From: Escherichia coli
Lineage (GTDB): Bacteria > Pseudomonadota > Gammaproteobacteria > Enterobacterales > Enterobacteriaceae
Reading direction: 5' to 3' (one strand)
NCBI RefSeq assembly: GCF_036507355.1
Contig: NZ_AP027877.1
DNA length: 64,000 nt
Shown: positions 1-64,000 of the stretch, in pieces
How the letters are laid out: the number at the start of each line of letters is the position of its first letter
How positions within the stretch are numbered: position 1 is the stretch's first letter
Notes under the pieces: generated by a model
The model's input: only the letters and a program-made list of their open reading frames with translations
Told to the model about the DNA's origin: nothing
The model's database searches: none
Made by a program: the position numbers and the translations under genes

Positions 1-273
1 TGCCACCAGGTCATTGACCGAATAATCTTTATATTTAAACGATGGACCGAAATCACCGTGCGCCAGTTGTTTCAGGTAGCTGAAATACTGTGTCATGATC
101 GGATCATTAAGATGATATTTCGCTTCGATATTGGCCATCACTTCTGGCGGTAAAGTACGTTCGCCGGTAAAAGGACTTCCCGGCGCGAGGCGCATCATAA
201 AGAACGAAATAGTAATAAGAATAAATAGCGTCGGAATCGCTTCCAGACAGCGACGTAGAATAAATTTTAACAT
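1..273 (-). CDS. oppB: Oligopeptide ABC transporter permease OppB, N-terminal portion only (gene continues past window start)
   Basis: Minus-strand translation from ATG at 271-273 reads MLKFILRRCLEAIPTLFILITISFFMMRLAPGSPFTGERTL..., recognised as OppB N-terminus; lies immediately downstream of oppA as in the opp operon. Confidence 0.85.
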   Translation of the reverse strand, partial: MLKFILRRCLEAIPTLFILITISFFMMRLAPGSPFTGERTLPPEVMANIEAKYHLNDPIMTQYFSYLKQLAHGDFGPSFKYKDYSVNDLVA

Positions 274-358
274 TGCCCTACCTTCTGGCCTGTGCCTTCT
301 GTAATGCGATAAAAATCAGACACCGTGGAGCAGGAAGCCCCTGCCCCACGTATTGCCA

Positions 359-1990
359 TCAGTGCTTCACAATGTACATATTCCGGGTGTAGGTATTATC
401 CAGCGGATCTTTGCCGGTATAACCACCAACCCACGGTTTCACCAGACGCGCATTCACGTAGTAATAAACAGGAACAATGGCCGAATCCTTATCCAGCTGT
501 TGTTCTGCTTTAGTGTACAGAGCTGTGCGCTGCGCCTCGTCAGTCACTTTCAGCGTTTCCGCCATAATGCTGTCAAAGGCCGGGCTCTTATAATGCGCGG
601 TATTCATCGAGCTGTTCGAAAGCATGGTGTTCAGGAAGGAAGTTGGTTCGTTGTAGTCAGCACACCAGCCTGCACGGGCCACATCAAAAGTACCCTGGTG
701 ACGGGTGTCGAGGAACGTTTTCCACTCCTGGTTAACCAGTTTGACGTTTACACCAATGTTTTTCTTCCACAATGAAGAGGCAGCAATCGCCAGCTTTTTA
801 TGCAGATCGGAGGTGTTATACAACAGGTTGATGGTCAACGGTTTGTCTGCGGTATAACCCGCTTCAGCCAGCAGTTTTTTCGCTTCTTCGTTACGTTTTT
901 CCTGGCTCCAGCCAAACCATTCCGGCTGAGTCAATTTTGCGCCATCAGTATACGGTGGAGTGTAACCATAGGCGGGCATGTCGCCCTGCGCTTTCACTTT
1001 ATTAACAATGATATCGCGGTCCATACCCAGTTTCAGTGCGGTACGCACACGCACATCGTTGAATGGCGGTTTCTGGTTGTTAATTTCGTAATAATAAGTG
1101 CACAGGTATGGATCAACGTGAACTTCGTCCGGGATCTCTTTTTTCAGCTTCTGGAACAATTCGATCGGCATGTTGTTATACGTCATGTCGATTTCACCAC
1201 TACGGTAGCGGTTGACATCGGTAACTTCAGAAGCAATAGGCAAATAGGTTACCTGGTTAATAACGGTTTTCGCGTTGTTCCAGTAGGTTGGGCTGCGTTC
1301 AAGAACGATTCGTTCGTTTACGACCCAATCTTTTAAGGTATAGGCACCGTTGGTGACGATATTACCAGGCTGGGTCCATTTTTCGCCGAATTTCTCGATA
1401 GCGGCTTTTGGCACCGGTGAAGTTGATGGGTGAACAAGTAATTTATAGAAGTACGGAACGGGTTCACTTAAGGTGACTTCTAATGTGTGATCATCAATAG
1501 CTTTCACGCCGAGATCGGTAATCGGTTTTTTCCCTTCAAGAATTTCATCAATACCGGCGATATGCCCATATTGCAGATAACTGGCATACGGAGAAGCAGT
1601 GTTCGGATCAACAGAACGTTGCCAGCTATACACAAAGTCTTGTGCTGTGACTGGCGTGCCATCAGACCATTTCGCATCTTTACGCAAATGGAAGGTCCAG
1701 ACTTTCGCGTCTTTATTATCCCAGGATTCAGCGACGCCAGGTGCTGGATGACCGTCAAGATCGCTGACCAGTAAGCCTTCAAACAGGTCTCGGCTGATAT
1801 TAGACTCCGGAACACCTTCAATTTTGTGCGGATCTAATGACTGAACTTCTGAACCATTGTTACGTACCAGCGTTTGTTTTTCCGCCAGTGTGACGCCTGC
1901 GGGTACATCAGCTGCCAGCGCGACATTCCCTGCCATTAGCGCAGCCAGAACACCAGCTGCTACTAAACTTCTCTTGGTGATGTTGGTCAT
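359..1990 (-). CDS. oppA: Periplasmic oligopeptide-binding protein OppA
   Basis: ORF-track protein contains MTNITKRSLVAAGVLAALMAGNVALA signal peptide; start placed at internal Met (ATG 1988-1990) preceded by GGAG-like RBS, not at the upstream ATG of the 567-aa track ORF. Confidence 0.92.
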   Translation of the reverse strand: MTNITKRSLVAAGVLAALMAGNVALAADVPAGVTLAEKQTLVRNNGSEVQSLDPHKIEGVPESNISRDLFEGLLVSDLDGHPAPGVAESWDNKDAKVWTFHLRKDAKWSDGTPVTAQDFVYSWQRSVDPNTASPYASYLQYGHIAGIDEILEGKKPITDLGVKAIDDHTLEVTLSEPVPYFYKLLVHPSTSPVPKAAIEKFGEKWTQPGNIVTNGAYTLKDWVVNERIVLERSPTYWNNAKTVINQVTYLPIASEVTDVNRYRSGEIDMTYNNMPIELFQKLKKEIPDEVHVDPYLCTYYYEINNQKPPFNDVRVRTALKLGMDRDIIVNKVKAQGDMPAYGYTPPYTDGAKLTQPEWFGWSQEKRNEEAKKLLAEAGYTADKPLTINLLYNTSDLHKKLAIAASSLWKKNIGVNVKLVNQEWKTFLDTRHQGTFDVARAGWCADYNEPTSFLNTMLSNSSMNTAHYKSPAFDSIMAETLKVTDEAQRTALYTKAEQQLDKDSAIVPVYYYVNARLVKPWVGGYTGKDPLDNTYTRNMYIVKH

Positions 1991-2727
1991 TGTTTTTTGG
2001 ACTCCCTCATTATAATTACTGGTATTAACCAGCTTGTGTAATCCCGGATTGGGACCCTGCACAGGCTCGGAGACTTTCTGCTGTCAGGTTACTTTATCGT
2101 TACGGATTGCTATCACCGACTTTATTTATTCTGGTGATTCAGACGATCACCTTATGTCGATTCGTACTGTGTCTCCCCTGTCGAGACACATTATTCTTTC
2201 ACGACGTTCTTTAATTGTTAATTATTCTCATTACCAATAAAGAATCGCCTGGCGGTTGCCCGGAAAGTACCAAATGCGCTTCTTACTCGCCAATACATTT
2301 TGCAAAATTGTTAAGCAATTCTCTTTTATTGACCGTATCAGAATCTATAGCTTGCATCCATGTCTTAACAAACATCTTTCAATTCAATCAAATAGAGATT
2401 GGTTAAGCATGTCTATCTTTTCTGATTACAGTTCCAGTAGTGAAATGCACAATAATTTAACAATTGATTATTATTTAGCACTTTCCTCTACCAAAGGCAG
2501 TGGAATTACTAATATCATTTCAATTATTCTTCAGCAAGCCCAGGATTATGATGTGGCGAAAATAACATGATGGTGAAGAGAAGCAGTTAAGGAAATCCTT
2601 ATAACTAACTGTAATTTGAGAAGAATATTTTTATCTATTCCTTTTGCTTTTGATAACTGCGCAGGAACAAAGTAAAAATAATGACGAAGTAAACGGAGCA
2701 TGGCAGCTCCGTTTCATTTGAAAGGAA

Positions 2728-3375
2728 TTAATTAAGCAGGCCGGGGAAAATCCCCTTAATACCAGTAACGATAAATTCAATCCCCAATGCCATCAGCAAT
2801 AGCCCCATAATACGCGTAATCACGTTGATGCCGGTCTGGCGTAAAACCCGTACCAGCCACGGTGCCATGCGGAACAATCCCCAACAACATAAAGCGAACA
2901 ATGCAATAGCCACAAAGAAACCAAACAGATAGCTAATGCTGTGATAACGCGTACCCCAGACGATGGTAGAACTGATCGCCCCTGGCCCCGCCATCAACGG
3001 CAACGCCAGTGGCACCACACCAATGCTTTCACGTACCGCGGTTTCTGATTTTTCTTGCTTGTTCTGTTTATCCTCTCCAAGCTTGCCGCTGATCATCGAC
3101 ATCGCTATCGTCACCACCAGGATGCCCCCGGCGATACGGAACGAATCAATTGATATACCAAAAAGTTGTAGAATCGTGTCGCCGAGAAAAAGCGAGATCC
3201 ACAAGATAATGGCCACGGACAGGTTGGCTGTAAGGTTAGTTTTGTTTCGCGCTGCCGCTGTCTGATAACTGGTCATGCTGATAAAGACGGGAATAATCCC
3301 TACCGGGTTGACCAGCGCAAATAACCCGATGAAAAATTTGAAGTAAACGGGAAAATCAAAAAGGGTCTGAATCAC
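2728..3375 (-). CDS. ychE: UPF0056/MarC-family inner membrane protein YchE
   Basis: 215-aa multi-TM protein MIQTLFDFPVYFKFFIGLFALVNPVGIIPVF...; position between oppA and adhE. Confidence 0.85.
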   Translation of the reverse strand: MIQTLFDFPVYFKFFIGLFALVNPVGIIPVFISMTSYQTAAARNKTNLTANLSVAIILWISLFLGDTILQLFGISIDSFRIAGGILVVTIAMSMISGKLGEDKQNKQEKSETAVRESIGVVPLALPLMAGPGAISSTIVWGTRYHSISYLFGFFVAIALFALCCWGLFRMAPWLVRVLRQTGINVITRIMGLLLMALGIEFIVTGIKGIFPGLLN

Positions 3376-3851
3376 GGTTAGCTCCGAAGCAAAAGCCGGA
3401 TAATGTTAGCCATAAATAAGGTTGAAAAGACGCGCTGACAATACGCCTTTTGACAGCATTTTTCACCTCCTAACTACTTAAAATTGCTATCATTCGTTAT
3501 TGTTATCTAGTTGTGCAAAACATGCTAATGTAGCCACCAAATCATACTACAATTTATTAACTGTTAGCTATAATGGCGAAAAGCGATGCTGAAAGGTGTC
3601 AGCTTTGCAAAAATTTGATTTGGATCACGTAATCAGTACCCAGAAGTGAGTAATCTTGCTTACGCCACCTGGAAGTGACGCATTAGAGATAATAACTCTA
3701 ATGTTTAAACTCTTTTAGTAAATCACAGTGAGTGTGAGCGCGAGTAAGCTTTTGATTTTCATCGGTTAAGCAAATCATCACCGCACTGACTATACTCTCG
3801 TATTCGAGCAGATGATTTACTAAAAAAGTTTAACATTATCAGGAGAGCATT

Positions 3852-6527
3852 ATGGCTGTTACTAATGTCGCTGAACTTAACGCACTCGTAGAGCGTGTAA
3901 AAAAAGCCCAGCGTGAATATGCCAGTTTCACTCAAGAGCAAGTAGACAAAATCTTCCGCGCCGCCGCTCTGGCTGCTGCAGATGCTCGAATCCCACTCGC
4001 GAAAATGGCCGTTGCCGAATCCGGCATGGGTATCGTCGAAGATAAAGTGATCAAAAACCACTTTGCTTCTGAATATATCTACAACGCCTATAAAGATGAA
4101 AAAACCTGTGGTGTTCTGTCTGAAGACGACACTTTTGGTACCATCACTATCGCTGAACCAATCGGTATTATTTGCGGTATCGTTCCGACCACTAACCCGA
4201 CTTCAACTGCTATCTTCAAATCGCTGATCAGTCTGAAGACCCGTAACGCCATTATCTTCTCCCCGCACCCGCGTGCAAAAGATGCCACCAACAAAGCGGC
4301 TGATATCGTTCTGCAGGCTGCTATCGCTGCCGGTGCTCCGAAAGATCTGATCGGCTGGATCGATCAACCTTCTGTTGAACTTTCTAACGCACTGATGCAC
4401 CACCCAGACATCAACCTGATCCTCGCGACTGGTGGTCCGGGCATGGTTAAAGCCGCATACAGCTCCGGTAAACCAGCTATCGGTGTAGGCGCGGGTAACA
4501 CTCCAGTTGTTATTGATGAAACTGCTGATATCAAACGTGCAGTTGCATCTGTACTGATGTCCAAAACCTTCGACAACGGCGTAATCTGTGCTTCTGAACA
4601 GTCTGTTGTTGTTGTTGACTCTGTTTATGACGCAGTACGTGAACGTTTCGCAACCCACGGCGGCTATCTGTTGCAGGGTAAAGAGCTGAAAGCTGTTCAG
4701 GACGTTATCCTGAAAAACGGTGCGCTGAACGCGGCTATCGTAGGTCAGCCAGCCTATAAAATTGCTGAACTGGCAGGCTTCTCTGTACCAGAAAACACCA
4801 AGATTCTGATCGGTGAAGTGACCGTTGTTGATGAAAGCGAACCGTTCGCACATGAAAAACTGTCCCCGACTCTGGCAATGTACCGCGCTAAAGATTTCGA
4901 AGACGCGGTAGAAAAAGCAGAGAAACTGGTTGCTATGGGTGGTATTGGTCATACCTCTTGCCTGTACACTGACCAGGATAACCAACCGGCTCGCGTTTCT
5001 TACTTCGGTCAGAAAATGAAAACGGCTCGTATCCTGATTAACACCCCGGCTTCTCAGGGTGGTATCGGTGACCTGTATAACTTCAAACTCGCACCTTCCC
5101 TGACTCTGGGTTGTGGTTCCTGGGGTGGTAACTCCATCTCTGAAAACGTTGGTCCGAAACACCTGATCAACAAGAAAACCGTTGCTAAGCGAGCTGAAAA
5201 CATGTTGTGGCACAAACTTCCGAAATCTATCTACTTCCGCCGTGGCTCCCTGCCAATCGCGCTGGATGAAGTGATTACTGATGGCCACAAACGTGCGCTC
5301 ATCGTGACTGACCGCTTCCTGTTCAACAATGGTTATGCTGATCAGATCACTTCCGTACTGAAAGCAGCAGGCGTTGAAACTGAAGTCTTCTTCGAAGTAG
5401 AAGCGGACCCGACCCTGAGCATCGTTCGTAAAGGTGCAGAACTGGCAAACTCCTTCAAACCAGACGTGATTATCGCGCTGGGTGGTGGTTCCCCGATGGA
5501 CGCCGCGAAGATCATGTGGGTTATGTACGAACATCCGGAAACTCACTTCGAAGAGCTGGCGCTGCGCTTTATGGATATCCGTAAACGTATCTACAAGTTC
5601 CCGAAAATGGGCGTGAAAGCGAAAATGATTGCTGTCACCACCACTTCTGGTACAGGTTCTGAAGTCACTCCGTTTGCGGTTGTAACTGACGACGCTACTG
5701 GTCAGAAATACCCGCTGGCGGACTATGCGCTGACCCCGGATATGGCGATTGTCGACGCCAACCTGGTTATGGACATGCCGAAGTCCCTGTGTGCTTTCGG
5801 TGGTCTGGACGCAGTAACTCACGCCATGGAAGCTTATGTTTCTGTACTGGCATCTGAGTTCTCTGATGGTCAGGCTCTGCAGGCACTGAAACTGCTGAAA
5901 GAATATCTGCCAGCGTCCTACCACGAAGGGTCTAAAAATCCGGTAGCGCGTGAACGTGTTCACAGTGCAGCGACTATCGCGGGTATCGCGTTTGCGAACG
6001 CCTTCCTGGGTGTATGTCACTCAATGGCGCACAAACTGGGTTCCCAGTTCCATATTCCGCACGGTCTGGCAAACGCCCTGCTGATTTGTAACGTTATTCG
6101 CTACAATGCGAACGACAACCCGACCAAGCAGACTGCATTCAGCCAGTATGACCGTCCGCAGGCTCGCCGTCGTTATGCTGAAATTGCCGACCACCTGGGT
6201 CTGAGCGCACCGGGCGACCGTACTGCTGCTAAGATCGAGAAACTGCTGGCATGGCTGGAAACGCTGAAGGCTGAACTGGGTATTCCGAAATCTATCCGTG
6301 AAGCTGGCGTTCAGGAAGCAGACTTCCTGGCGAACGTGGATAAACTGTCTGAAGATGCATTCGATGACCAGTGCACCGGCGCTAACCCGCGTTACCCGCT
6401 GATCTCCGAGCTGAAACAGATTCTGCTGGATACCTACTACGGTCGTGATTATGTAGAAGGTGAAACTGCAGCGAAAAAAGAAGCCGCTCCGGCTAAAGCT
6501 GAGAAAAAAGCGAAAAAATCCGCTTAA
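3852..6527 (+). CDS. adhE: Bifunctional acetaldehyde-CoA/alcohol dehydrogenase AdhE
   Basis: 891-aa [29 protein letters not shown]... with N-terminal aldehyde dehydrogenase and C-terminal Fe-ADH domains; strong RBS AGGAGA upstream. Confidence 0.97.
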
Positions 6528-6568
6528 TCAGTAGCGCTGTCTGGCAACATAAACGGCCCCTTCTGGGG

Positions 6569-7994
6569 TAATGCCAGTCAGTTAAGCAACTGACTGGCTC
6601 TTTTTCGGGGCTGTGGGGTATTTCCAGGGCCTCTCCTTTGCCACTCTCGGGAAGGCCCTTTCCCTTCTTGTCGGTAATTTCACAAGTTGTCCCATACTTG
6701 CAAGATCGCGCATCAGCTCCGGTATACGTCCCGGTGAAGCGCCCTGCAATGTCATCAGCATTCTCATCACCATTCCGCATGATTCTGAGAAGCTCAGTTG
6801 ATTTGGCCAGTAACCTTTCAGATGTTCCGCCATTTTAATCATCTGATATCTCACCAGATTATAAGCCAGTAAGACACCCCACAGCTCTTGCTCCACAAGC
6901 TCAGGCTTTTTACTTCTCAGCGTCAGCCTACTCAGTTGCATCGTCTGTTTTATCTCCCTGTATCCCAGTTCGATTTCCCAGCGATGACTGTACAGATCCG
7001 CCATTTCTCCTCCGGGGAAGCGCATGGCGTCCGTCATCGACGTCAGCAGATGGCAGACTTTTCCTTTGCGCGTCACGGTCAGCAGGCGGGCTGTCACCTC
7101 ATTTCCCAGTCCCGGCCACTTTTTTCGTGCCTGCGGGCTGGTTTTCAGCTTCACCAGATGATCGCCTTTACCCAGTTTTCTGATCTCTTCATATTGCGCT
7201 CCCTTTCTGAGAGGGATCATCCAGTGGCGGTGTTCTCCCGCCAGGCTCCAGGCATTTAACAATCCCAGTGAGTAATAACCTTTATCCATTAACGTCAGAG
7301 TGTTATCGCCGGTTTGTTCTATAAGTTGCTCAGCAAGCTCATTTTCGCTGTTCTTCATCGTGCCGAAGGCTGCAGCCGTCAGCAGATGGCTGGTCAGTTC
7401 CATCTGGCAGACCATTTTGACCTGCGGGTAGAGCGCCGGGGTCCCGGCATGTGTCTGGCGAGGGAAGGCTGCATCGTTCTCTGGTGTATCCGGTGTGCGC
7501 CAGAACACACCATCGATGGCCAGCAGGGTCAGGCCGCACCAGTGCGGATGCGGCGTGGCGTTATGCCAGAGCTGCGCTGTTTTCGTGAACACGCGGCGGA
7601 CAGCCTCACTTCCCAGGCGCTGGCGGGCCTGAATAACAGCACTGGGGGCAACGAAGGGGCGATTGCCCGGCAGCATGATGTCCAGGCGATTCACAATCTG
7701 GTGAAGAGGTTCTTTACGCTCAAGCGCCATGCCAACAATACACCAGACCATCATTTCGAGGGGAAGACGGCGCTTGCGTAGCGTTACAGTACCTGATTCG
7801 GCAAGGCAACGAGAGATGAGTTCGGGGTCGAGGTAATCCCCCAGAGAAGTCAGTGGGTTACGCAGAGAATCGTAACGGGATACCAGATCAAGAGCCTGTC
7901 CAATGTGCATAAAAAAATCCGGAAACGAGTGAGCGTTTCCGGATTCTTACACAGCCACTGGATCGGTCAACTGATCCTTAACTGATCGGCATTA
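6569..7994 (-). mobile_element. IS4 insertion sequence (1426 bp), apparently intact, flanked by 12-bp target-site duplication CCCCTTCTGGGG
   Basis: Terminal inverted repeats TAATGCC(A/G)(G/A)TCAGTTAAG at both ends; direct repeat ccccttctgggg at 6557-6568 and 7995-8006; encloses full 442-aa IS4-family transposase. Confidence 0.85.
6582..7910 (-). CDS. insG: IS4 transposase (InsG-like, DDE, IS4 family)
   Basis: 442-aa [53 protein letters not shown]... with YREIK motif region ([14 protein letters not shown]) typical of IS4-family transposases. Confidence 0.85.
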
Positions 7995-8016
7995 CCCCTT
8001 CTGGGGCCGTTTTTTT
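7995..8016 (+). terminator. Distal half of adhE rho-independent terminator (hairpin split by IS4)
   Basis: Reconstructing the pre-insertion sequence gives aaacggccccttctggggccgttttttt: GC stem plus T-run directly after adhE stop; IS4 sits inside the loop/stem. Confidence 0.6.
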
Positions 8017-8266
8017 GTTTTCCTAAAGCAACTATTCCATAAACCGACAGCATTAGCCTTCATCATAATTGCAGCGATGTATAACGCCTAAACACAGGGA
8101 TATTGTACTTTACAGGTCACAAGTCAACGTCGGTGCTTAAGAGCCCTGTGAGGCGTATAGCGGCGTTAAAAAACTGCCGAGAAGGGTGTATAGCCCGGAA
8201 GAAGTGCGTAAAACGAACTGACAGGATAAAAACGCCCTGCTCACCCTGTCAGTAAAGAAATTCTTA

Positions 8267-8884
8267 TTAATCGTGGCGATGCCTTTCCTGAATAGCCGTT
8301 AATGAGCCGACTTCTAACGCCTCTTTATAGTGTTTACGGCATACAGAAACGTAACGTTCATTACCACCAATAACCACCTGCTCACCTTCGTTATAAGGTC
8401 TGCCTGCTTGATCAAGACGCAGCACCATGCTTGCTTTACGGCCACAAAAACAGATGGTTTTTAATTCAACCAGTTTGTCGGACCATGCCAGTAAGTATTG
8501 GCTACCAATAAATAATTCACCTCGAAAATCGGTACGTAAACCATAACAAAGTACGGGTATATCGAGTTGATCGACAACCTCCGATAATTCATATACTTGT
8601 TGTCTGGTTAAAAACTGGCATTCATCAACCAGTACGCAATGAATTGCCTGCTGTTCATGTTCCGCACGAATCTCGGCAAATAATGATGAATTTTGGTTAA
8701 ATAATTTTGCAGGCGATGACAAACCTATACGCGAGCTGACTTTCCCGGCACCAAAGCGATCATCAATTTCTGCCGTATATACGACAGTGCGCATGCCGCG
8801 TTCCTGGTAATTGTATGAAGATTGCAACAATGCTGTAGACTTACCCGCATTCATTGCGGAATAGTAGAAATATAGCTGTGCCAT
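8267..8884 (-). CDS. tdk: Thymidine kinase
   Basis: 205-aa [33 protein letters not shown]... with P-loop GKST. Confidence 0.95.
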
Positions 8885-9487
8885 CAGCCACAGGCCCTCA
8901 ATGATATGAAATAAAGTTGGCTGGAGTTTATCATAATTCGTCAGTTTTTCAGCTCAACAGTATGCACAGAAGTGGTATATGCGTTCTCCCTTACGAAGCC
9001 TTGCATAATCCTTCTGAGCTATCATTACAACTGCCTCGCTTGTTATAAGCGGGTAAATGACTGCTGGTAACTATTCACAATCTTTAACCTGTTGCGCAAG
9101 TAATAGCCCTCTGTTGACCTCCAGGAGATAGTGCAATACTAAGTCCCTGCTCTTATTGCGACTGTTCTACTTTTCATCATTCGCTTAATAGGGAATTCTC
9201 GTAAACACGACTAATACAGAAGACTGAAAGGTCGTCAGCCTACGATAATCTCCCCATAAAATGTGACATGAATCAGGAAGTTTTAACCTCACGTGCTGCG
9301 AAATCATCGGTGCAAATAGGGCTATATGCCGCGTCTTTTCTGGCTAATTTTATGAAAAGATATTTATTGGCGGCACAAAATAAAGAACAATTTTGAATTC
9401 CTTACATTCCTGGCTATTGCACAACTGAATTTAAGGCTCTATTATTACCTCAACAAACCACCCCAATATAAGTTTGAGATTACTACA

Positions 9488-9901
9488 ATGAGCGAAGCAC
9501 TTAAAATTCTGAACAACATCCGTACTCTTCGTGCGCAGGCAAGAGAATGTACACTTGAAACGCTGGAAGAAATGCTGGAAAAATTAGAAGTTGTTGTTAA
9601 CGAACGTCGCGAAGAAGAAAGCGCGGCTGCTGCTGAAGTTGAAGAGCGCACTCGTAAACTGCAGCAATATCGCGAAATGCTGATCGCTGACGGTATTGAC
9701 CCGAACGAACTGCTGAATAGCCTTGCCGCCGTTAAATCTGGCACCAAAGCTAAACGTGCTCAGCGTCCGGCAAAATATAGCTACGTTGACGAAAACGGCG
9801 AAACTAAAACCTGGACTGGCCAGGGCCGTACTCCAGCTGTAATCAAAAAAGCAATGGATGAGCAAGGTAAATCCCTCGACGATTTCCTGATCAAGCAATA
9901 A
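9488..9901 (+). CDS. hns: Nucleoid-associated DNA-binding protein H-NS
   Basis: 137-aa [44 protein letters not shown]... ending ...[11 protein letters not shown]; long AT-rich upstream region. Confidence 0.97.
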
Positions 9902-9924
9902 TCTTTTGTAGATTGCACTTGCTT

Positions 9925-9952
9925 AAAATCCCGCCATCGGCGGGATTTTTTA
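9925..9952 (+). terminator. Rho-independent terminator of hns
   Basis: Hairpin atcccgccatcggcgggat followed by T-run immediately after hns stop. Confidence 0.7.
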
Positions 9953-10044
9953 TTGTCCGGTTTAAGACAATTTAATAAGAATAAGCTATAAAAAAACGGC
10001 GTCGATTGCTCAACGCCGTTTCGTGGATAACACCGATACGGATG

Positions 10045-10953
10045 TTACTTCTTAATGCCCATCTCTTCTTCAAGCCAGGCTTTAAATTCCGTGCCAAGGG
10101 TGTTATGACGAATACCGTATTCAACGAAGGCCTGCATGTAACCTAATTTATTACCGCAGTCATGGCTCTTCCCTTTCATATGATAGGCTTCAACCGTTTC
10201 TTTTTCGATTAGCATATCAATTGCGTCGGTGAGCTGAATTTCATCACCAGCTCCCGGAGGGGTTTTTGCCAGCAACGGCCAAATATCCGCACTAAGTACG
10301 TAACGACCCACAATAGCGAGATTAGACGGCGCAACATCCGCTTTTGGTTTTTCAACCACGCCAACCATCGGTACGCTTTCACCCGGCGCTAATTCAACGC
10401 CTTTGCAATCCACAACGCCATATGCGGTCACATCAGCAACCGGTTCAACCATGATCTGGCTATGACCCGTTTCATCGAAGCGGCGGATCATCTCTGCCAG
10501 GTTATCCTGTGATAAATCGGATTCATATTCATCCAGAATAACGTCAGGCAAAATAACAGCCACAGGTTCATCACCCACTACCGGGTGAGCACACAATACC
10601 GCGTGTCCCAGGCCTTTCGCCAGCCCCTGACGAACTTGCATAATAGTTACGTGCGGCGGACAAATAGACTGCACTTCATCAAGCAGTTGACGTTTTACAC
10701 GTTTTTCCAGCATTGCTTCCAGTTCAAAACTGGTATCAAAGTGGTTTTCAATAGAGTTTTTAGATGAGTGTGTAACCAGCACAATTTCAGTAATGCCAGC
10801 CGCAATACATTCATTCACGACGTATTGAATTAATGGCTTATCGACAAGTGGCAGCATCTCTTTCGGGATGGCTTTCGTCGCCGGCAACATCCTGGTTCCT
10901 AATCCCGCAACGGGGATAACGGCTTTTTTGACTTTCGTATTAATGGCAGCCAT
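10045..10953 (-). CDS. galU: UTP-glucose-1-phosphate uridylyltransferase
   Basis: 302-aa [47 protein letters not shown]... Confidence 0.95.
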
Positions 10954-11154
10954 TTAAATTCTCCTGGACTGTTCGTGTTTTGAACGTGTTCATATTTCTG
11001 TATCGCATCCCAGTATATCAGCACCCCGGAGGGGCTAAGTTCTGAAAAGGAGGCGAGTTAGCATAATTAAGACAATTACTTATACGAATGGCGACGATAG
11101 TACCACCAGCCGACATTAGCAGGTAATGCAAATTTAGCCCGCGTTATCGTTTGC

Positions 11155-12168
11155 TCATTCTGCAGACAACATCAAGCGCAGTCGACCACCGGTTCCCCAT
11201 ATTTGGCATTGCCAGGCATCGCATCGCTGGCTCAATTGATTCAAATAAGCGTTACCTAAAGTGCCTAACGGAACACCATTACTGATTTGCACCTGGTGTT
11301 CGCCGGTATTTAACGTCGCATTCAGACCCGCAGAAACCAGAATGAGATTTTTCAGTTCGCGATGATAATAGCCAACTAATAGCGGAAACTGCCCCGGCAG
11401 ATTGGCCTGACGGAGTAAATGGTTTACCTGCTTCAATAACGCGCCCAACTCTGGCAACCGTTGATTTTGGTGTGCAAGCTGTTCCTGTAATAATCCGTTA
11501 AACAATGCGCGTAATAACAAGGCAGCAAGTACGCCATTATGTCCAGCTCGGGTTACATCAAGGCAATAAAATGCCAGATCGTTTTCCGAAAGTGCGGCAA
11601 TATCAAGCACCAGGCCGGGTTTGTCCGCGGCAACCAATTGACGATAATTAACCCGGCAATGGGAAATCACCTGCTGAACCGGCGGTTGTAGTTCCTGTAA
11701 TAATTTCGCCGCTGCGGCAGGGTTATCAACCATTGCATCCCAGTCGCGAAAAAGCCTTTCCTCTTCCTCAACGCGCGAATTAAACATGCTGGGATAGAGA
11801 CAGGCAAAAACCATCTCGCGCAAGCGATTCAGATCTTTAACTGGTTTCAGCAAAACATCTTCAACGCCCAGACGTAACGCTTTGGCAATATCTGCCATAT
11901 TTTCAGTGGCAGATATCACCAGAACTGGGGTCTGGTCGCCTCTGTTACGTATATGCTCCAGCAGTTTAAGCCCGTTCATTCGTGGCATCGCGATATCACA
12001 TATCATCAGGTCTGGAGTGAAACCTCCCAGCAACTCAAGGGCATCCACCCCATCAGCCGCCAGTACCGTTGTCGCTCCCAATGAGGAAAACCACGAATCC
12101 AGAAGCGAGCGAAATACCTGCTCATCTTCAACAATGAGAATCTGTTTTCCGACCAATGGCTGCGTCAT
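11155..12168 (-). CDS. rssB: RpoS proteolysis adaptor response regulator RssB (Hnr)
   Basis: 337-aa ORF MTQPLVGKQILIVEDEQVFRSLLDSWF... receiver domain plus PP2C-like C-terminus. Confidence 0.93.
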   Translation of the reverse strand: MTQPLVGKQILIVEDEQVFRSLLDSWFSSLGATTVLAADGVDALELLGGFTPDLMICDIAMPRMNGLKLLEHIRNRGDQTPVLVISATENMADIAKALRLGVEDVLLKPVKDLNRLREMVFACLYPSMFNSRVEEEERLFRDWDAMVDNPAAAAKLLQELQPPVQQVISHCRVNYRQLVAADKPGLVLDIAALSENDLAFYCLDVTRAGHNGVLAALLLRALFNGLLQEQLAHQNQRLPELGALLKQVNHLLRQANLPGQFPLLVGYYHRELKNLILVSAGLNATLNTGEHQVQISNGVPLGTLGNAYLNQLSQRCDAWQCQIWGTGGRLRLMLSAE

Positions 12169-12259
12169 GTTCTCTCCCCTGACTGGCTTTACTCAATAGT
12201 GGCATGCTATTGCCACCTGCGCCTGTCAGAATTAACTTAAGTGTAGATAAAAATTCTGG

Positions 12260-13165
12260 TCAAATGTTGGTGCGTACCAACGGCAAAAGTTCGTCCATTT
12301 TCTTTTCCACTGCCAGCTGCCCGGCCGCAATGGCAGCGTGCGCGCGATGGAAATCAAGCGTAGATATTTGCGGGCAAACAGGTTGAATCAGAATATCGGG
12401 CGGATCACCTGCCATGCGGTTCCTTTTAAGGCGGTTCTCCAGCACCTGGATAGAAGTGGTCATAATCTCTGTTGCCGTTGGTGCTGTCACCGCCCGACGT
12501 GTCGTTATGCTGCCTAACCTTTCTTTCAGACGCGCATGCCACGGCAGAGAATCACCATTCTCGCTATTTTCTTCACTGACATTAAAGGAGAGCAAATCTT
12601 GTTGCATCAAATGAGCATCGTGCTGCAGGTCGACCGCTATCACAATGTCAGCACCCAATGCACGCGTGAGCGAAATAGGAATTGGGTTAACGACTGCCCC
12701 ATCAACCAGCCAGTAGCCGTTATGCGCAACGGGTGCCATTAGTCCTGGAATACTGCATGATGCGCGAATAGCAAGATGGAGATCGCCTTCAGTAAACCAT
12801 AATTCACGCCCCGTACTTAAATTGGTGGCAACAGCCGCGAAGCGACGGGAACAATTTTCGATCTCTGTTTCCGGCATTATTTCGCGGTATTGATTGAAGA
12901 CACGCTCGCCGCGCAGTAACCCACCGCGCTGCCAGGAGAGATCCATCAGGCGTAAAACATCCCAATAACTGAAAGAGGTTACCCAATCTTCCAGCGCAGA
13001 TAATCGATCGCATGCATAGGCCGCGCCCACCAGCGAACCAATTGAACATCCTGCAACGATATCAATTTCAATACCCACTTTTTTTAGCGCATTAATAACG
13101 CCAATATGCGACCAACCTCTCGCCGCGCCAGATCCCAGCGCCAGCCCTATTTTTATCTTTCTCAT
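12260..13165 (-). CDS. rssA: Patatin-like phospholipase RssA
   Basis: Track ORF trimmed to internal Met MRKIKIGLALGSGAARGWSHIGV... (GxGxxG and GCSIG serine-lipase motifs); start ATG at 13163-13165. Confidence 0.85.
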   Translation of the reverse strand: MRKIKIGLALGSGAARGWSHIGVINALKKVGIEIDIVAGCSIGSLVGAAYACDRLSALEDWVTSFSYWDVLRLMDLSWQRGGLLRGERVFNQYREIMPETEIENCSRRFAAVATNLSTGRELWFTEGDLHLAIRASCSIPGLMAPVAHNGYWLVDGAVVNPIPISLTRALGADIVIAVDLQHDAHLMQQDLLSFNVSEENSENGDSLPWHARLKERLGSITTRRAVTAPTATEIMTTSIQVLENRLKRNRMAGDPPDILIQPVCPQISTLDFHRAHAAIAAGQLAVEKKMDELLPLVRTNI

Positions 13166-13277
13166 TATTCCCGCAAGATTCCCCTGGAATGCAATCGTAG
13201 CCACATCGCTACTGCTCGGTTAACATAGTGCTACTCAGGCGGTTAATACGCCGTTATTGTTTCCAGGGAGATTATTT

Positions 13278-13736
13278 GTGTCTCAGCTTTGTCCCTGTGG
13301 TAGTGCTGTCGAGTATAGCCTATGTTGCCACCCTTATGTGTCTGGTGAAAAGGTTGCACCTGATCCAGAACATCTCATGCGTTCGCGTTACTGCGCTTTT
13401 GTGATGCAAGACGCAGATTATTTAATAAAGACCTGGCATCCATCTTGTGGAGCAGCGGCGTTACGTGCCGAATTGATTGCCGGATTTGCGCATACTGAAT
13501 GGTTGGGATTGACCGTATTTGAACATTGTTGGCAGGACGTCGACAATATCGGATTTGTCAGTTTTGTTGCTCGATTTACCGAAGGTGGCAAAACAGGTGC
13601 AATAATTGAACGTTCGCGATTTTTGAAAGAAAACGGTCAATGGTACTATATTGACGGTACACGTCCGCAGTTTGGCCGCAACGATCCCTGCCCTTGTGGT
13701 TCAGGTAAAAAATTTAAAAAGTGCTGCGGCCAATAA
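13278..13736 (+). CDS. ychJ: UPF0225 protein YchJ (SEC-C motif protein)
   Basis: GTG start at 13278 preceded by AGGGAG RBS gives (M)[22 protein letters not shown]... ending with [18 protein letters not shown]-like metal-binding motif. Confidence 0.8.
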
Positions 13737-13785
13737 TGGTTGACGGTACGGTTTAGCAAACACTCTCAACAAGGTTTTTCCAGCA

Positions 13786-14628
13786 ATGCATTCACTCCAA
13801 CGTAAAGTTCTGCGTACTATTTGTCCGGACCAAAAAGGTCTGATCGCACGTATTACCAATATTTGCTACAAGCACGAGTTAAATATCGTACAGAACAATG
13901 AATTTGTTGATCACCGTACCGGGCGCTTTTTTATGCGCACGGAACTGGAAGGGATTTTTAATGATTCCACCCTGCTGGCGGATCTCGATAGCGCATTGCC
14001 AGAAGGCTCCGTGCGTGAGCTGAATCCTGCCGGTCGTCGCCGGATAGTGATTCTGGTCACTAAAGAAGCGCATTGCCTTGGCGATTTGTTGATGAAAGCC
14101 AATTATGGCGGCCTGGATGTCGAAATCGCGGCAGTGATTGGTAACCACGATACTTTACGTTCTCTGGTTGAGCGTTTTGATATACCGTTTGAGTTGGTAA
14201 GCCATGAAGGGTTAAGCCGCAACGAGCACGATCAAAAGATGGCGGATGCCATTGATGCTTATCAACCTGACTACGTGGTGCTGGCGAAGTATATGCGGGT
14301 ATTAACACCGGAATTTGTGTCACGCTTCCCGAATAAAATCATCAATATTCACCATTCATTCCTGCCAGCGTTTATCGGCGCACGTCCTTATCACCAGGCC
14401 TATGAACGTGGCGTGAAGATTATTGGCGCAACAGCTCACTATGTTAATGACAATCTGGACGAAGGCCCAATCATCATGCAGGACGTTATTCATGTCGATC
14501 ATACCTACACAGCTGAAGATATGATGCGCGCAGGTCGTGACGTCGAGAAAAACGTCTTAAGTCGCGCGCTCTACAAAGTACTGGCGCAGCGCGTCTTTGT
14601 TTACGGTAATCGGACGATTATTCTTTAA
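13786..14628 (+). CDS. purU: Formyltetrahydrofolate deformylase
   Basis: 280-aa ORF MHSLQRKVLRTICPDQKGLIARITNICYKHELNIVQNNEF... (ACT domain plus formyltransferase domain). Confidence 0.95.
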   Translation: MHSLQRKVLRTICPDQKGLIARITNICYKHELNIVQNNEFVDHRTGRFFMRTELEGIFNDSTLLADLDSALPEGSVRELNPAGRRRIVILVTKEAHCLGDLLMKANYGGLDVEIAAVIGNHDTLRSLVERFDIPFELVSHEGLSRNEHDQKMADAIDAYQPDYVVLAKYMRVLTPEFVSRFPNKIINIHHSFLPAFIGARPYHQAYERGVKIIGATAHYVNDNLDEGPIIMQDVIHVDHTYTAEDMMRAGRDVEKNVLSRALYKVLAQRVFVYGNRTIIL

Positions 14629-14709
14629 TCGCCAGCAAAAATAACTGGTTACCTTTAATCCGTTACGGATGAAAATTACGCAACCAGTTCATTTTTCTCA
14701 ACGTAACAC

Positions 14710-14747
14710 TTTACAGCGGCGCGTCATTTGATATGATGCGCCCCGCT
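14710..14747 (+). promoter_or_regulatory. tyrT stringent sigma70 promoter (-35 TTTACA, -10 TATGAT, GC-rich discriminator)
   Basis: TTTACA at 14710-14715, 16-bp spacer, TATGAT at 14732-14737 then GCGCCCCGC discriminator about 40 nt before mature tRNA 5' end. Confidence 0.8.
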
Positions 14748-14787
14748 TCCCGATAAGGGAGCAGGCCAGTAAAAAGCATTACCCCGT

Positions 14788-14872
<85 letters not shown>

Positions 14873-14906
14873 CCTCAAGCATTACCTCAAAATTTGAATT
14901 ACCCCT

Positions 14907-14991
<85 letters not shown>

Positions 14992-15350
14992 TCACTTTTC
15001 AAAAGTCCCTGAACTCTCAAACGAATCCGTAATTAAATATTCTGCCCAAGCGGGGAAGGATGAGAAGCTTCGACCAAGGTTCGACTTGAGCGCCAGCGAG
15101 AGAGCGTTGCCGCAGGCAACGACCCGAAGGGCGAAGCGCGCAGCGCTGAGTAATCCTTCCCCCACCACCATCATTTTCAAAAGTCCCTGAACTCTCAAGC
15201 GAATCCGCAATTAAATATTCTGCCCATGCGGGGAAGGATGAGAAGCTTCGACCAAGGTTCGACTCGAGCGCCAGCGAGAGAGCGTTGCCGCAGGCAACGA
15301 CCCGAAGGGCGAAGCGCGCAGCGCTGAGTAATCCTTCCCCCACCACCATC
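14992..15350 (+). repeat. rtT: rtT tandem repeats of the tyrT operon (two ~178-bp units, each ending with a tRNA 3'-end-like AATCCTTCCCCCACCACCATC)
   Basis: Two near-identical units; period 178 bp measured between the tRNA-3'-like motifs ending at 15172 and 15350. Confidence 0.85.
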
Positions 15351-15531
15351 GCTTCCTGAAATAATCAAAACCTGTTACTCCGAGCTAATTCTGCCCGATG
15401 GCACCGCGTTTACCGGACCTAAAATATCCTTCCCTGTAGTTCGGATAAGCAAAGCGCATTCGACAACTCCCCCCGCACCGTGCCCATAAAAAAACCCCGC
15501 CGAAGCAGGGTCTATGTGAACTAAAATTCGC

Positions 15532-16209
15532 TTAGTGACGAGCGCGCACCAGCTGGTACTTACGTGTCAGATACTCCACCGGTACGCTCCAGATGTGTAC
15601 CAGACGCGAGAACGGGAACAGCAGGAATAACGTCATCCCCAGCACCAGGTGCAGACGGAAGATAAACGCCACACCATCGAGGTGTTGAGAAGCGCCACCG
15701 TGGAAGGTCACCACCGACTGCGCCCAGCCAACCAGTTTCATCATCTCGCTACCGTCCATATGCTGAGCGGAGAACGGAATGGTCAACAGGCCCAGCGCGC
15801 ACTGGATAACGAGCAGCGACAGGATCAGGATATCCGCTCCGGTAGTGGTTGCACGCACGCGTGGGCTGAACAGACGACGCTTAAGCAACAGCACGCCGCC
15901 AATCAGACACAGCACGCCGCTGGCACCACCAGCAAACATCGCCATTTTCTGTTTCACTTCAATCGGCAGCCAGGCTTCATACATCCAGTGCGGCGTCAGC
16001 ATACCGAAGAAGTGACCGACAAAAATCCCCAGAATACCGATATGGAACAGGTTCGACGCCAGGTTCATCCCTTTGCGATCCAGCATCTGGCTGGACGCCG
16101 CGCGCCAGGTGTACTGCCCGTAGTCATAACGCAGCCAGCTACCAATCAGGAAGACCGCCCCGGCTATATACGGGTAGATATCAAAGAAGAACATATTCAG
16201 GAATTGCAT
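15532..16209 (-). CDS. narI: Respiratory nitrate reductase A gamma subunit (heme b membrane anchor)
   Basis: 225-aa polytopic membrane [38 protein letters not shown]... Confidence 0.95.
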
Positions 16210-16919
16210 TAGTGCTGTCCTCCGGTGGTGATATTCAGATATTGCGGCGCGACGGCACCGGCAAAGCGACGCTGATGAGCAGTGATTGCTGAATCACCGC
16301 AGCCTTTGTCAGCAAAGAATTTAACCTGCTCTTCTTCCCAGACAGCATCCAGCGCCTGCGGCGTATCATCGCGCGCTTCGTCGGCAATTTTTTCCGCCAC
16401 TTTGTCGCTGTCGATAGCGGTATTGGCCAATTTCAGCAGCAGATCAAACAGCACGGCATAACGGCTTTCACGCTGTTGCAGACGCGCGCTCAGCAATGCC
16501 AGAATCGGCGCGATATCTTTCAAACCTTCCACGGCTTCGCTTTGCGGCAGCTGCGCCAGGTACTCCAGATACAGCGGCAGATGGTCCGGCAATTCGCGGC
16601 TGTTTAACTGCAAGCCGTGCTGCTCGTACTGCGCCAGCAGGTCCACCATCGCCTGGCCGCGGTCGCGGGATTCGCCGTGCACATGTTCAAACAGCAACAG
16701 TGACGTGGCGCGGCCACGGTCGAACAGTTCGCTGTACTGCGCCTGGGCATCGAGCGGATCCATCGTCGTTAAATCGCGCAGGAAAATGCCCAGCGCATGG
16801 GCATCCTCTTTTGGCAGATTTTTCGACGCGGCAATCGCCTCAAACATCTCTTGTTGATGCTGCCATAAGGCAGCATCCGGATATTCAAGGAGACGCGATA
16901 CAATCACGAGTTCGATCAT
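16209..16919 (-). CDS. narJ: Nitrate reductase A assembly chaperone NarJ
   Basis: 236-aa [32 protein letters not shown]...; overlaps narI start and narH stop as in the operon. Confidence 0.95.
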
Positions 16920-18454
16920 GGGTGCGGCTCCGTTTTGCTGGTTACGTCGATGGCATCGATACGGCGGCTGTTGAACAGATTGAATTTGGTATCTGAACCG
17001 TGGCAGCCATCACCAAAGGTAAAGCCGCAGCCATTTTTCTCCGGGAAGGCTTCCCGTGCCAGTTCACGATGACTACTCGGCACCACAAAGCGATCTTCGT
17101 AGTTAGCAATCGCCAGATAACGGTACATCTCCTGTGCCTGGGCTTCGGTCAGACCGACCTCTTCCAGCGCACGGGTATCAACTTTACCGTCAACGGTTTC
17201 AGCACGTTTGTAATGACGCATCGCCAGCATACGTTTCAGCGCGCGCAGTACCGGTTTGGTATCACCGGCGGTCAGCAGATTCGCCAGATACTGTACCGGA
17301 ATACGCAGGCTTTCGACGTCTGGCAGAATGCCGTTGCTACCCAGCTCACCCGCGTCTGCTGCAGACTGAATCGGAGACAGAGGCGGCACGTACCAGACCA
17401 TCGGCAGTGTGCGATATTCTGGATGCAGCGGCAGCGCCAGTTTCCATTCCATTGCCATTTTATAAACCGGCGACTGCTGTGCAGCTTCAATAACGCTCAG
17501 CGGAATACCGTCTTTAATCGCCTGCTCGATGACTTTCGGATCGTTCGGATCGAGGAACACCTCCAGCTGACGCTGGTAGAGATCTTTCTCGTTCTCGGTG
17601 CTGGCTGCACGTTCAATCGCGTCGGCATCGTACAGCAGCACGCCAAGATAACGGATACGACCGACACAGGTTTCTGAGCACACGGTCGGCTGACCCGCTT
17701 CAATACGCGGATAGCAGAAGATGCACTTCTCAGACTTACCGCTCTTCCAGTTGAAGTAGATTTTTTTGTACGGGCATCCGGTGATGCACATACGCCAGCC
17801 ACGGCATTTATCCTGGTCGATCAGGACGATGCCATCTTCTTCACGCTTGTAAATCGCACCGCTCGGGCAGGTCGCCACACATGCCGGGTTCAGGCAGTGT
17901 TCGCACAGGCGCGGCAAATACATCATGAAGGTGTTTTCGAACTGGCTATACATCGCCTTCTGGATGTTGTCGAAGTTCTTGTCTTTCGCCAGTTTGTCAA
18001 ACTCACCGCCCAGGTCATCTTCCCAGTTCGGCCCTTTTTCGATTTTCGCCATCCGTTCCCCGGTAATCAGCGAACGCGGACGGGCAATCGGCTGCGATTT
18101 GCTGCCTTCCGGTGCGGTATGCAGGTTCTGATAGTCAAAATCGAACGGCTCGTAATAATCGTCGATCCCCGGCAGATGCGGGTTAGCGAAGATTTTACCC
18201 AGCAGCATGGCACGGTTACCCATGCGCGGCTGCAGTTTGCCGTTGATTTTACGGATCCAGCCGCCTTTGTATTTTTCCTGGTTTTCCCAGTCAGTCGGGA
18301 AGCCCTGGCCCGGCTTGGTTTCCACGTTGTTGAACCACGCGTATTCCACGCCTTCACGGCTGGTCCAGACGTTTTTACAGGTAACTGAACAGGTGTGGCA
18401 GCCGATGCACTTATCGAGATTCAGCACCATGCCGACTTGTGAACGAATTTTCAT
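16916..18454 (-). CDS. narH: Respiratory nitrate reductase A beta subunit (Fe-S)
   Basis: 512-aa ORF MKIRSQVGMVLNLDKCIGCHTCSVTCKNVW... with multiple CxxCxxCxxxCP ferredoxin motifs. Confidence 0.96.
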   Translation of the reverse strand: MKIRSQVGMVLNLDKCIGCHTCSVTCKNVWTSREGVEYAWFNNVETKPGQGFPTDWENQEKYKGGWIRKINGKLQPRMGNRAMLLGKIFANPHLPGIDDYYEPFDFDYQNLHTAPEGSKSQPIARPRSLITGERMAKIEKGPNWEDDLGGEFDKLAKDKNFDNIQKAMYSQFENTFMMYLPRLCEHCLNPACVATCPSGAIYKREEDGIVLIDQDKCRGWRMCITGCPYKKIYFNWKSGKSEKCIFCYPRIEAGQPTVCSETCVGRIRYLGVLLYDADAIERAASTENEKDLYQRQLEVFLDPNDPKVIEQAIKDGIPLSVIEAAQQSPVYKMAMEWKLALPLHPEYRTLPMVWYVPPLSPIQSAADAGELGSNGILPDVESLRIPVQYLANLLTAGDTKPVLRALKRMLAMRHYKRAETVDGKVDTRALEEVGLTEAQAQEMYRYLAIANYEDRFVVPSSHRELAREAFPEKNGCGFTFGDGCHGSDTKFNLFNSRRIDAIDVTSKTEPHP

Positions 18455-21400
18455 TTTACGCTCTCCTGTACCTGGTCATTGTCTTCGCCATCTAACCAGT
18501 CAATGTTCTTCATCTTACGCACTACAACAAACTCATCGCGGTTAGAACCTACGGTGCCGTAGTAGTTAAAGCCGTATGCCAGATGGGCATAGCCGCCGAT
18601 CATATGCGTCGGTTTCGGCGTGATACGGGTGACCGAGTTATGGATACCACCACGCTGTTGGGTAATTTCCGAACCAGGCAGGTTAACGATACGTTCCTGC
18701 GCGTGGTACATCATGGTCATCCCTGCCGGAACACGCTGGCTGACAACCGCACGGGCAGTCAGAGCACCGTTGCTGTTGAATACTTCAATCCAGTCGTTAT
18801 CGGCGATACCCAGATCTTTGGCATCGGCTTCACTCAACCAAACCACCGGACCACCGCGACCTAAAGTCAGCATCAGCAGGTTGTCGCTGTAGGTGGAGTG
18901 GATACCCCACTTCTGGTGCGGCGTCAGGAAGTTGAGCGCTTTTTCCGGGTTGCCGTTGGATTTCTGGCCTATCACTTCTTTCACCGAACGGGTGTCGATC
19001 GGCGGACGATAAACCAGCAGGCTTTCACCGAAATCACGCATCCACTGGTGATCCTGATACAGTTGCTGACGACCAGAGAGCGTACGCCATGGGATCAGCT
19101 CGTGAACGTTGGTGTAACCGGCGTTGTAAGAAACGTGTTCATCTTCCAGACCAGACCAGGTCGGGCTGGAGATAATTTTGCGCGGCTGTGCCTGAATATC
19201 GCGGAAGCGGATCTTCTCGTCTTCTTTATTCAGCGCCAGATGCGTATGGTCACGACCGGTAAATTCGCTCAGGGCAGCCCAGGCTTTCACGGCTACCTGA
19301 CCGTTGGTTTCCGGTGCCAGTGTCAGGATCATCTCTGCCGCATCAATTGCGGTGTTCAGCATCGGCTGGCCTTTCGCCGGACCTTCCGCTTTGGTGTAGT
19401 TGAGCTTACGCAGCAGATCCATCTCGCTCTGGGTGTTCCAGGCAATCCCTTTACCGCCGTTACCGATTTTCTCCATCAGCGGGCCGATAGAGGTAAAGCG
19501 TTCGTAAGTTGCCGGATAATCGCGCTCTACGACCATAATGTGCGGTGCAGTTTTGCCTGGGATCAGGTCGCATTCGCCTTTTTTCCAGTCTTTCACATCC
19601 AGCGGCTGCGCCAGTTCAGCGGCAGAGTCGTGCTGGATAGGCAGCGTGACGATGTCGGTTTCTTTACCCAGATGGCCGACGCACACTTCGGAGAATTTCT
19701 TCGCGATGGCTTTGTAGATTTCCCAGTCGCTTTTCGCTTCCCAGGCCGGATCGACCGCCGCAGACAGCGGGTGAATAAACGGATGCATATCCGAAGTATT
19801 CATGTCGTCTTTTTCGTACCAGGTCGCCGTCGGCAAAATGATGTCGGAATAGAGACAGGTACTCGACAGACGGAAGTCCAGCGTAACCACCAGATCCAGC
19901 TTGCCTTCCAGACCATTGTCCTGCCAGTCCACTTCTTCCGGCTTCACGCCGCCCTGCTGCCCCAGATCTTTACCCTGGATACCGTGCTCCGTCCCCAGCA
20001 GGTACTTGAGCATAAACTCATGACCTTTACCGGAAGAACCGAGCAGGTTAGAACGCCAGATGAACAGATTGCGCGGGTGGTTTTTACCGTTTTCTGGTTG
20101 TTCTGCCGCAAAACGGATGGAACCCTCTTTCAGGGATTTCACCGTATAGTCCACCGGATTCATCCCGGCTTTTTCCGCTTCGCCAGCGATAGTCAGCGGG
20201 TTAGTGCCTAACTGCGGTGCAGACGGCAGCCAGCCCATGCGTTCCGCACGGACGTTAAAGTCGATCAGGTGTCCGGTATAACGGGATTTATCCGCCATCG
20301 GTGACAGCAACTCTTCCGCCGTGACGGTTTCATAACGCCACTGGCTGGAGTGGTTATAGAAATAAGAAGTGCTGTTCATGTGACGCGCCGGACGCTGCCA
20401 GTCAAGGGCAAACGCCAGCGGCTGCCAGCCGGTTTGCGGACGCAGTTTTTCCTGACCTACATAGTGCGCCCAGCCGCCCCCGCTCTGACCGACACAGCCG
20501 CAGAAAATCAGCATGTTGATCAGACCACGATAGTTCATATCGAGGTGATACCAGTGGTTCAGCCCCGCACCGACGATAATCATCGAACGACCGTGCGTTT
20601 TATCAGCGTTATCGGCAAATTCACGGGCGATGCGAATAATCTGGCTGCGAGAAACGCCGGTAATCTGCTCGGCCCAGGCCGGGGTATAAGCTTTCACATC
20701 GTCATAGCTGGTTGCACAGTTAACGTCGTTCAGGCCACGTTCCAGACCGTAGTTTGCCAGCGTCAGATCGTAAACGGTGGTCACCAGAGCGGTGCTGCCG
20801 TCAGCCAGTTGCAGGCGTTTCACCGGCAGCTTGTGCAGGAGCACGTTTTCCAGTTCCACTTTGTTGAAGTGTTCCGTGCCGTCGCCACCAAAGTACGGGA
20901 AGCCCACCTCAGCGATCTCATCCTGGCTACCCAGCAGGCTCAGTTGCAGCTCGGTTTCTTCGCCAGTTTTGCCGTCGCGCTGCTCAAGATTCCATTTGCC
21001 CTTCTCGCCCCAGCGGAAGCCAATAGAACCGTTCGGCGCAACCATTTCGCCATTGGTATTAAAGGCGACAGTTTTCCATTCCGGATTGTTTTCCTGACCC
21101 AGCGCATCCACCAGATCAGCAGCGCGCAGCATACGACCCGCAGCGTAGTAACCGTCGCGTTCTTCCAGCATCACCAGCATCGGCATGTCGGTGTAGCGAC
21201 GCACATAGTCGGTGAAATACTGGCTTGGGTTATCGAGGTGGAATTCACGCAGCATTACGTGGCCCATTGCCAGCGCCATTGCCGCATCGGTGCCCTGTTT
21301 CGGTGCCAGCCACAGATCGCACAGTTTGGCGATTTCAGCGTAGTCCGGCGTGACGGCAACAGTTTTGGTCCCTTTGTAACGCACTTCAGTAAAGAAGTGA

Positions 21401-22194
21401 GCATCCGGGGTACGCGTCTGCGGCACGTTTGAACCCCAAGCGATGATGTAGCTGGAGTTGTACCAGTCAGCAGATTCCGGTACGTCAGTTTGCTCGCCCC
21501 AGGTTTGCGGAGACGCAGGAGGCAGGTCGCAGTACCAGTCGTAGAAGCTTAAGCAAGTACCGCCAATCAGCGAGAGATAGCGTGCACCCGATGCGTAAGA
21601 AACCATCGACATTGCCGGAATTGGCGAGAAACCAGCAACACGGTCCGGGCCGTAGTTTTTGATGGTGTAAACGTTAGATGCGGCGATCAGTTCGTTCACC
21701 TCCTGCCAGGAAGAACGAACAAAACCACCGCGTCCACGCGCCTGCTTAAAGCTTTTCGCTTTATCGGCGTCTTCAATGATAGAAGCCCATGCCTCAACCG
21801 AATCGCTATGCAGCGCCTTCGCTTCACGCCACATTTTCATCAGGCGTTTGCGCATCATCGGGTATTTCAGGCGGTTGGCACTGTAAAGATACCAGGAGTA
21901 GCTGGCACCGCGCGGGCAGCCGCGAGGTTCATGGTTTGGCAGATCCGGACGGGTACGCGGATAGTCAGTCTGCTGGGTTTCCCAGGTGACCAGACCGTTT
22001 TTGACGTAGATTTTCCAGCTGCAGGAGCCGGTGCAGTTTACCCCGTGGGTAGAGCGGACGATTTTGTCATGCTGCCAACGCTGGCGATATCCATCCTCCC
22101 AGTCACGGTTGGTATTGAGAAGCTGGCCATGCCCATCGGCAAAGGTTTCACCCTTCTGTTTGAAGTAGCGAAACCGGTCCAGGAATTTACTCAT
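18451..22194 (-). CDS. narG: Respiratory nitrate reductase A alpha subunit (molybdopterin catalytic subunit)
   Basis: 1247-aa ORF MSKFLDRFRYFKQKGETFADGHGQLLNTNRDWEDGYRQRWQHDKIVRSTHGVNCTGSCSWKIY... Confidence 0.97.
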   Translation of the reverse strand: MSKFLDRFRYFKQKGETFADGHGQLLNTNRDWEDGYRQRWQHDKIVRSTHGVNCTGSCSWKIYVKNGLVTWETQQTDYPRTRPDLPNHEPRGCPRGASYSWYLYSANRLKYPMMRKRLMKMWREAKALHSDSVEAWASIIEDADKAKSFKQARGRGGFVRSSWQEVNELIAASNVYTIKNYGPDRVAGFSPIPAMSMVSYASGARYLSLIGGTCLSFYDWYCDLPPASPQTWGEQTDVPESADWYNSSYIIAWGSNVPQTRTPDAHFFTEVRYKGTKTVAVTPDYAEIAKLCDLWLAPKQGTDAAMALAMGHVMLREFHLDNPSQYFTDYVRRYTDMPMLVMLEERDGYYAAGRMLRAADLVDALGQENNPEWKTVAFNTNGEMVAPNGSIGFRWGEKGKWNLEQRDGKTGEETELQLSLLGSQDEIAEVGFPYFGGDGTEHFNKVELENVLLHKLPVKRLQLADGSTALVTTVYDLTLANYGLERGLNDVNCATSYDDVKAYTPAWAEQITGVSRSQIIRIAREFADNADKTHGRSMIIVGAGLNHWYHLDMNYRGLINMLIFCGCVGQSGGGWAHYVGQEKLRPQTGWQPLAFALDWQRPARHMNSTSYFYNHSSQWRYETVTAEELLSPMADKSRYTGHLIDFNVRAERMGWLPSAPQLGTNPLTIAGEAEKAGMNPVDYTVKSLKEGSIRFAAEQPENGKNHPRNLFIWRSNLLGSSGKGHEFMLKYLLGTEHGIQGKDLGQQGGVKPEEVDWQDNGLEGKLDLVVTLDFRLSSTCLYSDIILPTATWYEKDDMNTSDMHPFIHPLSAAVDPAWEAKSDWEIYKAIAKKFSEVCVGHLGKETDIVTLPIQHDSAAELAQPLDVKDWKKGECDLIPGKTAPHIMVVERDYPATYERFTSIGPLMEKIGNGGKGIAWNTQSEMDLLRKLNYTKAEGPAKGQPMLNTAIDAAEMILTLAPETNGQVAVKAWAALSEFTGRDHTHLALNKEDEKIRFRDIQAQPRKIISSPTWSGLEDEHVSYNAGYTNVHELIPWRTLSGRQQLYQDHQWMRDFGESLLVYRPPIDTRSVKEVIGQKSNGNPEKALNFLTPHQKWGIHSTYSDNLLMLTLGRGGPVVWLSEADAKDLGIADNDWIEVFNSNGALTARAVVSQRVPAGMTMMYHAQERIVNLPGSEITQQRGGIHNSVTRITPKPTHMIGGYAHLAYGFNYYGTVGSNRDEFVVVRKMKNIDWLDGEDNDQVQESVK

Positions 22195-22285
22195 CGGTTT
22201 TCTCCTGTGGGAGCCTGTCGGCCCTCTGATAAATCGACATTGCTAATGTTTAAGGACAAGGTAACGCTCTGAAACAGCGTGGGAA

Positions 22286-22299
22286 TTGATAACGATCAA
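22286..22299 (-). promoter_or_regulatory. FNR box (TTGATaacgATCAA) of the narGHJI promoter; NarL-heptamer-like TACCCCT at 22337-22343 further upstream
   Basis: Perfect TTGAT-N4-ATCAA palindrome about 90 bp upstream of narG ATG; heptamer matches TACYYMT NarL consensus. Confidence 0.65.
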
Positions 22300-22586
22300 G
22301 AGTGATGGGGATGAAAAATAAAGTAAATTCCTAAGATACCCCTTTAGGATAATTAACAGTTACCGCATAACATGCTGTAAATTAAGACGTTTTATACCTG
22401 TAGTTATTTAAACTATTAAGATTTTTATGCAAATGGGTATTAAGGAGTATTCCCCATGGGTAACATATTAATGGCTCTTAATGAAATCCGGCGAAATAAA
22501 CCATATAACATTAGTATGTTGTAACTAAATGACGCATAAAAAAAGCGCGACATCATGCCGCGCAAAGGATAATCAAACATTAAGAT

Positions 22587-23978
22587 TTATTTTTTAGAAT
22601 GCCGACCATATACCGCCCAGGTAATCACTACGCAGGCGATATAGAAAATCAAAAATACTTTCATTGCGCCGACTGGCGAACCCGTTAATGCCAGCGAGCT
22701 ACCAAACGCTTTCGGGATAAAGAAGCCACCAATCGCGCCAATCGCAGAGATGAAACCCAGCGCCGCCGCCGTGTCGGTTGCCGCTTCACGCATCGCACGT
22801 TCGTCAGAACCCCCTTCTGCTTTCACGCGATCCATTGTCAGTTTACGGAAGATCACTGAAATCATCTGGAAAGTGGAACCACTACCCAGCCCAGCTGTCA
22901 GGAACAGCGCCAGGAAGACCGCGAAGAACGCCATGAAGCTTCCGCCCTGCCCGTCAGTCGGTAAGGTCAGGAACAGCAGGCCGCTGAAAATCGCCATCAG
23001 AATAAAGTTCACCAGCGTGACACGAGTTCCGCCCAGACGGTCAGATAATGCACCACCTGCAGAACGCGCCAGCGCACCAATAAACGGCCCGAAGAAAGCG
23101 TATTGCAGAATCTGAACATCCGGGAACTGCGTTTTTGACAGCATCGCAAAGCCCGCGGAGAAGCCGATGAAGGAGCCGAAGGTTGCCAGATACAGCAGGC
23201 TCATAATCCACAGATGACCCCGTTTGAGTACCGGCAACTGCTCCTTGATGGAGGCTTTCGAGGTAGCAAGATCGTTCATGCCAAACCACGCCGCAATGGT
23301 GAAGATGGCAAGGAACGGCACCCATATCCAGGACGCATTCGCCAGATACAGCTCAGTCCCATCCGGCTGTTTGACGCCCTGGCTACCAAATACTGCGAAA
23401 ATCGACAGTGATACCACCAGCGGAGCAACCAACTGCATGACGCTGACGCCCATATTTCCCAGACCACCATTCAGACCCAGCGCGCCACCCTGCTTCTGTT
23501 TCGGAAAGAAGAAGCTGATGTTTGCCATACTGGATGCGAAGTTCGCGCCAGCAAAGCCGCACAGCAGAGAGATGATGATGAAGACGCTATAAGGCGTGGA
23601 GGTATCCTGCACGGCAAAACCCAGCCAGACGCAAGGAATAATCAGAATACCGGTGCTGAACGCCGTCCAGCGACGACCACCGAAGATAGGAACCATAAAG
23701 GAGTATGGAACACGTAATAACGCGCCAGAAACCGAAGGCAGCGCAGTCAACATAAATAGCTGATCGGTCGTAAAATTAAAACCGACTTTCGGTAAGTTCA
23801 CCGCAACAGCGCTGAACAACATCCATACGCAAAACGCCAGCAGCAGACAGGGAACGGAAATCCACAGGTTGCGGCTGGCAATACGTTGACCGCGTTGTTG
23901 CCAGAACGCAGGATCTTCCGGTCGCCAATCTGTAATGACAGCTCCAGTAGCCCTTTCTGGGGCGGATGAGTGACTCAT
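22587..23978 (-). CDS. narK: Nitrate/nitrite transporter NarK (MFS)
   Basis: MFS transporter; start placed at second Met (MSHSSAPERATGAVITDWRPEDPAFW...), two codons inside the track ORF. Confidence 0.9.
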   Translation of the reverse strand: MSHSSAPERATGAVITDWRPEDPAFWQQRGQRIASRNLWISVPCLLLAFCVWMLFSAVAVNLPKVGFNFTTDQLFMLTALPSVSGALLRVPYSFMVPIFGGRRWTAFSTGILIIPCVWLGFAVQDTSTPYSVFIIISLLCGFAGANFASSMANISFFFPKQKQGGALGLNGGLGNMGVSVMQLVAPLVVSLSIFAVFGSQGVKQPDGTELYLANASWIWVPFLAIFTIAAWFGMNDLATSKASIKEQLPVLKRGHLWIMSLLYLATFGSFIGFSAGFAMLSKTQFPDVQILQYAFFGPFIGALARSAGGALSDRLGGTRVTLVNFILMAIFSGLLFLTLPTDGQGGSFMAFFAVFLALFLTAGLGSGSTFQMISVIFRKLTMDRVKAEGGSDERAMREAATDTAAALGFISAIGAIGGFFIPKAFGSSLALTGSPVGAMKVFLIFYIACVVITWAVYGRHSKK

Positions 23979-24037
23979 AGACACCTCTGATACTCGTTTC
24001 GATGTCTGCCACCTTAGTGTCTGTAGCTAAAGGCAAT

Positions 24038-24089
24038 TTGATGTAAATCAAACGATAAGATAACTTTATCTATCATTGATATTTATCAT
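24038..24089 (-). promoter_or_regulatory. narK promoter: two FNR boxes (TTGATgtaaATCAA at 24038-24051; TTGATatttATCAT at 24076-24089) centred 38 bp apart
   Basis: Two FNR-consensus palindromes with the 38-bp centre spacing expected for the -41.5/-79.5 arrangement; NarL-like heptamers TACCCAT/TACCCTT just upstream; region is divergent with narX. Confidence 0.65.
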
Positions 24090-24316
24090 TACCCATAGTG
24101 AGTACAGTGATTTCATAAAAATTATGAGATTTTTCACGGTGCTGTAGAATCCCTACCCTTACCGATGTAAAGCGACTAACCACACGGCAAATAAGGAGTA
24201 ACTCTTTCCGGGTATGGGTATACTTCAGCCAATAGCCGAGAATACAGCCATTCCAGAATGTATCGTCACATTCATTAAGGTTATTGCTCATTTAAAGCCT
24301 GAAGGAAGAGGTTTAC

Positions 24317-26113
24317 ATGCTTAAACGTTGTCTCTCTCCGCTCACCCTGGTTAATCAGGTTGCGCTTATTGTGTTGCTTTCTACTGCTATTGGACTGGCA
24401 GGGATGGCGGTTTCTGGCTGGCTGGTGCAAGGCGTTCAGGGCAGCGCCCATGCGATCAACAAAGCGGGATCGCTGCGCATGCAAAGTTACCGTCTGTTGG
24501 CAGCAGTGCCATTAAGCGAGAAAGACAAGCCCTTAATTAAAGAGATGGAACAAACGGCATTTAGCGCCGAGTTGACTCGAGCAGCAGAACGAGATGGACA
24601 ACTGGCGCAATTACAGGGTTTACAAGATTACTGGCGTAATGAATTGATCCCTGCGCTGATGCGGGCACAAAACCGAGAAACGGTGTCAGCGGATGTCAGC
24701 CAGTTTGTTGCCGGGCTTGATCAGCTGGTATCTGGTTTTGACCGCACCACGGAAATGCGCATTGAGACAGTGGTACTGGTCCATCGGGTAATGGCGGTAT
24801 TTATGGCACTTTTACTGGTGTTCACTATTATCTGGTTGCGGGCGCGACTGCTACAACCGTGGCGGCAACTGCTGGCAATGGCGAGTGCCGTCAGCCATCG
24901 CGATTTTACCCAACGCGCAAACATCAGCGGGCGCAACGAAATGGCGATGCTTGGAACTGCGTTGAACAATATGTCTGCAGAACTGGCCGAAAGTTATGCC
25001 GTACTTGAGCAGCGGGTTCAGGAGAAAACCGCCGGGCTGGAGCATAAAAATCAGATCCTCTCTTTTTTATGGCAGGCTAACCGCCGTTTGCATTCCCGCG
25101 CCCCGCTGTGTGAACGCCTGTCACCTGTACTCAACGGCTTACAGAATTTAACCCTGCTACGTGATATCGAACTGCGGGTGTATGACACTGATGATGAAGA
25201 GAATCATCAGGAGTTTACCTGCCAGCCAGATATGACTTGTGATGATAAAGGCTGCCAGCTCTGCCCGCGCGGCGTATTACCCGTTGGTGATCGCGGCACG
25301 ACCCTGAAGTGGCGGCTGGCTGACTCTCATACGCAGTACGGTATTTTGCTGGCGACCCTGCCGCAGGGGCGTCATCTTAGCCATGATCAACAACAACTGG
25401 TGGATACCCTGGTTGAACAACTCACCGCCACGCTGGCGCTGGATCGGCATCAGGAACGTCAGCAACAGTTGATCGTGATGGAAGAGCGTGCCACCATTGC
25501 GCGCGAACTGCATGATTCTATTGCCCAATCTCTCTCTTGCATGAAGATGCAGGTGAGTTGTTTACAGATGCAGGGCGATGCGCTGCCAGAAAGCAGCCGC
25601 GAACTGTTAAGTCAGATCCGTAACGAACTGAATGCATCCTGGGCGCAGTTGCGTGAATTGCTCACCACATTCCGCTTGCAGCTCACCGAGCCTGGATTAC
25701 GTCCGGCGCTGGAGGCGAGTTGCGAAGAGTACAGCGCCAAATTTGGCTTCCCGGTGAAGCTGGATTATCAATTGCCGCCTCGTCTGGTGCCTTCGCATCA
25801 GGCAATCCACTTGTTGCAAATTGCCCGTGAGGCATTAAGTAACGCCCTCAAACATTCGCAAGCGAGTGAGGTCGTGGTGACGGTGGCGCAAAACGATAAT
25901 CAGGTCAAACTGACCGTCCAGGATAACGGCTGCGGCGTGCCTGAAAATGCCATCCGCAGCAATCACTACGGCATGATAATAATGCGCGACCGTGCGCAAA
26001 GTTTACGAGGCGATTGCCGCGTCCGCCGTCGTGAATCAGGTGGCACCGAAGTGGTGGTCACCTTTATTCCCGAAAAAACTTTCACAGACGTCCAAGGAGA
26101 TACCCATGAGTAA
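24317..26113 (+). CDS. narX: Nitrate/nitrite sensor histidine kinase NarX
   Basis: 598-aa [42 protein letters not shown]... with HAMP and HisKA_3/ATPase regions. Confidence 0.95.
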
Positions 26114-26756
26114 TCAGGAACCGGCTACTATCCTGCTGATTGACGATCACCCGATGCTGCGAACTGGCGTAAAACAGCTTATCAGTATGGCACCAGATAT
26201 CACCGTGGTTGGCGAAGCGAGTAATGGCGAACAGGGTATTGAACTGGCGGAGTCTCTTGATCCCGATCTGATCCTGTTAGATCTCAATATGCCCGGCATG
26301 AACGGTCTGGAAACGCTGGATAAACTGCGCGAAAAGTCCCTCTCAGGGCGCATTGTGGTATTCAGCGTCTCTAACCATGAAGAAGATGTGGTCACCGCAC
26401 TGAAACGCGGCGCGGATGGCTATCTGTTAAAAGATATGGAACCGGAAGATCTGCTGAAAGCATTGCATCAGGCAGCGGCTGGCGAAATGGTATTAAGCGA
26501 AGCATTAACGCCTGTTCTGGCCGCCAGCTTGCGCGCTAACCGTGCCACGACTGAGCGCGATGTTAACCAGTTAACCCCACGCGAGCGCGATATTCTCAAG
26601 CTGATTGCCCAGGGTTTGCCGAACAAGATGATTGCCCGCCGCCTGGATATCACCGAAAGCACAGTAAAAGTGCACGTCAAGCACATGCTGAAGAAAATGA
26701 AGCTCAAGTCTCGCGTGGAAGCAGCGGTATGGGTGCATCAGGAGCGCATTTTCTGA
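26106..26756 (+). CDS. narL: Nitrate/nitrite response regulator NarL
   Basis: Start at internal ATG 26106 ([25 protein letters not shown]...), overlapping narX stop (ATGA); LuxR-type HTH at C-terminus. Track ORF start at 25992 rejected. Confidence 0.93.
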
Positions 26757-28214
<1,458 letters not shown>

Positions 28215-28215
28215 A

Positions 28216-28319
<104 letters not shown>

Positions 28320-28336
28320 GAATACAGGAGTAAATA

Positions 28337-28690
28337 ATGCAAAAAATCGTGATCGTTGCCAATGGCGCTCCTTACGGGAGCGAATCCTTGTTTAACAGCT
28401 TGCGGCTGGCCATTGCGTTACGAGAGCAGGAGAGCAATCTGGATCTGCGTCTGTTCCTGATGTCTGATGCGGTCACAGCCGGGTTGCGCGGGCAAAAACC
28501 AGGGGAAGGCTACAACATTCAGCAAATGCTGGAGATCCTTACCGCTCAGAATGTACCGGTGAAATTGTGCAAAACCTGTACCGACGGGCGCGGGATTAGC
28601 ACACTTCCTCTTATTGATGGGGTGGAAATCGGTACTCTTGTGGAACTGGCGCAATGGACGCTGTCAGCCGATAAAGTGCTCACATTTTAA
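28337..28690 (+). CDS. ychN: DsrE/DsrF-like protein YchN
   Basis: 117-aa ORF MQKIVIVANGAPYGSESLFNSLRLAIALREQ... Confidence 0.9.
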   Translation: MQKIVIVANGAPYGSESLFNSLRLAIALREQESNLDLRLFLMSDAVTAGLRGQKPGEGYNIQQMLEILTAQNVPVKLCKTCTDGRGISTLPLIDGVEIGTLVELAQWTLSADKVLTF

Positions 28691-28733
28691 TGTTTGAGGG
28701 GGCGTCTGACGCCCCACTATGAGGGAAGTTTAC

Positions 28734-29429
28734 TCAGGCGAATCCCGGCCTTAACACACCATCCGGATAATTCTCCGCCAGCAGTTTTTTTACCGATACC
28801 AGCAAATCATTCAGCCCATCGTCCTGCATTCCCAGTTTGATAAGCTCCTGTTCCAGTGAAAACAGGTATTGTGCGTTGGTTCCCAGCGGACCGCTCGCCG
28901 CCGCAATCAACGGCGCTATGACCTGAGCGCGAGTGTCAGATTCATATTCTGGATGTCGCGGGTCCATAATAAACACAATGGCGTTTACTGTGCGTCCATC
29001 ATCAAGATCAAGCTGGCACCAGGTTGGCAGATAACAGCCGGTAATCATCTCTCGCTTCCACAACAGGGTTAGTTCCTGCTCCAGCGTCTCTTCAGGCAGT
29101 CGATAGGCGACGCCTGTGGTGCGTCCGCCCTCTTTCAGTGCAAGCATCCGTCCCGGCTGGTGCGCAGTCCCGCGCCCGGCGGTCAGGCGCAGGCAAAACG
29201 CGCGATGCCATCCAACCAGTGTACCGGTGCACGATTCGGTAAACTCCAGTGCCGGATTCCACATCAACGATCCATAACCGAAGATCCACACTGGTCCCTC
29301 ATCAGGTCGACAAGCCAGCGTCGCCGCCAGCGAAGCCGCCCGTTGTTCTGCTGACCATAAGAGTGATTCTTCAATGGCACCAAATGCCGTTTTACAATCG
29401 GCATTCATCAAGAAATCACGCGTTATCAC
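28734..29429 (-). CDS. chaC: Glutathione-specific gamma-glutamylcyclotransferase ChaC
   Basis: ChaC-like YGSLMW motif; start tentatively placed at in-frame GTG (..VITRDFLMNADCK..) 12 codons inside the track ORF, based on remembered protein length. Confidence 0.75.
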   Translation of the reverse strand: MITRDFLMNADCKTAFGAIEESLLWSAEQRAASLAATLACRPDEGPVWIFGYGSLMWNPALEFTESCTGTLVGWHRAFCLRLTAGRGTAHQPGRMLALKEGGRTTGVAYRLPEETLEQELTLLWKREMITGCYLPTWCQLDLDDGRTVNAIVFIMDPRHPEYESDTRAQVIAPLIAAASGPLGTNAQYLFSLEQELIKLGMQDDGLNDLLVSVKKLLAENYPDGVLRPGFA

Positions 29430-29586
29430 CTTACACCTCCGCCACTGCATACTTCCCTGCGACAACTTTTTGGTGTCTTCCGGACATTTTTACTGCTCAT
29501 TTTGAAACCACTAACGGGACAATATGCAATCCACGGACCACTTGCAAGGCAACACCGCACGAATAGCTTTAACTAAGCTACCGGTT

Positions 29587-29817
29587 TTACGATTTTTTAT
29601 GCCATTTATCATCATCCCCTTTGGCATATTCATGCTTCACAGCAGCCCAGGCCACTTTATGCGCGGTTTCTTCGCGACTGGCGTCATCACGCCGATCTTC
29701 TTTATCTTTATATTGATCCCATGCGCTGTTGAACGCTTCTTTATAGATATCCTGGGCATGAGACGGTAGAACGTGCTTTACGCTTTCCGGCAGATCGCTT
29801 TTCGTTTTATACGGCAT
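29587..29817 (-). CDS. chaB: Cation transport regulator ChaB
   Basis: 76-aa ORF MPYKTKSDLPESVKHVLPSHAQDIYKEAFNSAWDQYKDKEDRRDD... Confidence 0.93.
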   Translation of the reverse strand: MPYKTKSDLPESVKHVLPSHAQDIYKEAFNSAWDQYKDKEDRRDDASREETAHKVAWAAVKHEYAKGDDDKWHKKS

Positions 29818-30086
29818 CGTTGACTCCTTTTACAAAGTTGAACATTAAGTGTGGTCAACAATATCTACTCTTGCCAAAACATGAGAATTTTCATGTCAGA
29901 CTGTTCTTAAGAAACGCTAAAACAAACATTGTCTAAACGTATTACTTATTTTTATGTCTCAATGAGTAAAAAATCGACAGCGGGGTAAAAATTCGTAAAA
30001 TGTTACCGATATCCAGACACTTTCTGTTATTTTTCCTACCTATTTTTTACATTTTCGATAAATTCATCTGCAAAGGGATAACCATA

Positions 30087-31187
30087 ATGTCAAATGCTCA
30101 AGAGGCGGTAAAAACCCGCCACAAGGAGACTTCGCTTATTTTCCCGGTTCTGGCGCTGGTAGTGCTGTTCCTGTGGGGAAGCAGCCAGACACTACCAGTG
30201 GTCATTGCCATCAATCTTCTTGCGCTTATTGGTATTTTAAGTAGCGCCTTTAGTGTTGTCCGTCATGCGGACGTATTAGCCCATCGCCTGGGAGAACCTT
30301 ACGGTTCGCTTATTCTTAGCCTTTCAGTGGTTATTCTTGAAGTTAGTTTGATTTCAGCTTTAATGGCAACTGGCGACGCCGCGCCAACGCTAATGCGTGA
30401 TACGCTCTATTCGATCATTATGATTGTTACCGGTGGGCTGGTCGGCTTTTCATTATTGTTGGGCGGTCGTAAGTTTGCCACCCAATATATGAATCTGTTT
30501 GGTATTAAGCAGTATTTAATTGCGCTGTTCCCCCTGGCGATAATCGTACTGGTATTTCCAATGGCTCTGCCTGCGGCGAATTTTTCAACCGGTCAGGCGT
30601 TACTGGTAGCATTAATTTCTGCGGCAATGTATGGCGTATTTTTGCTGATCCAGACCAAAACGCATCAAAGTTTGTTTGTCTACGAGCACGAAGATGACAG
30701 TGATGACGACGACCCGCACCACGGTAAACCGTCTGCCCATAGCAGCCTGTGGCATGCTATCTGGTTGATTATCCACCTGATTGCCGTTATTGCAGTCACC
30801 AAAATGAACGCCAGCCCGCTGGAGACTTTGCTCGACAGCATGAATGCCCCTGTCGCCTTTACTGGCTTCCTGGTGGCACTGTTGATTCTGTCGCCGGAAG
30901 GTTTAGGTGCATTAAAAGCAGTGTTGAACAACCAGGTCCAGCGCGCGATGAATCTGTTCTTTGGTTCAGTGTTAGCAACAATTTCGCTTACCGTACCTGT
31001 CGTCACGCTAATTGCCTTTATGACGGGTAACGAATTGCAGTTTGCACTTGGTGCGCCAGAAATGGTGGTGATGGTGGCCTCTTTAGTGCTGTGCCATATC
31101 TCCTTCTCCACCGGACGTACTAACGTGCTCAATGGCGCAGCGCATCTGGCACTGTTTGCCGCCTATTTGATGACGATATTTGCCTGA
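30087..31187 (+). CDS. chaA: Na+/K+:H+ antiporter ChaA (CaCA family)
   Basis: Start at internal ATG 30087 (MSNAQEAVKTRHKETSLIFPVLALVV...); track ORF 5' extension rejected. Confidence 0.9.
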   Translation: MSNAQEAVKTRHKETSLIFPVLALVVLFLWGSSQTLPVVIAINLLALIGILSSAFSVVRHADVLAHRLGEPYGSLILSLSVVILEVSLISALMATGDAAPTLMRDTLYSIIMIVTGGLVGFSLLLGGRKFATQYMNLFGIKQYLIALFPLAIIVLVFPMALPAANFSTGQALLVALISAAMYGVFLLIQTKTHQSLFVYEHEDDSDDDDPHHGKPSAHSSLWHAIWLIIHLIAVIAVTKMNASPLETLLDSMNAPVAFTGFLVALLILSPEGLGALKAVLNNQVQRAMNLFFGSVLATISLTVPVVTLIAFMTGNELQFALGAPEMVVMVASLVLCHISFSTGRTNVLNGAAHLALFAAYLMTIFA

Positions 31188-31436
31188 CAGTTATATCTCC
31201 TCCGATGACGGAAATCGGGGGAGATAATATAAATTCCTGCTTATTGTATTTCTTCATACTACCTGGACAGGTCGTTAATCAGAATTGCGAGCCTGTACCA
31301 CAACCTGCACGAAACCACTGCAACAGCTGTTGAAAAGCCGGAATGTACTCTTCATTGCAAACATTTCAGGGATGAAGTGAAGATGAATTGAGACGTAGTA
31401 TCCACACCAAGCCGGCGTTATCCGGTGAGGCGCAAT

Positions 31437-31539
31437 GTTGCGGGGGCTTTATCCCTGGTGGCATTGGTTGCTGGAAAGAGAAAACCCCCGCACGTTGAGA
31501 GGTAAAACCTGACAACAGAACGGGGGCTAATCTTGAACC
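31437..31539 (-). ncRNA. rdl: Rdl antisense RNA (type I antitoxin), copy 1; coordinates approximate
   Basis: Minus-strand sequence ...GATTAGCCCCCGTTCTGTTGTCAGG...CGTGCGGGGGTTTTCTCTTTCCAGCAACCAATGCCACCAGGGATAAAGCCCCCGC matches remembered Rdl RNA, complementary to the ldr 5' leader. Ends not determined. Confidence 0.4.
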
Positions 31540-31592
31540 ATCAACAATTCAAGAATAGCCGCAAAATGTTGTCATTACAACAAGGCGGCTAT

Positions 31593-31700
31593 ATGACGCT
31601 CGCGCAGTTTGCCATGATTTTCTGGCACGACCTGGCAGCACCGATCCTGGCGGGAATTATTACCGCAGCGATTGTCGGCTGGTGGCGTAACCGGAAGTAA
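31593..31700 (+). CDS. ldr: Small toxic membrane peptide Ldr (35 aa), type I toxin, copy 1
   Basis: ATG 31593 to TAA 31700 encodes MTLAQFAMIFWHDLAAPILAGIITAAIVGWWRNRK; followed by hairpin terminator gggccgcagg...cctgcggccc plus T-run (31749-31781). Confidence 0.85.
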   Translation: MTLAQFAMIFWHDLAAPILAGIITAAIVGWWRNRK

Positions 31701-31841
31701 GGCGAAAACGGGCGTCAGGCTGCCGTGATGGCAATATGCGCCCGAAACGGGCCGCAGGGGTAACAGCCTGCGGCCCTTTTTGTCTTTATCTCTTCCACAA
31801 GTAAATATTGGCAACCCGAGCTGGAAGCATCATTCAGAGCA

Positions 31842-32043
31842 CTCATGAAACGACTGTAACAGCTGTTGAAAAACCGGAATGCACTCTTCATTGCAAACAT
31901 TTCAGGGATGAAGTGAAGATGAATTGAGTCGTAGTATCCACACCAAGCCGGCGTTATCCGGTGAGGCGCAATGTTGCGGGGGCTTTATCCCTGGTGGCAT
32001 TGGTTGCTGGAAAGAGAAAACCCCCGCACGTTGAGAGGTACAA
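31842..32043 (+). repeat. LDR unit 2, 5' half (ldr promoter/leader and rdl region), truncated by IS insertion
   Basis: Near-identical to 31297-31500 up to ...cacgttgagaggta, where the IS3-family left end begins. Confidence 0.8.
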
Positions 32044-32061
32044 TGAATCGCCACGGATAAT

Positions 32062-32874
32062 CTAGACACTTCCGAGCCGTTGATAATACTGGTTTTCATA
32101 TTCTGTCGGTGACATCTGATCGCTGGAACCATGCCGACGCTTACTGTTATAAAACATTTCGATGTAATCAAAAATATCGCTGCGGGCTTCTTCCCGCGTT
32201 CCGTAGATCTTTTTCTTTATCCGTTCGCGTTTCAACAACTGGAAAAAGCTTTCTGCAACCGCATTATCATGGCAGTTACCGCGACGGCTCATGCTGCCAT
32301 CCAGGCCGTGTGATTTCAGGAACGACTGCCACTCATGGCTTGTGTACTGACTGCCCTGATCCGAATGAACCAGCACCTGTTTTTGGGGATTACGGCGCCA
32401 TACAGCCATCAGCAGTGCGTTCAGGACAATGTCCTTTGTCATCCGGGATTGCATGGACCAGCCGATAATTTTGCGTGAGAACAGATCAACAACCACGGCA
32501 AGATACAGCCAGCCTTCGTGGGTCCTGATGTAGGTTATGTCCGTTACCCAACGCTTATCCGGAGCATCCGGATTGAACTGTCGCTGGAGCCTGTTGGGCG
32601 ACACGATACTGGCCTCGCCTTTACGTGCCCGCGGGCTCCGGTATCCGACCTGAGCCTTTATCCCGACACGTTTCATCAGTCGCCAGACTCTGTTCACTCC
32701 GCACTGTTGCCCGCTGTCCCGCAGATCCAGATGGATTTTGCGATAACCATAGACGCATCCCGATTCCAGCCAGAACTGTTTAATCTGCCCTGTCAGCCTC
32801 AGGTCTGCCTGATGGCGTTGTGAATGCGGCTGCTGAAGCCAGGCGTAAAAACCACTGGGATGAACATCCAGCAC
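32062..32874 (-). CDS. IS3-family transposase OrfB (DDE integrase domain), expressed by -1 frameshift from OrfA
   Basis: Contains WVTDITY...HSDQGSQYTS...GNCHDNAVAESFF DDE catalytic region typical of IS3-family OrfB. Confidence 0.8.
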   Translation of the reverse strand: MLDVHPSGFYAWLQQPHSQRHQADLRLTGQIKQFWLESGCVYGYRKIHLDLRDSGQQCGVNRVWRLMKRVGIKAQVGYRSPRARKGEASIVSPNRLQRQFNPDAPDKRWVTDITYIRTHEGWLYLAVVVDLFSRKIIGWSMQSRMTKDIVLNALLMAVWRRNPQKQVLVHSDQGSQYTSHEWQSFLKSHGLDGSMSRRGNCHDNAVAESFFQLLKRERIKKKIYGTREEARSDIFDYIEMFYNSKRRHGSSDQMSPTEYENQYYQRLGSV

Positions 32875-32930
32875 CCGACAGAGCAGGCGAACAGGCCAGC
32901 AACAGGTGTTGTCACGGATAAAGGCGTACC

Positions 32931-33215
32931 TCAGTCGGACAGCTTTGCGAAGTACGCCGCGGCTTTTTTTAATATGTCCCGTTCGTCGGTAACCCGCTTC
33001 AGCTCTTTCTGGAGACGGCGGATCTCGGCCTGAGCATCTGACTGTTCTTTATTAGCGGAAGAATCCGGACCGTACTTCTTTATCCAGGCGTAAAGGCTGT
33101 GGGTGGTGATATCGAGACGTGTTGCAACGCTGGCAACAGAATAACCGCGATCAACAACCTGTTTGACTGCTTCAATTTTAAACTCTTCGGGATAACGCTT
33201 ACCGCTCATGGGCAC
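32931..33215 (-). CDS. IS3-family transposase OrfA (HTH, leucine zipper)
   Basis: 94-aa ORF MPMSGKRYPEEFKIEAVKQVVDRGYSVASVATRLDITTHSLYAWIKKYG...RDILKKAAAYFAKLSD. Confidence 0.8.
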   Translation of the reverse strand: MPMSGKRYPEEFKIEAVKQVVDRGYSVASVATRLDITTHSLYAWIKKYGPDSSANKEQSDAQAEIRRLQKELKRVTDERDILKKAAAYFAKLSD

Positions 33216-33272
33216 CTCTCTTTAAGCCATCTTAAATGACTCTGAGGTGTCTGTTAAACCCGTGGCGATTCA

Positions 33273-33550
33273 ACCTGACAACAGAACGGGGGCTAATCTT
33301 GAACCAGAACAATTCAAGAATAGCCGCAAAATGTTGTCATTACAACAAGGCGGCTATATGACGCTCGCGCAGTTTGCCATGACTTTCTGGCACGACCTGG
33401 CAGCACCGATCCTGGCGGGGATTATTACCGCAGCGATTGTCGGCTGGTGGCGTAACCGGAAGTAAGGTGAAAACGGGCGTCAGGCTGCCGTGATGGCAAT
33501 ATGCGCCCGAAACCGGCCGCAGGGGTAACAGCCTGCGGCCTTTTTTGTAT
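33273..33550 (+). repeat. LDR unit 2, 3' half carrying second ldr ORF
   Basis: Near-identical to 31501-31790; resumes right after the IS right end. Confidence 0.8.
33358..33465 (+). CDS. ldr: Ldr toxin peptide copy 2 (35 aa; Ile9Thr variant), separated from its leader by the IS
   Basis: Encodes MTLAQFAMTFWHDLAAPILAGIITAAIVGWWRNRK; terminator hairpin at about 33517-33549. Confidence 0.8.
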   Translation: MTLAQFAMTFWHDLAAPILAGIITAAIVGWWRNRK

Positions 33551-33612
33551 CCGGCACCCATAAAAAAAGTCTTAACGCAGAACGCTAAGACTTTATTTTT
33601 CAAACAAAAAGA

Positions 33613-34476
<864 letters not shown>

Positions 34477-34502
34477 TTAATCTTGAGTAAAATGTCGATT
34501 AA

Positions 34503-35312
34503 TTAATGCAGCACAATATGTTTATGCGCGATGTTATTTATTTGCGCACGGATCATTTCGCTGATCGGGTCTTCCGGACATTGTTCAACGAAATAACTTA
34601 AATCGTTCAACGCAACGTGTTCGCAATCCAGTTGCGCATAAATCAACCCGCGATCGCGAATTTCATAGGGATCTTCAGGGTTGAATTGTAATAAAGCTTC
34701 GCTGGTGCGTAACGCCAGCTCCATCTGATTTTCTTCCATCAACGAGGCTTTGAGTGTATCCAGCAATTTGCGGATTACCTCAATGTTATCAGCTTCATCA
34801 AGGTCTTCATAAAACAGTTCCGCCGACGGGCTGATATTTCCCTTTAACCATACGTCCAGCATATGTTCGCTTAACGATTCACCGTTAAAAGGATTAATCA
34901 GCCAAATTTCGCCATCCGGACATTCAATGCGCAATATCAGCTGCGTAGGGAAAATCACCGGCAGCAGCGGCAAATCGAGACGATTCGCGACCCATAATAA
35001 AACCGCACCTAATGATACCGCACTGCCCTGTCGATTCTTTAACACCTGGTCCAGCCATAATGCATCGGAAAGACGATAAACGCCGCGTGAGGCTTTAAAT
35101 CCCCAGTCGCCGTAAAACAGCGCGATCAGTTTTTCCAGCTGCTCTTCTAAAGGCAGAAGCTGGCTGATTTCTTCCTTCGCCAGACTAACGAGACGCTCCA
35201 GTTCGTCGTAAACATCTTGCGAGGGAAAATCGCGGCGGATTGCTTCGCAAGCCAGGATCATGCCTTCGCACAATGGCGCTTTATTAAATTCGAAATCAGC
35301 TAACGATCTCAT
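34503..35312 (-). CDS. sirB1: SirB1/YchA family protein (transglutaminase-like/TPR)
   Basis: 269-aa ORF MRSLADFEFNKAPLCEGMILACEAIRRDFPSQDVYDELERL...; operon position after prmC-sirB2. Confidence 0.85.
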   Translation of the reverse strand: MRSLADFEFNKAPLCEGMILACEAIRRDFPSQDVYDELERLVSLAKEEISQLLPLEEQLEKLIALFYGDWGFKASRGVYRLSDALWLDQVLKNRQGSAVSLGAVLLWVANRLDLPLLPVIFPTQLILRIECPDGEIWLINPFNGESLSEHMLDVWLKGNISPSAELFYEDLDEADNIEVIRKLLDTLKASLMEENQMELALRTSEALLQFNPEDPYEIRDRGLIYAQLDCEHVALNDLSYFVEQCPEDPISEMIRAQINNIAHKHIVLH

Positions 35313-35315
35313 GAC

Positions 35316-35708
35316 TTACCCCAGTAACGGTACTTTTGTGGTGGCGAGTTTAATGATGATGTACAGCACCACCAACGCCAGCGGGAAGGCAATAATGCGC
35401 GCCTGCTGACTGTGCATACGACGATAATCGAGTGCAATAAAACCCAAAACGATATAAATGATAACTCCAAACAGCTTTTCAGTCAGCCACTGTGCCTGCC
35501 CAGAAAATGGCAGGATGTGCGCTTTAGCCATCAACGCAATGCCGCTTAACAATAACACCGTATCGACAACCGGCGGCACAATGCGCGTCCAGCGAGCAAA
35601 TGCCTGTGGATGCTTCTGATAACGTAGCCAGAAACGTAAGGTTAATAGCCCAACAGAAAGCGCGATACTAATGAGATGAACGCTAAGCAGTGTAGAAAAA
35701 CTTGTCAT
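35316..35708 (-). CDS. sirB2: SirB2/YchQ inner membrane protein
   Basis: 130-aa multi-TM ORF MTSFSTLLSVHLISIALSVGLLTLRFWLRYQ... Confidence 0.85.
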   Translation of the reverse strand: MTSFSTLLSVHLISIALSVGLLTLRFWLRYQKHPQAFARWTRIVPPVVDTVLLLSGIALMAKAHILPFSGQAQWLTEKLFGVIIYIVLGFIALDYRRMHSQQARIIAFPLALVVLYIIIKLATTKVPLLG

Positions 35709-36538
35709 TGATAATAGCGGCCGAGCGTTACGCGCTCATTATCACCATAGTCACGGCAGGTTTCGACGTCATGATACCCCGCAAGGATAAATGCTTGTCG
35801 CACCGCTTCGCCCTGCTGCCAGCCATGTTCCAGAAGCAGAAAGCCGCCGGATACCAGCGCGTTACGCGACTGTTCGATGATATGCACGATGTCTGCCATT
35901 CCACTGTCTGCCGCAACCAGCGCAGTGAGCGGCTCAAAGCGGACATCGCCTTGTTGAAGATGAGGGTCCTGCTCGTCAATATACGGCGGATTGCTGACAA
36001 TCATCGCAAACTGCTGCCCGGCTAGCGCGCTAAACCAGTCGCTTTGCAGAATGTGGATATTTTTGATCGCCAGATGCTGGGCATTACGTTGTGCCAGGGC
36101 GACAGCATCGGGCATACGATCTACAGCGGTAATTTCGCAGTCCGGGCGCTCGCGAGCCAGCGCAAGCGCAATCGCCCCGGTACCCGTCCCGAGATCGAGA
36201 ATACGGCAAGGTTGTTCAGGCAACCGCGCCAGTGCCTGCTCCACCAGACACTCCGTATCCGGGCGCGGAATTAAGGTCGCTGGCGAAACAAATAACGGCA
36301 ACGACCAGAATTCTCGCACCCCGGTTAAATGAGCAATGGGTTCACCATCGCGACGACGTGTCAGTAGCGCATCAAGTTGCTGACATTGTTCGTCAGTCAG
36401 CTGCGTTTCACCAAAGGCGAGAATAAAAGTACGCCCTCTGCCGGTAACATGCTCCAGCAGGATTTCAGCATCACGCCGCGGGCTTTCGCTCGCCTGAAGT
36501 TGGCTTATTGCTTCACGTAACCAGTATTGATATTCCAT
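35705..36538 (-). CDS. prmC: Release factor glutamine N5-methyltransferase PrmC (HemK)
   Basis: 277-aa ORF with SAM-binding LDLGTGTGAIALALA and NPPY motif (SNPPYIDEQD). Confidence 0.95.
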   Translation of the reverse strand: MEYQYWLREAISQLQASESPRRDAEILLEHVTGRGRTFILAFGETQLTDEQCQQLDALLTRRRDGEPIAHLTGVREFWSLPLFVSPATLIPRPDTECLVEQALARLPEQPCRILDLGTGTGAIALALARERPDCEITAVDRMPDAVALAQRNAQHLAIKNIHILQSDWFSALAGQQFAMIVSNPPYIDEQDPHLQQGDVRFEPLTALVAADSGMADIVHIIEQSRNALVSGGFLLLEHGWQQGEAVRQAFILAGYHDVETCRDYGDNERVTLGRYYQ

Positions 36539-37620
36539 TATTCCTGCTCGGACAACGCCGCCAGTTGGTCGGCCTGATGTTCCTGGATAATCGGTTCAAT
36601 CAGCATATCCAGCTTACCTTCCATCACTTCATCCAGGCGGTAGAGCGTCAGGTTGATGCGGTGATCGGTAACGCGCCCCTGCGGGAAGTTGTAAGTACGG
36701 TTACGGTCGCTGCGATCGCCACTCCCCAGCAGGTTACGACGGGTAGACGCTTCGGCCTGTTGCCGTTTTGCCATTTCAGCAGCGTGGATGCGAGCACCGA
36801 GAACAGAAAGTGCTTTAGCTTTGTTTTTATGTTGTGAACGTTCGTCCTGACATTCAACAACAATCCCGGTCGGCAAGTGAGTAATACGAATTGCCGAATC
36901 GGTGGTGTTAACGTGCTGACCACCCGCCCCTGACGAGCGGAAAGTATCAATGCGTAAATCTGCTGGGTTGATGTCCGGCAGTTCTGCGTCAGGCAGTTCT
37001 GGCATTACCGCAACGGTACAAGCAGAAGTATGAATACGACCCTGCGATTCCGTAGCAGGAACACGCTGCACGCGATGACCGCCGGATTCAAATTTCAGAC
37101 GACCATACACACCATCACCGCTAATTTTGGCGATGATCTCTTTATAACCACCATGTTCACCCTCGCTGGCGCTCATGATTTCTACCCGCCAGCGGCGGGC
37201 TTCGGCATAACGGCTGTACATACGGAACAGATCACCCGCGAACAGCGCCGCTTCGTCGCCGCCGGTTCCGGCTCGGACTTCGAGGAAGGCGTTACGTTCG
37301 TCATCAGGATCTTTTGGCAGTAACAGAACCTGTAATTGCTGTTCCAGTTGCTCGCTTTTTTCTTTAGCTTCGCGCAGTTCATCCTGCGCCATCTCACGCA
37401 TTTCAGGATCATCGAGCATCATCTGTGCGGTTTCGATATCTTCCTGAACCTGTTGCCAGTCGGTAAAACAGCGCGAAACATCACTTAACTGCGCATATTC
37501 GCGTGATAATGCGCGAAAACGTTCCTGGTCGGCGATAGTTTGCGCGTCACCCAGCAACGCCTGAACTTCTTCATGGCGTTCATGCAGGGCTTCCAGTTTG
37601 GCAACGATAGAAGGCTTCAT
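36538..37620 (-). CDS. prfA: Peptide chain release factor 1
   Basis: 360-aa ORF with GGQ motif ([15 protein letters not shown]) and PxT-type recognition region; overlaps prmC start. Confidence 0.97.
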
Positions 37621-37661
37621 AGGCGTAAATGCACCCTGTAAAAAAAGAAAATGATGTACTG

Positions 37662-38918
37662 CTACTCCAGCCCGAGGCTGTCGCGCAGAATATTCAGGCG
37701 TTCGTTATCCCCGTCACGGGCGGCCTGTTGAAGTGATTTCGTTGGCGCATGGATCAAGCGGTTAGTCAGTTTCCATGCCAGATCCTGCATAATGGCTTGC
37801 GCGTCGCCGCCCTGCTCAAGGGCCGCTAACGCTTTGGCGGTTAACTCATCGCGAACTTGCTCTGCCTGGCTGCGATACTCGCGAATGGTTTCGCTGGCGC
37901 TTTGTGCTCGCAGCCACGCCATAAATTCGCTGGTTTCCTGAGCGACAATAGTTTCCGCCTCAACCGCTGCGGCTTTACGCTGCGCCAGGTTGTGCGAAAT
38001 GATGCTTTGCAGATCATCAACGCTATAAAGATAAGCATTCGCCAGTTTGCCAACTTCCGGCTCAACATCGCGCGGAACGGCAATATCCACCAACAGCATT
38101 GGTTGGTTGCGACGGCTTTTTAATGCGCGCTCCACCATGCCTTTCCCGATAATCGGTAACGGGCTGGCGGTGGAACTGATGATGATATCGGCTTCGCGCA
38201 GACGTTCGTCGATATCACTCAGGGCAATCACTTCCGCGCCGACTTCATCTGCCAGAATTTGGGCACGTTCGCGAGTGCGGTTGGCGATAATCATCTTCTG
38301 TACTTTATGTTCGCGCAGATGACGCGCTACCAGCTCGATGGTTTCGCCCGCGCCTACCAGCAACACTGTGACCGTAGAGAGCGATTCAAAGATCTGCCGC
38401 GCCAGCGTACAAGCCGCAAAAGCGACAGACACAGCGCTGGCACCGATATCTGTTTCAGTGCGAACGCGTTTCGCTACAGAGAAAGATTTCTGGAACATGC
38501 GTTCCAGTTCGCTGGCCTTCATATGGCCTTTTTGCGAATCGGCAAACGCTTTTTTAACCTGACCGAGGATCTGCGGCTCCCCAAGAACCAGTGAATCCAG
38601 GCCGCTGGCAACACGCATTAAATGGCTAACCGCGTCGTTATCCTGATGCCAGTAGAGGCTTTTACGCAGATCTTCTTCATTAAGATTGTGATAATCGCAA
38701 AGCCAGCGGATTAACGCCTCTTGCAGGTTATCCTGCTCTTCAACGCTAAGATAAAGTTCCGTGCGGTTGCACGTCGACAGCACCACGCCGCCCTGCACCA
38801 TCGGCTGCGCAAGCAGGCTGTCAAGCGCCTGATCGAGCTTATCCGGCGAAAACGATACACGTTCTCGCAGCGATACAGGTGCCGTTTTATGGTTGATACC
38901 GAGTGCTAAAAGGGTCAT
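37662..38918 (-). CDS. hemA: Glutamyl-tRNA reductase
   Basis: Start at internal ATG 38916-38918 ([23 protein letters not shown]...); 66-codon upstream extension of track ORF rejected. Confidence 0.93.
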
Positions 38919-39062
38919 GTCTGCGGGAAATAATACCAACGTTGATAGGGTTAGTCTGCTTGCATCATACAGGATGCGTAAGATCAATAAAAGAGAGCGC
39001 CCCCTTTTGGAGTAATTGCCGAAAGCCGTTAGATTCTGGCAATTAAGACAACTTGAACATAG

Positions 39063-39754
<692 letters not shown>

Positions 39755-39755
<1 letters not shown>

Positions 39756-40606
39756 TGCGGACACAGTGGCCCTCTCCGGCAAAACTTAATCTGTTTTTAT
39801 ACATTACCGGTCAGCGTGCGGATGGTTACCACACGCTGCAAACGCTGTTTCAGTTTCTTGATTACGGCGACACCATCAGCATTGAGCTTCGTGACGATGG
39901 GGATATTCGTCTGTTAACGCCCGTTGAAGGCGTGGAACATGAAGATAACCTGATCGTTCGCGCAGCGCGGTTGTTGATGAAAACTGCGGCAGACAGCGGG
40001 CGTCTTCCGACGGGAAGCGGTGCGAATATCAGCATTGACAAGCGTTTGCCGATGGGCGGCGGTCTCGGCGGTGGTTCATCCAATGCCGCGACGGTCCTGG
40101 TGGCATTAAATCATCTCTGGCAATGCGGGCTAAGCATGGATGAGCTGGCGGAAATGGGGCTGACGCTGGGCGCAGATGTTCCTGTCTTTGTTCGGGGGCA
40201 TGCCGCGTTTGCCGAAGGCGTTGGTGAAATACTAACGCCGGTGGATCCGCCAGAGAAGTGGTATCTGGTGGCGCACCCTGGTGTAAGTATTCCGACTCCG
40301 GTGATTTTTAAAGATCCTGAACTCCCGCGCAATACGCCAAAAAGGTCAATAGAAACGTTGCTAAAATGTGAATTCAGCAATGATTGCGAGGTTATCGCAA
40401 GAAAACGTTTTCGCGAGGTTGATGCGGTGCTTTCCTGGCTGTTAGAATACGCCCCGTCGCGCCTGACTGGGACAGGGGCCTGTGTCTTTGCTGAATTTGA
40501 TACAGAGTCTGAAGCCCGCCAGGTGCTAGAGCAAGCCCCGGAATGGCTCAATGGCTTTGTGGCGAAAGGCGCTAATCTTTCCCCATTGCACAGAGCCATG
40601 CTTTAA
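39755..40606 (+). CDS. ispE: 4-diphosphocytidyl-2-C-methyl-D-erythritol kinase
   Basis: 283-aa GHMP-kinase [35 protein letters not shown]... with [14 protein letters not shown] motif. Confidence 0.95.
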
Positions 40607-40630
40607 GCCGGGCAAGCTGAGTTTCGGTGA

Positions 40631-41704
<1,074 letters not shown>

Positions 41705-41721
41705 TCGAACCCGGCTCAAAG

Positions 41722-41744
41722 ACCCGCTGCGGCGGGTTTTTTTT
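41722..41744 (+). terminator. Rho-independent terminator of prs
   Basis: Hairpin acccgctgcggcgggt followed by T8. Confidence 0.7.
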
Positions 41745-41829
41745 GTCTGTAATATCCATTTGTATGACCTATGCCTCCTTCACCTGCCATTTAGTTGACA
41801 GATGATGCGCTCACGGATGAAACATTATT

Positions 41830-43509
41830 GTGAACAAAATATTTTCCTCACATGTGATGCCTTTCCGCGCTCTGATCGACGCTTGCTGGAAAGAAAAATA
41901 TACTGCCGCACGGTTTACCCGTGACCTGATTGCCGGGATAACCGTCGGGATTATTGCTATCCCGCTGGCGATGGCGTTGGCTATTGGTAGTGGTGTGGCA
42001 CCCCAGTACGGTTTATATACCGCAGCTGTTGCGGGGATTGTCATTGCTCTGACGGGTGGGTCACGCTTTAGCGTTTCCGGTCCGACTGCGGCATTTGTGG
42101 TAATTCTCTATCCCGTGTCGCAACAGTTTGGACTGGCAGGACTGCTGGTTGCGACCTTGCTGTCGGGGATCTTTTTGATTCTGATGGGTCTGGCACGCTT
42201 TGGTCGCCTGATTGAGTATATTCCGGTTTCCGTCACCTTAGGTTTCACCTCGGGTATCGGGATCACCATCGGTACCATGCAGATTAAAGATTTTCTCGGT
42301 CTGCAAATGGCCCATGTTCCGGAACATTATCTACAAAAAGTCGGCGCATTATTTATGGCGCTGCCGACCATTAATGTGGGTGATGCTGCCATTGGCATTG
42401 TGACGCTAGGTATTCTTGTTTTCTGGCCGCGTCTGGGCATTCGTTTACCCGGTCACCTTCCGGCCTTGCTGGCTGGTTGCGCGGTGATGGGGATTGTTAA
42501 CCTGCTCGGCGGACATGTTGCTACCATCGGTTCGCAATTCCACTACGTCCTGGCCGATGGTTCTCAGGGTAACGGTATTCCGCAACTGCTGCCGCAACTG
42601 GTGCTGCCGTGGGATCTGCCTAATTCAGAATTCACGCTAACCTGGGATTCTATTCGCACACTGCTGCCTGCGGCATTCTCAATGGCAATGCTCGGCGCAA
42701 TCGAATCTCTGCTCTGCGCCGTGGTGCTGGATGGTATGACCGGGACGAAACACAAGGCGAACAGCGAACTGGTTGGCCAGGGACTGGGGAATATTATCGC
42801 TCCGTTCTTTGGTGGTATTACCGCTACAGCTGCCATCGCGCGTTCTGCCGCTAACGTCCGTGCCGGGGCAACTTCCCCTATCTCGGCGGTTATCCACTCT
42901 ATTCTGGTTATTCTTGCCCTGCTGGTACTGGCACCGCTGCTCTCCTGGCTGCCGCTTTCCGCTATGGCAGCCCTGCTGTTGATGGTGGCGTGGAACATGA
43001 GTGAAGCGCATAAAGTGGTCGACTTGCTGCGTCATGCACCGAAAGATGACATCATTGTCATGCTGCTGTGCATGTCGCTGACCGTGCTGTTTGATATGGT
43101 TATTGCCATCAGCGTGGGGATCGTGCTGGCATCGCTGCTGTTTATGCGTCGTATCGCACGTATGACTCGCCTGGCACCGGTAGTCGTAGATGTTCCAGAC
43201 GATGTCCTGGTTCTGCGCGTTATTGGCCCGCTGTTTTTTGCTGCTGCTGAAGGCTTATTCACGGACCTGGAGTCACGTCTTGAAGGCAAACGGATTGTGA
43301 TTCTGAAGTGGGATGCCGTTCCGGTACTTGATGCTGGTGGTCTTGATGCGTTCCAGCGTTTTGTGAAGCGTCTGCCCGAAGGATGTGAACTGCGCGTGTG
43401 CAACGTGGAATTCCAGCCTCTGCGCACTATGGCTCGCGCAGGCATTCAACCGATCCCGGGACGCCTCGCGTTCTTCCCGAATCGTCGCGCGGCGATGGCG
43501 GATTTATAA
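41830..43509 (+). CDS. dauA: C4-dicarboxylic acid transporter DauA (SulP family, STAS domain)
   Basis: 559-aa [54 protein letters not shown]... Confidence 0.93.
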
Positions 43510-43563
43510 GTACGAGATTGACCAGTCAGCGCAAACTGACTGGTCAGCAAACTGCATTATTTG

Positions 43564-43842
43564 TTAGCTATGACGGCGATTATCGCTACGGCGGCAACGT
43601 TTGTCATAGTGGCGAACCCACCAGTAACGGTCGCACACCTGTTCATGCCCGCCAACACGGGCACCCGCCAGCCAGAGAATGGCACCGACGAAAATACTTA
43701 GCACTGCACCATGTGCGAAATACTGGGGCATATTAAACTGTGGTAACTGGTTGAGGATTGAATACCCCACACCGACCACCATTACCACCAGACCCAACCC
43801 CATGAGCACGTTACCGAGTAACGAAGCGTTTTTGCGTTTCAT
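43564..43842 (-). CDS. ychH: Small inner-membrane stress-induced protein YchH
   Basis: 92-aa ORF MKRKNASLLGNVLMGLGLVVMVVGVGYSILNQLPQF... Confidence 0.9.
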   Translation of the reverse strand: MKRKNASLLGNVLMGLGLVVMVVGVGYSILNQLPQFNMPQYFAHGAVLSIFVGAILWLAGARVGGHEQVCDRYWWVRHYDKRCRRSDNRRHS

Positions 43843-44119
43843 ATGTCACCTCCGGAACTTTCTGGGTTGTAACAGGGAATACCCCTCTTCCTTATGTGTA
43901 AAGTATAGACAACACCCTGTGGGTTATGTGCGGGCGTGATCACAATTACAACCCTTATTTCAACAAAACTTTACAAATAAACGCCTGAACACCTTGACTT
44001 TCTAATAGTCCACTCAGGCAATTATTACGTTATCTGCATTTGATACGCAGTTTTTTGTCAAGCGGGGCCGCAACCAGTAAACTACGCGCCAGTTATGTAC
44101 ACACTCAGGACAAAAAAAC

Positions 44120-44704
44120 GTGACGATTAAATTGATTGTCGGCCTGGCGAACCCCGGTGCTGAATACGCCGCAACGCGACATAATGCTGGTGCCTGGTTC
44201 GTTGACTTACTGGCAGAGCGTTTGCGCGCTCCGCTGCGCGAAGAGGCTAAATTCTTTGGTTATACTTCGCGAGTCACCCTTGGAGGCGAAGATGTCCGCC
44301 TGTTAGTCCCGACTACATTTATGAATCTCAGCGGCAAAGCCGTTGCGGCGATGGCCAGTTTTTTCCGCATTAATCCGGACGAAATTCTGGTGGCCCACGA
44401 CGAACTGGATCTGCCTCCTGGCGTCGCCAAATTTAAGTTGGGCGGTGGCCATGGTGGTCACAATGGACTGAAAGACATCATCAGTAAATTGGGTAATAAC
44501 CCTAACTTTCACCGTTTACGCATCGGAATCGGTCATCCGGGCGATAAAAATAAAGTTGTCGGTTTTGTGTTAGGCAAACCGCCTGTTAGTGAACAGAAGT
44601 TAATTGATGAAGCCATCGACGAAGCGGCGCGTTGTACTGAAATGTGGTTTACAGATGGCTTGACCAAAGCAACGAACCGATTGCACGCCTTTAAAGCGCA
44701 ATAA
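44120..44704 (+). CDS. pth: Peptidyl-tRNA hydrolase
   Basis: 194-aa [38 protein letters not shown]... Confidence 0.96.
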
Positions 44705-44820
44705 GTCGTTGTCTGCGGCATTTTTGTCGAGTGCCGTGTATAATAGGCAAAGTTATTTCCATTTTTGCAATCTGTTAGCAATAACAGGTTGATTATTAAG
44801 ATATTAAGGTGATTTAAATC

Positions 44821-45912
44821 ATGGGATTCAAATGCGGTATCGTCGGTTTGCCCAACGTCGGGAAATCTACCCTGTTCAACGCGCTGACCAAAGCCGGTAT
44901 TGAAGCGGCCAACTTTCCATTCTGCACCATTGAGCCGAACACAGGCGTCGTACCAATGCCTGACCCTCGCCTGGATCAACTGGCTGAAATCGTAAAACCG
45001 CAACGTACGCTTCCCACGACCATGGAATTTGTCGATATCGCCGGTCTGGTAAAAGGCGCATCGAAAGGCGAAGGTCTGGGTAACCAGTTCCTGACCAACA
45101 TCCGTGAAACCGAAGCGATCGGTCACGTTGTTCGCTGCTTTGAAAATGACAACATCATTCACGTTTCCGGCAAAGTTAACCCGGCTGACGATATTGAAGT
45201 TATCAACACCGAACTGGCGCTGGCAGACCTCGACACCTGCGAACGTGCGATTCATCGCGTACAGAAGAAAGCCAAAGGTGGCGATAAAGACGCGAAAGCT
45301 GAGCTGGCGGTCCTGGAAAAATGCCTGCCCCAGCTGGAAAACGCAGGTATGCTGCGCGCGCTGGATTTAAGCGCTGAAGAGAAAGCGGCTATTCGTTACC
45401 TGAGCTTCCTGACGCTGAAACCAACAATGTACATCGCCAACGTCAACGAAGACGGTTTTGAAAACAACCCATATCTTGACCAGGTGCGTGAAATCGCGGC
45501 GAAAGAAGGTTCTGTTGTGGTTCCGGTTTGTGCTGCTGTTGAAGCAGACATTGCCGAACTGGACGACGAAGAACGTGACGAGTTTATGCAGGAGCTTGGG
45601 CTGGAAGAGCCGGGCCTGAACCGTGTGATCCGTGCCGGTTATAAGCTGCTGAACCTGCAAACTTACTTCACCGCTGGGGTGAAAGAAGTGCGTGCATGGA
45701 CCATTCCGGTTGGAGCAACCGCGCCGCAGGCAGCGGGCAAAATCCATACTGATTTTGAAAAAGGCTTTATCCGTGCACAAACCATCTCGTTTGAAGATTT
45801 CATCACTTACAAAGGTGAACAAGGCGCGAAAGAAGCAGGCAAAATGCGTGCAGAAGGTAAAGATTACATCGTGAAAGATGGCGATGTGATGAACTTCCTT
45901 TTCAACGTCTAA
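44821..45912 (+). CDS. ychF: Ribosome-binding ATPase YchF (Obg-family GTPase fold)
   Basis: 363-aa [43 protein letters not shown]... Confidence 0.97.
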
Positions 45913-45971
45913 ATAAAATTTGATGTCTCATGAGGTTTCACTGAATCTCAGAACAACGGTAAAACTCTATA

Positions 45972-45998
45972 AAATCCACGCAATTGCGTGGATTTTTC
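45972..45998 (+). terminator. Rho-independent terminator of ychF; core-genome/island junction lies just beyond
   Basis: Hairpin atccacgcaattgcgtggat followed by TTTTT. Confidence 0.7.
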
Positions 45999-46042
45999 AT
46001 TTCATGATGTCTCAAATCATCCCGTAAGAGCGCTGTCAAAAA

Positions 46043-46094
46043 TGAGTACATGAATGAGTACAACATTCTTCCATCTTCATTTTAAGTGAGTACA
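46043..46094 (+). promoter_or_regulatory. Three direct copies of TGAGTACA (46043, 46055, 46087) upstream of int; candidate integrase arm-type or regulatory sites
   Basis: Exact 8-mer repeated three times within 52 bp, 35-85 bp upstream of the int start codon. Confidence 0.35.
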
Positions 46095-46126
46095 ATAACG
46101 GTATAATAAATAAACAAGGCCCCGTT

Positions 46127-47320
46127 ATGCTCACTGATACACAATGCCGCACTGCCAAACCGAAAGAAAAACTCTATCGACTCAATGATTTCAACGGTCT
46201 CTACCTCGAAGTGAAACCCAATGGTAAAAAGGCTTGGCGTTATCGGTTTAAGCTCAACGGTAAATCCAGCATGTTTGCGCTAGGTGAGTACCCGACGGTC
46301 AAGCTTGCCGAGGCTCGAGAAAAATGCGAGCAAGCGCGAAAGCAGGTTGCGGAAGGAGTCAACCCAGCGCAAGCTCGTCAGTTAGATAAGATTCGTAAGG
46401 TTAACGACGCATCCAACACCTTTGAGCTGATCGCCAAAGAGTGGCTGCAGATGAAAGACTGGGCCGAAATTACCAAAACACGCCGACTGGATATGCTTGA
46501 ACGTGTGGTTTTCCCCTCAATCGGTAAGCTTCCAGTCAGAGAGATCACCCCACACCATATCCTTAAAATTCTTCAGGAAACTGCCAAACGAGGAGCACCG
46601 ACAGTTGCCGCAGAAGCCCGTCGCACCATTTCATCAGTTTTCGAGTTGGCTGTGGCAACGCTTAGAGCTGATAGCGATCCTGTCTGGCCTGTACGCAAGG
46701 CACTTCCGGCGAATAAGACACAGCACAAACAGGCATTGAATCCACAGCAAATCGGGAAGCTATTAAGCTGTTTTGATAACAGTCGCGGCTCATATCAGGT
46801 TAACTATTGCATGTGGCTAATGTGGTGGACGCTGGCGCGACCAGCCGAAGTCACCGAGGCAGAGTGGGCAGAGTTCGATCTTGGTAACGCACTGTGGACC
46901 ATTCCGGCAAGGCGTATGAAAGCTCGTAGGGAACATGTTATTCCCCTTCCTTCCCAAGCCGTCAACATGCTCAAAACACTACAAGGATTAACCGGGCATA
47001 GGCAGCATCTTTTTCCGGGCAGGGATAATCCGCTAGGCCCAATGACATCGCACTCTCTGCGTCAACTACTTAAAAGCCTCGGATGGAATGGCACTTATAG
47101 CCCCCATGCTACCAGAACTACAGGAAGTACGCGTTTAAACGAAATGGGCTATCGACCTGATGCTATTGAGGCCCAACTTGCGCACGCTGATACCAACAAT
47201 GTTCGTCGCACATACAACCATGCAACTTATCTTGATGAGCGAAAGGTTATGATGCAAGACTGGGCAGATAAACTTGAAGGATGGGTAGGAAGCACACACA
47301 GCAATATTGATGTTTCGTAA
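46127..47320 (+). CDS. int: P4-type tyrosine integrase (island integrase)
   Basis: 397-aa ORF with the N-terminal arm-binding-like region typical of P4-family integrases and a C-terminal catalytic region ...HSLRQLLKSLGWNGTYSPHATRTTGSTRLNEMGYRPDAIEAQLAHADTNNVRRTYNHATY (R..H..R..Y). Confidence 0.85.
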   Translation: MLTDTQCRTAKPKEKLYRLNDFNGLYLEVKPNGKKAWRYRFKLNGKSSMFALGEYPTVKLAEAREKCEQARKQVAEGVNPAQARQLDKIRKVNDASNTFELIAKEWLQMKDWAEITKTRRLDMLERVVFPSIGKLPVREITPHHILKILQETAKRGAPTVAAEARRTISSVFELAVATLRADSDPVWPVRKALPANKTQHKQALNPQQIGKLLSCFDNSRGSYQVNYCMWLMWWTLARPAEVTEAEWAEFDLGNALWTIPARRMKARREHVIPLPSQAVNMLKTLQGLTGHRQHLFPGRDNPLGPMTSHSLRQLLKSLGWNGTYSPHATRTTGSTRLNEMGYRPDAIEAQLAHADTNNVRRTYNHATYLDERKVMMQDWADKLEGWVGSTHSNIDVS

Positions 47321-47719
47321 GTCATGATACATTGGTGTGTTCATACTGATTATTAAAGATTATTTTCCACCACAATATAAAAACCACGCTTTAGCCTATA
47401 TATTAGTAACCATCTGATTTAACTAATAATGTTTGCTATACTGATCCTGCATTATACTCCCTCTGTTTTTCCATCCCTCTAATAACATAGGACATATCCA
47501 TGCGCTGATATCATGTATCCAGCAGTGAAGCCAGTATGAGAAAGACTCTGGCGAACGAGTTTTGGCTGATAAGCTGGGGATCGCTAGTTCTGATAAGATG
47601 GATGAAGCTGAACTTGTCCTGTTAGAACAACTCTACCAGTCCGTTTTTGAAGAACAGTTCCCGTAAAGACAGCTCAGCATAGCCATGCTAAAAAGCTGGC
47701 ATCCCCGCAGGGGTGGTAA

Positions 47720-49888
<2,169 letters not shown>

Positions 49889-49949
49889 CTAAGCATCACA
49901 GTGGCAGGTCGACAGGGACAAACCTGTGAGTCTGCAGGCTCGACGTTGT

Positions 49950-50290
49950 GACAGAAACAATCGCATCACACATCAACACCACAGCTTCCCGCTTCTGGTC
50001 TGTCGTCAATACTTTCGCCCAAGAACCACCTGAAGCGCCTGAAGCGCCTCCTTATCCGGCATGGCTTCAGCAAGCAGCTTCTTTGAGTCTGGCGTTCTCT
50101 TCCTCAAGCGACTCCAGGTGCTTAACCTCAAGCACCGCCATACTTCTTATGCTATGTGTAAAGAGTGGCATCGGAAATAGCGTGCTTGCAGCAGAGCTCA
50201 CGGGCAGAAACTCCAGCTTCTGCTTCACGGAGAACGCTGATTATCTGTTCGTCGGAAAAACGCTTCTTCATGGGAATCATATTCGGCGTC
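49950..50290 (-). pseudogene. IS3-family OrfA remnant (truncated, internal stop)
   Basis: Minus-strand translation from 50279 gives MIPMKKRFSDEQIISVLREAEAGVSARELCCKHAISDATLYT then a stop, with ...LKSLEEENARLKKLLAEAM... continuing out of frame; no cognate OrfB follows. Confidence 0.55.
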
Positions 50291-50450
50291 AGGGTCAATA
50301 TAAAGGCATTACTAGCATCGGGATGTACTAATCAACGGAGAGCAAGATCACATCCCTAACAGTATGACCAGATAAGCTATTCATAGTAAAAAAATATATC
50401 CACTAACCATCTAGAAGATAAGTCATGATTTTCACGGTAATGACTCCAAC

Positions 50451-50954
50451 TTATTGATAGTGTTTTATGTTCAGATAATGCCCGATGACTTTGTCATGCA
50501 GCTCCACCGATTTTGAGAACGACAGCGACTTCCGTCCCAGCCGTGCCAGGTGCTGCCTCAGATTCAGGTTATGCCGCTCAATTCGCTGCGTATATCGCTT
50601 GCTGATTACGTGCAGCTTTCCCTTCAGGCGGGATTCATACAGCGGCCAGCCATCCGTCATCCATATCACCACGTCAAAGGGTGACAGCAGGCTCATAAGA
50701 CGCCCCAGCGTCGCCATAGTGCGTTCACCGAATACGTGCGCAACAACCGTCTTCCGGAGCCTGTCATACGCGTAAAACAGCCAGCGCTGGCGCGATTTAG
50801 CCCCGACGTATCCCCACTGTTCGTCCATTTCCGCGCAGACGATGACGTCACTGCCCGGCTGTATGCGCGAGGTTACCGACTGCGGCCTGAGTTTTTTAAA
50901 TGGCGGAAAATCGTGTTGAGGCCAACGCCAATAATGCGTGCACTGGCGCGACAT
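50451..50954 (-). CDS. insB: IS1 transposase InsB (produced as InsAB fusion by frameshift)
   Basis: 167-aa [53 protein letters not shown]... Confidence 0.9.
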
Positions 50955-51148
50955 CCGACGCCATTCATGGCCATATCAATGATTTTCTGGTGCGTACCGG
51001 GTTGAGAAGCGGTGTAAGTGAACTGCAGTTGCCATGTTTTACGGCAGTGAGAGCAGAGATAGCGCTGATGTCCGGCAGTGCTTTTGCCGTTACGCACCAC
51101 CCCGTCAGTAGCTGAACAGGTGGGACAGCTGATAGAAACAGAAGCCAC
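50873..51148 (-). CDS. insA: IS1 protein InsA
   Basis: 91-aa [46 protein letters not shown]... Confidence 0.9.
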
Positions 51149-51504
51149 TGGAGCACCTCAAAAACACCATCATACACTAAATCAGTAAGTTGGCAGCATC
51201 ACCTAAGTCTTGAGCCATTATTTCTATAAAATACATGTTAAATCATATTAGAATAGTTTATACGATAATTCGCTTGAAGAAGAAAAACACTATTCTAATT
51301 CAAACATTTTATATTATCAAGAACCATGGTAATTACAGTTAATTTACAGTATCAGTGATGTGGTTTCCAAAAAAGTATGCCCAAACATTTAAATATATGC
51401 CTTCGATAAATGAACTTTAACTCATCAGAATGACTACCCATCAATACTATTGAGTATATGAAGACAATTCACAGTCCCATCTGGCGAATTTTTCAGATGG
51501 CGAG

Positions 51505-54500
51505 TTAAATATCTTCTGGTGATTCCCCCAGATACATCTTACGGTAATGATACACTTCAAAGAATTTCCCCTTGTCTTTGTAACTACTGATAAAGTAGCA
51601 ATGTGTTAAATACTTTAGCAGGATCTCATTACCTTCAGTTTTGTGAACTTTTGCTCGTTTGGTTTTATCCGCAATCAAATTATATTCTTCCGACACGAAG
51701 GCCATAAGCGCACGATTGATGTATTCAAAAGGCAGTTCTTCACACTCTAAAAGATGATTCAAAAACACAAGTCGAGTGTCATCTTCCGAAACATTAAGAA
51801 GGAGTGCTATACTGACTTTACTATTTAGGCTTATATGGTCGAAGAAACTATTGGTATAGTGCGGCCAGAGAACATTGATGATTGAAACTTTAGTCGTCAA
51901 CTCTATATCGTCATCATTGAGCACAAGCTCAATAAGTTCATTATCGAAATCTTCGTCATCTTGCAGATAAAACTCAATATTATTTTCAAAAACAGCAAGG
52001 TTGTTTCTAATCATAAGCGACAGACACTCATTGAGGCCCTTGCGACGTTGTCCCTCATAAATGCTGAGTACGTCTTCATAGAGCGCTTCTGACAGCAAAA
52101 CTCTGTTGCTCTCACAAAGTGCTTTAAATTTTGTCAGTGGCAGGTCACTGATTACCTTGTCGATACTTACAGGCAGCACGCTGATCAACTGTGCATATAA
52201 CGCGTCTGGCTTATCCGCTGCTGAAATGATGTGATTCACAACATTATCAATAGACTCCTCAGGAACACTGACCTTATGGCCTGAAAGCACCTCTGGATGG
52301 TGAGCAAAAAACGCCCACAATATCTCATCGTCGACATCGGTATACATGTAGTTAAATATGTTATCCCAGTTGGCAGCGACACGCCCATGTTTAAACAAGA
52401 GGTCATAAACAGTGAATGACGCACCCTCAACTACCGATAGCCTGATATTTTCAACTGTCGACAACTGCTGAACTTCAAAATCCATGTTTTCAATTATAAT
52501 TTCTTTGGAACGCTCAGTAGCGTCTGAATTAATTAGTGAAATAACGGATCCAACGCTTTCCTCAGAATGAATGAAATATTCCACAATAAACATCTCAAGG
52601 TTTGTATTTACAGCCTCAATTAAGCATGGGACTTTTTCACTCATAATTAAGGTATATGGATTGCGCGATAGTTCCTCAACATTCTTTCTGTTATTAGAGT
52701 ACGCATTAAACAGTGCAGTGAGGTTATTAATATTAAATACATACAGAAAATTCTCTGCGATAAACTTCACCAACGTACGTTCACTTTCATCGTTAGCTTC
52801 ATTGACGCTATCGAATACAATATTGAGCTCTTTTAATTTTATGCTGAATGACGCAATCTCATCGGGTCGTATGTATGTAAACAACGTAGTGTCTGTTTTT
52901 AATTCATGCAGATAATCCTGAACAGCACTTTGTCGGGTAATGTTTTCTATCAGACCAAAACGAAGTAATGACACAAATAACTGCTGATAAAAATCATCAT
53001 CAGAGTCAATGTCACGGTAAGTACTCATCGCCGCCATCAATTTACCCAATGTCTTTTCATCGCTTAAAATTAAATTAATTAAGTCATGATAGTCATCATT
53101 ACTAAATTCATAAAAATACGTCCGCATAGTGCGAATGATTAAGCCATGTGAGCAATAATTAAATAAATGAATAAAAACATCACGGGCAAAACCAGCTCGG
53201 CAGTTGATCAAAAAGCTAATTATATGCGGATGAAAAATCCCCTCGTAATATTTAAATGATAGCGACTCCATTTTATCTACAACATTGGAAACGTTATTCA
53301 GATGAATATCTTTTAACTCCTCAAAATTCACCTTAGCAGCGACCTTCTGGATATAAACATTATCTGATTTACTTAATGCACCTGCATGGAAGATAGAGCG
53401 ATATTGCATGTAATCCTGCTCAATATATCCATTTGACAACATGAAAAACAACAATTCCATATTGAAATTAATCGCTGAAGGCTTGGATGCATTTTTATTT
53501 CCCTTATCGTCAGTTGATGCAACATTAAGCAACCACTCACTCAATTTCGCTAAGGTTATTTTTTCACATAATTCATGAAGTGATAGGCCATTTCGTTGAT
53601 TAAGAACACGCTGTGTGTTTAAAATATTTTTAGATAATTGCTCAACGGTTTTTTGGTTCTTATCTAAAATAACTGGTGAGCGTTTGTTATATTCACGTAA
53701 ACTCTCAGCTCGCTTATTATGTGGAATTTGGAAGGTATCTTGATATTCATACCCGTTTCTTGAATATGTGATAGCTATTCCGGATGGAAGCTCTCTGTTC
53801 AGAAAATCACAAAACAATGATTCATCCCCACAAAGTTCAACAAAGCTCCAGCTACTCCCAACTTGCCCATACTTATTATGGCTTATATAAAACACTGTAT
53901 TCGATTCAATTTGTTCAGGAAGATAACGCCTTAGAATTTCAACCCTCAGATTTAAACTGGATGTTTGCAATTCCTTTTGTACTTTCACCAACTTTTCTTT
54001 CTGCTGAGAAATCTTTATTTCCAAATCTTTAAAATACACGTCATGTAGCGTTCTCTTAGAGTAAGCATTAACTATTCTGTATAAAAAACCATCCTGATTA
54101 TCAAGCAGAGTGAAATCTTTGGTACATAAATTTTTATACATTATCAAAGAAAATAACTTCACATCAGAAATCTCACCCGTAATTAATTTTTTAAAAATAT
54201 TAAATTCATTTATAACATTATTCATCACCCGCATATCAGTCAGGTAAAGGGATACTTTCTTGAAAAACTGCTCTTTATCTACCGAATTAAAGTTTATAAC
54301 TTTACTACTTAATATGTCATACGCATTCTCACTATCTACTGCAGGTATAATCGGCACAATAAAATCAAAAAATTTTGTTTGTGATTCAGCATCCTTTAAT
54401 AAATCCTCCCTGACTGCAAAAATAAATTTAATCGGTTTCTTTTCCAATAGTCTGGAATTGTTTATCACTTGATTTATTTCACGGAGCTTAATAAAAATAT

Positions 54501-55407
54501 GACCATTGTTTAAACGGTCTAAATCTTCAAATACGACAACTCTATACTTTGTTTTAAGGAAGAAGTAAACAATCTCATCAATATACAAATTTAGCAGAGA
54601 AGCTGTATTCTGTTTTTCCGCCGCAATTTCTGCCTTTAAGAGATTTACTTTATCAAGAGCAATTTTTCTGTCAAAAAATCCTATCCGATAAAAACGAGAC
54701 AGCAGATACCAACAAATGATAAATGATAGCGAACCGATACATCCCCAACGCCATACCGGATGTATCGCAATGAAATGACTCACCGCTGACGGTAATGAAA
54801 ACGTGTTGATAATTTTTTGAGGAAACAACAATGTAGTGACAACGATTGTCAGTATGAGAACAAAAAACAGCAAACAGGATGTTATTAGTATTTGCCCAAC
54901 ACTTCGGGTGTGAATGCGCTCTACCCGCGAATCTGGCAGCGTACCTTTATCCACTTTGTATAAAATCTGCTGTAATATGCTGTATTCAATGCTTTGTTCT
55001 TTTGATAAAGACTCGGAACTTTTTAGTGTCTCATCCGTTTCAAAGTTTGCCAGTGAGATAATCACGTGCTCATCCGCTGGTTTTAAACTTGTAAACCTGA
55101 GCCAATATTTCAGGCGGTGCCACAACCGCTTTCGCCCTTCAATTTTTTTAAGGTATGAGAGAATAACCGAGCTTTTACCCGCGCCATAGGACCCCGTGAT
55201 GGCGATGTTCTTCACATCATCCCGGCTGAGGGCATAATCCAACGCCTTAAAATAGGGTTGATATCCCTCTTTATCAGGATCGACAATCGGTGTTAGCGTT
55301 TGGAATTCCCTTTCCGTTCCTGAATTGTTTTCTGAAGTAACCTGAAGCCTTGCGACTGTTTTATGCAACCAGTCTGCGATCGTTTTCAACCCGAAAGACA
55401 GCGCCAT
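51505..55407 (-). CDS. Large (1300 aa) KAP/YobI-like P-loop NTPase with transmembrane hairpin inserted between Walker A and Walker B; long C-terminal region of unknown function. Candidate defence/conflict protein
   Basis: Walker A ITGSYGAGKSSV (about aa 70-81), two hydrophobic helices (about aa 171-195 ILITSCLLFFVLILTIVVTTLLF and 215-236 HPVWRWGCIGSLSFIICWYLL), Walker B-like VVVFEDLDR (about aa 290-298); Lys/Asn/Ile/Phe-rich composition; gene is conspicuously AT-rich versus flanks. Confidence 0.75.
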   Translation of the reverse strand: MALSFGLKTIADWLHKTVARLQVTSENNSGTEREFQTLTPIVDPDKEGYQPYFKALDYALSRDDVKNIAITGSYGAGKSSVILSYLKKIEGRKRLWHRLKYWLRFTSLKPADEHVIISLANFETDETLKSSESLSKEQSIEYSILQQILYKVDKGTLPDSRVERIHTRSVGQILITSCLLFFVLILTIVVTTLLFPQKIINTFSLPSAVSHFIAIHPVWRWGCIGSLSFIICWYLLSRFYRIGFFDRKIALDKVNLLKAEIAAEKQNTASLLNLYIDEIVYFFLKTKYRVVVFEDLDRLNNGHIFIKLREINQVINNSRLLEKKPIKFIFAVREDLLKDAESQTKFFDFIVPIIPAVDSENAYDILSSKVINFNSVDKEQFFKKVSLYLTDMRVMNNVINEFNIFKKLITGEISDVKLFSLIMYKNLCTKDFTLLDNQDGFLYRIVNAYSKRTLHDVYFKDLEIKISQQKEKLVKVQKELQTSSLNLRVEILRRYLPEQIESNTVFYISHNKYGQVGSSWSFVELCGDESLFCDFLNRELPSGIAITYSRNGYEYQDTFQIPHNKRAESLREYNKRSPVILDKNQKTVEQLSKNILNTQRVLNQRNGLSLHELCEKITLAKLSEWLLNVASTDDKGNKNASKPSAINFNMELLFFMLSNGYIEQDYMQYRSIFHAGALSKSDNVYIQKVAAKVNFEELKDIHLNNVSNVVDKMESLSFKYYEGIFHPHIISFLINCRAGFARDVFIHLFNYCSHGLIIRTMRTYFYEFSNDDYHDLINLILSDEKTLGKLMAAMSTYRDIDSDDDFYQQLFVSLLRFGLIENITRQSAVQDYLHELKTDTTLFTYIRPDEIASFSIKLKELNIVFDSVNEANDESERTLVKFIAENFLYVFNINNLTALFNAYSNNRKNVEELSRNPYTLIMSEKVPCLIEAVNTNLEMFIVEYFIHSEESVGSVISLINSDATERSKEIIIENMDFEVQQLSTVENIRLSVVEGASFTVYDLLFKHGRVAANWDNIFNYMYTDVDDEILWAFFAHHPEVLSGHKVSVPEESIDNVVNHIISAADKPDALYAQLISVLPVSIDKVISDLPLTKFKALCESNRVLLSEALYEDVLSIYEGQRRKGLNECLSLMIRNNLAVFENNIEFYLQDDEDFDNELIELVLNDDDIELTTKVSIINVLWPHYTNSFFDHISLNSKVSIALLLNVSEDDTRLVFLNHLLECEELPFEYINRALMAFVSEEYNLIADKTKRAKVHKTEGNEILLKYLTHCYFISSYKDKGKFFEVYHYRKMYLGESPEDI

Positions 55408-55668
55408 TGAGTGTCCTCACAATCACGAATATTAAATTCATAAATTGGAGACAATCCTAACATGAATCAAAAGAATCATCACACAATCATGTAGTTAAAA
55501 GAACAAGCTGGAACCTGATTTTTTATAGCATTTTCACGCAGCACAGTTTTTGCCCACGATAGTATCACCGGATTACGCTCACTCAAGATCAAGCTTATCG
55601 TACACCCGCACTACATATCAGCTACACCCATCACCGTAACCGAGTCCCATCGATATTCACTGACTAGT

Positions 55669-55713
55669 GTTGATACACCCATATAGATATATATACCCAT
55701 TGAGTGTATCAAC
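55669..55713. promoter_or_regulatory. Inverted repeat GTTGATACAC-N25-GTGTATCAAC upstream of the NTPase gene
   Basis: Perfect 10-bp arms at 55669-55678 and 55704-55713 flanking an AT-rich spacer (atatagatatatat); lies between the putative rep gene stop and the NTPase start. Confidence 0.35.
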
Positions 55714-55765
55714 TGATGGATTACATGCGTCTAAACGCTTATAGACATCCTGTCTTATGGACAAA

Positions 55766-56638
55766 CTACTTACGGGTTCTCACCCCAGAGGTAAATGTCA
55801 GTCCAGTAAACCCCATCTCATCCTGCTTACATAACGCCCGTGCCAACAGAACAGGCGGCAGCCTGTGTTTGGGGGTACGGCGTTTTCCTGCCTCATCAGG
55901 ATAAGGTCTTACTTCCAGCCACATCCCCTTGAAGCAGTATGTTACCTGCTCGTCAAAATCCTTCAGCTTCTGGCTTTTCATCGGCCGACTGATTATCCCC
56001 GCTCTGGCCCGCATATTTTTATCCCTCTTCATCGCCTTTCTTAGCGTTTTGAGCGCCCCCGGCTCTCTCGGCATCAGTAGATGCAGGTGAGGCATCCAGC
56101 GCTGGATATCGGTGTGAAAATCCAACTCGTAGTCACCCACTATTTTGCCCGTAAATCCGGCTCTTTTTATCATCTTGTAGACCCGCTCCCGGAACTTCTT
56201 ATGATCCCAGCGGCTGATCTCGTCTTCTTTCAGCATGGCATCGTAATAAACCAGCGTAACCACTCTGTACGCGCCCTTAGAGGCCCTCAGTGGGAGCAAT
56301 TCAGTCAGCTTACGTAACCTGTGCAGGCGGAAACACTGTGGGCAGGCCGCGCTACCACATTGATGTTCTGGCATACAGCCCTCCAGTTTTCTCTTTAACC
56401 GAAACATCCGCCCTCGCCACTTTTTGTGTGCTTTTCTGACTTCTTTGCTCTCATCCTGATTATCATTCCTGTTCTGCCGCACAGCCTTTCGTATTGCTTT
56501 TATGCGGTACAGGCGTTCCTTCTCCATTTGCTCCCGGGTTTCAAAACCCGGAATGGTAAGAGCTAACTTTTCCAGTTGGCGCTCTTCTTCTGTCAGTGAT
56601 GCATACACTGCTCGCGCAATACGGTTTGTACCAAACAT
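55766..56638 (-). CDS. Putative HUH-type replication initiation protein (inovirus Gp2-like), island-encoded
   Basis: Contains HLHLL (His-hydrophobic-His) motif in WMPHLHLLMPREP and a Cys cluster CGSAACPQC; start placed at Met 56638 directly after the alpA stop (track ORF overlaps alpA by 50 bp). Confidence 0.45.
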   Translation of the reverse strand: MFGTNRIARAVYASLTEEERQLEKLALTIPGFETREQMEKERLYRIKAIRKAVRQNRNDNQDESKEVRKAHKKWRGRMFRLKRKLEGCMPEHQCGSAACPQCFRLHRLRKLTELLPLRASKGAYRVVTLVYYDAMLKEDEISRWDHKKFRERVYKMIKRAGFTGKIVGDYELDFHTDIQRWMPHLHLLMPREPGALKTLRKAMKRDKNMRARAGIISRPMKSQKLKDFDEQVTYCFKGMWLEVRPYPDEAGKRRTPKHRLPPVLLARALCKQDEMGFTGLTFTSGVRTRK

Positions 56639-56639
56639 A

Positions 56640-56834
56640 TCAGCAACCTCCTCTGGTCCCACGGGAAGCAATCCACTCATTGACTTCACTTTCCAGCCAG
56701 GCCACCGCTCGTCCTCCTGTCAGGGATTTTTGGCGTGGGAAAGTCCCTTTTTCAATCATCCGGTACAGTGTGGCGCGGCTCACCGCACAGCGTTCCAGCA
56801 CAGCCTGAATTTTGACCAGTTTCATATCATTCAT
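56640..56834 (-). CDS. alpA: AlpA-family phage/island transcriptional regulator (MerR-like HTH)
   Basis: 64-aa ORF MNDMKLVKIQAVLERCAVSRATLYRMIEKGTFPRQKSLTGGRAVAWLESEVNEWIASR, the AlpA signature. Confidence 0.8.
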   Translation of the reverse strand: MNDMKLVKIQAVLERCAVSRATLYRMIEKGTFPRQKSLTGGRAVAWLESEVNEWIASRGTRGGC

Positions 56835-56941
56835 GTTTCAACGTTCCTCAACAAGGAAAGGGAACGCGCTATTAACAAGATCCAAAATCGGGGCTCTGTG
56901 AGGGGGGGGTTGGGACGTCTACTGGCTCGTTTCATACCTAT

Positions 56942-57547
56942 TTGTCGGGCCGACACTTTATGTCCATTGTCGGTCCGACAAAAGAGTCGTTAGAATGCTC
57001 AAAAATGAATGCATCAACGGGAGTTCGCGTGACAGGAAAAAGGCAGACCAGCCGCCAGAAACGGTCAGATAAAATGAGGAAAAATGCAGGATTGACTCAA
57101 GTGAAGGTTTACCTGGATGAAACCACTCTGCAGTTACTGGGGTTACTTCAGGAAAATATGTCAGAAGGTGATATGAAGGGTGATGAGGTCAATATGTTCC
57201 GTAGCATGGCTATAACGGCCAGTATCCACACCCTGGCAAAAGAACGACTGGGGGAACAAGAAGTATCGCATATGGTGATCAAGAACCTCGGTGCTGACTG
57301 CCCATCCGACGAAGCGACAGAAAACCCACGTAAGTTTCTTCTCCGGACGATGATTAACCACCTGTATGATAATGGCACACACAATCCGCACCGCCGTCGA
57401 TTGTCAGAAGTGGCTGGAATTATGAATGAAAGCAGTTTCAGGAACCCGAAGAACAAAAAAGGGGGATGGAGTGAAAATGATATCAGTCACTATGTCAGCA
57501 ATGACATAAAACTGGAAAATGATACCTCGGTTGATGTACCGGGCTAA
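56942..57547 (+). CDS. Hypothetical protein divergent from alpA; possible ribbon-helix-helix regulator (start uncertain)
   Basis: Internal segment MRKNAGLTQVKVYLDETTLQLLGLL resembles an RHH beta-strand/helix; real start may be one of the internal Met codons (about 57005 or 57074). Confidence 0.35.
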   Translation: MSGRHFMSIVGPTKESLECSKMNASTGVRVTGKRQTSRQKRSDKMRKNAGLTQVKVYLDETTLQLLGLLQENMSEGDMKGDEVNMFRSMAITASIHTLAKERLGEQEVSHMVIKNLGADCPSDEATENPRKFLLRTMINHLYDNGTHNPHRRRLSEVAGIMNESSFRNPKNKKGGWSENDISHYVSNDIKLENDTSVDVPG

Positions 57548-57760
57548 GCAAATCTATACACCAATATATTTATCTCTGGAATACCCTGGTCGGGGAGCAC
57601 GAATTAGTTATTCATCAGGGGTGGTGAGTTGGTCGTGCTTTCCCGGAAGGCAGGTGCGCCAACGCCAGTACTTGGTATACCTGTGGGCTATCAAAAATAG
57701 TCTCTGGCCCCGTTTGATGGTTTTAACCAACAGGCTGCGGTGGTCATCCCCCATGAAAGC

Positions 57761-58708
57761 TTACCAGCAACATAGCGCCCTGGAGGCTCTGTCTACAGCC
57801 TGCCTGCCCCTACAGTCATAGCGTGTGGTCGTGGATATATCCGCATGTCCTGCCAACTGGCGCACCACATTAATGTCCACTCCCTGCTCCAGCAGGCGGG
57901 TGATGAATGTCCGTCGCAGGTCGTGGGGGGTGAAGTAATCCACTTCTGCAGCTTCGCGTAACTGCGCCAACAGCCCTGTAAGACCCGTGGTGGTAAGCCG
58001 TTGTCGTCCTGGCTGCCCCGCACGACTGATGCGACTGAACAGCGGCCCGGCATGATACCCCCGGAGCTTCAGCCATCGCCGCAGTTGCATGCAGACTTTT
58101 CCGGAAAGGTGGATTTCCCGGATTTTGCGCCCCTTTCCCTGCCTGACAATCACGATCCCCGTGGCTACATCTATATCTCCCACGTCCAGGGCTACCAGTT
58201 CGGCGGCACGCAGACCTGCGCCACACAGAAGCAGCAAAATAGCCCGATTACGCTGGCAACGTACAGCGTCAGCCTTTCCGGCCGCCGCCAGCATGGCCCG
58301 AATTTCGGTCCTGTCCAACGCCCTGCCCAAGCGGGTGGCACTGCCAGTGACACGCCTGACTGAACGTATGCGCGTCAGTCTGTCAGCATCCAGAATCCCC
58401 ATACTGAAAGCCGCTCCGGCAACCGATTTCAGCGCCGACAGCGCCATGTTCACCGTGGCAACAGCATAGCCCTCATCCAGCAGCACCGAGCGTACCCGCA
58501 TCACGCTCGTGTAGTCCAACGTATGCCAGGGGTAGGTGTCGGGCTTCGCCCCCGGACGGAGGATACCGGCACATCGTCGGAGTAAGCTTTGCATCCCCCT
58601 GCGCCCGGCTGGCGTCAGGCTTGCCAGCCACAGCAATGCTGGGTTGATGGAGAGGGCATTTTGCGGGTGGACAGATGCCGCGCGTTTACCATTGCGGCTC
58701 GTGGTCAT
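57761..58708 (-). CDS. Tyrosine-type site-specific recombinase (XerC/XerD-like), GC-rich
   Basis: 315-aa ORF with catalytic region ...FTPHDLRRTFITRLLEQGVDINVVRQLAGHADISTTTRYD (R..H..R..Y) and LCGAGLRAAELVALDVGDID box; visibly GC-richer than neighbouring island genes. Confidence 0.7.
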   Translation of the reverse strand: MTTSRNGKRAASVHPQNALSINPALLWLASLTPAGRRGMQSLLRRCAGILRPGAKPDTYPWHTLDYTSVMRVRSVLLDEGYAVATVNMALSALKSVAGAAFSMGILDADRLTRIRSVRRVTGSATRLGRALDRTEIRAMLAAAGKADAVRCQRNRAILLLLCGAGLRAAELVALDVGDIDVATGIVIVRQGKGRKIREIHLSGKVCMQLRRWLKLRGYHAGPLFSRISRAGQPGRQRLTTTGLTGLLAQLREAAEVDYFTPHDLRRTFITRLLEQGVDINVVRQLAGHADISTTTRYDCRGRQAVDRASRALCCW

Positions 58709-58784
58709 AATATCATCCTTATTATTGATAGTGGGATATCCCGGTCAGGTCTGACCGGGAGTGAGGGTTAATATGTCTTCGTAG

Positions 58785-59405
58785 TCAGCGTTTTTTCACA
58801 CCATAATGCTGAAGGTAGCGATTCAGGCTCCGACCAGCGCCAGTCTCAAAATTCCATGTCCGCCAGATAAGCTGCCCCACTGTGTCGCGTATCACCAACC
58901 GGAAGTGGGTATGCAGGTCATCCTCAATGGCGACATTTTTATACGTCGCAACCACAGCCTCTGCTTCCAAACGAGTAAACGAATCTGGGGGCAGTTGTGG
59001 CGTCTGTATTGTGGGCTCTGGTGCTGCGCGGTCAGGACGTGAATGCCGTCCCTGTGTGATGTGACTGACGGCTTGGTAACTGCTCTGCCTCAGAAGTCCG
59101 GTGGTCTTCCTTGCCCGGAGAATATCAATGGAGGTAATGTGCGGAGACTGGGGGATAAAGCTGACATTACCCTGGTCTGTACGTACCAGGTCGTACTTTT
59201 CAACAATAGAATTCAGGGCCTCCGTCAGTGATATCTCTGCATCAATGTATGCCTGAATGGCACCTTTCCCGCTAAACGGCGTGTCGCTGAGAGTGAGTCC
59301 GTAGTGCTTCTCCAGCAAGTAAGCCAGCAGAGTGTGCCAGACATCAGCAGGGGACAGGCAACACGATAGTGTCCGATTTGGTGAGACCGGTTGTTTTTTC
59401 ATCAC
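58785..59405 (-). CDS. CbtA/YeeV-family type IV toxin homolog with about 80-aa C-terminal extension
   Basis: First ~125 aa align by eye to CbtA (..[35 protein letters not shown]..); ORF continues to 206 aa. Confidence 0.65.
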
Positions 59406-59511
59406 TGTATTCTCGCGGATAACATTGAAAAAGACGCGCGAACGTGAACATCAATTGAACGTCCGCACTTATTGGAATCCGTCGGCCAGACGGGCAAAAA
59501 GTGACTTCCAT

Positions 59512-59895
59512 CTACTGTCCCGAAGACCGGGAAGCCATGGGATAAATGGCGATATATACGTAGCCACAGGAGCCGAGCGTGTTAGCCTCGCAGATCAGCC
59601 CTTCTACCTGTAGCGTGATCCCCTTCGCCCTGCGCGGGTCCAGTTCACCGGACAGCAGAATGCTTTCCATCTGCCTCATGAGCAGCGGAAATATCTGGTC
59701 CAGATGGCGTGCGTCTCTGTCGCTGAACGTACCGGTGAATTCAGCCCGGTCAGCCAGAAAATGCAGGCAGCCGCCCTCCTGCACCAGACGCGCCCCGAAG
59801 CATGGCGTCACGTTGCACTGTAGCCCCCACAGATCTGTGGGTGGCGTATCGTAGTCTTTCAGATCTGTCATGTCAGGTGTCCTCAAAAGTCGCAC
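59512..59895 (-). CDS. CbeA/YeeU-family antitoxin homolog
   Basis: 127-aa ORF with ..LWGLQCNVTPCFGARLVQEGGCLHFLADRA..HLDQIFPLLMRQ..SGELDPRR.. matching the CbeA family pattern; immediately upstream of the toxin. Confidence 0.7.
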   Translation of the reverse strand: MRLLRTPDMTDLKDYDTPPTDLWGLQCNVTPCFGARLVQEGGCLHFLADRAEFTGTFSDRDARHLDQIFPLLMRQMESILLSGELDPRRAKGITLQVEGLICEANTLGSCGYVYIAIYPMASRSSGQ

Positions 59896-59931
59896 TGCCA
59901 GTGCATCAATCTGGCAATGCTGGGTAGTTCT

Positions 59932-60369
59932 TCAGCTTTCCCACAGCACGCGCGTGGTGTAGACCCCGCTGGCGTAGTAGCTCAGGAAGTTACGCTCCCA
60001 CAGGCTGTAAAGCGCCCTTACTTCCGTTAGAGGCAAATCCCCCGTACAGTAGTGCCAGACATAGCCCTGCGACCAACTGATATCGATGATTTTCTCCAGC
60101 TCCGGGTAGACCGTGCCGACATAGCCAAAATCGGTGGCGTAGTCCAGGCACCACTCATCGCCCTGATGAATTAGCCGGATCTCCACCGGGTGATAACCCC
60201 CCCGCTCCACACTGTAGTCCGGGTCCCGGAAGTTGAATGTCACGGCGGTGATCCGATGTTTATGGGCGGGTATTTCGCCCGCCTCTGCCATCAGCAGTTC
60301 GTACAGTTGCAGACTGACAGGCAGCATAAAGCCTGCCGGCTGAATAACGGCATTGATGTTCAAGAGCAA
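59932..60369 (-). CDS. Hypothetical protein between radC-like gene and antitoxin
   Basis: 145-aa ORF, no motif recognised; occupies the position of the small DUF987 gene in CP4-like modules but is about twice as long. Confidence 0.4.
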   Translation of the reverse strand: MLLNINAVIQPAGFMLPVSLQLYELLMAEAGEIPAHKHRITAVTFNFRDPDYSVERGGYHPVEIRLIHQGDEWCLDYATDFGYVGTVYPELEKIIDISWSQGYVWHYCTGDLPLTEVRALYSLWERNFLSYYASGVYTTRVLWES

Positions 60370-60454
60370 AACCTCAGTGTTTACAGTTTAAAAAAACGTG
60401 AAGGGATAAAGCGGACGTGTCTTAGCGTGGATAATGTGTATTAAACCAGGTAAC

Positions 60455-60943
60455 TCACAGTAGCCCGTGTTCAGCGAAAGACCAGGCTTTGTCGCCTCCC
60501 ACAATGAGATGGTCGGTCACGCGGATATCCAGCAACGCCAGTGCGTCTGTAATTTTTTGGGTAATGAGTTTATCGGCCTGGCTCGGTTCAGGCTCACCAC
60601 TGGGATGGTTATGCACCAGTATCACAGCAGCAGCGTTGTGCGTCAGTGCCAAGCTGACTATTTCGCGGGGATAAACCATCGTCTGGCTCAGCGTACCGAT
60701 AAACAATGTCTGGTAGCCGAGAATATGATGTTGCTGTGAAAGCATTATCACACCAAAAGATTCACGGTTTTCAAGCGCCAGCTTCATCACCAGCCACTGA
60801 CGTACATCTTCAGATGAGGTGATTTTTCGGCGATTGCGAAACTGGCGGGTCAGCAATGAATGGGCAAACCGGATAATCTGTTCGCGGGTAACCGGCTCCA
60901 GCGTCTGATAATGACCGCTACGATCACTTGCGATAAACGTCAT
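60455..60943 (-). CDS. RadC-like JAB/MPN-domain protein (YeeS/YfjY-like)
   Basis: JAMM motif HNHPSGEPEPSQAD and C-terminal DHLIVGGDKAWSFAEHGLL; start set to Met 60943 to avoid overlap with upstream ORF (alternative 60997). Confidence 0.7.
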   Translation of the reverse strand: MTFIASDRSGHYQTLEPVTREQIIRFAHSLLTRQFRNRRKITSSEDVRQWLVMKLALENRESFGVIMLSQQHHILGYQTLFIGTLSQTMVYPREIVSLALTHNAAAVILVHNHPSGEPEPSQADKLITQKITDALALLDIRVTDHLIVGGDKAWSFAEHGLL

Positions 60944-60965
60944 GATGTACTCCTTACCTTTTAGT

Positions 60966-61589
60966 TCAGAATTCACGTTCAACAAAGTAAATGGCATCCG
61001 GCAGCAACGTATGGCGCTTCAGCTCAGGTTGTACTGAAAACGTGTCCTTTCGCTGGCTGCGTATCCCCAGGCTATCAAACAAAAACAACCGGGTAGCATC
61101 GGTACGAACCACCACTGACCAGTGCCATGTGGTCCCCATAATCACCACGCGCTGCGCCTGATTCTCCGGTGAAGCCAGCCAGTCGCTGATATCATGAAAT
61201 ATTCGGTGAGTTCTCAAGGTTCGATAACGGAAGGGAGTATGAAAATAGAGGGGATAATGTTGGGCGTAATGCCCTCTCAGCAGAACATCTGCTATCAGGT
61301 GGTCCATCTGCTCTTCATCCAGGCCAAGCGTCAGGAGATCAAATAAGTCCCATCGTCGCTTATAGCTGCTTAGCAGGCGGTACATTAATTTTTCCCGCCT
61401 TACCCTGCCGTCATAGAGGTAACTCAGGGTATTAATCAGGCTGTAGATGCCACACAAATAGTCATGCTGTCCCTGGCGGGACGCATGAACGTCTCGAGGA
61501 AGTGTCATTGTAAATTTCCGGGATAAGTGATGGCTGTGAACCAGCCGGAATGGTGGTGATACAGTGGCTGAGCGCATGATGGCAGCCAC
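60966..61589 (-). CDS. Hypothetical protein with conserved-looking Cys and His (possible cysteine-hydrolase fold)
   Basis: 207-aa ORF; LCGIYSL near N-terminus and HWSVVV near C-terminus; sits where CP4-like elements usually carry an anti-restriction gene but does not resemble ArdB/KlcA by eye. Confidence 0.4.
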   Translation of the reverse strand: MAAIMRSATVSPPFRLVHSHHLSRKFTMTLPRDVHASRQGQHDYLCGIYSLINTLSYLYDGRVRREKLMYRLLSSYKRRWDLFDLLTLGLDEEQMDHLIADVLLRGHYAQHYPLYFHTPFRYRTLRTHRIFHDISDWLASPENQAQRVVIMGTTWHWSVVVRTDATRLFLFDSLGIRSQRKDTFSVQPELKRHTLLPDAIYFVEREF

Positions 61590-61665
61590 TGTATAAATTA
61601 TAACAAAATCAATACATTAATGCAAGTGATTCTTGTTATCACTTATCCAGCGACTCCTTCACTTG

Positions 61666-62046
61666 TTACTGGTTAACGTCTCCTTCAGACAGGTCCCTTG
61701 CAACCTGAGCCAGAGCCTGCTGCAAAAGTTTATCCCTAGAGGCCGGTTTCATGGTACGGAACAACTGTATCCACAGGTTAAGCTGCTCGTCTGCTGAAGT
61801 ATCTGCCGCATCCCGCTCACTTTTCAACGCCATCCCTGCCGCGCTGATATGGTACAGAAACCCCTTCCCACTGGTGCGTTTGCGGCGGATTTCCGGATGT
61901 AGGGCTGTGAGCTTTTCCAGACGTAGCCGCGCCCATTTCGCTGTGCCCGGCATTCCTTCCATTCCGGCAAACTGCTCTGCTGTAAGCCACTCCCCACTGT
62001 CCGTCATTCCGGCATCACAGGGCTCAGTCATCTGTTCACTGCTCAT
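61666..62046 (-). CDS. Hypothetical acidic protein, possible DNA-binding regulator
   Basis: 126-aa ORF MSSEQMTEPCDAGMTDSGEWLTAEQFAGMEGMPGTAKWARLRLEKL...; the left end of IS5 abuts its 5' region. Confidence 0.4.
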   Translation of the reverse strand: MSSEQMTEPCDAGMTDSGEWLTAEQFAGMEGMPGTAKWARLRLEKLTALHPEIRRKRTSGKGFLYHISAAGMALKSERDAADTSADEQLNLWIQLFRTMKPASRDKLLQQALAQVARDLSEGDVNQ

Positions 62047-62077
62047 AAAATTTCACCTCTTATCAAAGCGTTAGTTA

Positions 62078-63272
<1,195 letters not shown>

Positions 63273-63416
63273 CTAAATGAGCGCAAATAACCACAAAAGG
63301 AACTTGATAACTTCCCTTTGTTTGCTTTTAATATCTCCGGTACTAACAACCCGGAGTGAATACATTGAGTAACTCAACAGATTCGCAAAAAAAAGCGAAG
63401 TAAGGGAAGTGCTGTT

Positions 63417-63635
63417 AACTGGCACCGGGCAGATATTGTCGCCGCCCTGCATAAGCGGGGACTTTCCCTGTCAGCTCTCTCCCGGCAACACGGGCTGGCT
63501 TCCAGGACGCTGAATAACGCTTTTGAGCGCCACTATCCGCGGGCGGAAAAGATTATTGCGGAGGCACTGAACACTACGCCCGAAACCATCTGGCCTGAGC
63601 GCTATGCAGGTAGGTCTGTCAAAAACGAAAGCTGA
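63417..63635 (+). CDS. Ner/Nlp-like DNA-binding protein, lacking an in-frame ATG start (possibly truncated)
   Basis: Frame encodes NWHRADIVAALHKRGLSLSALSRQHGLASRTLNNAFERHYPRAEKIIAEALNTTPETIWPERYAGRSVKNES, resembling Ner-like regulators; no ATG between the upstream stop (63366-63368) and this segment. Confidence 0.45.
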   Translation, partial: NWHRADIVAALHKRGLSLSALSRQHGLASRTLNNAFERHYPRAEKIIAEALNTTPETIWPERYAGRSVKNES

Positions 63636-63647
63636 AGAAAGCATGTT

Positions 63648-64000
63648 ATGTCGACCACCATTACTGAAGTAACGGAATGCTTTGAGTACCTTTTTAGTTC
63701 CCTTTACCGGAAAGCATTTGTCAAAACCCTGCGCCTTAACGAATGCAGTGAACGGGAGTTGCTACCGCTGGTACGCTGCTACCTGCTGGGTTGGTTTGCC
63801 GACAGCGTCTCACCGGAAGTCCGGGGGAAACTGCCCGGCAGTATCTCCGGGCATGGCTATATTGATTTCGTCATTGACGATGTGGCAGTGGAGTTCGCCG
63901 TCCGTAAGCCAGGAGCCGCCCGTTCTGCACTGTCAGCCTCAGTCAACAGCACGGAGGTAAAGAAACTGATGAAGTATGACGGCAAAGCCCTGCTGGTACT
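63648..64000 (+). CDS. Hypothetical protein, 5' portion (ORF runs off window end)
   Basis: ATG at 63648 opens MSTTITEVTECFEYLFSSLYRKAFVKTLRLNECSERELLPLVRCYLLGWFADSVSPEV... with no stop before position 64000. Confidence 0.4.
   Translation, partial: MSTTITEVTECFEYLFSSLYRKAFVKTLRLNECSERELLPLVRCYLLGWFADSVSPEVRGKLPGSISGHGYIDFVIDDVAVEFAVRKPGAARSALSASVNSTEVKKLMKYDGKALLV

Follow-up and report, generated by a model that had tools for sequence, protein, structure and literature searches.

An intact IS4 copy within the predicted intrinsic terminator of adhE in Escherichia coli, and the terminators carried by IS4-family elements

The spacer between the convergent genes adhE and tdk contains an intact copy of IS4, which is flanked by a 12-bp target duplication and splits the predicted intrinsic terminator of adhE. 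It was found in what we call the window, namely the whole 64,000-nucleotide stretch of Escherichia coli DNA that was analysed. Within it, sequence comparison placed IS4 at positions 6569-7994 (1426 bp), its transposase being encoded on the minus strand. Upstream of it, and with its terminator divided, lies adhE (3852-6527, plus strand, 891 aa), which was identified from the open reading frames and the annotation of matching E. coli records; tdk (8267-8884, minus strand, 205 aa) faces adhE from the other side of the element. We consider it very probable that this arrangement arose by ordinary IS4 transposition into a preferred target, and that the native adhE terminator was thereby destroyed and replaced by inward-reading terminators borne by IS4 itself. 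The insertion is correct as observed but ordinary: IS4, its target preference and its presence between adhE and tdk are already known or annotated. What is mildly new is that IS4-family elements would put a terminator of their own in place of the one they destroy, and that a single hairpin serves as a species-wide hot spot for them.

Identity of the inserted element

IS4 belongs to the IS4 family of elements with a DDE transposase and is presumed to move by a cut-and-paste route. An inverted-repeat search in the window delineated the two ends of the element as IRR, TAATGCCAGTCAGTTAAG (6569-6586), which faces adhE, and IRL (7977-7994; reverse complement TAATGCCGATCAGTTAAG), which faces tdk. As read from the sequence, these are imperfect repeats of 18 bp that match at 16 of the 18 positions. 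The transposase is encoded by a single open reading frame on the minus strand (6582-7910; 442 aa and a stop codon). It matches the Pfam profiles Nterm_IS4 (3.1e-33) and DDE_Tnp_1 (1.4e-31), scores 304 bits against the NCBIfam model NF033592, for which the cut-off is 115, and upon alignment with InsG retains the complete Y(2)R(3)E(6)K motif as Y307-R310-E314-K321.

The IS4 copy of E. coli K-12 (insG, b4278; NC_000913.3 4502090-4503515) has the same 1426 bp, the same terminal repeats and likewise a 12-bp duplication, whereas its chromosomal site is yjgZ-nanX and that of the window element is adhE-tdk. The two differ at 15 positions (1411/1426 nucleotides identical, 98.9%), and the transposase is identical to InsG at 438 of 442 residues (99.1%), the four differences being N157T, G304A, R326L and V424A. 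The IS4 subgroup has been described as comprising elements of 1400-1650 bp, with ends of the form -AATR--------WTW and target duplications of 10-13 bp (PMC2266710, Table 1), and isoforms are defined by less than 2% amino-acid divergence (PMC2266710). The window element agrees with the subgroup in its DDE motif, size, ends and duplication length, and its near-identity to K-12 IS4 at both the nucleotide and the amino-acid level is that of an isoform. Thus, the window element is IS4 itself, and the original prediction of an intact IS4 with a 12-bp duplication is borne out by these identities and by the direct repeats described below.

The variant in the window is that of strains such as TUM13936 and JX21CE8 and differs from the K-12 variant; the IS4 copies of the closest E. 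coli genomes show only 3 differences from it. The occurrence of identical or near-identical IS4 copies at several sites in related genomes suggests, from the sequences, recent activity of the element.

The insertion divides the predicted adhE terminator

A direct-repeat search recovered exact copies of the 12-mer CCCCTTCTGGGG immediately outside both ends of IS4, the left copy at 6557-6568 and the right copy at 7995-8006, the latter being followed by CCG and a run of seven T. The chance of an exact 12-mer at both boundaries of the element is about 4^-12. On the plus strand, the left half of the native adhE terminator (6551-6568) consists of AAA, CGG and the left duplication copy, and the right half (7995-8016) consists of the other copy, CCG and the T7 tract. 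In the empty-site strains 08-00022 and T16R the 12-mer is found once, inside AAACGGCCCCTTCTGGGGCCGTTTTTTT, and the window without IS4 and one copy of the 12-mer equals this empty site base for base. Folding of the restored site gives a hairpin (-15.5 kcal/mol) with a G+C-rich stem of 7 bp and a loop of 4 nt; A:U pairs lengthen the stem, and U7 comes directly after it. The hairpin lies 27 nt past the adhE stop codon in both the restored and the real empty site, and in both it has the structure of an intrinsic terminator. The 12-mer is therefore a true target duplication and IS4 splits the predicted intrinsic terminator of adhE. It had been claimed beforehand that removal of the element would restore a terminator hairpin, and the empty-site sequence and its folding agree with this; the contrary case named at the time, a 12-mer present twice in strains lacking the element, was checked, and only a single copy was encountered in both empty-site strains.

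The split is symmetric about the dyad of the hairpin and leaves a mini-hairpin at each end of the element, so that folding of the remnants also confirms the anticipated partial hairpin on either side. The left remnant, which is the one on the adhE side, folds at -9.5 kcal/mol and is without a U-tract; given these properties, it should not terminate transcription.

Occupancy of the adhE-tdk site in complete E. coli genomes

We surveyed the site in 5426 complete RefSeq genomes of E. coli using four coverage-based searches with a coverage cut-off of 80%. The resulting classes, which follow from this cut-off rather than from genome-by-genome inspection and sum to 5413, comprise 2206 genomes with an empty site (40.7%), 1884 with ISZ, the related element of K-12 (34.7%), 1134 with IS4 in the orientation opposite to that of the window (20.9%) and 189 with IS4 oriented as in the window (3.5%). 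The opposite orientation is represented by full-length IS4 in 112 genomes (2.1%) and, in about 1022 genomes (18.8%), by a frameshifted relic that has lost 281 bp and is 97.7% identical. An IS4-family element or relic thus occupies the adhE hairpin in about 59% of complete E. coli genomes. Given the 80% coverage threshold and the clonally biased collection of genomes, all these shares express prevalence and not counts of events. Regardless of site, 2686 of the 5426 genomes contain IS4, the median copy number being one. RefSeq annotates IS4 or its relics between adhE and tdk in thousands of genomes, and the importance of the observation for the window itself is accordingly small. The five states of the spacer could serve as a lineage marker.

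The window has no exact match among the complete RefSeq E. coli genomes, the best being 99.3% identical over 21.7 kb. JX21CE8 carries the window variant of IS4 (3 differences) at the same site and in the same orientation. In TUM13936 an IS4 identical to that of JX21CE8 occupies the same position, with the same 12-mer, but points the other way; a further copy in this genome, at the terminator of raiA-bamD, is identical to the one between adhE and tdk. WCHEC020031 has a K-12-like variant (14 differences) in the orientation of the window. These strain-specific variants and orientations indicate that the adhE hairpin was probably hit at least four or five times. At least four of the hits are apparently independent, namely those of ISZ, of the old IS4 with its deletion, and of modern IS4 in one and in the other orientation.

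A different account of the two orientations would be the inversion in place of one inserted IS4. JX21CE8 and TUM13936, with identical IS4, site and 12-mer in opposite orientations, are what such an event would produce; the duplication and the surrounding stem provide short inverted repeats, and in the relic of strain 382634_2f the left duplication copy, CCCCATAAGGGG, resembles the reverse complement of the right one. However, the inverted homology outside IS4 amounts to only 4-7 bp, and the distinguishing bases 8-9 of the terminal repeats move with the whole element. Furthermore, the TUM13936 copy is identical to the second copy of its own genome, which is consistent with recent transposition, and a symmetric target is expected to accept the element in either orientation. 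We consider inversion in place an unlikely source of the two orientations, though not a negligible one.

The relic of 382634_2f shows some further peculiarities. In the extracted locus of this strain (L004) its left duplication copy is at 834-845 and its right copy, which is CCCCTTCTGGGG, at 1991-2002; allowing for one change, the left loop looks like the right loop (AGAA) read on the complementary strand, and both terminal repeats have the 'AG' variant. We also noted that the spacer on the tdk side (window 8007-8400) is considerably more variable between strains, with 9-34 differences per 390 nt, than the adhE side, with only 1-4 per 390 nt. The haplotype of the window in the tdk-side spacer is closest to that of the empty-site strain 08-00022.

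Terminators within IS4 and the predicted fate of adhE and tdk transcripts

A terminator scan detected an inward-reading terminator in the right end of IS4 (6573-6605, plus strand; nucleotides 5-37 of the element), which consists of a perfect 11-bp stem with a 4-nt loop (-17.5 kcal/mol) followed by UCUUUUU. The right-end sequence of K-12 IS4 is identical to the window at 6569-6616, and from the sequence we predicted a 3' end near K-12 position 4502126(+) before the Term-seq tables were looked up. These tables list 3' ends at 4502126/4502127(+), corresponding to nucleotides 37/38 of IS4, in all three of the three conditions (Adams et al. 2021, PMC7815308, supplementary file 1). The right-end hairpin hence combines the structure, the U-tract and the in vivo 3' end of an intrinsic terminator, the last of these on the K-12 sequence and not in the context of adhE. 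Scores at this K-12 end are modest (1,000-2,500), and there is a Rho-dependent region beyond it, at 4502176(+) (PMC7815308). In light of the interrupted U-tract, the modest signal and the Rho-dependent region, termination at the right end may be partial.

A second hairpin, AATCCGGAAACG-CUCACU-CGUUUCCGGAUU with a U-run (7911-7945, minus strand), was recognized through an inverted repeat and folding directly upstream of the transposase ATG and folds at -16.8 kcal/mol. The terminator scan had missed it as the extension of the stem took up the T-run, and it was recovered by folding. We predict it to act as a terminator for transcription that enters the element from the tdk side. A promoter-like site within the left end of IS4 (TTGACC-16 nt-AAGAAT, TG-extended; 7943-7970, minus strand), found by a consensus scan only, overlaps this region. 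A transcript from this candidate promoter would start within the 5' arm of the hairpin and so would be made without that arm. On the far side, a scan detected a terminator-like hairpin with a U-tract for tdk (8210-8240, minus strand), about 57 nt past the tdk stop codon and with about 200 nt left before IS4; K-12 has a 3' end at 1294198(+) (PMC7815308), the homologous position, which is at about 8210 on the minus strand of the window.

The 3' end of adhE transcripts is thus predicted to shift by about 27 nt, to nucleotides 37/38 of IS4 (6605/6606), and discrete 3' ends are to be expected for adhE and tdk alike. The original prediction had pointed to an altered adhE 3' end and to extended read-through toward tdk. 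The former stands, as an expected move into the IS4 terminator about 27 nt further on that is backed by the K-12 Term-seq ends on an identical sequence, whereas the latter loses ground to the IS4-borne terminator and to the terminator of tdk itself about 200 nt short of the element. In its strongest form, read-through would mean that the insertion abolishes adhE termination, and that transcription continues antisense to the transposase toward tdk and alters the expression of adhE, the transposase or tdk. The native hairpin is indeed split and its remnant has no U-tract, and, judging by the Rho-dependent region inside K-12 IS4, some polymerases get past the hairpin at the right end. Against this reading stands the -17.5 kcal/mol hairpin with its UCUUUUU tract, 5-37 nt inside the element, for which the identical K-12 sequence has an in vivo 3' end. 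Rho termination follows that hairpin, and on the far side of IS4, at a distance of about 200 nt, tdk has a terminator of its own at which it ends. Read-through from adhE toward tdk is unlikely on this analysis, and abolished termination with altered expression of any of the three genes distinctly so.

Relationship of the K-12 element ISZ to IS4

It had been stated in the original prediction that K-12 carries only a degenerate IS4-like pseudogene at this spot, and that the window element may be its intact ancestor or an independent insertion. Such a pseudogene is present: K-12 ISZ, with insZ (b4573), sits in the loop of the same adhE hairpin. Its bounds were redefined from its inverted repeats and from the reconstruction of the empty site. 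The true ends are CAATGCC...GGCATTG, giving an element of 989 bp, and the target duplication is the 10-bp CCCTTCTGGG. The K-12 annotation of ISZ (NC_000913.3 1294426-1295405; 2927-3906 in the extracted K-12 locus L001; 980 bp) lacks 9 bp, CAATGCCGT, of the end that faces tdk.

ISZ ends in CAATG, whereas IS4 ends in TAATG, and in BLAST searches the nucleotide sequences of the two have only a 34-bp end in common. The ISZ frame shares 31% amino-acid identity with the IS4 transposase over the N-terminal 226 residues; insZ has an in-frame stop and lacks the transposase residues from about 244 to 390. Relative to adhE, ISZ is oriented opposite to the window IS4, and its duplication measures 10 bp as against 12 bp. 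An alignment of ISZ and IS4 with MAFFT was discarded, as its interior was meaningless and BLAST and the protein comparison were needed in its place. By these sequence comparisons ISZ is an independent and older insertion of a relative of IS4 and not a decayed version of the window element; of the two options that had been offered, it is the independent insertion, of a different IS4-family element, that fits. A single old insertion that stayed intact in the window and decayed to insZ in K-12 would account for the common hairpin and the shared 34-bp terminal sequence, but it has next to no chance of being right: the interior is without nucleotide similarity, the proteins are only 31% identical, the orientation is opposite and the duplication is of 10 rather than 12 bp, and with flanks that are about 99% identical there was too little time for such divergence at one insertion.

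Like IS4, ISZ has an inward-reading hairpin with a U-tract just before the start of its transposase, and in this case the hairpin coincides with a strong 3' end of K-12. The end in question, at 1295324(-), is very strong, with scores of 51,499-100,225 in all three conditions (PMC7815308). The hairpin CGGCTTCC-ACAACA-GGGAGCCG with its UUUUCUU tract immediately precedes this end, which falls 122 nt past the adhE stop codon and 81 nt into ISZ, with the insZ ATG 2 nt further on. RNA 3' ends can also come from processing. The split native hairpin of K-12 has no 3' end in the Term-seq tables, and the 1295324 end was classed by their authors as 'orphan', and not as that of adhE (PMC7815308). For annotation pipelines and for catalogues of 3' UTRs and terminators that are based on K-12, this means that the 3' end mapped downstream of adhE belongs to an IS relic and does not mark the ancestral terminator.

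Target preference of IS4

The sites of other IS4 copies in E. coli, including those at rpoD-mug (AAACGC-CACCTTTTCGGTG-GCGTTTTTT), raiA-bamD (AAACGG-CAGCTCAAGGGCTG-CCGTTTT) and hdhA-malI and in strain NCTC86 (AACCCC-CAGCCTAGCTG-GGGGTTTT), follow a common plan of an A-tract, a palindrome and a T-tract, with duplications of 11-14 bp. That the adhE-tdk spacer already had the two 12-mers in tandem, and that they are no product of transposition, can be dismissed with near certainty: the 12-mer is itself a small palindrome, of a sequence type able to recur, but empty sites hold exactly one copy and are recreated upon removing the element with one copy, the uninterrupted site is found in 2206 genomes, and other IS4 copies duplicate unrelated sequences of 11-14 bp.

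Beyond E. coli, the exact 22-nt left end of IS4 was sought in species-representative genomes, yielding 113 unique outside flanks from many Gammaproteobacteria. A run of at least four T starting 9-28 nt from the end of the element was seen in 73% of the 113 flanks against 7.8% of controls, and the top of a hairpin together with a T-run in 59% against 1.8%, the controls being random positions in the same contigs and not drawn from intergenic regions only. The frequency of T peaks at 0.81-0.85 at nucleotides 17-18 from the end, and the T7 tract of the window occupies nucleotides 16-22. Among complete copies with recognisable duplications (10-14 bp), the duplication was centred on the dyad of the hairpin in all 11 of 11, generally flanked by an A-tract and, on the opposite side, a T-tract. 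At the sampled sites the length of the duplication (10-14 bp) tracks the distance from the A-tract to the T-tract. The enrichment of the hairpin with T-run in the flanks (59% against 1.8%) indicates that IS4 homes to terminator hairpins, and being its standard choice of target, the precise hit in the adhE terminator is unremarkable.

Mayaux et al. reportedly described in 1984 an IS4 insertion in the attenuator terminator of pheST and the consensus AAA-N20-TTT; the target sites surveyed here agree with this consensus, from which the adhE site differs in being AAA-N18-TTT with a central palindrome. For the IS4 subgroup, repeats of 10-13 bp, a 'spectacular' specificity and strong conservation in both arms of the target have been reported (PMC2266710), and the adhE site and the other surveyed targets fit this description. 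Our literature search for IS4 or insZ at adhE-tdk and for IS4 in the pheS attenuator returned nothing relevant. IS1397, IS621, ISRm22 and IS200/IS605, which home to extragenic palindromes or lie behind terminators, resemble IS4 in targeting small intergenic hairpin-forming DNA; however, these have REP/BIME targets or other transposase chemistries, whereas IS4 targets unique terminators and splits them instead of landing beside them. The IS4 copy near bamD in E. coli 16F5M1D1 has no target duplication, and its two flanks derive from different terminator-like sites, that on the left being AAAAACGAGCCCCGAAGGGC. This mismatch suggests a rearrangement through recombination between two IS4 copies.

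A model for the insertion and its wider meaning

In the model that we favour, ordinary transposition into a preferred target, that target is a G+C-rich palindrome between an A-tract and a T-tract, in other words the DNA of an intrinsic terminator. The two strand transfers would have occurred symmetrically about the dyad of the hairpin, each at 3 bp from the AAA or the TTT tract on its inner side, and their spacing would have duplicated the loop and the upper four pairs of the stem (12 bp). The native adhE terminator would have been destroyed by this, but IS4 has a hairpin and U-tract that read inward just inside each of its ends. Transcripts of adhE would then end at nucleotides 37/38 of IS4, about 27 nt later than at the empty site, and the hairpin that directly precedes the transposase ATG would halt transcription arriving from the tdk side. 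As a short and conserved palindrome, the same hairpin has been hit repeatedly in E. coli, by the related ISZ as well as by IS4 in either orientation. Here we infer the efficiency of the terminators in the strain of the window, the logic of the transposase promoter and hairpin, and the recognition of the target by the transposase.

A broader proposition, to which we give an even chance, is that members of the IS4 subgroup are dedicated terminator-homing elements whose own inward terminators replace the one that they split, so that the insertion would be near-neutral for the genes on either side and the transposase shielded from outside transcription. If true, this would explain the IS4-family element or relic in the adhE hairpin of about 59% of genomes, as well as the strong K-12 3' end downstream of adhE inside ISZ. 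It would also explain the duplications of 10-14 bp, through each transposase subunit measuring from its own A- or T-tract arm. The strong preference of IS4 for terminator hairpins, combined with the terminators borne at its ends, offers a clean natural example of a low-cost 'safe-haven' strategy of insertion.

Other elements in the window

Beyond IS4, the window contains an IS3-family element of about 1.23 kb (32041-33271) in the ldr/rdl toxin-antitoxin repeat region. Its orfA (32931-33215) and orfB (32062-32874) are both on the minus strand, with an rve integrase core, and the element is absent from TUM13936, the closest complete genome. Colinearity with TUM13936 stops just after ychF, and the window from 46020 to 64000 is made up of an island. 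This contains a P4-type integrase (46127-47320) and a second integrase (57761-58708), along with fragments of IstB and rve, an IS1222-type frameshift element (49921-50039) and an IS1 transposase (50451-50954). It also encodes a YobI-like P-loop NTPase of 1300 aa (51505-55407), CbtA toxin/DUF905 and RadC.

Follow-up and report, generated by a model that had tools for sequence, protein, structure and literature searches.

How many rtT repeats follow the tyrT-tyrV genes of a given Escherichia coli genome, and by what kind of change does their number differ between strains? We addressed this with a stretch of 64,000 nucleotides from E. coli (contig NZ_AP027877.1), referred to below as the window. 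An earlier note on this DNA had proposed that two tandem copies of a 178-bp repeat resembling a tRNA 3' end lie behind tyrT-tyrV, that K-12 has roughly three, and that the locus varies by unequal recombination. The repeat family is already known: it was described from 1978 on (Egan & Landy 1978; Rossi et al. 1981), has an Rfam entry and is annotated automatically by PGAP, which calls such elements 'RtT sRNA' in E. coli genomes. Its multi-copy status and its loss from some strains have also been noted before; rttR was treated as multi-copy, and its loss was inferred in IAI39 and E2348 (PMC3318445). What our analysis refines is the difference from K-12 in the tyrT-tyrV spacer, the grammar of the modules, their distribution across the species and one resolved product of a deletion.

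Two rtT units follow tyrV in the window

The array is located in the short non-coding stretch between purU and narI (Table 1). The promoter-like site in front of tyrT is a strong match to a sigma-70-type promoter, with the -35 element TTTACA, a spacer of 16 nt and the -10 element TATGAT, followed by the GC-rich discriminator GCGCCCCGC. K-12 has the identical sequence in front of its tyrT, and we take the site to be the tyrT promoter from what is established for K-12. The two tRNA genes have the same sequence without a single difference.

Table 1. Features of the tyrT-tyrV locus in the window
Feature	Position	Strand	Remarks
purU, stop codon	14626-14628	+	neighbour upstream of the tRNA operon
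tyrT operon promoter-like site	14710-14737	+	consensus scan, 10/12 matches
tyrT, tRNA-Tyr(GTA)	14788-14872	+	ARAGORN; Rfam tRNA 53.4 bits
tyrT-tyrV spacer, 34 bp	14873-14906	+	sequence
tyrV, tRNA-Tyr(GTA)	14907-14991	+	ARAGORN
partial '0.14' repeat copy	14973-14991	+	last 19 nt of tyrV
rtT / tRNA-linked repeat unit 1, 179 bp	14992-15170	+	split at the common 3' anchor
tpr-like frame of unit 1	15060-15089	+	9 codons, then TGA; translation MRSFDQGST
rtT / tRNA-linked repeat unit 2, 178 bp	15171-15348	+	split at the common 3' anchor
tpr-like ORF of unit 2	15238-15327	+	intact, 29 aa, arginine-rich
unique tail, 183 bp	15349-15531		array end to narI stop codon
narI ORF	15532-16209	minus	ORF list

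With the Tandem Repeats Finder, one array was detected at 14973-15354 with a period of 178, 2.1 copies, 96% matches and a score of 722. It is the only tandem array in the 64-kb window that reaches a score of at least 100. A search for direct repeats returned copies at 14996-15172 and 15174-15350 that are 98% identical. When the array was split at its common 3' anchor, two units were obtained that lie head-to-tail directly downstream of tyrV and on the same strand. They are 97% identical; four substitutions and an indel of one base separate them. The anchor is the 19-nt sequence AATCCTTCCCCCACCACCA, tRNA-Tyr's 3' end, which ends without any change at 14991, 15170 and 15348. This 19-mer is also present inside tyrV, which is why the copy count is 2.14 and not 2.0. 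The two-unit array is far beyond what chance would produce.

Both units were recognised by the Rfam RtT model (RF00391), at 15039-15170 with 134.2 bits and at 15217-15348 with 137.5 bits, the two E-values being 6e-30 and 4e-29. The gathering score of the model is 45 bits and both matches cover its positions 1-130 of 130. Each unit starts with a linker of about 60 nt (14992-15051, 60 nt, in unit 1) that is C-rich and G-poor, with 17 C against 6-7 G, and continues with a hairpin domain that is GC-rich and about 110 nt long. In the predicted fold, a closing stem of 10 bp is formed by GGGGAAGGAU and AUCCUUCCCC, and CACCACCA is left unpaired at the 3' end of the unit. The z-scores of the folds are modest (-1.9 and -2.3), so the assignment to RtT rests on the covariance model and not on the folding energy. 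Each unit is closed by a copy of the tRNA 3' end and the tandem period after tyrV is 178 bp, as in the tRNA-linked repeats (TLRs). Taken together, the array almost certainly represents rtT / tRNA-linked repeats that form the 3' trailer of the tyrT-tyrV operon, in an allele with two units. Two of the proposals made from the sequence are thereby borne out, namely the nature of the repeat, by the covariance matches and the 19-nt identity to tRNA-Tyr, and the two tandem copies at 14992-15350, whose limits are correct to within 2 bp.

K-12 carries an additional unit between the tRNA genes

In K-12 MG1655 the locus has the opposite orientation and is annotated as tyrT, tyrV, rttR, tpr and ychS. Downstream of tyrV, the Tandem Repeats Finder detected 3.1 copies of the 178-bp unit, which agrees with the rough figure of three given in the earlier note. 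The classical description of K-12 speaks of 178 bp repeated 3.14 times. With Rfam, however, four RtT elements were found in K-12 and two in the window, so the figure of 3.14 repeats understates the K-12 content. The fourth element (132.9 bits, 1864-1995 of the K-12 locus L001) lies inside the 209-bp spacer between tyrT and tyrV and belongs to a divergent unit of 175 bp. In an alignment of the six unit sequences the mean column identity was 90%; the variable columns came mostly from the spacer unit and were concentrated in the linker.

The 34-bp spacer of the window is equal to the final 34 bp of the K-12 spacer and therefore the window is without exactly the 175-bp spacer module. The order of the modules is tRNA-tRNA-unit-unit in the window and tRNA-unit-tRNA-unit-unit-unit in K-12. 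The extra divergent spacer unit of K-12 and the variable number of tRNA-Tyr genes were both overlooked by the earlier note.

The 3' markers of unit 1 resemble those of the last K-12 unit, and unit 2 mixes markers of the second and the first K-12 unit. A simple derivation of the window allele from K-12 by the removal of one unit was considered and ruled out, since the window units, compared with those of K-12, are mosaic.

The number of units varies across E. coli

The locus was surveyed with a query consisting only of its two 981-bp flanks. The flanks matched 5,425 records and were joined into one place in 4,711 genomes, where the joined span gives the length of the locus (2,535 bp for the window type). 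Compared with the window type, the spans differed by -119 bp for a tRNA module, ±178 bp for each downstream unit and +175 bp for each spacer unit. The classes were read from 60 rows taken in even steps through the ranking, a sample and not a full census, in which the total number of RtT elements was 0 in 1 record, 1 in 17 records, 2 in 11, 3 in 9, 4 in 12 and 5 in 2, and the flanks were not joined in 8. Five of the 17 records with a single element had an IS4-family insertion further downstream.

The downstream unit was also used as a query by itself, without an anchor, against 5,426 complete E. coli genomes. It was present in 4,725 of them, at 10,069 places, with a median of 2 and a maximum of 9 per genome. 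Within a systematic sample of 60, there were 1, 2, 3, 4 and 5 places in 22, 16, 18, 3 and 1 genomes, respectively. Two downstream units are thus found in about a quarter of the genomes and are about as common as the three of K-12. As the species median is two, K-12 is not the reference state. No downstream-type unit is present in about 13% of the E. coli genomes, and some are without RtT altogether; the units therefore look dispensable. The spacer-type unit, searched with a spacer-specific 58-mer, was found in 1,920 of the 5,426 genomes, at up to 5 places. One genome of the whole collection has 9 places of the downstream unit, and 18 places are on plasmids.

The architectures were checked by the annotation and the sequence of fetched representatives (L001-L011) and are listed in Table 2. 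Alleles with a single tRNA-Tyr gene occur naturally (L005, L006, EC958). Many other complete genomes have the architecture of the window, among them TUM13936 and WCHEC020031 (98.8-99.1% identity). The downstream array ranged from 0 to at least 5 units in the inspected loci, so that the proposed variation in copy number is upheld and two copies are not the invariant state. A collapse of the repeats could now and then distort the copy number in a public 'complete' assembly.

Table 2. Module orders of the locus in E. coli (Tyr, tRNA-Tyr gene; R, RtT unit)
Order	Found in
Tyr-Tyr	L003
Tyr-Tyr-R	L004
Tyr-R	L005
Tyr-R-R	L006
Tyr-Tyr-R-R	window, L002, L115
Tyr-R-Tyr-R-R	O157:H7 EC4115, L007
Tyr-Tyr-R-R-R	L008
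Tyr-R-Tyr-R-R-R	K-12
Tyr-R-R-Tyr-R-R-R	L009
Tyr-Tyr-R×5	L010

Probable exchange of whole modules

Three types of module account for the locus: a tRNA module of 119 bp (the 34-nt spacer and the 85-nt gene), the downstream RtT unit of 178 bp and the spacer RtT unit of 175 bp. The anchor common to all module ends is at least 16 nt long. The differences in length among the surveyed loci correspond to whole modules of 119, 175 or 178 bp. When 26 downstream units from 12 loci were compared, few polymorphisms were found, and these occurred in mosaic combinations. All four gametes were present at 25 of the 210 informative site pairs, which indicates an exchange between units, although recurrent mutation could explain part of these pairs.

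The change can be followed most clearly in GPEC1446. Over 20 kb this strain is 99.2% identical to the window, and it has one unit of 179 bp. This unit combines the extra base of unit 1 at position 4 with the alleles of unit 2 at positions 30, 39, 58 and 96. This is exactly what a single in-register deletion would leave, the exchange lying within the 25 identical bases between the markers. WCHEC020031, with 99.1% identity, has two units. In the O157:H7-type strains EC4115 and 105 the downstream units are identical and a 294-bp module of tRNA plus spacer unit differs.

These results suggest how the array may change. The modules are long direct repeats in register, all ending in the 3' 19 nt of tRNA-Tyr. 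Unequal homologous recombination or replication slippage, acting in register, would then lead to the gain and loss of modules and to the shuffling of their polymorphisms. Such an exchange of modules would explain why strains have 0 to at least 5 units downstream, 0 to at least 2 in the spacer, and 1 or 2 tRNA-Tyr genes. The whole-module differences, the mosaic units and the chimeric unit of GPEC1446 support the unequal recombination proposed in the earlier note; slippage fits these data too, and the two are not separated by sequences alone.

All K-12 laboratory derivatives in the sample had four units, so the locus appears stable on laboratory time scales unless it is selected. In a laboratory supF strain one tRNA gene and RtT were lost (PMC12584984). 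A change in length is not always modular, since the sole RtT unit of JX21CE8 (L114) has internal deletions. It is 170 bp long and has lost 9 nt in the GC-rich hairpin domain, as a 7-nt block and two single bases; PGAP still calls the shortened RtT.

RtT arrays in other Enterobacterales

A degenerate 27-nt core pattern was searched in a collection with one genome per species. The RtT core was found at 99 loci, nearly all in Enterobacterales, with genera including Citrobacter, Enterobacter, Klebsiella, Kosakonia, Leclercia, Salmonella, Serratia, Pantoea and Xenorhabdus. Wherever the flank was long enough, it nearly always followed a tRNA-Tyr on the same strand. The arrays had 1-5 units with periods of 167-180 bp and occurred both in the Tyr-Tyr-R... 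and in the Tyr-R-Tyr-R... form. The modular, copy-variable design belongs to the RtT family and not to one strain.

Two loci stood apart. A Tyr-Tyr-R-R locus was present in a record labelled Chryseobacterium sp. 18061 (L072), which is probably a contamination or a mislabelled enterobacterial contig. The core was also found once after a tRNA-Gln, in a Cellvibrionaceae MAG (L053); this may be a chance match or a different TLR.

Small open reading frames within the units

On the plus strand, the only reading frames of at least 20 aa within the units were the tpr frame and two frames of 24-34 aa. In unit 1 the tpr frame is stopped by a T at unit position 96, which this unit has in common with the last K-12 unit (K12_d4). 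In unit 2 the frame is intact, and a 33-aa version of it begins at 15226. The peptide of 15238-15327 is identical to the K-12 Tpr, the 'protamine-like protein' (b1229), whose sequence was derived from the DNA of the K-12 locus. The frame is intact in some units only and is absent from strains without units. We regard 15238-15327 as a predicted Tpr ORF.

The opposite strand was also found to be open. In K-12, the ychS ORF (L001 1210-1485) runs antisense and wholly within the rtT units. Its analogue in the window is an antisense ORF of 110 aa that extends across both units (15017-15349, minus strand). As its length follows the number of units, it is probably no real gene.

Proposed transcription and processing of the trailer

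Between tyrV and narI, no intrinsic terminator was predicted on the plus strand; the one good hairpin with a T-run in this interval is the narGHJI terminator, located in the tail on the minus strand (15513-15492). Transcription of tyrT reportedly is ended by Rho about 225 nt past the CCA end of the tRNA, as ascribed to Kupper et al. 1978. In the window, this distance would place the stop where the C-rich linker of unit 2 ends. The lack of a predicted plus-strand terminator and the C-rich composition of the linkers fit a Rho-dependent end.

In K-12, 22 TLRs are found at ten loci, each closed by 18-19 bp of the 3' end of the upstream stable RNA, a sequence important for processing (PMC8144298). 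According to papers that cite Bosl & Kersten 1991, the tyrT transcript sets free an RNA that comes from the first K-12 unit. By analogy to the K-12 literature, the units of the window would be cotranscribed with the tRNAs. Because each unit boundary is a copy of the tRNA 3' end, it would be cut by the tRNA 3'-end processing machinery, yielding hairpin RNAs of about 170 nt (rtT/RttR), one for each transcribed unit. Transcription would be stopped by Rho within the C-rich linkers. Neither the RtT RNA nor the small Tpr ORF has an established function. The latest version of the CoCoNuT preprint (PMC10542128) makes no more mention of RtT.

The tail and other variable features of the window

The window is locally mosaic. 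Over the 190 nt after the last anchor (15349-15538, the tail and the adjoining bases of narI) it has the same sequence as TUM13936; the repeat units of that strain are different from its own. GPEC1446 and WCHEC020031, which have the most similar 20-kb context, show 9-11 differences from the window over these 190 nt.

In about 13% of the complete genomes (712 of 5,423, with flanks not joined) the 183-bp tail is replaced by a cluster of about 7 kb, for example in EcPF5 (L012 9386-16267) and EC958 (L013 6330-12318). The cluster encodes an acyl-CoA desaturase, a sterol-desaturase-family protein, a PAP2 phosphatase, an F390-synthetase-like protein, an MBL-fold hydrolase, an epimerase and KAS III. 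It occupies the interval from the last tRNA-3'-end anchor to the stop codon of narI, and its left junction is 5 nt past the anchor. In 19AR1321 (L011 1622-2821) and four other sampled genomes, an IS4-family transposase gene is located between the single RtT unit and narI; this insertion adds about 1.3 kb to the interval.

Elsewhere in the window, one Rfam match to an rdlD-type antitoxin RNA was found at 31479-31544 on the minus strand (83.6 bits). At the corresponding position K-12 has three tandem ldr/rdl long direct repeats, and the site may be a second copy-variable tandem array in the window. An IS1222-type ribosomal frameshift element at 49921-50039 (minus strand, 118.5 bits) points to an IS3-family insertion sequence.

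Alternative explanations of the two-unit array

A count of two might be an artefact of assembly, if at least three near-identical 178-bp repeats had been collapsed. Tandem repeats with 96-98% identity are indeed prone to collapse in short-read assemblies. Here, however, 5 differing positions separate the two units, which are cleanly resolved, the identical architecture recurs in many complete genomes such as TUM13936 and WCHEC020031, and two downstream units are the median of the species. We therefore consider a collapse highly improbable. The units might also be scars of integrative elements that target tRNA genes, with the array as a record of repeated integrations. Each unit ends with a direct copy of the tRNA 3' end, reminiscent of attL/attR pairs, and the 7-kb gene cluster begins 5 nt past the anchor in about 13% of the strains. 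Against this, the units are only 178 bp long, 95-98% identical and in strict register, and no integrase or cargo genes were found between the tRNA 3'-end repeats in the 178-179-bp units. The chimeric junctions lie inside a unit and the number changes between near-identical genomes, whereas independent integrations would not yield mosaic units with common polymorphisms. The far end of the 7-kb cluster itself is without a second anchor copy, and the cluster replaces the tail up to narI. An origin by integration is, in our view, scarcely credible.

A further alternative is an adaptive dosage, in which selection tunes the number of rtT units, Tpr ORFs or tRNA-Tyr genes. The RtT RNA could act as a regulatory sRNA or as a decoy for tRNA-processing enzymes, or the units could set the efficiency of Rho termination or of tRNA-Tyr maturation. 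The family and its tandem layout downstream of tRNA-Tyr are conserved across many genera of Enterobacterales, the linker varies far more than the hairpin domain, binding of Hfq and CsrA in vitro is known for related TLRs downstream of rRNA operons (PMC8144298), and a preprint describes a raised coverage of the rttR region under stress (10.1101/2024.07.17.603846). However, the TLRs of tRNA operons scored <0.01 as CsrA binders, the stringent-response phenotype of 1991 was later assigned to a neighbouring ORF, and the same source states that 'TLRs have no known function' (PMC8144298). The E. coli genomes without a downstream-type unit, or entirely without RtT, also argue against a tuned dosage, and near-identical genomes differ in copy number with no obvious ecological pattern. 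Selection on dosage thus seems very unlikely to us. The same holds for a bolder idea, that the anchor makes the locus a programmed and rapidly reversible 'module counter', whose number of units or tRNA genes is selected to tune the tRNA-Tyr supply, Rho termination or RtT activity, the anchor perhaps being the entry point of the 7-kb lipid-gene cluster as well. We give this little credence; the observed data concern the variation and its modular nature and give no support to such a role.

We conclude that the two-unit allele, explained best as one state of a trailer that gains and loses modules in register, is real but ordinary and of little import beyond bookkeeping. In annotation and typing, the interval can be treated as a small natural VNTR, one that can differ between genomes with about 99% identity over 20 kb.

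Comparison with known systems

The closest relative is the rtT/rttR array of the K-12 tyrTV locus. Both share the order purU-tyrT-tyrV-array-narI, the 178-bp period, the RtT match, the 19-nt ends and one identical Tpr ORF. The window differs by having two instead of three downstream units, no spacer unit and a 1-nt insertion in unit 1.

The RrA, RrB and RrF TLRs of rrnA, rrnB and rrnD (Rudd 1999) are likewise trailers of stable RNAs with an 18-19 bp repeat of the 3' end, and are cotranscribed and processed (PMC8144298). They are single elements with an intrinsic terminator on either side, and Hfq and CsrA bind to them in vitro, whereas the tyrTV units are in tandem and have no intrinsic terminator of the plus strand nearby. 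In the glyW-cysT-leuZ operon, 3'ETS-leuZ is also an RNA that is freed by tRNA processing from the 3' external spacer of a tRNA transcript, and it was the first functional bacterial tRNA-derived fragment (PMC8144298). This RNA is single and short and acts as an Hfq-dependent sponge for which the sRNA partners are defined, in contrast to RtT, which is repeated, variable in copy number and without a known partner. A functional resemblance between the two would be a lead only.

With respect to the change itself, the array resembles the crossing-over of the tyrT/tyrV (su3, supF) doublet to a singlet, where one tRNA-Tyr gene is lost via the duplicated genes. In the window, however, both tRNA genes are present and the variable modules are the units of the trailer.

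Follow-up and report, generated by a model that had tools for sequence, protein, structure and literature searches.

The E. coli K-12 loci LDR-A, LDR-B and LDR-C and the separate LDR-D are ldr/rdl type I toxin–antitoxin systems (Kawano et al. 2002; summaries in PMC4147584 and PMC8167048), in which Rdl is placed over the 5′ UTR of ldr and not over the ribosome-binding site (PMC4147584; PMC8167048). Toxicity of Ldr and its neutralisation by Rdl are taken here from the literature only, where they are described for LdrD/RdlD (PMC4147584). Loss of such modules also has precedent, as chromosomal copies of hok/sok are described as degenerated and non-functional in some strains (PMC2887945).

We analysed a 64,000-nucleotide window of E. 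coli (contig NZ_AP027877.1), in which the chaA-kdsA interval of the chromosome contains two LDR (ldr/rdl type I toxin–antitoxin) units in tandem, the second of them interrupted by an insertion sequence (IS). The locus resembles the K-12 LDRs in its position at chaA-kdsA and in its tandem units of ~535 bp. It also has in common with them a 35-aa Ldr (PF13940), an Rdl of ~66 nt that is antisense to the 5′ UTR, a −10 box with its start, and a terminator. It differs in that two units are present where K-12 has three at chaA-kdsA, two being the common state in E. coli, and in that unit 2 bears an IS splitting both rdl and the leader. Our overall explanation, which we regard as probable, is that a recent IS insertion split rdl2 and left module 2 functionally dead or nearly so. 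The event is real but ordinary.

The two LDR units and the split antitoxin gene

The tandem repeat at chaA-kdsA has a period of 536 bp, a long direct repeat of ~530 bp. Unit 1 (31240–31783, + strand; direct-repeat families D1–D3) is colinear with the units of S43, APEC O78 and K-12 LDR-D, and is a standard member of the K-12-type LDR family. Unit 2 lies in two parts on the same strand, the left at 31776–32043 (repeat D1 at offset 536; alignments A1 and A2) and the right at 33273–33548 (repeats D2 and D3; alignment A1; terminator scan). Between the units, 31240–31507 and 31776–32043 match at 85% overall and are near-identical from ~31313, a 35-nt stretch (31506–31540 vs. 33272–33306) matches at 100%, and 31543–31783 and 33308–33548 match at 98%, whilst 31866–32043 in unit 2 has 100% identity to LDR units of other E. 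coli. The left part of unit 2 carries the ldr2 promoter (−10 at 31932–31937), from which transcription is inferred to start at 31945, together with the initial 99 nt of leader; the right part carries the last 85 nt of the leader, the ldr2 open-reading frame and the terminator (33515–33540).

In unit 1, the ldr1 −10 box TAGTAT (31396–31401, +) precedes an inferred transcription start at 31409, transferred through alignment A2 from that of K-12 ldrD (3700272, in an entry of the PMC7967276 supplement). The predicted ldr1 mRNA (31409–31783) is 375 nt long and ends after an intrinsic terminator hairpin at 31749–31776 (+), which has a 10-bp stem with nine G-C pairs and a T-run. The ldr1 open-reading frame (31593–31700, +) encodes 35 aa with isoleucine at residue 9, a peptide identical to those of S43 unit 1 and APEC O78 unit 2. 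When ldrX was sought in the list of open-reading frames, the sole frame from the Rdl-complementary stretch to the ldr AUG was an in-frame TTG frame at 31533–31700. The ldr2 open-reading frame (33358–33465, +) is also intact, as an earlier note on this DNA had stated, and its 35-aa product matches Pfam Ldr_toxin PF13940 in full (91.5 bits, residues 1–35 of 35). Ldr2 has threonine at residue 9 and is identical to the peptides of S43 unit 2, APEC O78 unit 1 and ET881 unit 2; each of the two Ldr peptides also has identical RefSeq counterparts in other E. coli. The Ile9Thr difference reported in the earlier note is therefore real, but it is not a mutation that followed the insertion, as the T9 peptide occurs in the uninterrupted units of those three strains. 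By this comparison, T9 is an ordinary natural LdrB-type Ldr allele.

The intact antitoxin RNA gene of unit 1, rdl1 (31479–31544, −), matches the Rfam rdlD model (RF01813, gathering score 50) with 83.6 bits over model positions 1–66 of 66 and folds at −27.3 kcal/mol (z = −4.9). The K-12 rdlD annotation maps to 31481–31545 through alignment A2 and its position relative to ldr agrees, so that unit 1 has a cis-encoded Rdl stem-loop of ~66 nt opposite the ldr 5′ UTR. These matches, with the repeat alignment and the Pfam result, bear out the earlier identification of two long direct repeat units of ldr/rdl type with the first intact. In unit 2 no RF01813 match was found, either at the gathering score or even at E ≤ 1. 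The uninterrupted units of ET881 (three) and S43 (two), CAA loop variants included, all score 86–92 bits as rdlD. A separate Rfam match to ‘sok’ on the ldr leader was dismissed as noise (27 bits vs. a gathering score of 59).

The IS lies at approximately model position 38–40 of the 66 in rdl, within the apical loop of the stem-loop, which agrees with the claim that it sits inside rdl and disrupts the second copy. It cuts rdl2 into a truncated 38-nt 5′ piece (33273–33310, −; the K-12 rdlD 5′ end via alignment A2) and an orphaned 3′ piece of ~29 nt (32015–32043, −; equivalent to 31479–31507 in unit 1), which retains the 3′ half of the terminator stem and the U-tail, and the Rdl terminator hairpin is thus split. 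The rdl2 promoter is intact to the right of 33273–33310, in a region which agrees with natural alleles, and its transcript has 38 nt of rdl sequence left before it enters the left inverted repeat (IRL) of the IS.

The inserted IS3-family element

The IS is 1,229 bp long (32044–33272, −), delimited by inverted repeat I1 with its ends taken from alignment to many independent E. coli copies. Its 38-nt terminal inverted repeats, IRR at 32044–32081 and IRL at 33235–33272, are 74% complementary, and the termini are of the form 5′-TG...CA-3′ (TGAATCGCC...GGCGATTCA). The transposase region (32062–33209, −) consists of orfA (33209–32931, 92 aa) and, through a −1 frameshift at A_AAA_AAG (32963–32969), an uninterrupted 382-aa OrfAB fusion. 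The reconstructed OrfAB matches NCBIfam NF033516 with 437 bits (cut-off 160) over profile positions 1–369 of 369 and is an IS3-type DDE transposase. Assignment to the IS3 family at about 1.23 kb, made earlier from the letters of the sequence, is therefore upheld. A promoter-like site directed inwards, TTAACA-17-TAAGAT, is found in IRL (33229–33257, −), as a consensus match of 9/12 only.

Copies of the same 1,229 bp are present in four other E. coli genomes (Res13-Sevr-PER07-33, G4/9, EC77 and 06-00048; WP_089518920.1), where RefSeq labels them ‘IS3 family transposase, programmed frameshift’. The copy here matches these at 1228/1229 bases and agrees with them in its inverted repeats, in the arrangement of orfA and orfB and in the A_AAA_AAG site; it differs in one conservative D/E substitution, the single base difference, and in having no 3-bp target duplication. 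Rfam RF00383, the IS1222-type frameshift element, had no match in 32044–33272 at E ≤ 1, and this result together with the 3-bp duplications at other copies rules out an IS407/IS1222-group identity. RF00383 does match a different IS remnant elsewhere in the window, at 49921–50039.

Predicted expression of the second module and of the transposase

The insertion falls 99 nt downstream of the ldr2 start transferred from K-12, which places it in the ldr 5′ leader as previously described. The open-reading frame had also been described as far from its native promoter; this stands insofar as 1,229 bp now separate the promoter and the initial 99 nt of leader from everything that follows, but the leader has been split and not removed, the other 85 nt staying with the open-reading frame beyond the IS. 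Whether the toxin is silenced or driven from the IS had been left as a question in the earlier note. The sequence evidence leans to silencing, and the most likely outcome would be a second module which is silenced and backed up in trans by the Rdl of unit 1.

From the far side of the IS, the native ldr2 promoter is still aimed at the ldr2 open-reading frame, in the orientation opposite to the transposase gene, and its transcripts would reach that frame only after 1.2 kb of untranslated sequence antisense to this gene. An untranslated stretch of this length is a typical substrate for Rho-dependent termination. The full-length ldr mRNA folds with z = −7.35, and this predicted fold has the 3′ UTR paired to both the ribosome-binding site and the AUG; a leader-truncated ldr2 RNA is predicted to keep the same pairing. 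We considered whether truncation of the leader would free the ribosome-binding site, and rejected this as a predicted effect, as the full-length and truncated folds pair alike. Any residual ldr2 mRNA would keep 33–35 nt of perfect complementarity to unit-1 Rdl, which suggests that this Rdl can act in trans on ldr2.

There is some limited room for ldr2 to be expressed still from its own promoter, by read-through from 31945 in an RNA of ~1.6 kb ending at the ldr2 terminator, with the toxin held only by unit-1 Rdl in trans and the RNA damping the transposase by antisense pairing. The ldr2 promoter is directed at ldr2 and is 100% conserved together with its −10 box and the initial 99 nt, the + strand of the IS contains a single weak 5-bp terminator-like hairpin (32945–32962), and 33–35 nt of the remaining leader exactly match the rdl region of unit 1; however, such an RNA would be exposed to Rho over its untranslated 1.2 kb, and the predicted fold still hides its ldr2 ribosome-binding site and AUG.

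The end of the IS adjoining ldr2 is IRL, and therefore the surviving rdl2 promoter and the transposase gene have the same orientation, with the promoter reading into the gene. This raises the unlikely alternative that the main effect is on the IS and not the toxin, with a constitutive, terminator-less rdl2 promoter raising transposase expression of this copy. The geometry would allow it, since the 5′ end of rdl2 (~33310), the beginning of the IS (33272) and the start of orfA (33209) all follow one another on the minus strand and the IS interrupts the Rdl terminator hairpin. In the predicted fold of the read-in RNA (33272→33190; −24.4 kcal/mol, z = −2.6), however, CACCUC from IRL pairs with the orfA Shine-Dalgarno sequence GAGGUG, whilst in an RNA starting at the IS's own promoter the Shine-Dalgarno sequence is predicted to be left open. 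Read-in from the rdl2 promoter would thus yield a transposase mRNA with a masked orfA ribosome-binding site, and masking of this kind is a classic protection against impinging transcription.

Outward promoters are recognised in several IS families, and one here, or a hybrid one formed at the IS end, would produce a leader-truncated ldr2 mRNA and a de-repressed copy of the toxin; we consider this very unlikely. At the junction a TTCAAC hexamer does arise where unit 1 has TAAAAC, and GCTAAT follows it at 17 nt, but as a −10 this GCTAAT is missing the conserved A of its second position. A standard consensus scan found no site of at least 9/12 on the strand facing ldr2, and a lenient scan of the + strand inside the IS gave only 7/12 sites, including 33114–33142 and 33151–33179, although the scan is a weak instrument, which gives even the genuine ldr promoter no more than 7/12. 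The strain is moreover viable despite an intact toxin open-reading frame, the 3′ UTR of the truncated RNA is predicted to remain paired with its ribosome-binding site and AUG, and unit-1 Rdl still matches the remaining leader. We give equally little credence to a rewiring of both partners, in which convergent rdl2 and ldr2 promoters flanking the IS would put the transposase under toxin–antitoxin promoters (sense read-in vs. antisense read-through) and a leader-truncated ldr2 would be wholly dependent on unit-1 Rdl; were it true, unit 1 would become ‘addictive’ and could stabilise the array.

Target site, age and distribution of the insertion

The IS is flanked by GAGAGGTACAA on the left and ACCTGACAAC on the right, and the empty site GGTACAACCTG is present in strains S43 and ET881, so that the CAA at the left junction belongs to the LDR unit. 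The earlier placement of the IS between two halves of unit 2 which are continuous in unit 1 was accordingly correct, except that its left junction was 3 bp off. The other copies of this IS have target duplications (TCC/TCC, AGA/AGA and AGC/AGC), whereas here the flanking triplets are CAA and ACC; no 3-bp target duplication is present at this site (GGTACAA-IS-ACCTG), where comparison with GGTACAACCTG shows duplication of a single bp (A). The missing duplication bears on the history of this IS copy and not on its IS3-family membership, and as the canonical 3 bp are missing this history may exceed one simple transposition step. The unduplicated flanks would fit an arrangement that is not a simple insertion, produced by recombination of two IS copies or by an assembly artefact joining unrelated flanks, but this is most improbable, as both flanks are adjacent in the empty site of S43 and ET881 and overlap by exactly 1 bp, the pattern of an insertion in place, and the junction is explicable by loss of one CA from ...TTCA-CAA....

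A probable recent insertion also accords with the distribution of the locus. The two-unit locus without the IS is present in 5,380 of 5,426 complete E. coli genomes, and none of the 5,426 has the interrupted locus at ≥80% coverage; scans for the exact junction found it neither in JGI metagenomes nor in GTDB representatives, and an exact-protein look-up with a 72-aa open-reading frame spanning the right junction returned no match. The insertion appears recent and private to the sequenced strain, because the IS is near-identical to other copies, its transposase is intact and the junction is absent elsewhere. This suggests that a still-active IS3-family element transposed recently, in the strain's own lineage, into the kdsA-proximal LDR unit, where it would have landed in DNA that encodes the Rdl apical loop and, on the other strand, the middle part of the ldr 5′ leader. 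The ldr2 open-reading frame may be intact only because the insertion is young.

As at degenerate or IS-disrupted chromosomal type I loci, of which the degenerated hok/sok copies are an example, this is a mutational inactivation of a chromosomal type I module with paralogues remaining, yet here the toxin open-reading frame is perfect and the lesion is one very recent IS in the antitoxin and leader. The insertion has little significance beyond the sequenced strain. It does offer a clean natural case in which an IS has inactivated one antitoxin RNA gene of a multi-copy type I array whilst the toxin open-reading frame of that copy stays perfect, and the strain could be a ready-made background for asking whether the Rdl of one LDR unit can control the ldr of another in trans, and whether the initial 99 nt of ldr leader have a role. 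Annotations should not treat the ldr2 coding sequence as belonging to an intact module.

An IS3-family element in the second of two LDR units

Between chaA (plus strand, ending at 31187) and kdsA (minus strand, 33613-34467) this E. coli chromosome carries two tandem LDR units with a period of 536 bp. In a repeat search, 31240-31507 recurred at 31776-32043, 31506-31540 at 33272-33306 (100% identity) and 31543-31783 at 33308-33548 (98% identity), therefore unit 2 is broken between 32043 and 33273. The earlier note had placed an IS within the second of two LDR repeats and this holds, the repeat match being broken by 1,229 bp; the split unit is real and far beyond chance. LDR unit number at this locus (31240-33548) is itself variable: this chromosome and most E. 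coli have two units, K-12 and strain ET881 three. On the kdsA side ET881 is the closest relative, 33600-56000 aligning to it without a break at 99.7%. Whole genomes contain 1-12 LDR pieces (median 4).

The 1,229 bp element bears 38-nt terminal inverted repeats (TGAATCGCC...GGCGATTCA; IRR 32044-32081, IRL 33235-33272), and its ends can be fixed at 32044 and 33272, the exact limits to which independent copies from other E. coli align. Within it, on the minus strand, lie orfA (92 aa) and a longer orfB, which a -1 slip at A_AAA_AAG (32963-32969) joins into an uninterrupted 382 aa OrfAB matching the full profile of NCBIfam NF033516 'IS3 family transposase' at 437 bits (cut-off 160). In every feature that defines the family this is an IS3-family element. 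An IS1222- or IS407-like identity was rejected, the Rfam IS1222 frameshift element having no match in the IS. Compared with copies from four unrelated E. coli (1228/1229 identity) it has one changed base, 32299, whose effect is a conservative Asp/Glu exchange that leaves the catalytic motif untouched.

Unit 1 is an ldr/rdl module by every feature that could be assessed. Rfam rdlD (RF01813) matches it in full length at 31479-31544 on the minus strand (83.6 bits, gathering score 50), the sole match across the 64-kb window; unit 2 lacks an intact Rdl, returning no rdlD match even at E ≤ 1, and each uninterrupted unit of ET881 and strain S43 scores 86-92 bits. Both toxin frames are open on the plus strand (ldr1 31593-31700, ldr2 33358-33465; 35 aa each), Pfam PF13940 covers the entire Ldr peptide (91.5 bits) and RefSeq labels homologous ORFs 'type I toxin-antitoxin system toxin Ldr family protein'. 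The Ile9Thr difference described between the two copies is present, but it is not a change caused by the insertion, as the identical Thr9 peptide occurs in uninterrupted units of S43, APEC O78 and ET881.

Insertion point, junctions and distribution

The K-12 ldrD transcription start (3700272; PMC7967276 supplement) was transferred to the window by aligning LDR-D, giving starts at 31945 for ldr2 and at 31409 for ldr1, the latter with a TAGTAT -10 box 8 nt upstream. The IS therefore lies 99 nt into the 184-nt ldr leader, and 85 nt of leader (33273-33357) are still joined to the ldr2 ORF. In Rdl coordinates it sits about 38 nt from the 5' end, in the apical loop of the stem-loop that doubles as terminator, so that Rdl does span the insertion point, as had been claimed; what is left of rdl2 is a 38-nt 5' fragment (33310->33273) and a 3' fragment of about 29 nt (32043->32015). 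On its own the 3' half of the terminator region can still form a small 6-bp hairpin with a U-run behind it (minus strand, 31484-31503 and 32020-32039); the one at 32020-32039, just outside IRR, might act as a terminator for transcription running out of the IS. Published reviews have Rdl overlapping the 5' UTR of ldr and not its ribosome-binding site, and on the model of hok/mok/sok a leader ORF, ldrX, has been proposed to mediate its action (PMC4147584; PMC8167048). An open frame in frame with ldr (31533-31700, plus strand) begins with TTG 31533, within the sequence complementary to Rdl, and in unit 2 the same frame is open into the IS (33247-33465, plus strand, GTG 33247); this upstream ORF may be related to the proposed ldrX.

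Other copies of the same IS have 3-bp target duplications (TCC, AGA, AGC). The sequence across this copy is GGTACAA|IS|ACCTG and the uninterrupted site of the matching S43 and ET881 units is GGTACAACCTG; at 32040-32043/33273-33277 the 3-bp duplication is absent, just 1 bp (A) being duplicated relative to the empty site. The expected junction, ...TTCA-CAA-CCTG, is two bases longer than that observed, and most simply the CA-CA repeat there would have lost one CA. The absent duplication bears on the history of this copy, not on the IS family; beside an artefact, the alternative is a rearrangement between two distant IS copies, which is unlikely given that both flanks are contiguous in uninterrupted units.

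An IS-free two-unit chaA-kdsA locus was found in 5,380 of 5,426 complete E. coli genomes, and the interrupted arrangement in none (0 places with ≥80% coverage). The 30-nt right junction had no match in JGI metagenome records or GTDB species representatives, nor had the 72-aa junction-spanning ORF in an exact look-up. These negative results and the 1228/1229 match of the IS to other copies indicate that the insertion is recent and confined to this strain.

Predicted expression of the split unit

We consider module 2 likely to be a newly formed pseudo-module, in which the insertion has destroyed the antitoxin gene rdl2, the ldr2 toxin would be largely silenced and any leakage would be covered by the intact unit 1. 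The best-surviving rival is expression of ldr2 by read-through across the IS. The ldr2 promoter still faces ldr2, but its transcripts would have to run through the whole IS on the strand antisense to the transposase, and the plus strand of the IS holds one weak terminator-like hairpin (32945-32962); Rho-dependent termination of the predicted long untranslated RNA is plausible. For full-length ldr1 mRNA (31409-31783, plus strand) folding predicts an unusually high degree of structure (-172 kcal/mol, z = -7.35), with ribosome-binding site and AUG paired with the 3' UTR and a 5'-GGCGC paired with a 3' partner, a fold resembling hok fold-back inhibition. The leader-truncated ldr2 RNA retains the pairing of ribosome-binding site and AUG in its predicted fold, thus truncation alone is not predicted to activate translation, and unit-1 Rdl could pair with residual ldr2 mRNA, in whose remaining leader 35 nt of Rdl-complementary sequence are 100% identical to unit 1. 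Rfam 'sok' matches 31442-31595 below threshold (27 bits, gathering score 59).

A promoter within the IS might instead drive ldr2. A standard scan found no site of standard quality facing ldr2 within the IS and a lenient scan reached 7/12 matches at best, a weak negative because the authentic ldr promoter likewise scores 7/12.

The remaining rival is that the insertion site boosts transposase expression. As the transposase is on the minus strand, IRL abuts the ldr2 side; the rdl2 promoter is intact, identical to natural alleles, and with its terminator lost would read in sense into IRL and orfA. In RNA entering from outside (33190-33272, minus strand), CACCUC of IRL is predicted to pair with the orfA Shine-Dalgarno GAGGUG (-24.4 kcal/mol, z = -2.6), and in RNA from the promoter-like site of the IS itself (33257-33229, minus strand, within IRL) the Shine-Dalgarno stays unpaired. 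The IS seems in this way to protect itself from read-in, such masking being the usual defence against impinging transcription, and the rdl2 promoter is therefore not expected to boost transposition much.

Significance and other features of the window

The LDR family and the IS3-family element, the latter common in E. coli, are both known entities, near-identical to database sequences. For an IS to disrupt one chromosomal toxin-antitoxin copy is nothing out of the ordinary, and degenerate chromosomal type I loci are on record (PMC2887945); the specific allele appears unreported in the collections searched, yet is no new kind of system. Its sole real use is as a natural background for asking whether LDR units control one another in trans and what the 5' part of the ldr leader does.

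Elsewhere, two tRNA genes followed by two RtT repeats (Rfam RF00391, 134-138 bits) at 14788-15348 (plus strand) mark the tyrT-tyrV/rttR region. Downstream of ychF, at ~46100-55400 (approximate coordinates transferred from the ET881 annotation), lies an island common to ET881 with an integrase, a frameshifted IS100 (IS21 family), an IS1, a 1,300-aa P-loop NTPase and an IS3-type remnant, the last carrying an IS1222 frameshift element (Rfam match 49921-50039, minus strand).

Follow-up and report, generated by a model that had tools for sequence, protein, structure and literature searches.

A 30.2-kb defence island behind ychF in Escherichia coli with a probably ychF-specific integrase

The 64,000-nucleotide stretch of Escherichia coli DNA analyzed here (the window), identical to the sequence of strain ET881 (NZ_CP100890.1), very probably holds the left end (attL and the integrase gene) of a 30.2 kb integrative defence island with an integrase that specifically uses the 3′ end of ychF. 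The anatomy of the junction, the direct repeat, the crossover position, the linkage between integrase and ychF across taxa and the occupied/empty polymorphism of the site were observed directly. The features are collected in Table 1; the island extends past the end of the window (position 64000). An earlier sequence-only reading, which had proposed a genomic island directly downstream of ychF with a P4-type integrase and no tRNA target, is partly supported overall.

Table 1. Coordinates of the junction and island features (window positions).
Feature	Position	Strand	Basis or remarks
ychF, target gene	44821..45912	+	ORF list; left intact after integration
attL core (crossover region) TTCAACGTCTAA	45901..45912	+	last three ychF codons and stop codon
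Island-borne P′ arm (new ychF 3′UTR and integrase upstream region)	45913..46126	+	conserved architecture
Hairpin 1	about 45930-45951	+	within P′ arm
Perfect 26-bp palindromic terminator-like hairpin	45971-45996	+	within P′ arm
Three candidate arm-type sites	46042..46094	+	ATGAGTACA 46042-46050, ATGAGTACA 46054-46062, GTGAGTACA 46086-46094
Probable ychF-specific tyrosine integrase, P4/CP4/IntSXT class, 397 aa, intact	46127..47320	+	Pfam, NCBIfam, PDB, neighbourhood survey
IS debris: frameshifted IS21/IS100kyp (istAB), transposase fragment, IS1	47879..51203	-	RefSeq annotation; IS1 inverted repeat pair I1
AT-rich cargo: 1300-aa YobI-like/KAP P-loop NTPase, PADLOC "Tmn"	51505..55407	-	Pfam, PADLOC
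AlpA-family regulator/excisionase candidate (56640-56834), then uncharacterised 290-aa protein	55766..56834	-	Phage_AlpA 3e-16
Second tyrosine recombinase, 315 aa, XerC/IntP2-like, without arm-binding domain	57761..58708	-	Pfam, NCBIfam
Backbone block: DUF905, truncated CbtA toxin, YeeU antitoxin, DUF2787, RadC/JAB, two uncharacterised proteins	58785..62046	-	RefSeq; Pfam DUF2787, RadC
ISKpn26 (IS5 family) insertion	62075..63276	+	annotation; inverted repeat I14
attR core	window-equivalent 76090-76101		L003 31400-31411 = NZ_CP100890.1 2761899-2761910; adjoins ycgV, outside the window

The ychF junction and the attachment core

Precise empty sites, with the target gene preserved, exist in related genomes in a K-12-type and a B2-type form, and everything from 45913 to the end of the window is missing from K-12 and from the B2-type empty site. 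A horizontally acquired island does lie directly downstream of ychF, as had been proposed, and its genes, being absent from the island-free genomes, are not core. The accessory content that had been listed (IS elements, AT-rich cargo, toxin-antitoxin, a second recombinase) is present by annotation, Pfam and GC. The sequence-only reading had placed the end of the core at the ychF terminator, but core DNA stops at the stop codon (45912) and the terminator (45971-45996) is brought by the island. The YchF product (WP_000505866.1) is, by annotation, identical in island-free K-12 and island-bearing ET881. The proposed lack of a tRNA target was borne out: ARAGORN called no tRNA or tmRNA at the junction (its sole calls were tyrT/tyrV, at 14.8 kb) and an E-value scan of 45700-46300 against Rfam gave no family near its gathering score, neither scan revealing a hidden RNA target at the junction.

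The 12-mer TTCAACGTCTAA occurs exactly twice in the 49.9-kb locus analyzed around the island (L003), where 0.01 copies were expected, at position 1211 (window 45901) and at 31400, i.e., 30,189 bp apart. A matching direct repeat had been anticipated beyond the window, and the attR copy 30.2 kb away provides it. In ET881 the 12-mer is embedded in an imperfect repeat of ca. 100 bp with 85% identity between attL and attR; the attR copy and the next 1,099 bp are 99.9% identical to K-12, and the attL copy is a variant. Strains 998 and AVS0151 carry related islands; their native flank is unrelated to that of K-12 and matches in type the empty site of APEC E18006. Their attL and attR have only (G)TTCAACGTCTAA, 12-13 bp, in common, and at attR the native B2-type flank resumes directly after the TAA. 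The comparison of the window with Salmonella record CP101356.1, in which the same island is present, gave 78-89% identity per 100 bp upstream of the core and 99-100% over 1,390 bp downstream of the boundary, with the last host-type mismatch at -13 from the end of the stop codon.

The 12-mer also repeats at the unit boundaries of tandem arrays in two further loci (L036 and L048), and attP-like P-O-P′ junctions are found at tandem copies in these two and in L029 and L065. Providencia carries the core variant TTTAATGTGTAA. No inverted core-type binding sites were identified flanking the 12-mer. The possibility that the 30 kb of ET881 are two tandem ychF islands was ruled out, as only two att copies, and no third one splitting the region, are present in this strain.

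The integrase, its upstream arm and its target

The gene following ychF had been read as a P4-type integrase, and it does have the full three-domain architecture of the P4/CP4 type: Arm-DNA-bind_3/DUF4102 (Pfam PF13356, 1.2e-26, residues 2-85), Phage_int_M (PF22022, 5e-25) and Phage_integrase (PF00589, 4e-21). The N-terminal domain matches the "CP4-like integrase" domains of PDB 3ju0 and 3jtz (1e-17 to 1e-18), and the match to NCBIfam PRK09692 (4.6e-79) is below the model's own cut-off. The candidate catalytic motifs ARP..E, RMK, HATR, LAHAD and TYNHATY align with their counterparts in the second integrase of the island, with R, HxxR, H and Y conserved between the two; none of the PDB matches covered the catalytic domain. 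The ORF is uninterrupted and full length and attR was found, i.e., this is not an integrase fragment lacking its partner site.

Relatives of this integrase were surveyed in 68 loci from Enterobacterales and some betaproteobacteria (e.g., Kosakonia, Yersinia, Pectobacterium, Serratia, Pantoea, Hafnia, Providencia, and Rivihabitans). In ca. 56 of them, representing more than 50 species, ychF ends ca. 214 bp upstream of the integrase, and the relatives adjoining ychF are 53-96% identical to the one described here. Loci without this linkage either stopped at a contig end, held the second copy of a tandem array or encoded an outlier of 33% identity. Among 5,422 complete E. coli genomes the integrase was found at ychF in 628 (11.6%), the site being empty in the rest. 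Besides, a relative of 56% identity is found on an IncP plasmid of Pseudomonas veronii, with the same layout and different repeats. A plasmid-borne attP was also considered and rejected, as the record with the apparent plasmid copy, although labelled as a plasmid, consists of chromosomal Salmonella DNA.

One could argue that these islands are fixed remnants in which the integrase is an inactive passenger, and that they spread only by homologous recombination or transduction of their flanks. The heavy IS load and truncated cargo would fit this explanation, as would the lack of conjugation or phage genes in the island, and the exact P arm is present in 23 E. coli genomes spread over diverse hosts, which is compatible with flank-mediated exchange. 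However, the integrase is intact and highly conserved, with 92-96% amino acid identity across genera, as against only some 80-89% for the ychF DNA of these genera. Salmonella and E. coli have elements of 99-100% identity that begin abruptly at the core, something that the exchange of flanks cannot explain across genera, and tandem arrays exist. We consider this explanation unlikely. Spread within E. coli could nevertheless have proceeded partly via homologous recombination of the flanks. Moreover, the ET881-type copy itself may be immobile, given its disruption by IS21, IS1, and IS5 insertions and its truncated RdrB, Dsr1, and CbtA genes; the related island of AVS0151 is free of IS.

The same P′ arm architecture, with 214 bp between the stop codon and the start of the integrase, is found in loci of more than 25 genera. 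Its RNA folds with -24.5 kcal/mol (z = -4.27), the consensus structure shows a few compensatory changes and the terminator stem is almost invariant across genera, beyond what a terminator alone would need. A simple promoter and terminator scan of 45800-46200 called neither an integrase promoter nor a terminator; with the scanner silent and the hairpin folding strongly, the terminator is assigned from structure and position only. The candidate arm-type sites further downstream correspond to the motif RTGAGTAYA, of which L003 has 8 copies (0.98 expected). The P′ arm has three of them and the stretch 60-80 bp inward from attR has two; all of these read on the + strand, and each island end has a pair with a spacing of 12 bp. 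The candidate sites are conserved in the cross-genus alignment.

The near invariance of the terminator stem could also suggest that the crossover takes place in or just after the palindrome (45971-46004); the ca. 100 bp that separate stop codon and terminator at attL would then belong to the host. A 37-bp block, TATAAAATCCACGCAATTGCGTGGATTTTTCATTTCA, is identical in attL, attR and K-12, and with such a crossover the spacing between arm sites and core would be more typical. We find this very improbable, because the attR of 998 and AVS0151 has no terminator copy and the B2-type flank abuts TTCAACGTCTAA; furthermore, the high Salmonella identity starts at the stop codon and not at the terminator, and it is the 12-mer that the tandem units of L036 repeat.

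The tRNA or tmRNA 3′ target typical of this integrase class is not what we find at the junction, where the core sits in ychF. The sequence-only reading had taken from the class that P4-like integrases normally recombine into the 3′ ends of tRNA or tmRNA genes, and had suggested an unusual attB or a secondary site. The premise often holds but is too narrow, because trmE, dusA, yicC (MGI elements) and guaA (GIsul2-type) are well known protein-gene targets in the same broad class. The suggestion itself was not upheld: the 3′ end of ychF is the regular, dedicated and already catalogued target of this lineage in more than 50 species. A one-off accidental insertion by a tRNA-specific P4-type integrase into a pseudo-attB behind ychF is hardly credible. 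Such enzymes do often use tRNA or tmRNA genes, and a second P4-type integrase stands beside a thrW fragment at the far end of the island. A single accident would not account for the linkage at the same spacing throughout the surveyed species and the 628 E. coli genomes, nor for the precise identical junctions in independent backgrounds, and attL has no tRNA-like sequence. In other words, the island very probably lies directly after ychF because this widespread integrase lineage recombines into the last 12 bases of the gene.

We envisage a circular element whose attP would run from a P arm with two candidate arm-type sites over the core TTCAACGTCTAA to the P′ arm and then the integrase gene. 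Within the P′ arm, a copy of a ychF-type 3′UTR that has a terminator-like hairpin of its own would precede three candidate arm-type sites. Strand exchange inside the 12-bp core, identical to the last three codons and the stop codon of ychF, would lead to insertion. The coding sequence of ychF would be kept exactly, its 3′UTR and terminator would be supplied by the island and the native downstream DNA would be moved to attR, 30 kb away beside ycgV. We infer that the ychF-side integrase catalyzes the exchange and that the RTGAGTAYA repeats serve as its arm sites, and the AlpA-family protein is a candidate excision factor.

Island contents and the right end

The Tmn gene (GC 33-39%) matches Pfam YobI-ATPase at 1.3e-96 and, at full length, PADLOC Tmn at 4e-222. 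The other PADLOC matches among the cargo were RdrB (RADAR), Dsr1, and OloA/B (Olokun-like), and related islands carry DarTG, RADAR, retron Ec67, Zorya, and a type I RM system. Some of the genes form a conserved backbone: strains 998 and AVS0151 have the pair of AlpA and the 290-aa gene in their islands too, and the 315-aa recombinase is shared by the copies of ET881, 998, AVS0151, and Salmonella. No mobilisation module (oriT, mpsAB, relaxase) was recognisable in the island. No polymerase domain was detected in the island proteins scanned and no piPolB is annotated, so that membership of the pipolins was rejected.

At the right end there is an intact 398-aa P4-type integrase, facing inward 305 bp from attR. 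That this enzyme inserted the whole 30-kb block, with the ychF-proximal integrase as cargo, has next to no probability. The perfect 49-nt thrW 3′ fragment beside it gives the canonical order of tRNA followed by integrase, and its identity to the ychF-side integrase is no more than 38%. The related ychF islands of 998 and AVS0151 lack it and still share attL and attR with the island described here, and the repeats flanking it (ATACGGGC) differ from the RTGAGTAYA of both island ends.

The E. coli ychF islands have a conserved fragment of the tRNA-Thr gene thrW (positions about 28-69) in the P arm, ca. 95 bp from the core; in ET881 and ET826 this is exactly where a CP4-6-type integrase lies, together with Olokun, Dsr1, Zorya, and RM cargo. 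No distal thrW repeat delimiting a nested element was found in either of these strains, and the inner end of the nested thrW-type element is replaced by IS1. In K-12 the ychF 3′UTR and terminator are 85% identical to the P′ arm of the island, and they are missing from B2-type strains. The K-12 flank past the terminator was compared with the arm sites and the integrase, giving a local alignment score of 18, which did not exceed that of shuffles (mean 16.7, maximum 28), and tblastn found nothing there. It is conceivable, albeit doubtful, that the P-arm fragment is a docking site for thrW islands and that the K-12 ychF 3′UTR and terminator are the domesticated relic of an ancient island. If the docking idea were true, the ychF element would be a platform growing by recruitment of other islands.

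Relation to known islands

Among the cryptic islands of E. coli, CP4-57 is located at ssrA and CP4-6 at thrW. These CP4 islands and the P4 satellite have in common with the ychF island the integrase domain architecture and the backbone genes AlpA, RadC, YeeU/CbtA, and DUF905; as here, the integrase gene is beside attL and points away from the target. Unlike them, the target described here is a protein-coding gene and there are no P4 replication or capsid-hijack genes. SGI1 (3′ end of trmE), the MGI (yicC), GIsul2-type (guaA), and dusA islands also target the end of a housekeeping gene and restore its coding sequence, but the gene is another one in each case, the ychF island has no recognisable mobilisation module and carries phage defence genes instead of antibiotic resistance. 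The trmE and dusA cases are covered by 10.1101/2021.06.18.448947, and the yicC and guaA ones also figure in the hotspot list of PMC10121019. Enterobacterial pipolins (PMC11551731) have a similar layout, with an IntSXT-type integrase at att, an IntP2-like recombinase, an excisionase-like gene and DUF2787, and they are likewise bimodular, with a conserved core and variable defence cargo. However, they integrate in a tRNA gene, and the pipolins integrated at ychF have large serine recombinases and belong to Gram-positive bacteria (PMC11551731).

The position itself has been recorded before. The interval ychF-ycgV is E. coli defence hotspot #22 in S1 Table of Hochhauser et al. (2023; PMC10121019), without tRNA and occupied in 99 of 1,231 genomes. 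Chromosomal position, lack of tRNA and defence cargo are the same as here, and the occupancy (ca. 8%) is comparable with the 11.6% found by us. In the parts of PMC10121019 consulted, the hotspot is defined by its flanking core genes, with neither an att site nor a crossover position nor the specificity of an integrase given for it; these three are worked out here. In addition, Supplementary Table 8 of Mageeney et al. (2020; PMC7192596) lists ychF with the top attB sites of TIGER/Islander, the example that it cites for ychF being a pneumococcal prophage, from a different bacterial lineage. The supplement of Integrase-On-Demand (2026; PMC12884075) gives the attB CTTCCGCTTCAACGTCTAAGCGGTAGCCT, which contains TTCAACGTCTAA, with many "Y-SXTArm" integrases labelled ychF. 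These target the same gene end and belong to the same class, with an SXT/P4-type arm domain, the likeness being one of attB and class label; the entries are database calls, e.g., from the Pseudomonas genome record CP009974.1. As for a ychF integrase or attB in the main texts, we found only Gram-positive cases, the relevant records being in supplementary tables.

With its target site already catalogued, the finding is real but ordinary, and the island is a clear-cut case of something already known. When genomes are annotated, a P4-type integrase right after ychF should be taken as the sign of a bona fide ychF-specific island whose left boundary is the ychF stop codon, the apparent ychF terminator belonging to the island. 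The integrase/attB pair is a ready candidate tool for site-specific insertion at a conserved housekeeping locus because of its precise core, arm-site motif and wide host range, and the Integrase-On-Demand approach already uses pairs of this kind. As to the biology, this is one more integrase-only defence island.

Ends of the ychF island

As the sequence-only reading had it, ychF is followed by a P4-type integrase with no tRNA at the junction. The 397-aa ORF contains Arm-DNA-bind_3, Phage_int_M and Phage_integrase, i.e., the complete architecture of a P4/CP4/IntSXT-class tyrosine integrase, and solved "CP4-like integrase" domains match its N-terminal domain. ARAGORN detected only the tyrT/tyrV pair at 14.8 kb in the window, and a permissive Rfam scan of 45700-46300 gave only sub-threshold hairpin matches.

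E. coli ET881 (NZ_CP100890.1) is identical to the window, and its record was read beyond the window end as a 49.9-kb locus (L003, window position minus 44690). In K-12 the ychF stop codon lies 768 bp from ycgV, a gene displaced 30 kb further on in ET881. At the ycgV-side end (attR), the K-12 sequence restarts at L003 31400 with the 12-mer TTCAACGTCTAA and continues at 99.9% identity across 1,099 bp. The same 12-mer forms the end of ychF at attL (L003 1211, window 45901-45912), and these are the only two copies in the 49.9 kb (0.01 expected). The proposed island is real and 30,189 bp long, and the matching repeat that the same reading sought at the far end is present outside the window. Both copies are surrounded by an imperfect direct repeat of ~100 bp (85% identity) that contains a perfect 26-bp palindromic hairpin, AAAATCCACGCAATTGCGTGGATTTT. 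Since the attR copy is of the K-12 type and the attL copy is a variant, the island came with a ychF downstream region of its own.

Features of the ychF island in the window and in ET881 (L003, ET881 locus)
Feature	Coordinates	Strand	Remarks
ychF	44821..45912	+	ORF call
Integrase, 397 aa, uninterrupted ORF	46127..47320	+	ORF call
YobI-like/KAP P-loop NTPase, 1300 aa, 33-39% GC	51505-55407	-	PADLOC Tmn, end to end, 4e-222
Second P4-type integrase (outside window)	L003 29899..31095	-	38% identical to ychF-side integrase
tRNA-Thr (thrW) 3' fragment, positions 28-76, P arm (outside window)	L003 31259-31307 (NZ_CP100890.1 ~2761758-2761806)	-	ET881
attR core (outside window)	window-equivalent 76090-76101		

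Position of the crossover

Three independent sequence comparisons agree in placing the crossover inside the 12-mer. One is provided by APEC E18006 and some other E. coli, in which the sequence past the ychF stop codon is wholly different and ycgV is missing. Related islands occur in this background in strains 998 and AVS0151; their attL reads ychF-TTCAACGTCTAA and then the island-type 3'UTR, their attR reads P arm (the island DNA beside attR)-TTCAACGTCTAA and then at once the B2-type flank, and the two ends have merely 12-13 bp in common. The second is Salmonella enterica CP101356.1, with the same island in the chromosomal narK-ychF region, in which every 100 bp before the stop codon matches the window at 78-89% and the 1,390 bp after it match at 99-100%, with -13 as the last mismatch on the upstream side. 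Finally, tandem arrays in other taxa have the 12-mer at every unit boundary, among them an array of 2-kb integrase-only units in a betaproteobacterial MAG, and attP-like P-O-P' junctions were found in Kosakonia cowanii (L029) and Providencia (L065). A crossover in the palindromic terminator is therefore excluded by the 998/AVS0151 flanks, the Salmonella copy and the tandem arrays. Synteny had been thought to end at the terminator, which is wrong, as the exchange maps to the last 12 bp of ychF and the terminator region is island-borne.

The Salmonella record is labelled as a 322-kb plasmid (pIndS104-CTX) and holds Salmonella chromosomal narK...pth-ychF plus the island at 127440-168618; it is either a replicon derived from the chromosome or a misassigned assembly. 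Its island shares 99-100% identity with the E. coli copy, evidence that the element recently passed between genera. The MAG (CALMFQ010000433.1, L036 73-3999) has two tandem units of ~2.07 and ~1.86 kb behind ychF, each lying between copies of the core (G)TTCAACGTCT(G/A)A and consisting of integrase and arms alone; they are minimal elements of the ychF-integrase family.

ychF as the target of the integrase

A scan of a single genome from each species found relatives of the integrase at 68 loci. In approximately 56 of them the integrase starts ~214 bp after the end of ychF, the spacing seen in the window, and both linkage and spacing are kept down to ~53% integrase identity. The linkage is not confined to Enterobacterales: it is also seen in Rivihabitans (Betaproteobacteria) and in two MAGs with no label beyond Pseudomonadota/proteobacterium, whose ychF has just ~70% identity. 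The loci lacking it fall at contig ends, form the second unit of a tandem array or are outliers at 33% identity. Among 5,422 complete E. coli genomes, 628 have the integrase at ychF. By these sequence criteria the 3' end of ychF is a dedicated primary attB, and the earlier interpretation stands for the island, the integrase type and the lack of a tRNA, but not for an "unusual or secondary site". Most likely, and we hold this with high confidence, a ychF-specific tyrosine integrase would recombine attP with attB in the ordinary way, inside the terminal 12 bp of ychF. An integrase relative with 56% identity on an IncP-type conjugative plasmid of Pseudomonas veronii (NZ_CP142043.1, L077 3780-4000) has the same upstream layout, a hairpin terminator and then three direct repeats, with a different repeat, ACCGGGTAC.

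A survey of E. coli defence islands lists ychF-ycgV in its S1 Table as hotspot #22, without tRNA and occupied in 99 of 1,231 genomes (PMC10121019), TIGER/Islander counts ychF 26 times and places it in its top 95 attB sites (PMC7192596, Supp. Table 8), and the Integrase-On-Demand supplement gives the attB CTTCCGCTTCAACGTCTAAGCGGTAGCCT with >10 "Y-SXTArm" integrases labelled ychF (PMC12884075). This attB contains the 12-mer core of the island. Insertion at ychF was therefore already catalogued. Protein-gene 3' ends are well established targets of this integrase class, e.g., SGI1 at trmE and the dusA islands (10.1101/2021.06.18.448947). No description of an island-borne 3'UTR/terminator, an arm-site motif or a thrW fragment in the P arm was seen in the texts searched.

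Arms, second integrase and cargo

The layout of the 214 bp from stop codon to integrase is conserved across genera in the alignment. It comprises a small hairpin, whose consensus structure shows a few compensatory changes, a palindromic terminator-like hairpin that hardly varies (RNA fold z = -4.27), the tail TTTTCATTTCA and three copies of RTGAGTAYA. Two further copies lie 60-80 bp inside attR, with the same 12-bp spacing as at attL, and the motif occurs 8 times in L003 (0.98 expected); we regard these copies as candidate arm-type binding sites. A simple promoter/terminator scanner made no call in the arm region. The 26-bp palindrome AAAATCCACGC-NNTT-GCGTGGATTTT (window 45971-45996, alignment A1 columns 62-87) is almost invariant in island copies from >25 genera, and the 3'UTR positions beside it vary freely. 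It may also be a protein-binding site, because its conservation exceeds what a terminator stem needs.

The empty ychF downstream regions of E. coli are of two unrelated types. The K-12 type (L001 7114-7218) is ~85% identical to the island P' arm beside attL (window 45913-46020), with an identical palindromic hairpin and then ycgV; the B2 type (L074 5114-5520) differs in its terminator, contains a 58-aa ORF and lacks ycgV. The K-12-type flank may be what is left of an old ychF island, but no homology to the island survives past the hairpin.

The second P4-type integrase adjoins, in the canonical tRNA-then-integrase orientation, a perfect 49-nt tRNA-Thr 3' fragment, for which thousands of genomes have matching annotated tRNA-Thr genes. 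This integrase, of the CP4-6 type, is intact beside the fragment in ET881 and ET826 and comes with Olokun, Dsr1, Zorya and RM cargo; a distal thrW repeat was looked for in both and not found. P arms of the 998 and AVS0151 types have a degenerate fragment in the same place without the second integrase (42 nt, 95% identity, L073 46653-46694 in 998; more degenerate, L075 ~7128-7166, in AVS0151). The fragment may have been where a nested thrW-specific island docked, or may be a relic of such an island.

By annotation, the ychF-side integrase is followed by a frameshifted IS21 element, a transposase fragment and IS1. The 1300-aa Tmn match is the sole intact recognisable defence gene in the window's part of the island. 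The conserved backbone runs through an unknown 290-aa protein, AlpA, an unknown protein, a 315-aa XerC/IntP2-like recombinase, DUF905, truncated CbtA, YeeU, DUF2787 and RadC, with an IS5 element next. Past the window come an RdrB (RADAR) fragment cut by IS1, a Dsr1 fragment, Olokun-like OloA/OloB and the second integrase. The RdrB deaminase remnant is the C-terminal 254 aa (L003 20690-21454) and the Dsr1-like one the C-terminal 592 aa (L003 22756-24534), both IS1-truncated, the SIR2 part of the latter being retained in ET826. IS1 copies in inverted orientation at L003 5746-6513 and 21457-22224 could flip the 15 kb that they enclose. The cargo of relatives includes DarTG, complete RADAR, retron Ec67, ABC-three-component genes, Zorya and a type I RM system. 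In the ychF island itself neither piPolB nor any conjugation or phage gene was found; it is an integrase-only defence island.

Follow-up and report, generated by a model that had tools for sequence, protein, structure and literature searches.

Predicted arm-type integrase sites in a family of genomic islands inserted at the 3' end of ychF in Escherichia coli

In the Escherichia coli DNA analyzed here, three copies of the 8-mer TGAGTACA lie between the housekeeping gene ychF and an integrase gene, and a first-pass annotation regarded this cluster as typical of arm-type integrase binding sites or autoregulatory operators. The question raised by this locus is which protein would bind the repeats, and whether they belong to the attachment site of an integrated element, to the promoter of the integrase gene, or to both.

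The triple repeat and the island junction

The window, which means the whole 64-kb stretch of DNA that was analyzed, is E. coli chromosome and is nearly identical to strain ET729 save for a 4.2-kb insertion at 51204–55396. On its plus strand, the host target gene ychF was located at 44821–45912 from the ORF list and the RefSeq annotation of ET729, and int follows at 46127–47320. The three exact copies of TGAGTACA within 52 bp that had been reported from the first reading were found again, starting at 46043, 46055, and 46087. Each copy is on the plus strand: repeat 1 occupies 46043–46050, repeat 2 46055–46062, and repeat 3 46087–46094, with start-to-start spacings of 12 bp and 32 bp, and the extended forms including the flanks are AATGAGTACA, AATGAGTACA, and AGTGAGTACA, respectively. 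They are described below as predicted P'1-, P'2-, and P'3-like arm-type sites, the third being also a candidate operator. The 8-mer has two other copies in the 64-kb window, at 24099 (+) and 25126 (−). The TGAGTACA triple is the single event across the 64 kb in which any non-overlapping 8-mer occurs three times within 52 bp; 300 shuffles that preserved the dinucleotide composition gave no such event, and ~0.006 events are expected analytically.

The position of the repeats relative to the island was determined from the junctions with the host. The block TTCAACGTCTAA at 45901–45912 (+), which is the only block common to attL and attR and for which the shared sequence is also given as TTYAACGTCTAA, forms the final 12 nt of ychF with the stop codon included, and the ychF reading frame remains intact after the insertion. 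In the attR of several hosts, a host-specific flank begins right after the TAA, and in attL, island-type sequence begins at the same place. In E. coli S6, whose native flank is of the A21 type, the island-type sequence including the hairpin described below begins immediately after the ychF stop codon, and at the opposite island end, the A21-type flank resumes directly past another TTCAACGTCTAA. Metagenome attR sequences from other hosts show the same junction pattern at TTCAACGTCTAA. The sequence comparison thus places the predicted crossover in, or just left of, the 12-nt core block. Since this crossover at TTCAACGTCTAA is indicated both by island-free E. coli and by attR sequences with unrelated flanks, the repeats, which are located 130–182 nt right of the core, fall within an attachment-site arm. 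A second att copy was searched for inside the 64-kb window and none was found; for the right island end, which lies beyond position 64000, the sequence of the near-identical strain ET729 was used.

A different junction had been considered. In BLAST comparisons, K-12-type genomes align to the window up to ~46004–46020, and the extent of this alignment would put the junction at ~46020. This candidate was rejected because, in hosts with unrelated flanks, the junction coincides with the ychF stop codon; the alignment extent is misleading because the K-12-type flanks are themselves similar to the island arm.

The island DNA from the core to int, i.e., the P' arm, covers 214 nt at 45913–46126 (+). 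It is conserved beside int in ~47 distinct sequences from many genera, and it is also present in E. coli hosts with an unrelated native ychF flank (S6 vs. A21). The arm includes a terminator-like hairpin at 45971–45996 (+), consisting of an 11-bp stem and a 4-nt loop followed by a T-run, with an RNA folding energy of −16 kcal/mol (z = −4.0). Its assignment is based on direct reading, the fold, and conservation: the stem has a conservation of 0.93 and the loop is more variable at 0.82, and the hairpin is kept in the island across genera. In the first-pass annotation, the repeats were described as lying between the ychF terminator and the start codon of int. The position holds, as the copies are found between this hairpin and the ATG at 46127, but the hairpin is island-borne and does not belong to the host. 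It appears to be a mimic of the ychF terminator sitting between ychF and int, and it would be expected to limit read-through from ychF into int. For annotators, this means that in island-bearing strains, the hairpin usually taken as the ychF terminator belongs to the island.

The native flank of K-12-type strains was compared with the arm over window positions 45913–46030 (locus L002, 3214–3330). This flank, its terminator hairpin included, is ~81% identical to the first ~92 nt of the P' arm; the similarity fades just ahead of the arm sites, and the A21/B2-type flank is unrelated. Either the island would have copied this sequence from a K-12-type host, or the K-12-type flank would be left over from a former ychF island; a speculative reading is that the K-12-type ychF terminator itself is derived from such an island. 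Two further blocks of the P' arm that contain GTCTCA are conserved across genera, namely TTGTCTCATGAG right after the core (45923–45935) and TGTCTCAA right after the hairpin (46008–46015), and these may be core-type sites or sites of an accessory protein.

Conservation of the repeats and the arm at the far end

A genome scan with the integrase yielded 68 loci from ~60 species, mostly Enterobacterales, nearly all of which adjoin the ychF stop codon; in most of them, the motif recurs at positions −84, −72, and −40 relative to the int start codon. Conservation was scored as majority-base conservation in an alignment of 47 distinct attL sequences. The score is 0.93 for repeat 1 and 0.57 for the 4-nt spacer that follows it, 0.91 for repeat 2 and 0.62 for the next 8 nt, and 0.96 for repeat 3. 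When a mask of 3 × 8 nt with the fixed spacing was applied, the true register ranked first among 79. The region of 46033–46126 is fairly well conserved throughout and includes CCATCTTCATTTTA, a conserved block in the interval from copy 2 to copy 3; conservation is therefore not exclusive to the repeats.

The motif itself differs between integrase clades. Betaproteobacterial relatives, whose Int is 70% identical and which are likewise inserted at ychF, carry a GTGTATA-like motif as GTGAATAC, GTGTATAT, and GTGTATAC with the 12- and 32-bp spacing unchanged; this motif has no further occurrence in 21 kb. In Providencia stuartii, where the identity of Int is 53%, the corresponding copies are TGAGTATG, TGGGTACA, and TGAGTATA, and the spacing of 12 and 32 bp is kept. 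The comparison with related elements that was proposed in the first-pass annotation thus finds the repeats conserved in the relatives, with a motif that shifts with the integrase clade. A fixed architecture combined with a clade-specific motif is the pattern of protein-binding sites that co-evolve with their binder. For the P arm of the betaproteobacterial relatives, a pattern scan of viral_contigs returned chance matches only, and the island end in Rivihabitans is more than 10 kb away.

The same motif is present at the opposite end of the island. At the right end of ET729, read in the direction of int, a 3' fragment of tRNA-Thr is followed by AAAATGAGTATAACTATGAGTACA, 58 nt of AT-rich DNA, TTCAACGTCTAA, and the host flank. 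The AAAATGAGTATAACTATGAGTACA element consists of two motif copies 12 bp apart, which in ET729 take the form of ATGAGTATA, 3 nt, and ATGAGTACA, ending 58 nt before the core. The general form in this arm is ATGAGTAYA, in two copies ~58–78 nt left of the core at attR, and the pair was found at the attR of ET729, ZYB39, S6, IMT16316, and Ecol_745. All five arm copies, three in P' and two in P, have the same orientation. BLAST detected a homologue of the P arm in 628 E. coli genomes, the same count as that of the int carriers; most of these homologues are only 72–75% identical, with both motif copies retained.

A pattern scan of metagenomes gave 29 further P arms, in which the conservation of the motif is by construction because the pattern demanded it; the layout of these arms comprises a 58–59-nt spacer, a conserved ATCAAT block, and a tRNA-like remnant. 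Evidence for the P arm that does not depend on the motif comes from three variants in E. coli and from one or two loci retrieved by protein, among them the Providencia locus L073, which was retrieved through its integrase protein and not through the motif and has the same P-arm pair. Junctions of P arm, core, and P' arm were found in the metagenome loci L081, L085, L102, and L103, and int or an int remnant follows in L081, L085, and L103. Contiguous junctions of this kind include L073, which is from Providencia vermicola, and the downstream int is degraded in some of these loci. Such junctions are the structures expected of tandem islands or excised circles.

Within the variable AT-rich spacer of the P arm, the ATCAAT block is located ~27 nt upstream of the core (e.g., at ~5924–5936 of L006, the ET729 locus). 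Six P arms were scored against the IHF consensus WATCAANNNNTTR, and in four of them the block differs from it at one position, a hint of an IHF site. The tRNA-Thr 3' fragment, 48 nt in length, directly abuts the P-arm sites in ET729, and most of the P-arm variants retain the tRNA-like fragment as a diverged remnant.

Candidate binders of the repeats

The product of int is a P4-family tyrosine integrase of 397 aa with the three Pfam domains Arm-DNA-bind_3 (PF13356), Phage_int_M (PF22022), and Phage_integrase (PF00589). The N-terminal arm-DNA-binding domain spans residues 2–85 (E = 1.2e-26). Int is 35% identical to the integrase of phage P4 over ~400 residues, i.e., the full length (E = 8e-77), and ~36–40% identical to IntS-type and other phage integrases, the IntS type being at ~36%.

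The region upstream of int was also inspected for expression signals. A putative −10 hexamer, TATAAT, was read at 46102–46107 (+), where it has a conservation of 0.88 and is conserved as TATAA followed by T, G, or A; a consensus −35 is missing. This perfect TATAAT, the only consensus −10 before int, lies 7 nt past the end of copy 3, which occupies what would be the −35/−10 spacer of the putative promoter. A Shine-Dalgarno-like AAGG is located at 46116–46119 (+), 7 nt before the ATG, in a block (46116–46120) with a conservation of 0.90. A consensus scan for sigma-70 promoters and terminators over 45850–46250 called nothing, in the case of the promoter because the −35 is poor; the −10 was assigned from direct reading and its conservation. 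It is plausible that copy 3 is an operator for autorepression by Int, a role that is proposed tentatively because no promoter passed the consensus scan.

These data bear on the identity of the binder as follows. The integrase has a separate N-terminal arm domain, the motif is distinct from the core and is found in both arms, and it is conserved and covaries with the integrase. Int is therefore the best candidate for the binder, because of its arm domain, the presence of the motif in both arms, the divergence of the AlpA-family protein, and the separate repeats of the second integrase, the last two of which are discussed below. It is highly probable from the sequence comparison that the island's Int, a heterobivalent tyrosine integrase, recognizes the TGAGTACA copies as its arm-type binding sites in the int-proximal (P') arm. 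The suggestion of arm-type sites in the first-pass annotation is thus supported in silico by the Int arm domain, the occurrence in both arms, the conservation footprint, the covariation, and the P4-like layout.

What was observed directly is that the sites exist, where they lie, and that they are conserved and covary with the integrase, together with the domains that Int contains; from this, we infer the following binding, bridging, and repression. The island would insert at the final 12 nt of ychF with the core TTCAACGTCTAA. Its P arm would provide the two ATGAGTAYA copies 12 bp apart, followed by ~58 nt of AT-rich DNA with the ATCAAT block and then the core, and its P' arm would provide ~130 nt with the copy of the ychF-type terminator, copies 1 and 2 at 12 bp, copy 3 at a further 32 bp, and int. 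The N-terminal domain of Int would bind the arm sites while the C-terminal domains bind the core, and the intasome built by this bridging of arms and core would carry out integration (attP × attB) and, when joined by the AlpA-family factor, excision (attL × attR). While the island is integrated, Int bound at copy 3 would repress its own promoter because copy 3 is immediately upstream of the only consensus −10. Because the island of this strain is riddled with IS elements, it may have ceased to use these sites.

An unlikely alternative is that the repeats bind the AlpA-family protein, as an excisionase/RDF or an activator of int, rather than Int. The island encodes a small HTH protein of this family (64 aa, 56640–56834 on the minus strand; Pfam PF05930, E = 3e-16), which is a candidate for the excisionase/RDF of the island. 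AlpA activates intA of CP4-57, and the int promoter described above, with a perfect −10 and without a −35, resembles many activator-dependent promoters. TorI, the RDF of KplE1, binds attL and the int promoter (PMC2951348). However, the sites of characterized RDFs cluster in one arm, whereas the TGAGTACA motif is found in both, and the layout matches that of the arm repeats of P4 Int. In addition, the islands of the window and S6 have identical repeats and identical Int residues 1–75, but their AlpA proteins are only 52% identical.

A second integrase was also considered. The right end of ET729 (L006, 4452–5900) encodes an intact P4-family integrase, intB, on the minus strand, which is accompanied by P4-type repeats, i.e., TGGGGGCAT twice and an inverted copy on the intB ATG. 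The AGCCCGTAT repeats near intB were examined as possible arm sites of intB and set aside, as the P4-type GGGGGCAT repeats fit better. Because neither AGCCCGTAT nor GGGGGCAT resembles TGAGTACA, intB is an unlikely binder of the latter. A broader proposal, to which we assign a very low probability, is that the island family has a compound attachment region serving two integrases, with ychF or thrW chosen as the landing site. In the circular form, the P-arm sites of the integrase studied here (IntA) would come to lie against the tRNA-Thr fragment, the GGGGGCAT repeats, and the divergent intB, and the two int genes would flank a single att region of ~600 bp. This arrangement of IntA, tRNA, and intB is intact in ET729 and is found as remnants in all P-arm variants.

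The repeats might instead be purely transcriptional, for example operators for a host or island regulator or elements of the UP or −35 type, and play no role in recombination. Copies 1–3 are located at about −71 to −20 from the expected start site, and conservation extends down to the ATG, as this reading would predict. Nevertheless, we regard it as hardly probable, since it explains neither the P-arm pair, which is 58 nt from the core at the opposite end of the island and far from int, nor the match to the attP layout of P4, and the motif changes with the integrase clade. Chance or a functionless remnant of duplication, in favor of which there is nothing beyond the short length of the motif, is extremely improbable and is effectively refuted by the comparative data, as the shuffles produced no such triple and the positions of the copies are kept across dozens of genera while the spacers diverge.

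Known systems and distribution of the ychF islands

The assignment of the repeats to Int as arm-type sites was compared with characterized systems. In the P4 record NC_001609, a 12-bp "attP arm sequence repeat" is annotated in three places (the Pierson & Kahn repeats): there are two tandem pairs, one separated from the core by ~55 nt of AT-rich DNA on the upstream side and the other ~112 nt beyond it on the downstream side, and a single additional copy on the int start codon. The ychF island resembles P4 in its integrase, which is homologous at 35% identity with the same three Pfam domains, in the tandem pair with a 12-bp period in each arm, in the distance of the P-arm pair from the core (~55–58 nt of AT-rich DNA), in the location of the P' pair more than 100 nt from the core, and in one more copy beside the int start. 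It differs in the motif (GGGGGCAT in P4 and TGAGTACA in the ychF island), in the int-proximal copy, which is inverted in P4 and direct in the island, and in the target, which is tRNA-Leu for P4 and the 3' end of a protein gene for the island. The comparison with the attP of P4 therefore gives the same annotated arm-repeat layout except for the orientation of the int-proximal copy. The designation "P4-like" holds for the integrase module but not for the whole element, which is not a P4-type satellite: its target is ychF, and the RefSeq annotations of the ET729 and S6 islands list none of the P4 satellite genes (alpha primase, sid, psu, delta, and cos). P4 Int is described as repressing its own promoter by binding there (Piazzolla et al. 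2006, as cited in PMC2951348).

A parallel for the arrangement of int is the HK620-type prophage KplE1, in which the P' sites of IntS overlap the intS promoter in attL and IntS represses this promoter (Panis et al. 2010, PMC2951348). Several further int genes of E. coli have likewise been shown to be autorepressed, and the predicted autoregulated int loci have intergenic regions of 208–228 bp (PMC2951348). The gene int studied here is, as in KplE1, co-oriented with its target gene and directly downstream of it; the IntS-type integrases are ~36% identical to Int, the intergenic region of 214 bp falls within 208–228 bp, and a predicted arm site lies on or beside the putative −10. KplE1 differs in that its target is tRNA-Arg (argW) and its arm motif contains TAAA; furthermore, in KplE1 the sites of the RDF (TorI) have been mapped and repression has been measured. 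Lambda Int has three direct P' copies and two copies in the other arm, which are bound by an N-terminal domain separate from the domains that bind the core (PMC2951348). The ychF island likewise has three direct int-proximal copies and two in the other arm, with an arm domain of PF13356 instead of the PF09003 of lambda and with a different motif, spacing, and target.

Insertion at the 3' end of a housekeeping protein gene, with the frame intact and int beside the junction, is also the case for SGI1 at trmE and for the MGIs at yicC. These elements differ from the ychF island in integrase lineage and target gene. In ICEKp1, as reported in PMC13023037, int is directly downstream of the host target and stem-loops upstream of it limit read-through from the host promoter. 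The conserved island-borne terminator hairpin between ychF and int is similar in placement, with the difference that ICEKp1 displaces the tRNA terminator, whereas the ychF island supplies a replacement.

The arrangement follows the P4/KplE1/lambda paradigm and is conceptually nothing new. The literature that was searched yielded no description of an enterobacterial ychF island or attB, or of this island family. The gene int is present in 628 of 5426 complete E. coli genomes, ST131 strains included, and with the ychF-3'/attL/int-start junction as the query, at least 80% was held by 629 genomes. One of the 629 places matching int in E. coli lies on a plasmid and not on a chromosome. The ychF island was also found in many other Enterobacterales and in some Betaproteobacteria. 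The att map of this ychF-targeting island, whose cargo is often anti-phage defense, comprises the core, the two arms, and five candidate sites for Int, and it makes the excision, transfer, and stability of ychF islands directly testable, and the system could supply a new site-specific integration system at a conserved, non-tRNA site.

Downstream of int, the island carries IS elements, the AlpA-family gene, a second small recombinase, RadC, and toxin-antitoxin genes, and the RefSeq annotation of the ET729 and S6 islands lists IS elements, toxin-antitoxin genes, RadC, a second recombinase, and defense genes. Because the islands at ychF carry anti-phage cargo, ychF looks like a hotspot for defense islands. 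The island of E. coli S6 (L011, S6/ST131-type) encodes a reverse transcriptase of the retron Ec67 family and an ABC-three-component system, and that of Rivihabitans (L230) contains a QatB-containing cluster with KAP NTPase, QueC-like, and TatD genes together with a type I restriction enzyme. The insertion at 51204–55396 that distinguishes the window from ET729 encodes a YobI-like P-loop NTPase of 1300 aa (PF20693, with a weak KAP match); its GC content is 33–39%, and it adjoins an IS1.

Follow-up and report, generated by a model that had tools for sequence, protein, structure and literature searches.

The gene at positions 51505-55407 of a 64,000-nucleotide stretch of Escherichia coli DNA (contig NZ_AP027877.1; the whole stretch is hereafter called the window) is an intact copy of tmn, the gene for Tmn, a named single-gene antiphage defence system that is already known. 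The encoded protein is very probably a YobI-family P-loop NTPase that acts as a stand-alone antiphage system and is carried as cargo of an integrative defence island adjacent to ychF. A preprint of 2026 characterises Tmn as a sensor-effector that forms decamers in the membrane; its gene is a self-contained defence gene, and the C-terminal region serves as the sensor (PMC13001434). In the variant Tmn-25, binding of a phage protein to the arms leads to ATP turnover and Mg2+ export, and the resulting plasmolysis halts the phage; this mechanism is known from one preprint, whose map has a resolution of 11.6 angstrom (PMC13001434). The Tmn label of the window gene can be obtained from standard defence finders, and both the antiphage role and the mechanistic model of the family are published. 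What the window gene offers is a natural variant that joins a conserved engine to very different sensor arms, which could help to map how the arms set the choice of trigger and to predict which phages are resisted by E. coli lineages with the ychF island.

The tmn gene and its upstream region

The coding sequence and its ribosome-binding site are located as follows:

51505-55407, minus strand: tmn coding sequence (1300 aa plus stop), single-gene Tmn/YobI-family defence protein, WP_097409326.1, from the ORF list, PADLOC and RefSeq names
55414-55418, minus strand: Shine-Dalgarno sequence GAGGA, with 6 nt between its end and the tmn ATG, from sequence reading

The gene forms a single unbroken ORF with an ATG start. 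Its GC content of 36.6% (GC3 37%), set against 50.4-50.6% in the remainder of the window, bears out its initial description as AT-rich. Xenogeneic DNA that H-NS silences typically has a lower GC content than its host, and the 37% GC of tmn in E. coli suggests that H-NS may silence it here. A promoter scan of the 358-bp spacer upstream of tmn found no convincing sigma-70 consensus; the promoter and terminator scan returned a site count not above that of shuffled sequence, with nothing convincing 5' of tmn, and an Rfam search of the whole window returned no element associated with the gene.

These observations raise the possibility that tmn is silent or decaying cargo in the window, with an intact sequence but, in this strain, either without expression or with its protective effect lost. 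The gap between the 37% GC of tmn and the 50% GC of its host, the upstream spacer in which no consensus promoter is seen and the erosion of the surrounding island by IS1, IS5 and IS21 remnants, with loss of DarTG and RADAR, all speak for such a state, but the 3.9-kb ORF is uninterrupted, the catalytic and structural residues are all retained, the Shine-Dalgarno sequence is good, and the gene is strongly conserved among its carriers, as detailed below. We therefore consider silent or decaying cargo unlikely, and continue with the reading of tmn as a stand-alone antiphage system.

Family assignment

The PADLOC Tmn model (PDLC02220) matches the window protein over its full length (E = 4e-222, 738.5 bits; protein residues 13-1275 against profile positions 7-1250 of 1273). 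The first-pass annotation, made from the letters alone, had proposed a single-gene antiphage candidate but had held that no named defence system could be assigned; the proposal is supported by the full-length PADLOC match and by the self-contained nature of Tmn (PMC13001434), while the reservation is overturned by the PADLOC profile, which assigns Tmn. The HMM search that it had called for thus returned full-length matches to Tmn and to the YobI-ATPase family, together with a weak one to KAP_NTPase. RefSeq/PGAP names copies at 99.8-100% identity "YobI family P-loop NTPase"; an NCBIfam search with the window protein gave no match, and the PGAP name must therefore stem from a different rule.

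The initial label of the protein as KAP/YobI-like survives in its second half. The YobI assignment stands (Pfam E = 2.5e-96), whereas the Pfam KAP_NTPase model (PF07693) gives a weak, partial match (21.8 bits, E = 1.3e-4, model positions 2-198 of 293), outscored by the YobI model by about 300 bits, which at the sequence level fits a distant relationship rather than KAP membership. Tmn was labelled a KAP NTPase in earlier work (PMC11846954; bioRxiv 10.1101/2022.08.21.504612), but the two families are now treated as separate, and PifA, the KAP protein invoked in the first-pass annotation, has no transmembrane helices (PMC13001434).

NTPase core and membrane hairpin

The N-terminal part of the protein contains the following features:

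54079-55254, minus strand: YobI-ATPase domain (residues 52-443), Pfam PF20693, model positions 1-363 of 363
55171-55194, minus strand: Walker A motif GSYGAGKS (residues 72-79; G77/K78 correspond to Tmn-25 G66/K67), from motif reading and residue mapping
54826-54900, minus strand: predicted transmembrane helix 1 (residues ~170-194), from hydropathy and AF2
54682-54759, minus strand: predicted transmembrane helix 2 (residues ~217-242), from hydropathy and AF2
54514-54540, minus strand: Walker B strand with its motif VVVFEDLDR (residues 290-298; the Tmn-25 equivalents of D295/R298 are D276/R279), from motif reading and AF2

The order of these elements (Walker A, two hydrophobic helices and the Walker B-like motif) is that put forward in the first-pass annotation, which had described a membrane-inserted P-loop NTPase with a transmembrane hairpin between its Walker motifs. 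Kyte-Doolittle analysis with a 19-residue window finds two hydrophobic segments between the motifs, with peaks of 2.88 at residues 173-191 and 1.37 at 218-236. In the AF2 model of the N-terminal part, which is of moderate confidence (pLDDT 68.8), helices 170-194 and 217-242 lie between a beta-strand at 114-118 and the Walker B strand at 290-294, so that both predicted transmembrane helices sit inside the modelled P-loop core. Basic residues are clustered on both outer flanks of the hairpin, with only one in its 22-residue loop, a charge pattern that agrees with a cytoplasmic location for both Walker motifs.

The YobI core of the window protein is about 40% identical to the NTPase regions of other enterobacterial Tmn proteins. 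A sequence search of the PDB found no relative of the protein, and a Foldseek search of the PDB with the N-terminal model gave only weak AAA+, ORC and RdrA matches (E >= 1.8e-3, TM <= 0.29), which are uninformative beyond indicating a P-loop ATPase fold for the model.

The plasmid-encoded Tmn WP_001683567.1 ("anti-phage transmembrane ATPase") agrees with Tmn-25 in numbering and residues, and BLASTP aligns 1263 residues of the window protein to it at 30% identity (E = 7e-147). All the Tmn-25 residues needed for defence (G66/K67, Y262, D276/R279, N297, K325/F326, R374, F506 and Y541/R544) are conserved in the window protein, and their equivalents (G77/K78, Y281, D295/R298, N316, K345/F346, R393, F532 and Y573/R576) are invariant or nearly so in 121 homologues. 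The G66A/K67A substitution abolishes defence by Tmn-25 (PMC13001434), and phage protection that depends on Walker A is known from other Tmn variants (PMC13001434; PMC11846954; bioRxiv 10.1101/2022.08.21.504612).

C-terminal arms

The remainder of the protein forms two arms:

53488-54087, minus strand: proximal arm (residues ~441-640), coiled-coil helices with a four-strand alpha/beta insert (~504-561), holding the invariant F532 and Y573/R576, from AF2 and residue mapping
51550-53481, minus strand: distal arm (residues ~643-1286), an alpha-solenoid built of about 45 short helices, with a small C-terminal alpha/beta cap, from AF2

Structure prediction of the C-terminal part, proposed at the outset as a check, yielded the arm architecture of Tmn: the AF2 model of residues 441-1300 (pLDDT 87.5) runs from a coiled coil through an alpha/beta insert to an alpha-solenoid, as in the published arms. 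Foldseek returned 270 matches to this model at E <= 1e-3, and in AFDB50 it aligned Tmn/YobI-family proteins over some 870-900 columns with TM up to 0.77 and about 20% identity. Of the two roles conjectured for the roughly 1000 C-terminal residues, sensor or effector, that of a sensor accords with the one assigned to this region of Tmn in the literature (PMC13001434), and the distal arm is presumed to be the sensor that binds the trigger. Between the arms and their counterparts in other Tmn groups, Tmn-25 included, sequence identity is only about 21%, and a different trigger and a different set of phages are therefore to be expected for the window protein.

Proposed mode of action

With the NTPase core split by a two-helix membrane hairpin, the ATPase would be held on the cytoplasmic face of the inner membrane. 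By analogy with Tmn-25, which is a decamer, the window protein may assemble into a ring whose cytosolic arms would bind an early phage protein, a role played for Tmn-25 by RIIB of T2. Binding of the trigger would then, as proposed for that protein, increase both the turnover of ATP and the export of Mg2+; with the plasmolysis that shrinks the cytoplasm, phage development would stall, and spread to sister cells would be blocked.

Island context

Three features frame the gene in the window:

50436-51203, strand not assigned: IS1 copy directly downstream of tmn (context, not part of the system), from annotation, blastn and reading of the IS1 terminal repeat
55766-56834, minus strand: 290-aa protein (55766-56638) and AlpA-family regulator (56640-56834), upstream of tmn (context, not conserved partners), from PHROG and neighbour comparison
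46127-47320, plus strand: arm-type (P4-like) tyrosine integrase adjoining ychF, marking the island boundary, from annotation and PHROG (integrase E = 5e-71)

The P4-type integrase that the first-pass annotation had placed at the edge of the island is thus found next to ychF. Its account of the immediate surroundings, an IS1 on one side and an AlpA/rep module on the other, is accurate for the IS1 and for AlpA, which matches excisionase and regulator families in PHROG, but not confirmed for "rep": the 290-aa neighbour of AlpA drew no match in Pfam, PHROG or PADLOC. Other copies of the ychF-adjacent defence island also carry RADAR and DarTG, both of which are intact in the carriers Z226-1 and FDAARGOS_1251. 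In the window the island is heavily eroded, with IS1, IS5 and IS21 remnants and with its DarTG and RADAR neighbours gone; blastn of the window against two such copies (L004 and L003) places the IS1 where they have a 3.9-kb DarG-DarT-exonuclease module downstream of tmn. Taken together, the island copies provide a record of IS1 eroding a RADAR-Tmn-DarTG defence island.

AlpA, the 290-aa ORF and tmn follow one another on a single strand, and the trio is kept together in all E. coli and Salmonella copies of the island, which could indicate that tmn works within a multi-gene unit, with its two upstream neighbours as, for instance, sensor or antitoxin partners. These copies, however, are nearly identical and represent one island, so that co-occurrence within them is uninformative, and neither gene is found beside the homologues in Pectobacterium (83% identity), Providencia (66%) and Raoultella (49%). 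A 358-bp gap, moreover, separates the 290-aa ORF from tmn, an IS2 lies between the two in pIndS104-CTX, and no conserved operon was found for Tmn (PMC13001434). With one neighbour devoid of matches and neither conserved beside homologues, both the partner role and the "rep" module were rejected, and a multi-gene unit appears very improbable. The neighbours of homologues vary by genus across Pectobacterium, Raoultella, Providencia and E. coli (integrases, RADAR, DarTG, nSTAND3-Mrr, M78/DUF4411 and a KAP NTPase), from which we infer that the window tmn acts alone.

The same setting bears on the target of the system. The first-pass annotation had left room for a conflict system, the gene lies on mobile islands beside toxin-antitoxin modules (CbtA/YeeU, DarTG), and function is untested for most clades of the YobI family; the window protein might accordingly be a YobI-family membrane NTPase directed mainly against non-phage targets, through plasmid or ICE conflict or through stabilisation of the island by addiction. 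Against this, all five of the Tmn variants tested, drawn from three clades, protected against phages (PMC13001434), the window protein has its full-length architecture and essential residues in common with Tmn, and the neighbours are recognised antiphage systems. A mainly non-phage role is hence highly doubtful, and antiphage defence by Tmn acting alone remains the favoured interpretation.

Distribution and lineage

The window type of tmn is rare, occurring in 24 of the 5426 complete E. coli genomes, from diverse hosts and at 99.8% identity or more, with one copy disrupted by IS5 and one variant annotated as split; this near-uniformity is the conservation that argues against decay. The names ECOR25, ECOR70 and b1359 do not appear among the 23-24 carrier genomes. 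At larger scale the YobI family comprises about 3,900 clusters (50% identity, E <= 1e-3), two of which make up the subgroup of the window protein. Among 1.84 billion representatives at 50% identity its sole close relative is P0018, at 51% identity, and within 5.8 billion 90% clusters its lineage amounts to 18 clusters at 49% identity or more (P0001-P0018, its own included).

Average-linkage clustering of 90 family members keeps the window group separate at 30% identity and above and joins it first to the Tmn-25-like plasmid group, at about 27%, which fits a sister-clade relationship between the two at the level of sequence. The window lineage is small and set well apart within Tmn, and it is about as likely as not that its strongly diverged arms sense a phage trigger unrelated to RIIB, conferring a phage range other than that of the tested Tmn variants. 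The chromosome-enriched enterobacterial clade of Tmn has been designated Ia (Wu et al., 2026; doi 10.64898/2026.03.01.708804); if the window lineage falls outside it, it would constitute a specificity class not yet characterised within a known system.

Comparison with known systems

The closest point of reference is Tmn-25 of E. coli ECOR25, which shares with the window protein, in the same order, the N-terminal segment, Walker A, the two-helix transmembrane hairpin, the Walker B/YobI core and both arms, and which is likewise encoded by a single gene without fixed partners. The two differ in sequence (27-30% identity as a whole, with about 40% for the NTPase but about 21% for the arms), in length (1300 aa for the window protein against 1273) and in location, the window tmn being chromosomal, in the ychF island, whereas the Tmn-25 type is encoded on a conjugative plasmid, within its leading region. 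At L867 of Tmn-25, a residue linked to specificity, the window protein has Y903.

[quoted passage not shown] Its likeness to the KAP NTPases, F-plasmid PifA among them, is that of membrane-associated or defence-linked P-loop NTPases with helical repeat regions. The antiviral Avs/STAND NTPases follow the same logic as Tmn, a large single polypeptide in which an NTPase switch is coupled to a sensor of helical repeats, to which a phage protein binds (PMC13001434), but they belong to another NTPase class, and Tmn differs from them in being embedded in the membrane and lacking a separate effector domain. The outputs diverge accordingly, with ion export and plasmolysis for Tmn and nuclease or protease activity for Avs/STAND.

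RESULTS

Gene and NTPase Core

The gene encoding the window protein is preceded by a GAGGA ribosome-binding site, read in the sequence, that stops 6 nt upstream of its ATG. The gene and the two motifs that define the NTPase core of its product are as follows.

Window 51505-55407, minus strand: tmn ORF, uninterrupted, 1300 codons, ATG start
Window protein residues 72-79: Walker A, GSYGAGKS, with K78
Window protein residues 290-298: Walker B-like, VVVFEDLDR

Both motifs lie where the first-pass annotation had placed them, and the gene is AT-rich, as it had described, with 36.6% GC (GC3 37%) vs. 50.4-50.6% in the remaining window. A promoter scan upstream of the gene found no recognizable tmn promoter, and H-NS silencing of this 37% GC gene is possible. 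Between the Walker motifs are two hydrophobic segments, with Kyte-Doolittle 19-residue means of 2.88 (173-191) and 1.37 (218-236), joined by a loop of 22 residues with a single lysine. Basic residues cluster directly ahead of the first segment and directly past the second, a charge pattern that fits a hairpin with Walker A and Walker B both cytoplasmic. In an AlphaFold2 model of residues 1-470 (121 homologues, pLDDT 68.8), helices 170-194 and 217-242 follow core strand 114-118 and precede the Walker B strand 290-294; the predicted transmembrane hairpin is therefore an insertion within the P-loop domain, which confirms the hairpin that the annotation had described between the two motifs. Against the PDB, this model returned weak AAA+/ORC/RdrA similarities only, which are uninformative, and a sequence search of the PDB detected no solved structure of any relative.

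Family Assignment and Arm Architecture

A single model of the PADLOC library matched the window protein, Tmn (PDLC02220, E = 4e-222), over residues 13-1275 and profile positions 7-1250 of 1273. The name Tmn stands for transmembrane NTPase and denotes an anti-phage system made up of one gene. This full-length match supports the proposed reading of a single-gene antiphage system and places the gene in a named system, which the annotation could not do from sequence alone; routine tools recognize tmn immediately. The suggested KAP/YobI-like family is likewise borne out, with Pfam YobI-ATPase (PF20693) matching residues 52-443 (E = 2.5e-96) and KAP_NTPase giving a weak, partial match (E = 1.3e-4). 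An NCBIfam profile search yielded zero matches, and RefSeq names identical copies "YobI family P-loop NTPase" or "P-loop NTPase fold protein."

The C-terminal AlphaFold2 model (residues 441-1300) is confident (pLDDT 87.5) and presents, in order, long helices with a four-strand alpha/beta insert (about 504-561), some 45 short helices (about 643-1246) and a small alpha/beta cap. It reproduces the arm architecture published for Tmn, in which the proximal arm comprises a coiled coil and a variable alpha/beta domain and the distal arm is an ARM/HEAT-like alpha-solenoid (PMC13001434). A Foldseek search of AFDB50 returned 270 matches at E <= 1e-3. The best of these, 1200-1280 aa in length and drawn from Enterobacterales, Bacteroidota, Clostridia and others, are all YobI-like, "Pcar" or "DNA-binding protein" entries and align over ~870-900 columns with TM up to 0.77 and only ~20% identity. 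The ~1000 C-terminal residues that had been left uninterpreted, as a plausible sensor or effector, are therefore predicted to be the Tmn arms.

Position in the Family and Distribution

In a set of 5.8 billion clustered proteins, P0001, the cluster that holds the window protein, is followed by 17 others at no less than 49% identity, from Pectobacterium, Providencia, Salmonella, Enterobacter, Raoultella and Citrobacter, below which the score falls abruptly from 1296 to 511 bits, with identity at or below 32%. When 1.84 billion representatives at 50% identity were searched exhaustively with HMMER, the family came to ~3,900 members at E <= 1e-3 (1,978 at E <= 1e-30), with only cluster P0018 close to the query (51%). 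Tmn has been reported in 5,915 of 223,572 genomes and divided into ten clades (Ia-IX), of which Ia (chromosome-enriched) and Ib (plasmid-enriched) are both confined to Enterobacteriaceae, with a median length of ~1270 aa (PMC13001434). When 90 full-length members were clustered by average linkage, the window group remained separate at 30% identity and above and first joined the Tmn-25-like plasmid group at ~27%, by which it may be the chromosomal sister clade Ia.

The gene is rare in E. coli, being found in 24 of 5426 complete genomes, at 99.8% identity or more and chromosomal every time, with one copy broken by IS5. That tmn is silent or decaying cargo is unlikely, given the intact ORF and its near-identity in these 24 genomes.

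The ychF Island

The first-pass annotation had pointed to the ychF locus, and its comparison reveals an island with integrases, inserted between ychF and ycgV, that carries RADAR and DarTG in other copies. E. coli ET881 is 99.87% identical to window 37504-64000; its island spans ~30 kb, with an arm-type integrase at each end, and has IS1X2 and unrelated hypothetical genes at the RADAR position. Four other copies (FDAARGOS_1251, Z226-1, CH468 and record pIndS104-CTX) share one gene order: RADAR (rdrA/rdrB), RadC, DUF2787, YeeU with a CbtA pseudogene, DUF905 and a 315-aa integrase; then a divergent 195-aa ORF, AlpA, a 290-aa ORF, tmn, DarG and DarT; and lastly a 3'-5' exonuclease/helicase, IS remnants, a P4-like integrase and ychF. 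The RADAR position falls past the window end, and the presence of RADAR in the islands of FDAARGOS_1251, Z226-1 and CH468 (L004 1-3229, L012 1-228, L013 1-229) makes the ancestral island a RADAR-Tmn-DarTG defense island. Directly downstream of tmn, the window carries IS1 (50436-51203) in place of the 3.9-kb DarG-DarT-exonuclease block (L004 16204-20115, L012, L013), which looks like loss of the DarTG defense/TA module by IS1-mediated deletion, and IS5 is inserted at 62079-63273. The genes upstream of tmn are listed below.

55766-56638, minus strand: 290-aa ORF, no detectable homology
56640-56834, minus strand: AlpA
56960-57547, plus strand: 195-aa ORF, divergent
57761-58708, minus strand: 315-aa tyrosine integrase, second and short

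This set has an int-regulator-alpA-unknown layout and resembles a small nested integrative element carrying tmn. Searches of Pfam, PHROG and PADLOC gave zero matches for the 290-aa protein. Farther along (59040-59871, minus strand), a C-terminally truncated CbtA-family toxin pseudogene adjoins an intact YeeU-family antitoxin, accompanied by RadC/JAB, DUF2787 and DUF905 genes, a typical CP4-like island module with the toxin here inactivated.

The pIndS104-CTX copy (L003, CP101356.1) is on a non-mobilizable Salmonella enterica "plasmid" of 322,681 bp that holds ychF, the P4-like integrase and the entire tmn island, with 99.9% protein identity to the E. coli copy; finding the core housekeeping gene ychF there points to misassembly, to a piece of chromosome or to a captured E. 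coli chromosomal segment.

A Pectobacterium homologue (83% identity) also adjoins ychF, so the site downstream of ychF appears to be an insertion hotspot across genera; ychF is among the integration sites listed in a pipolin paper. In Pectobacterium sp. CHL-2024, the 1.8 kb from ychF to the homologue (L006 11954-13732) contain no called genes, and no integrase is called nearby. The Providencia homologue (66%) resides in a CP4-like island beside an nSTAND3-Mrr protein, and the Raoultella homologue (49%) in an island that has a P4 integrase, M78/DUF4411 and a KAP NTPase of 710 aa. In the two Raoultella loci (L007/L008 12022-18321), this KAP_NTPase protein and a 1343-aa protein without a Pfam match, which appears as 634 + 629 aa in the second genome, are possibly further defense genes. 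AlpA and the 290-aa ORF lie beside tmn in the window and in the four copies, and tmn could form a multi-gene unit with them, a poorly supported and very improbable arrangement: neither is co-inherited with tmn in the distant Pectobacterium, Providencia and Raoultella homologues, and the neighbors vary. The gene is thus self-contained cargo of a defense island, as published for Tmn, which has no conserved operon (PMC13001434).

Other Features of the Window

The tyrT region (14788-15348, plus strand) contains two tRNA-Tyr genes and two RtT repeats, and ET881 (L005 14832-15922) is annotated with five RtT units; RtT copy number therefore varies by strain. The Ldr/Rdl type I toxin-antitoxin repeats (31308-32958; rdlD 31479-31544) also differ in number from ET881, and are followed by a 918-bp IS3-family fragment (32041-32958) matching the IS3 remnant in other strains' island. 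A 442-aa ORF (6582-7910, minus strand) lies within an adhE-tdk segment (about 6587-7976) unaligned to ET881, which at the matching position carries a frameshifted IS4-family transposase; the window segment is therefore probably an intact IS element.

DISCUSSION

Tmn, cloned from E. coli ECOR25, acts synergistically with Gabija, Septu I and PrrC (Wu et al., bioRxiv 10.1101/2022.08.21.504612). It has been classed among the KAP-family NTPases, with two transmembrane domains noted as unusual and with restriction of several phages, in a study that also identified an anti-Tmn protein of phage and a mutation in nmad5 that allows escape (Yamashita et al., 2025; PMC11846954), and was later moved to the YobI family (Wu et al., 2026 preprint; PMC13001434). 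The mechanistic model comes from this one preprint, in which five cloned variants each protected against differing phage sets, the decameric, umbrella-shaped membrane complex was resolved at 11.6 angstroms, phage T2 RIIB was reported as a direct trigger, and the output was a rise in ATP turnover together with selective export of Mg2+ and a reversible plasmolysis that proceeded without depolarization (PMC13001434). [quoted passage not shown] A target other than phage is poorly supported and would be most surprising.

The plasmid protein WP_001683567.1 ("anti-phage transmembrane ATPase," 1273 aa) carries the residues quoted for Tmn-25, the characterized ECOR25 protein, at the same numbering (L33, G66/K67, K183, F506, Y541/R544, L867). 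The window protein shares with it 30% identity over 1263 aligned residues (E = 7e-147) and keeps all positions at which mutation costs Tmn-25 its defense (G77/K78, Y281, D295/R298, N316, K345/F346, R393, F532, Y573/R576), which are invariant or near-invariant across 121-sequence alignments. Sequence and models together portray a YobI NTPase anchored in the membrane, its catalytic and structural residues intact and its arms of the Tmn type. The phage-specificity position L867 of Tmn-25 is Y903 in the window protein, and the arms are only ~21% identical to those of other enterobacterial Tmn, vs. ~40% for the NTPase half. From this divergence, we infer that the trigger and phage range probably differ from those of Tmn-25. 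The window gene belongs to a defense family that already has a name and has been both validated by experiment and studied for its mechanism, within which it represents a divergent, apparently uncharacterized lineage.
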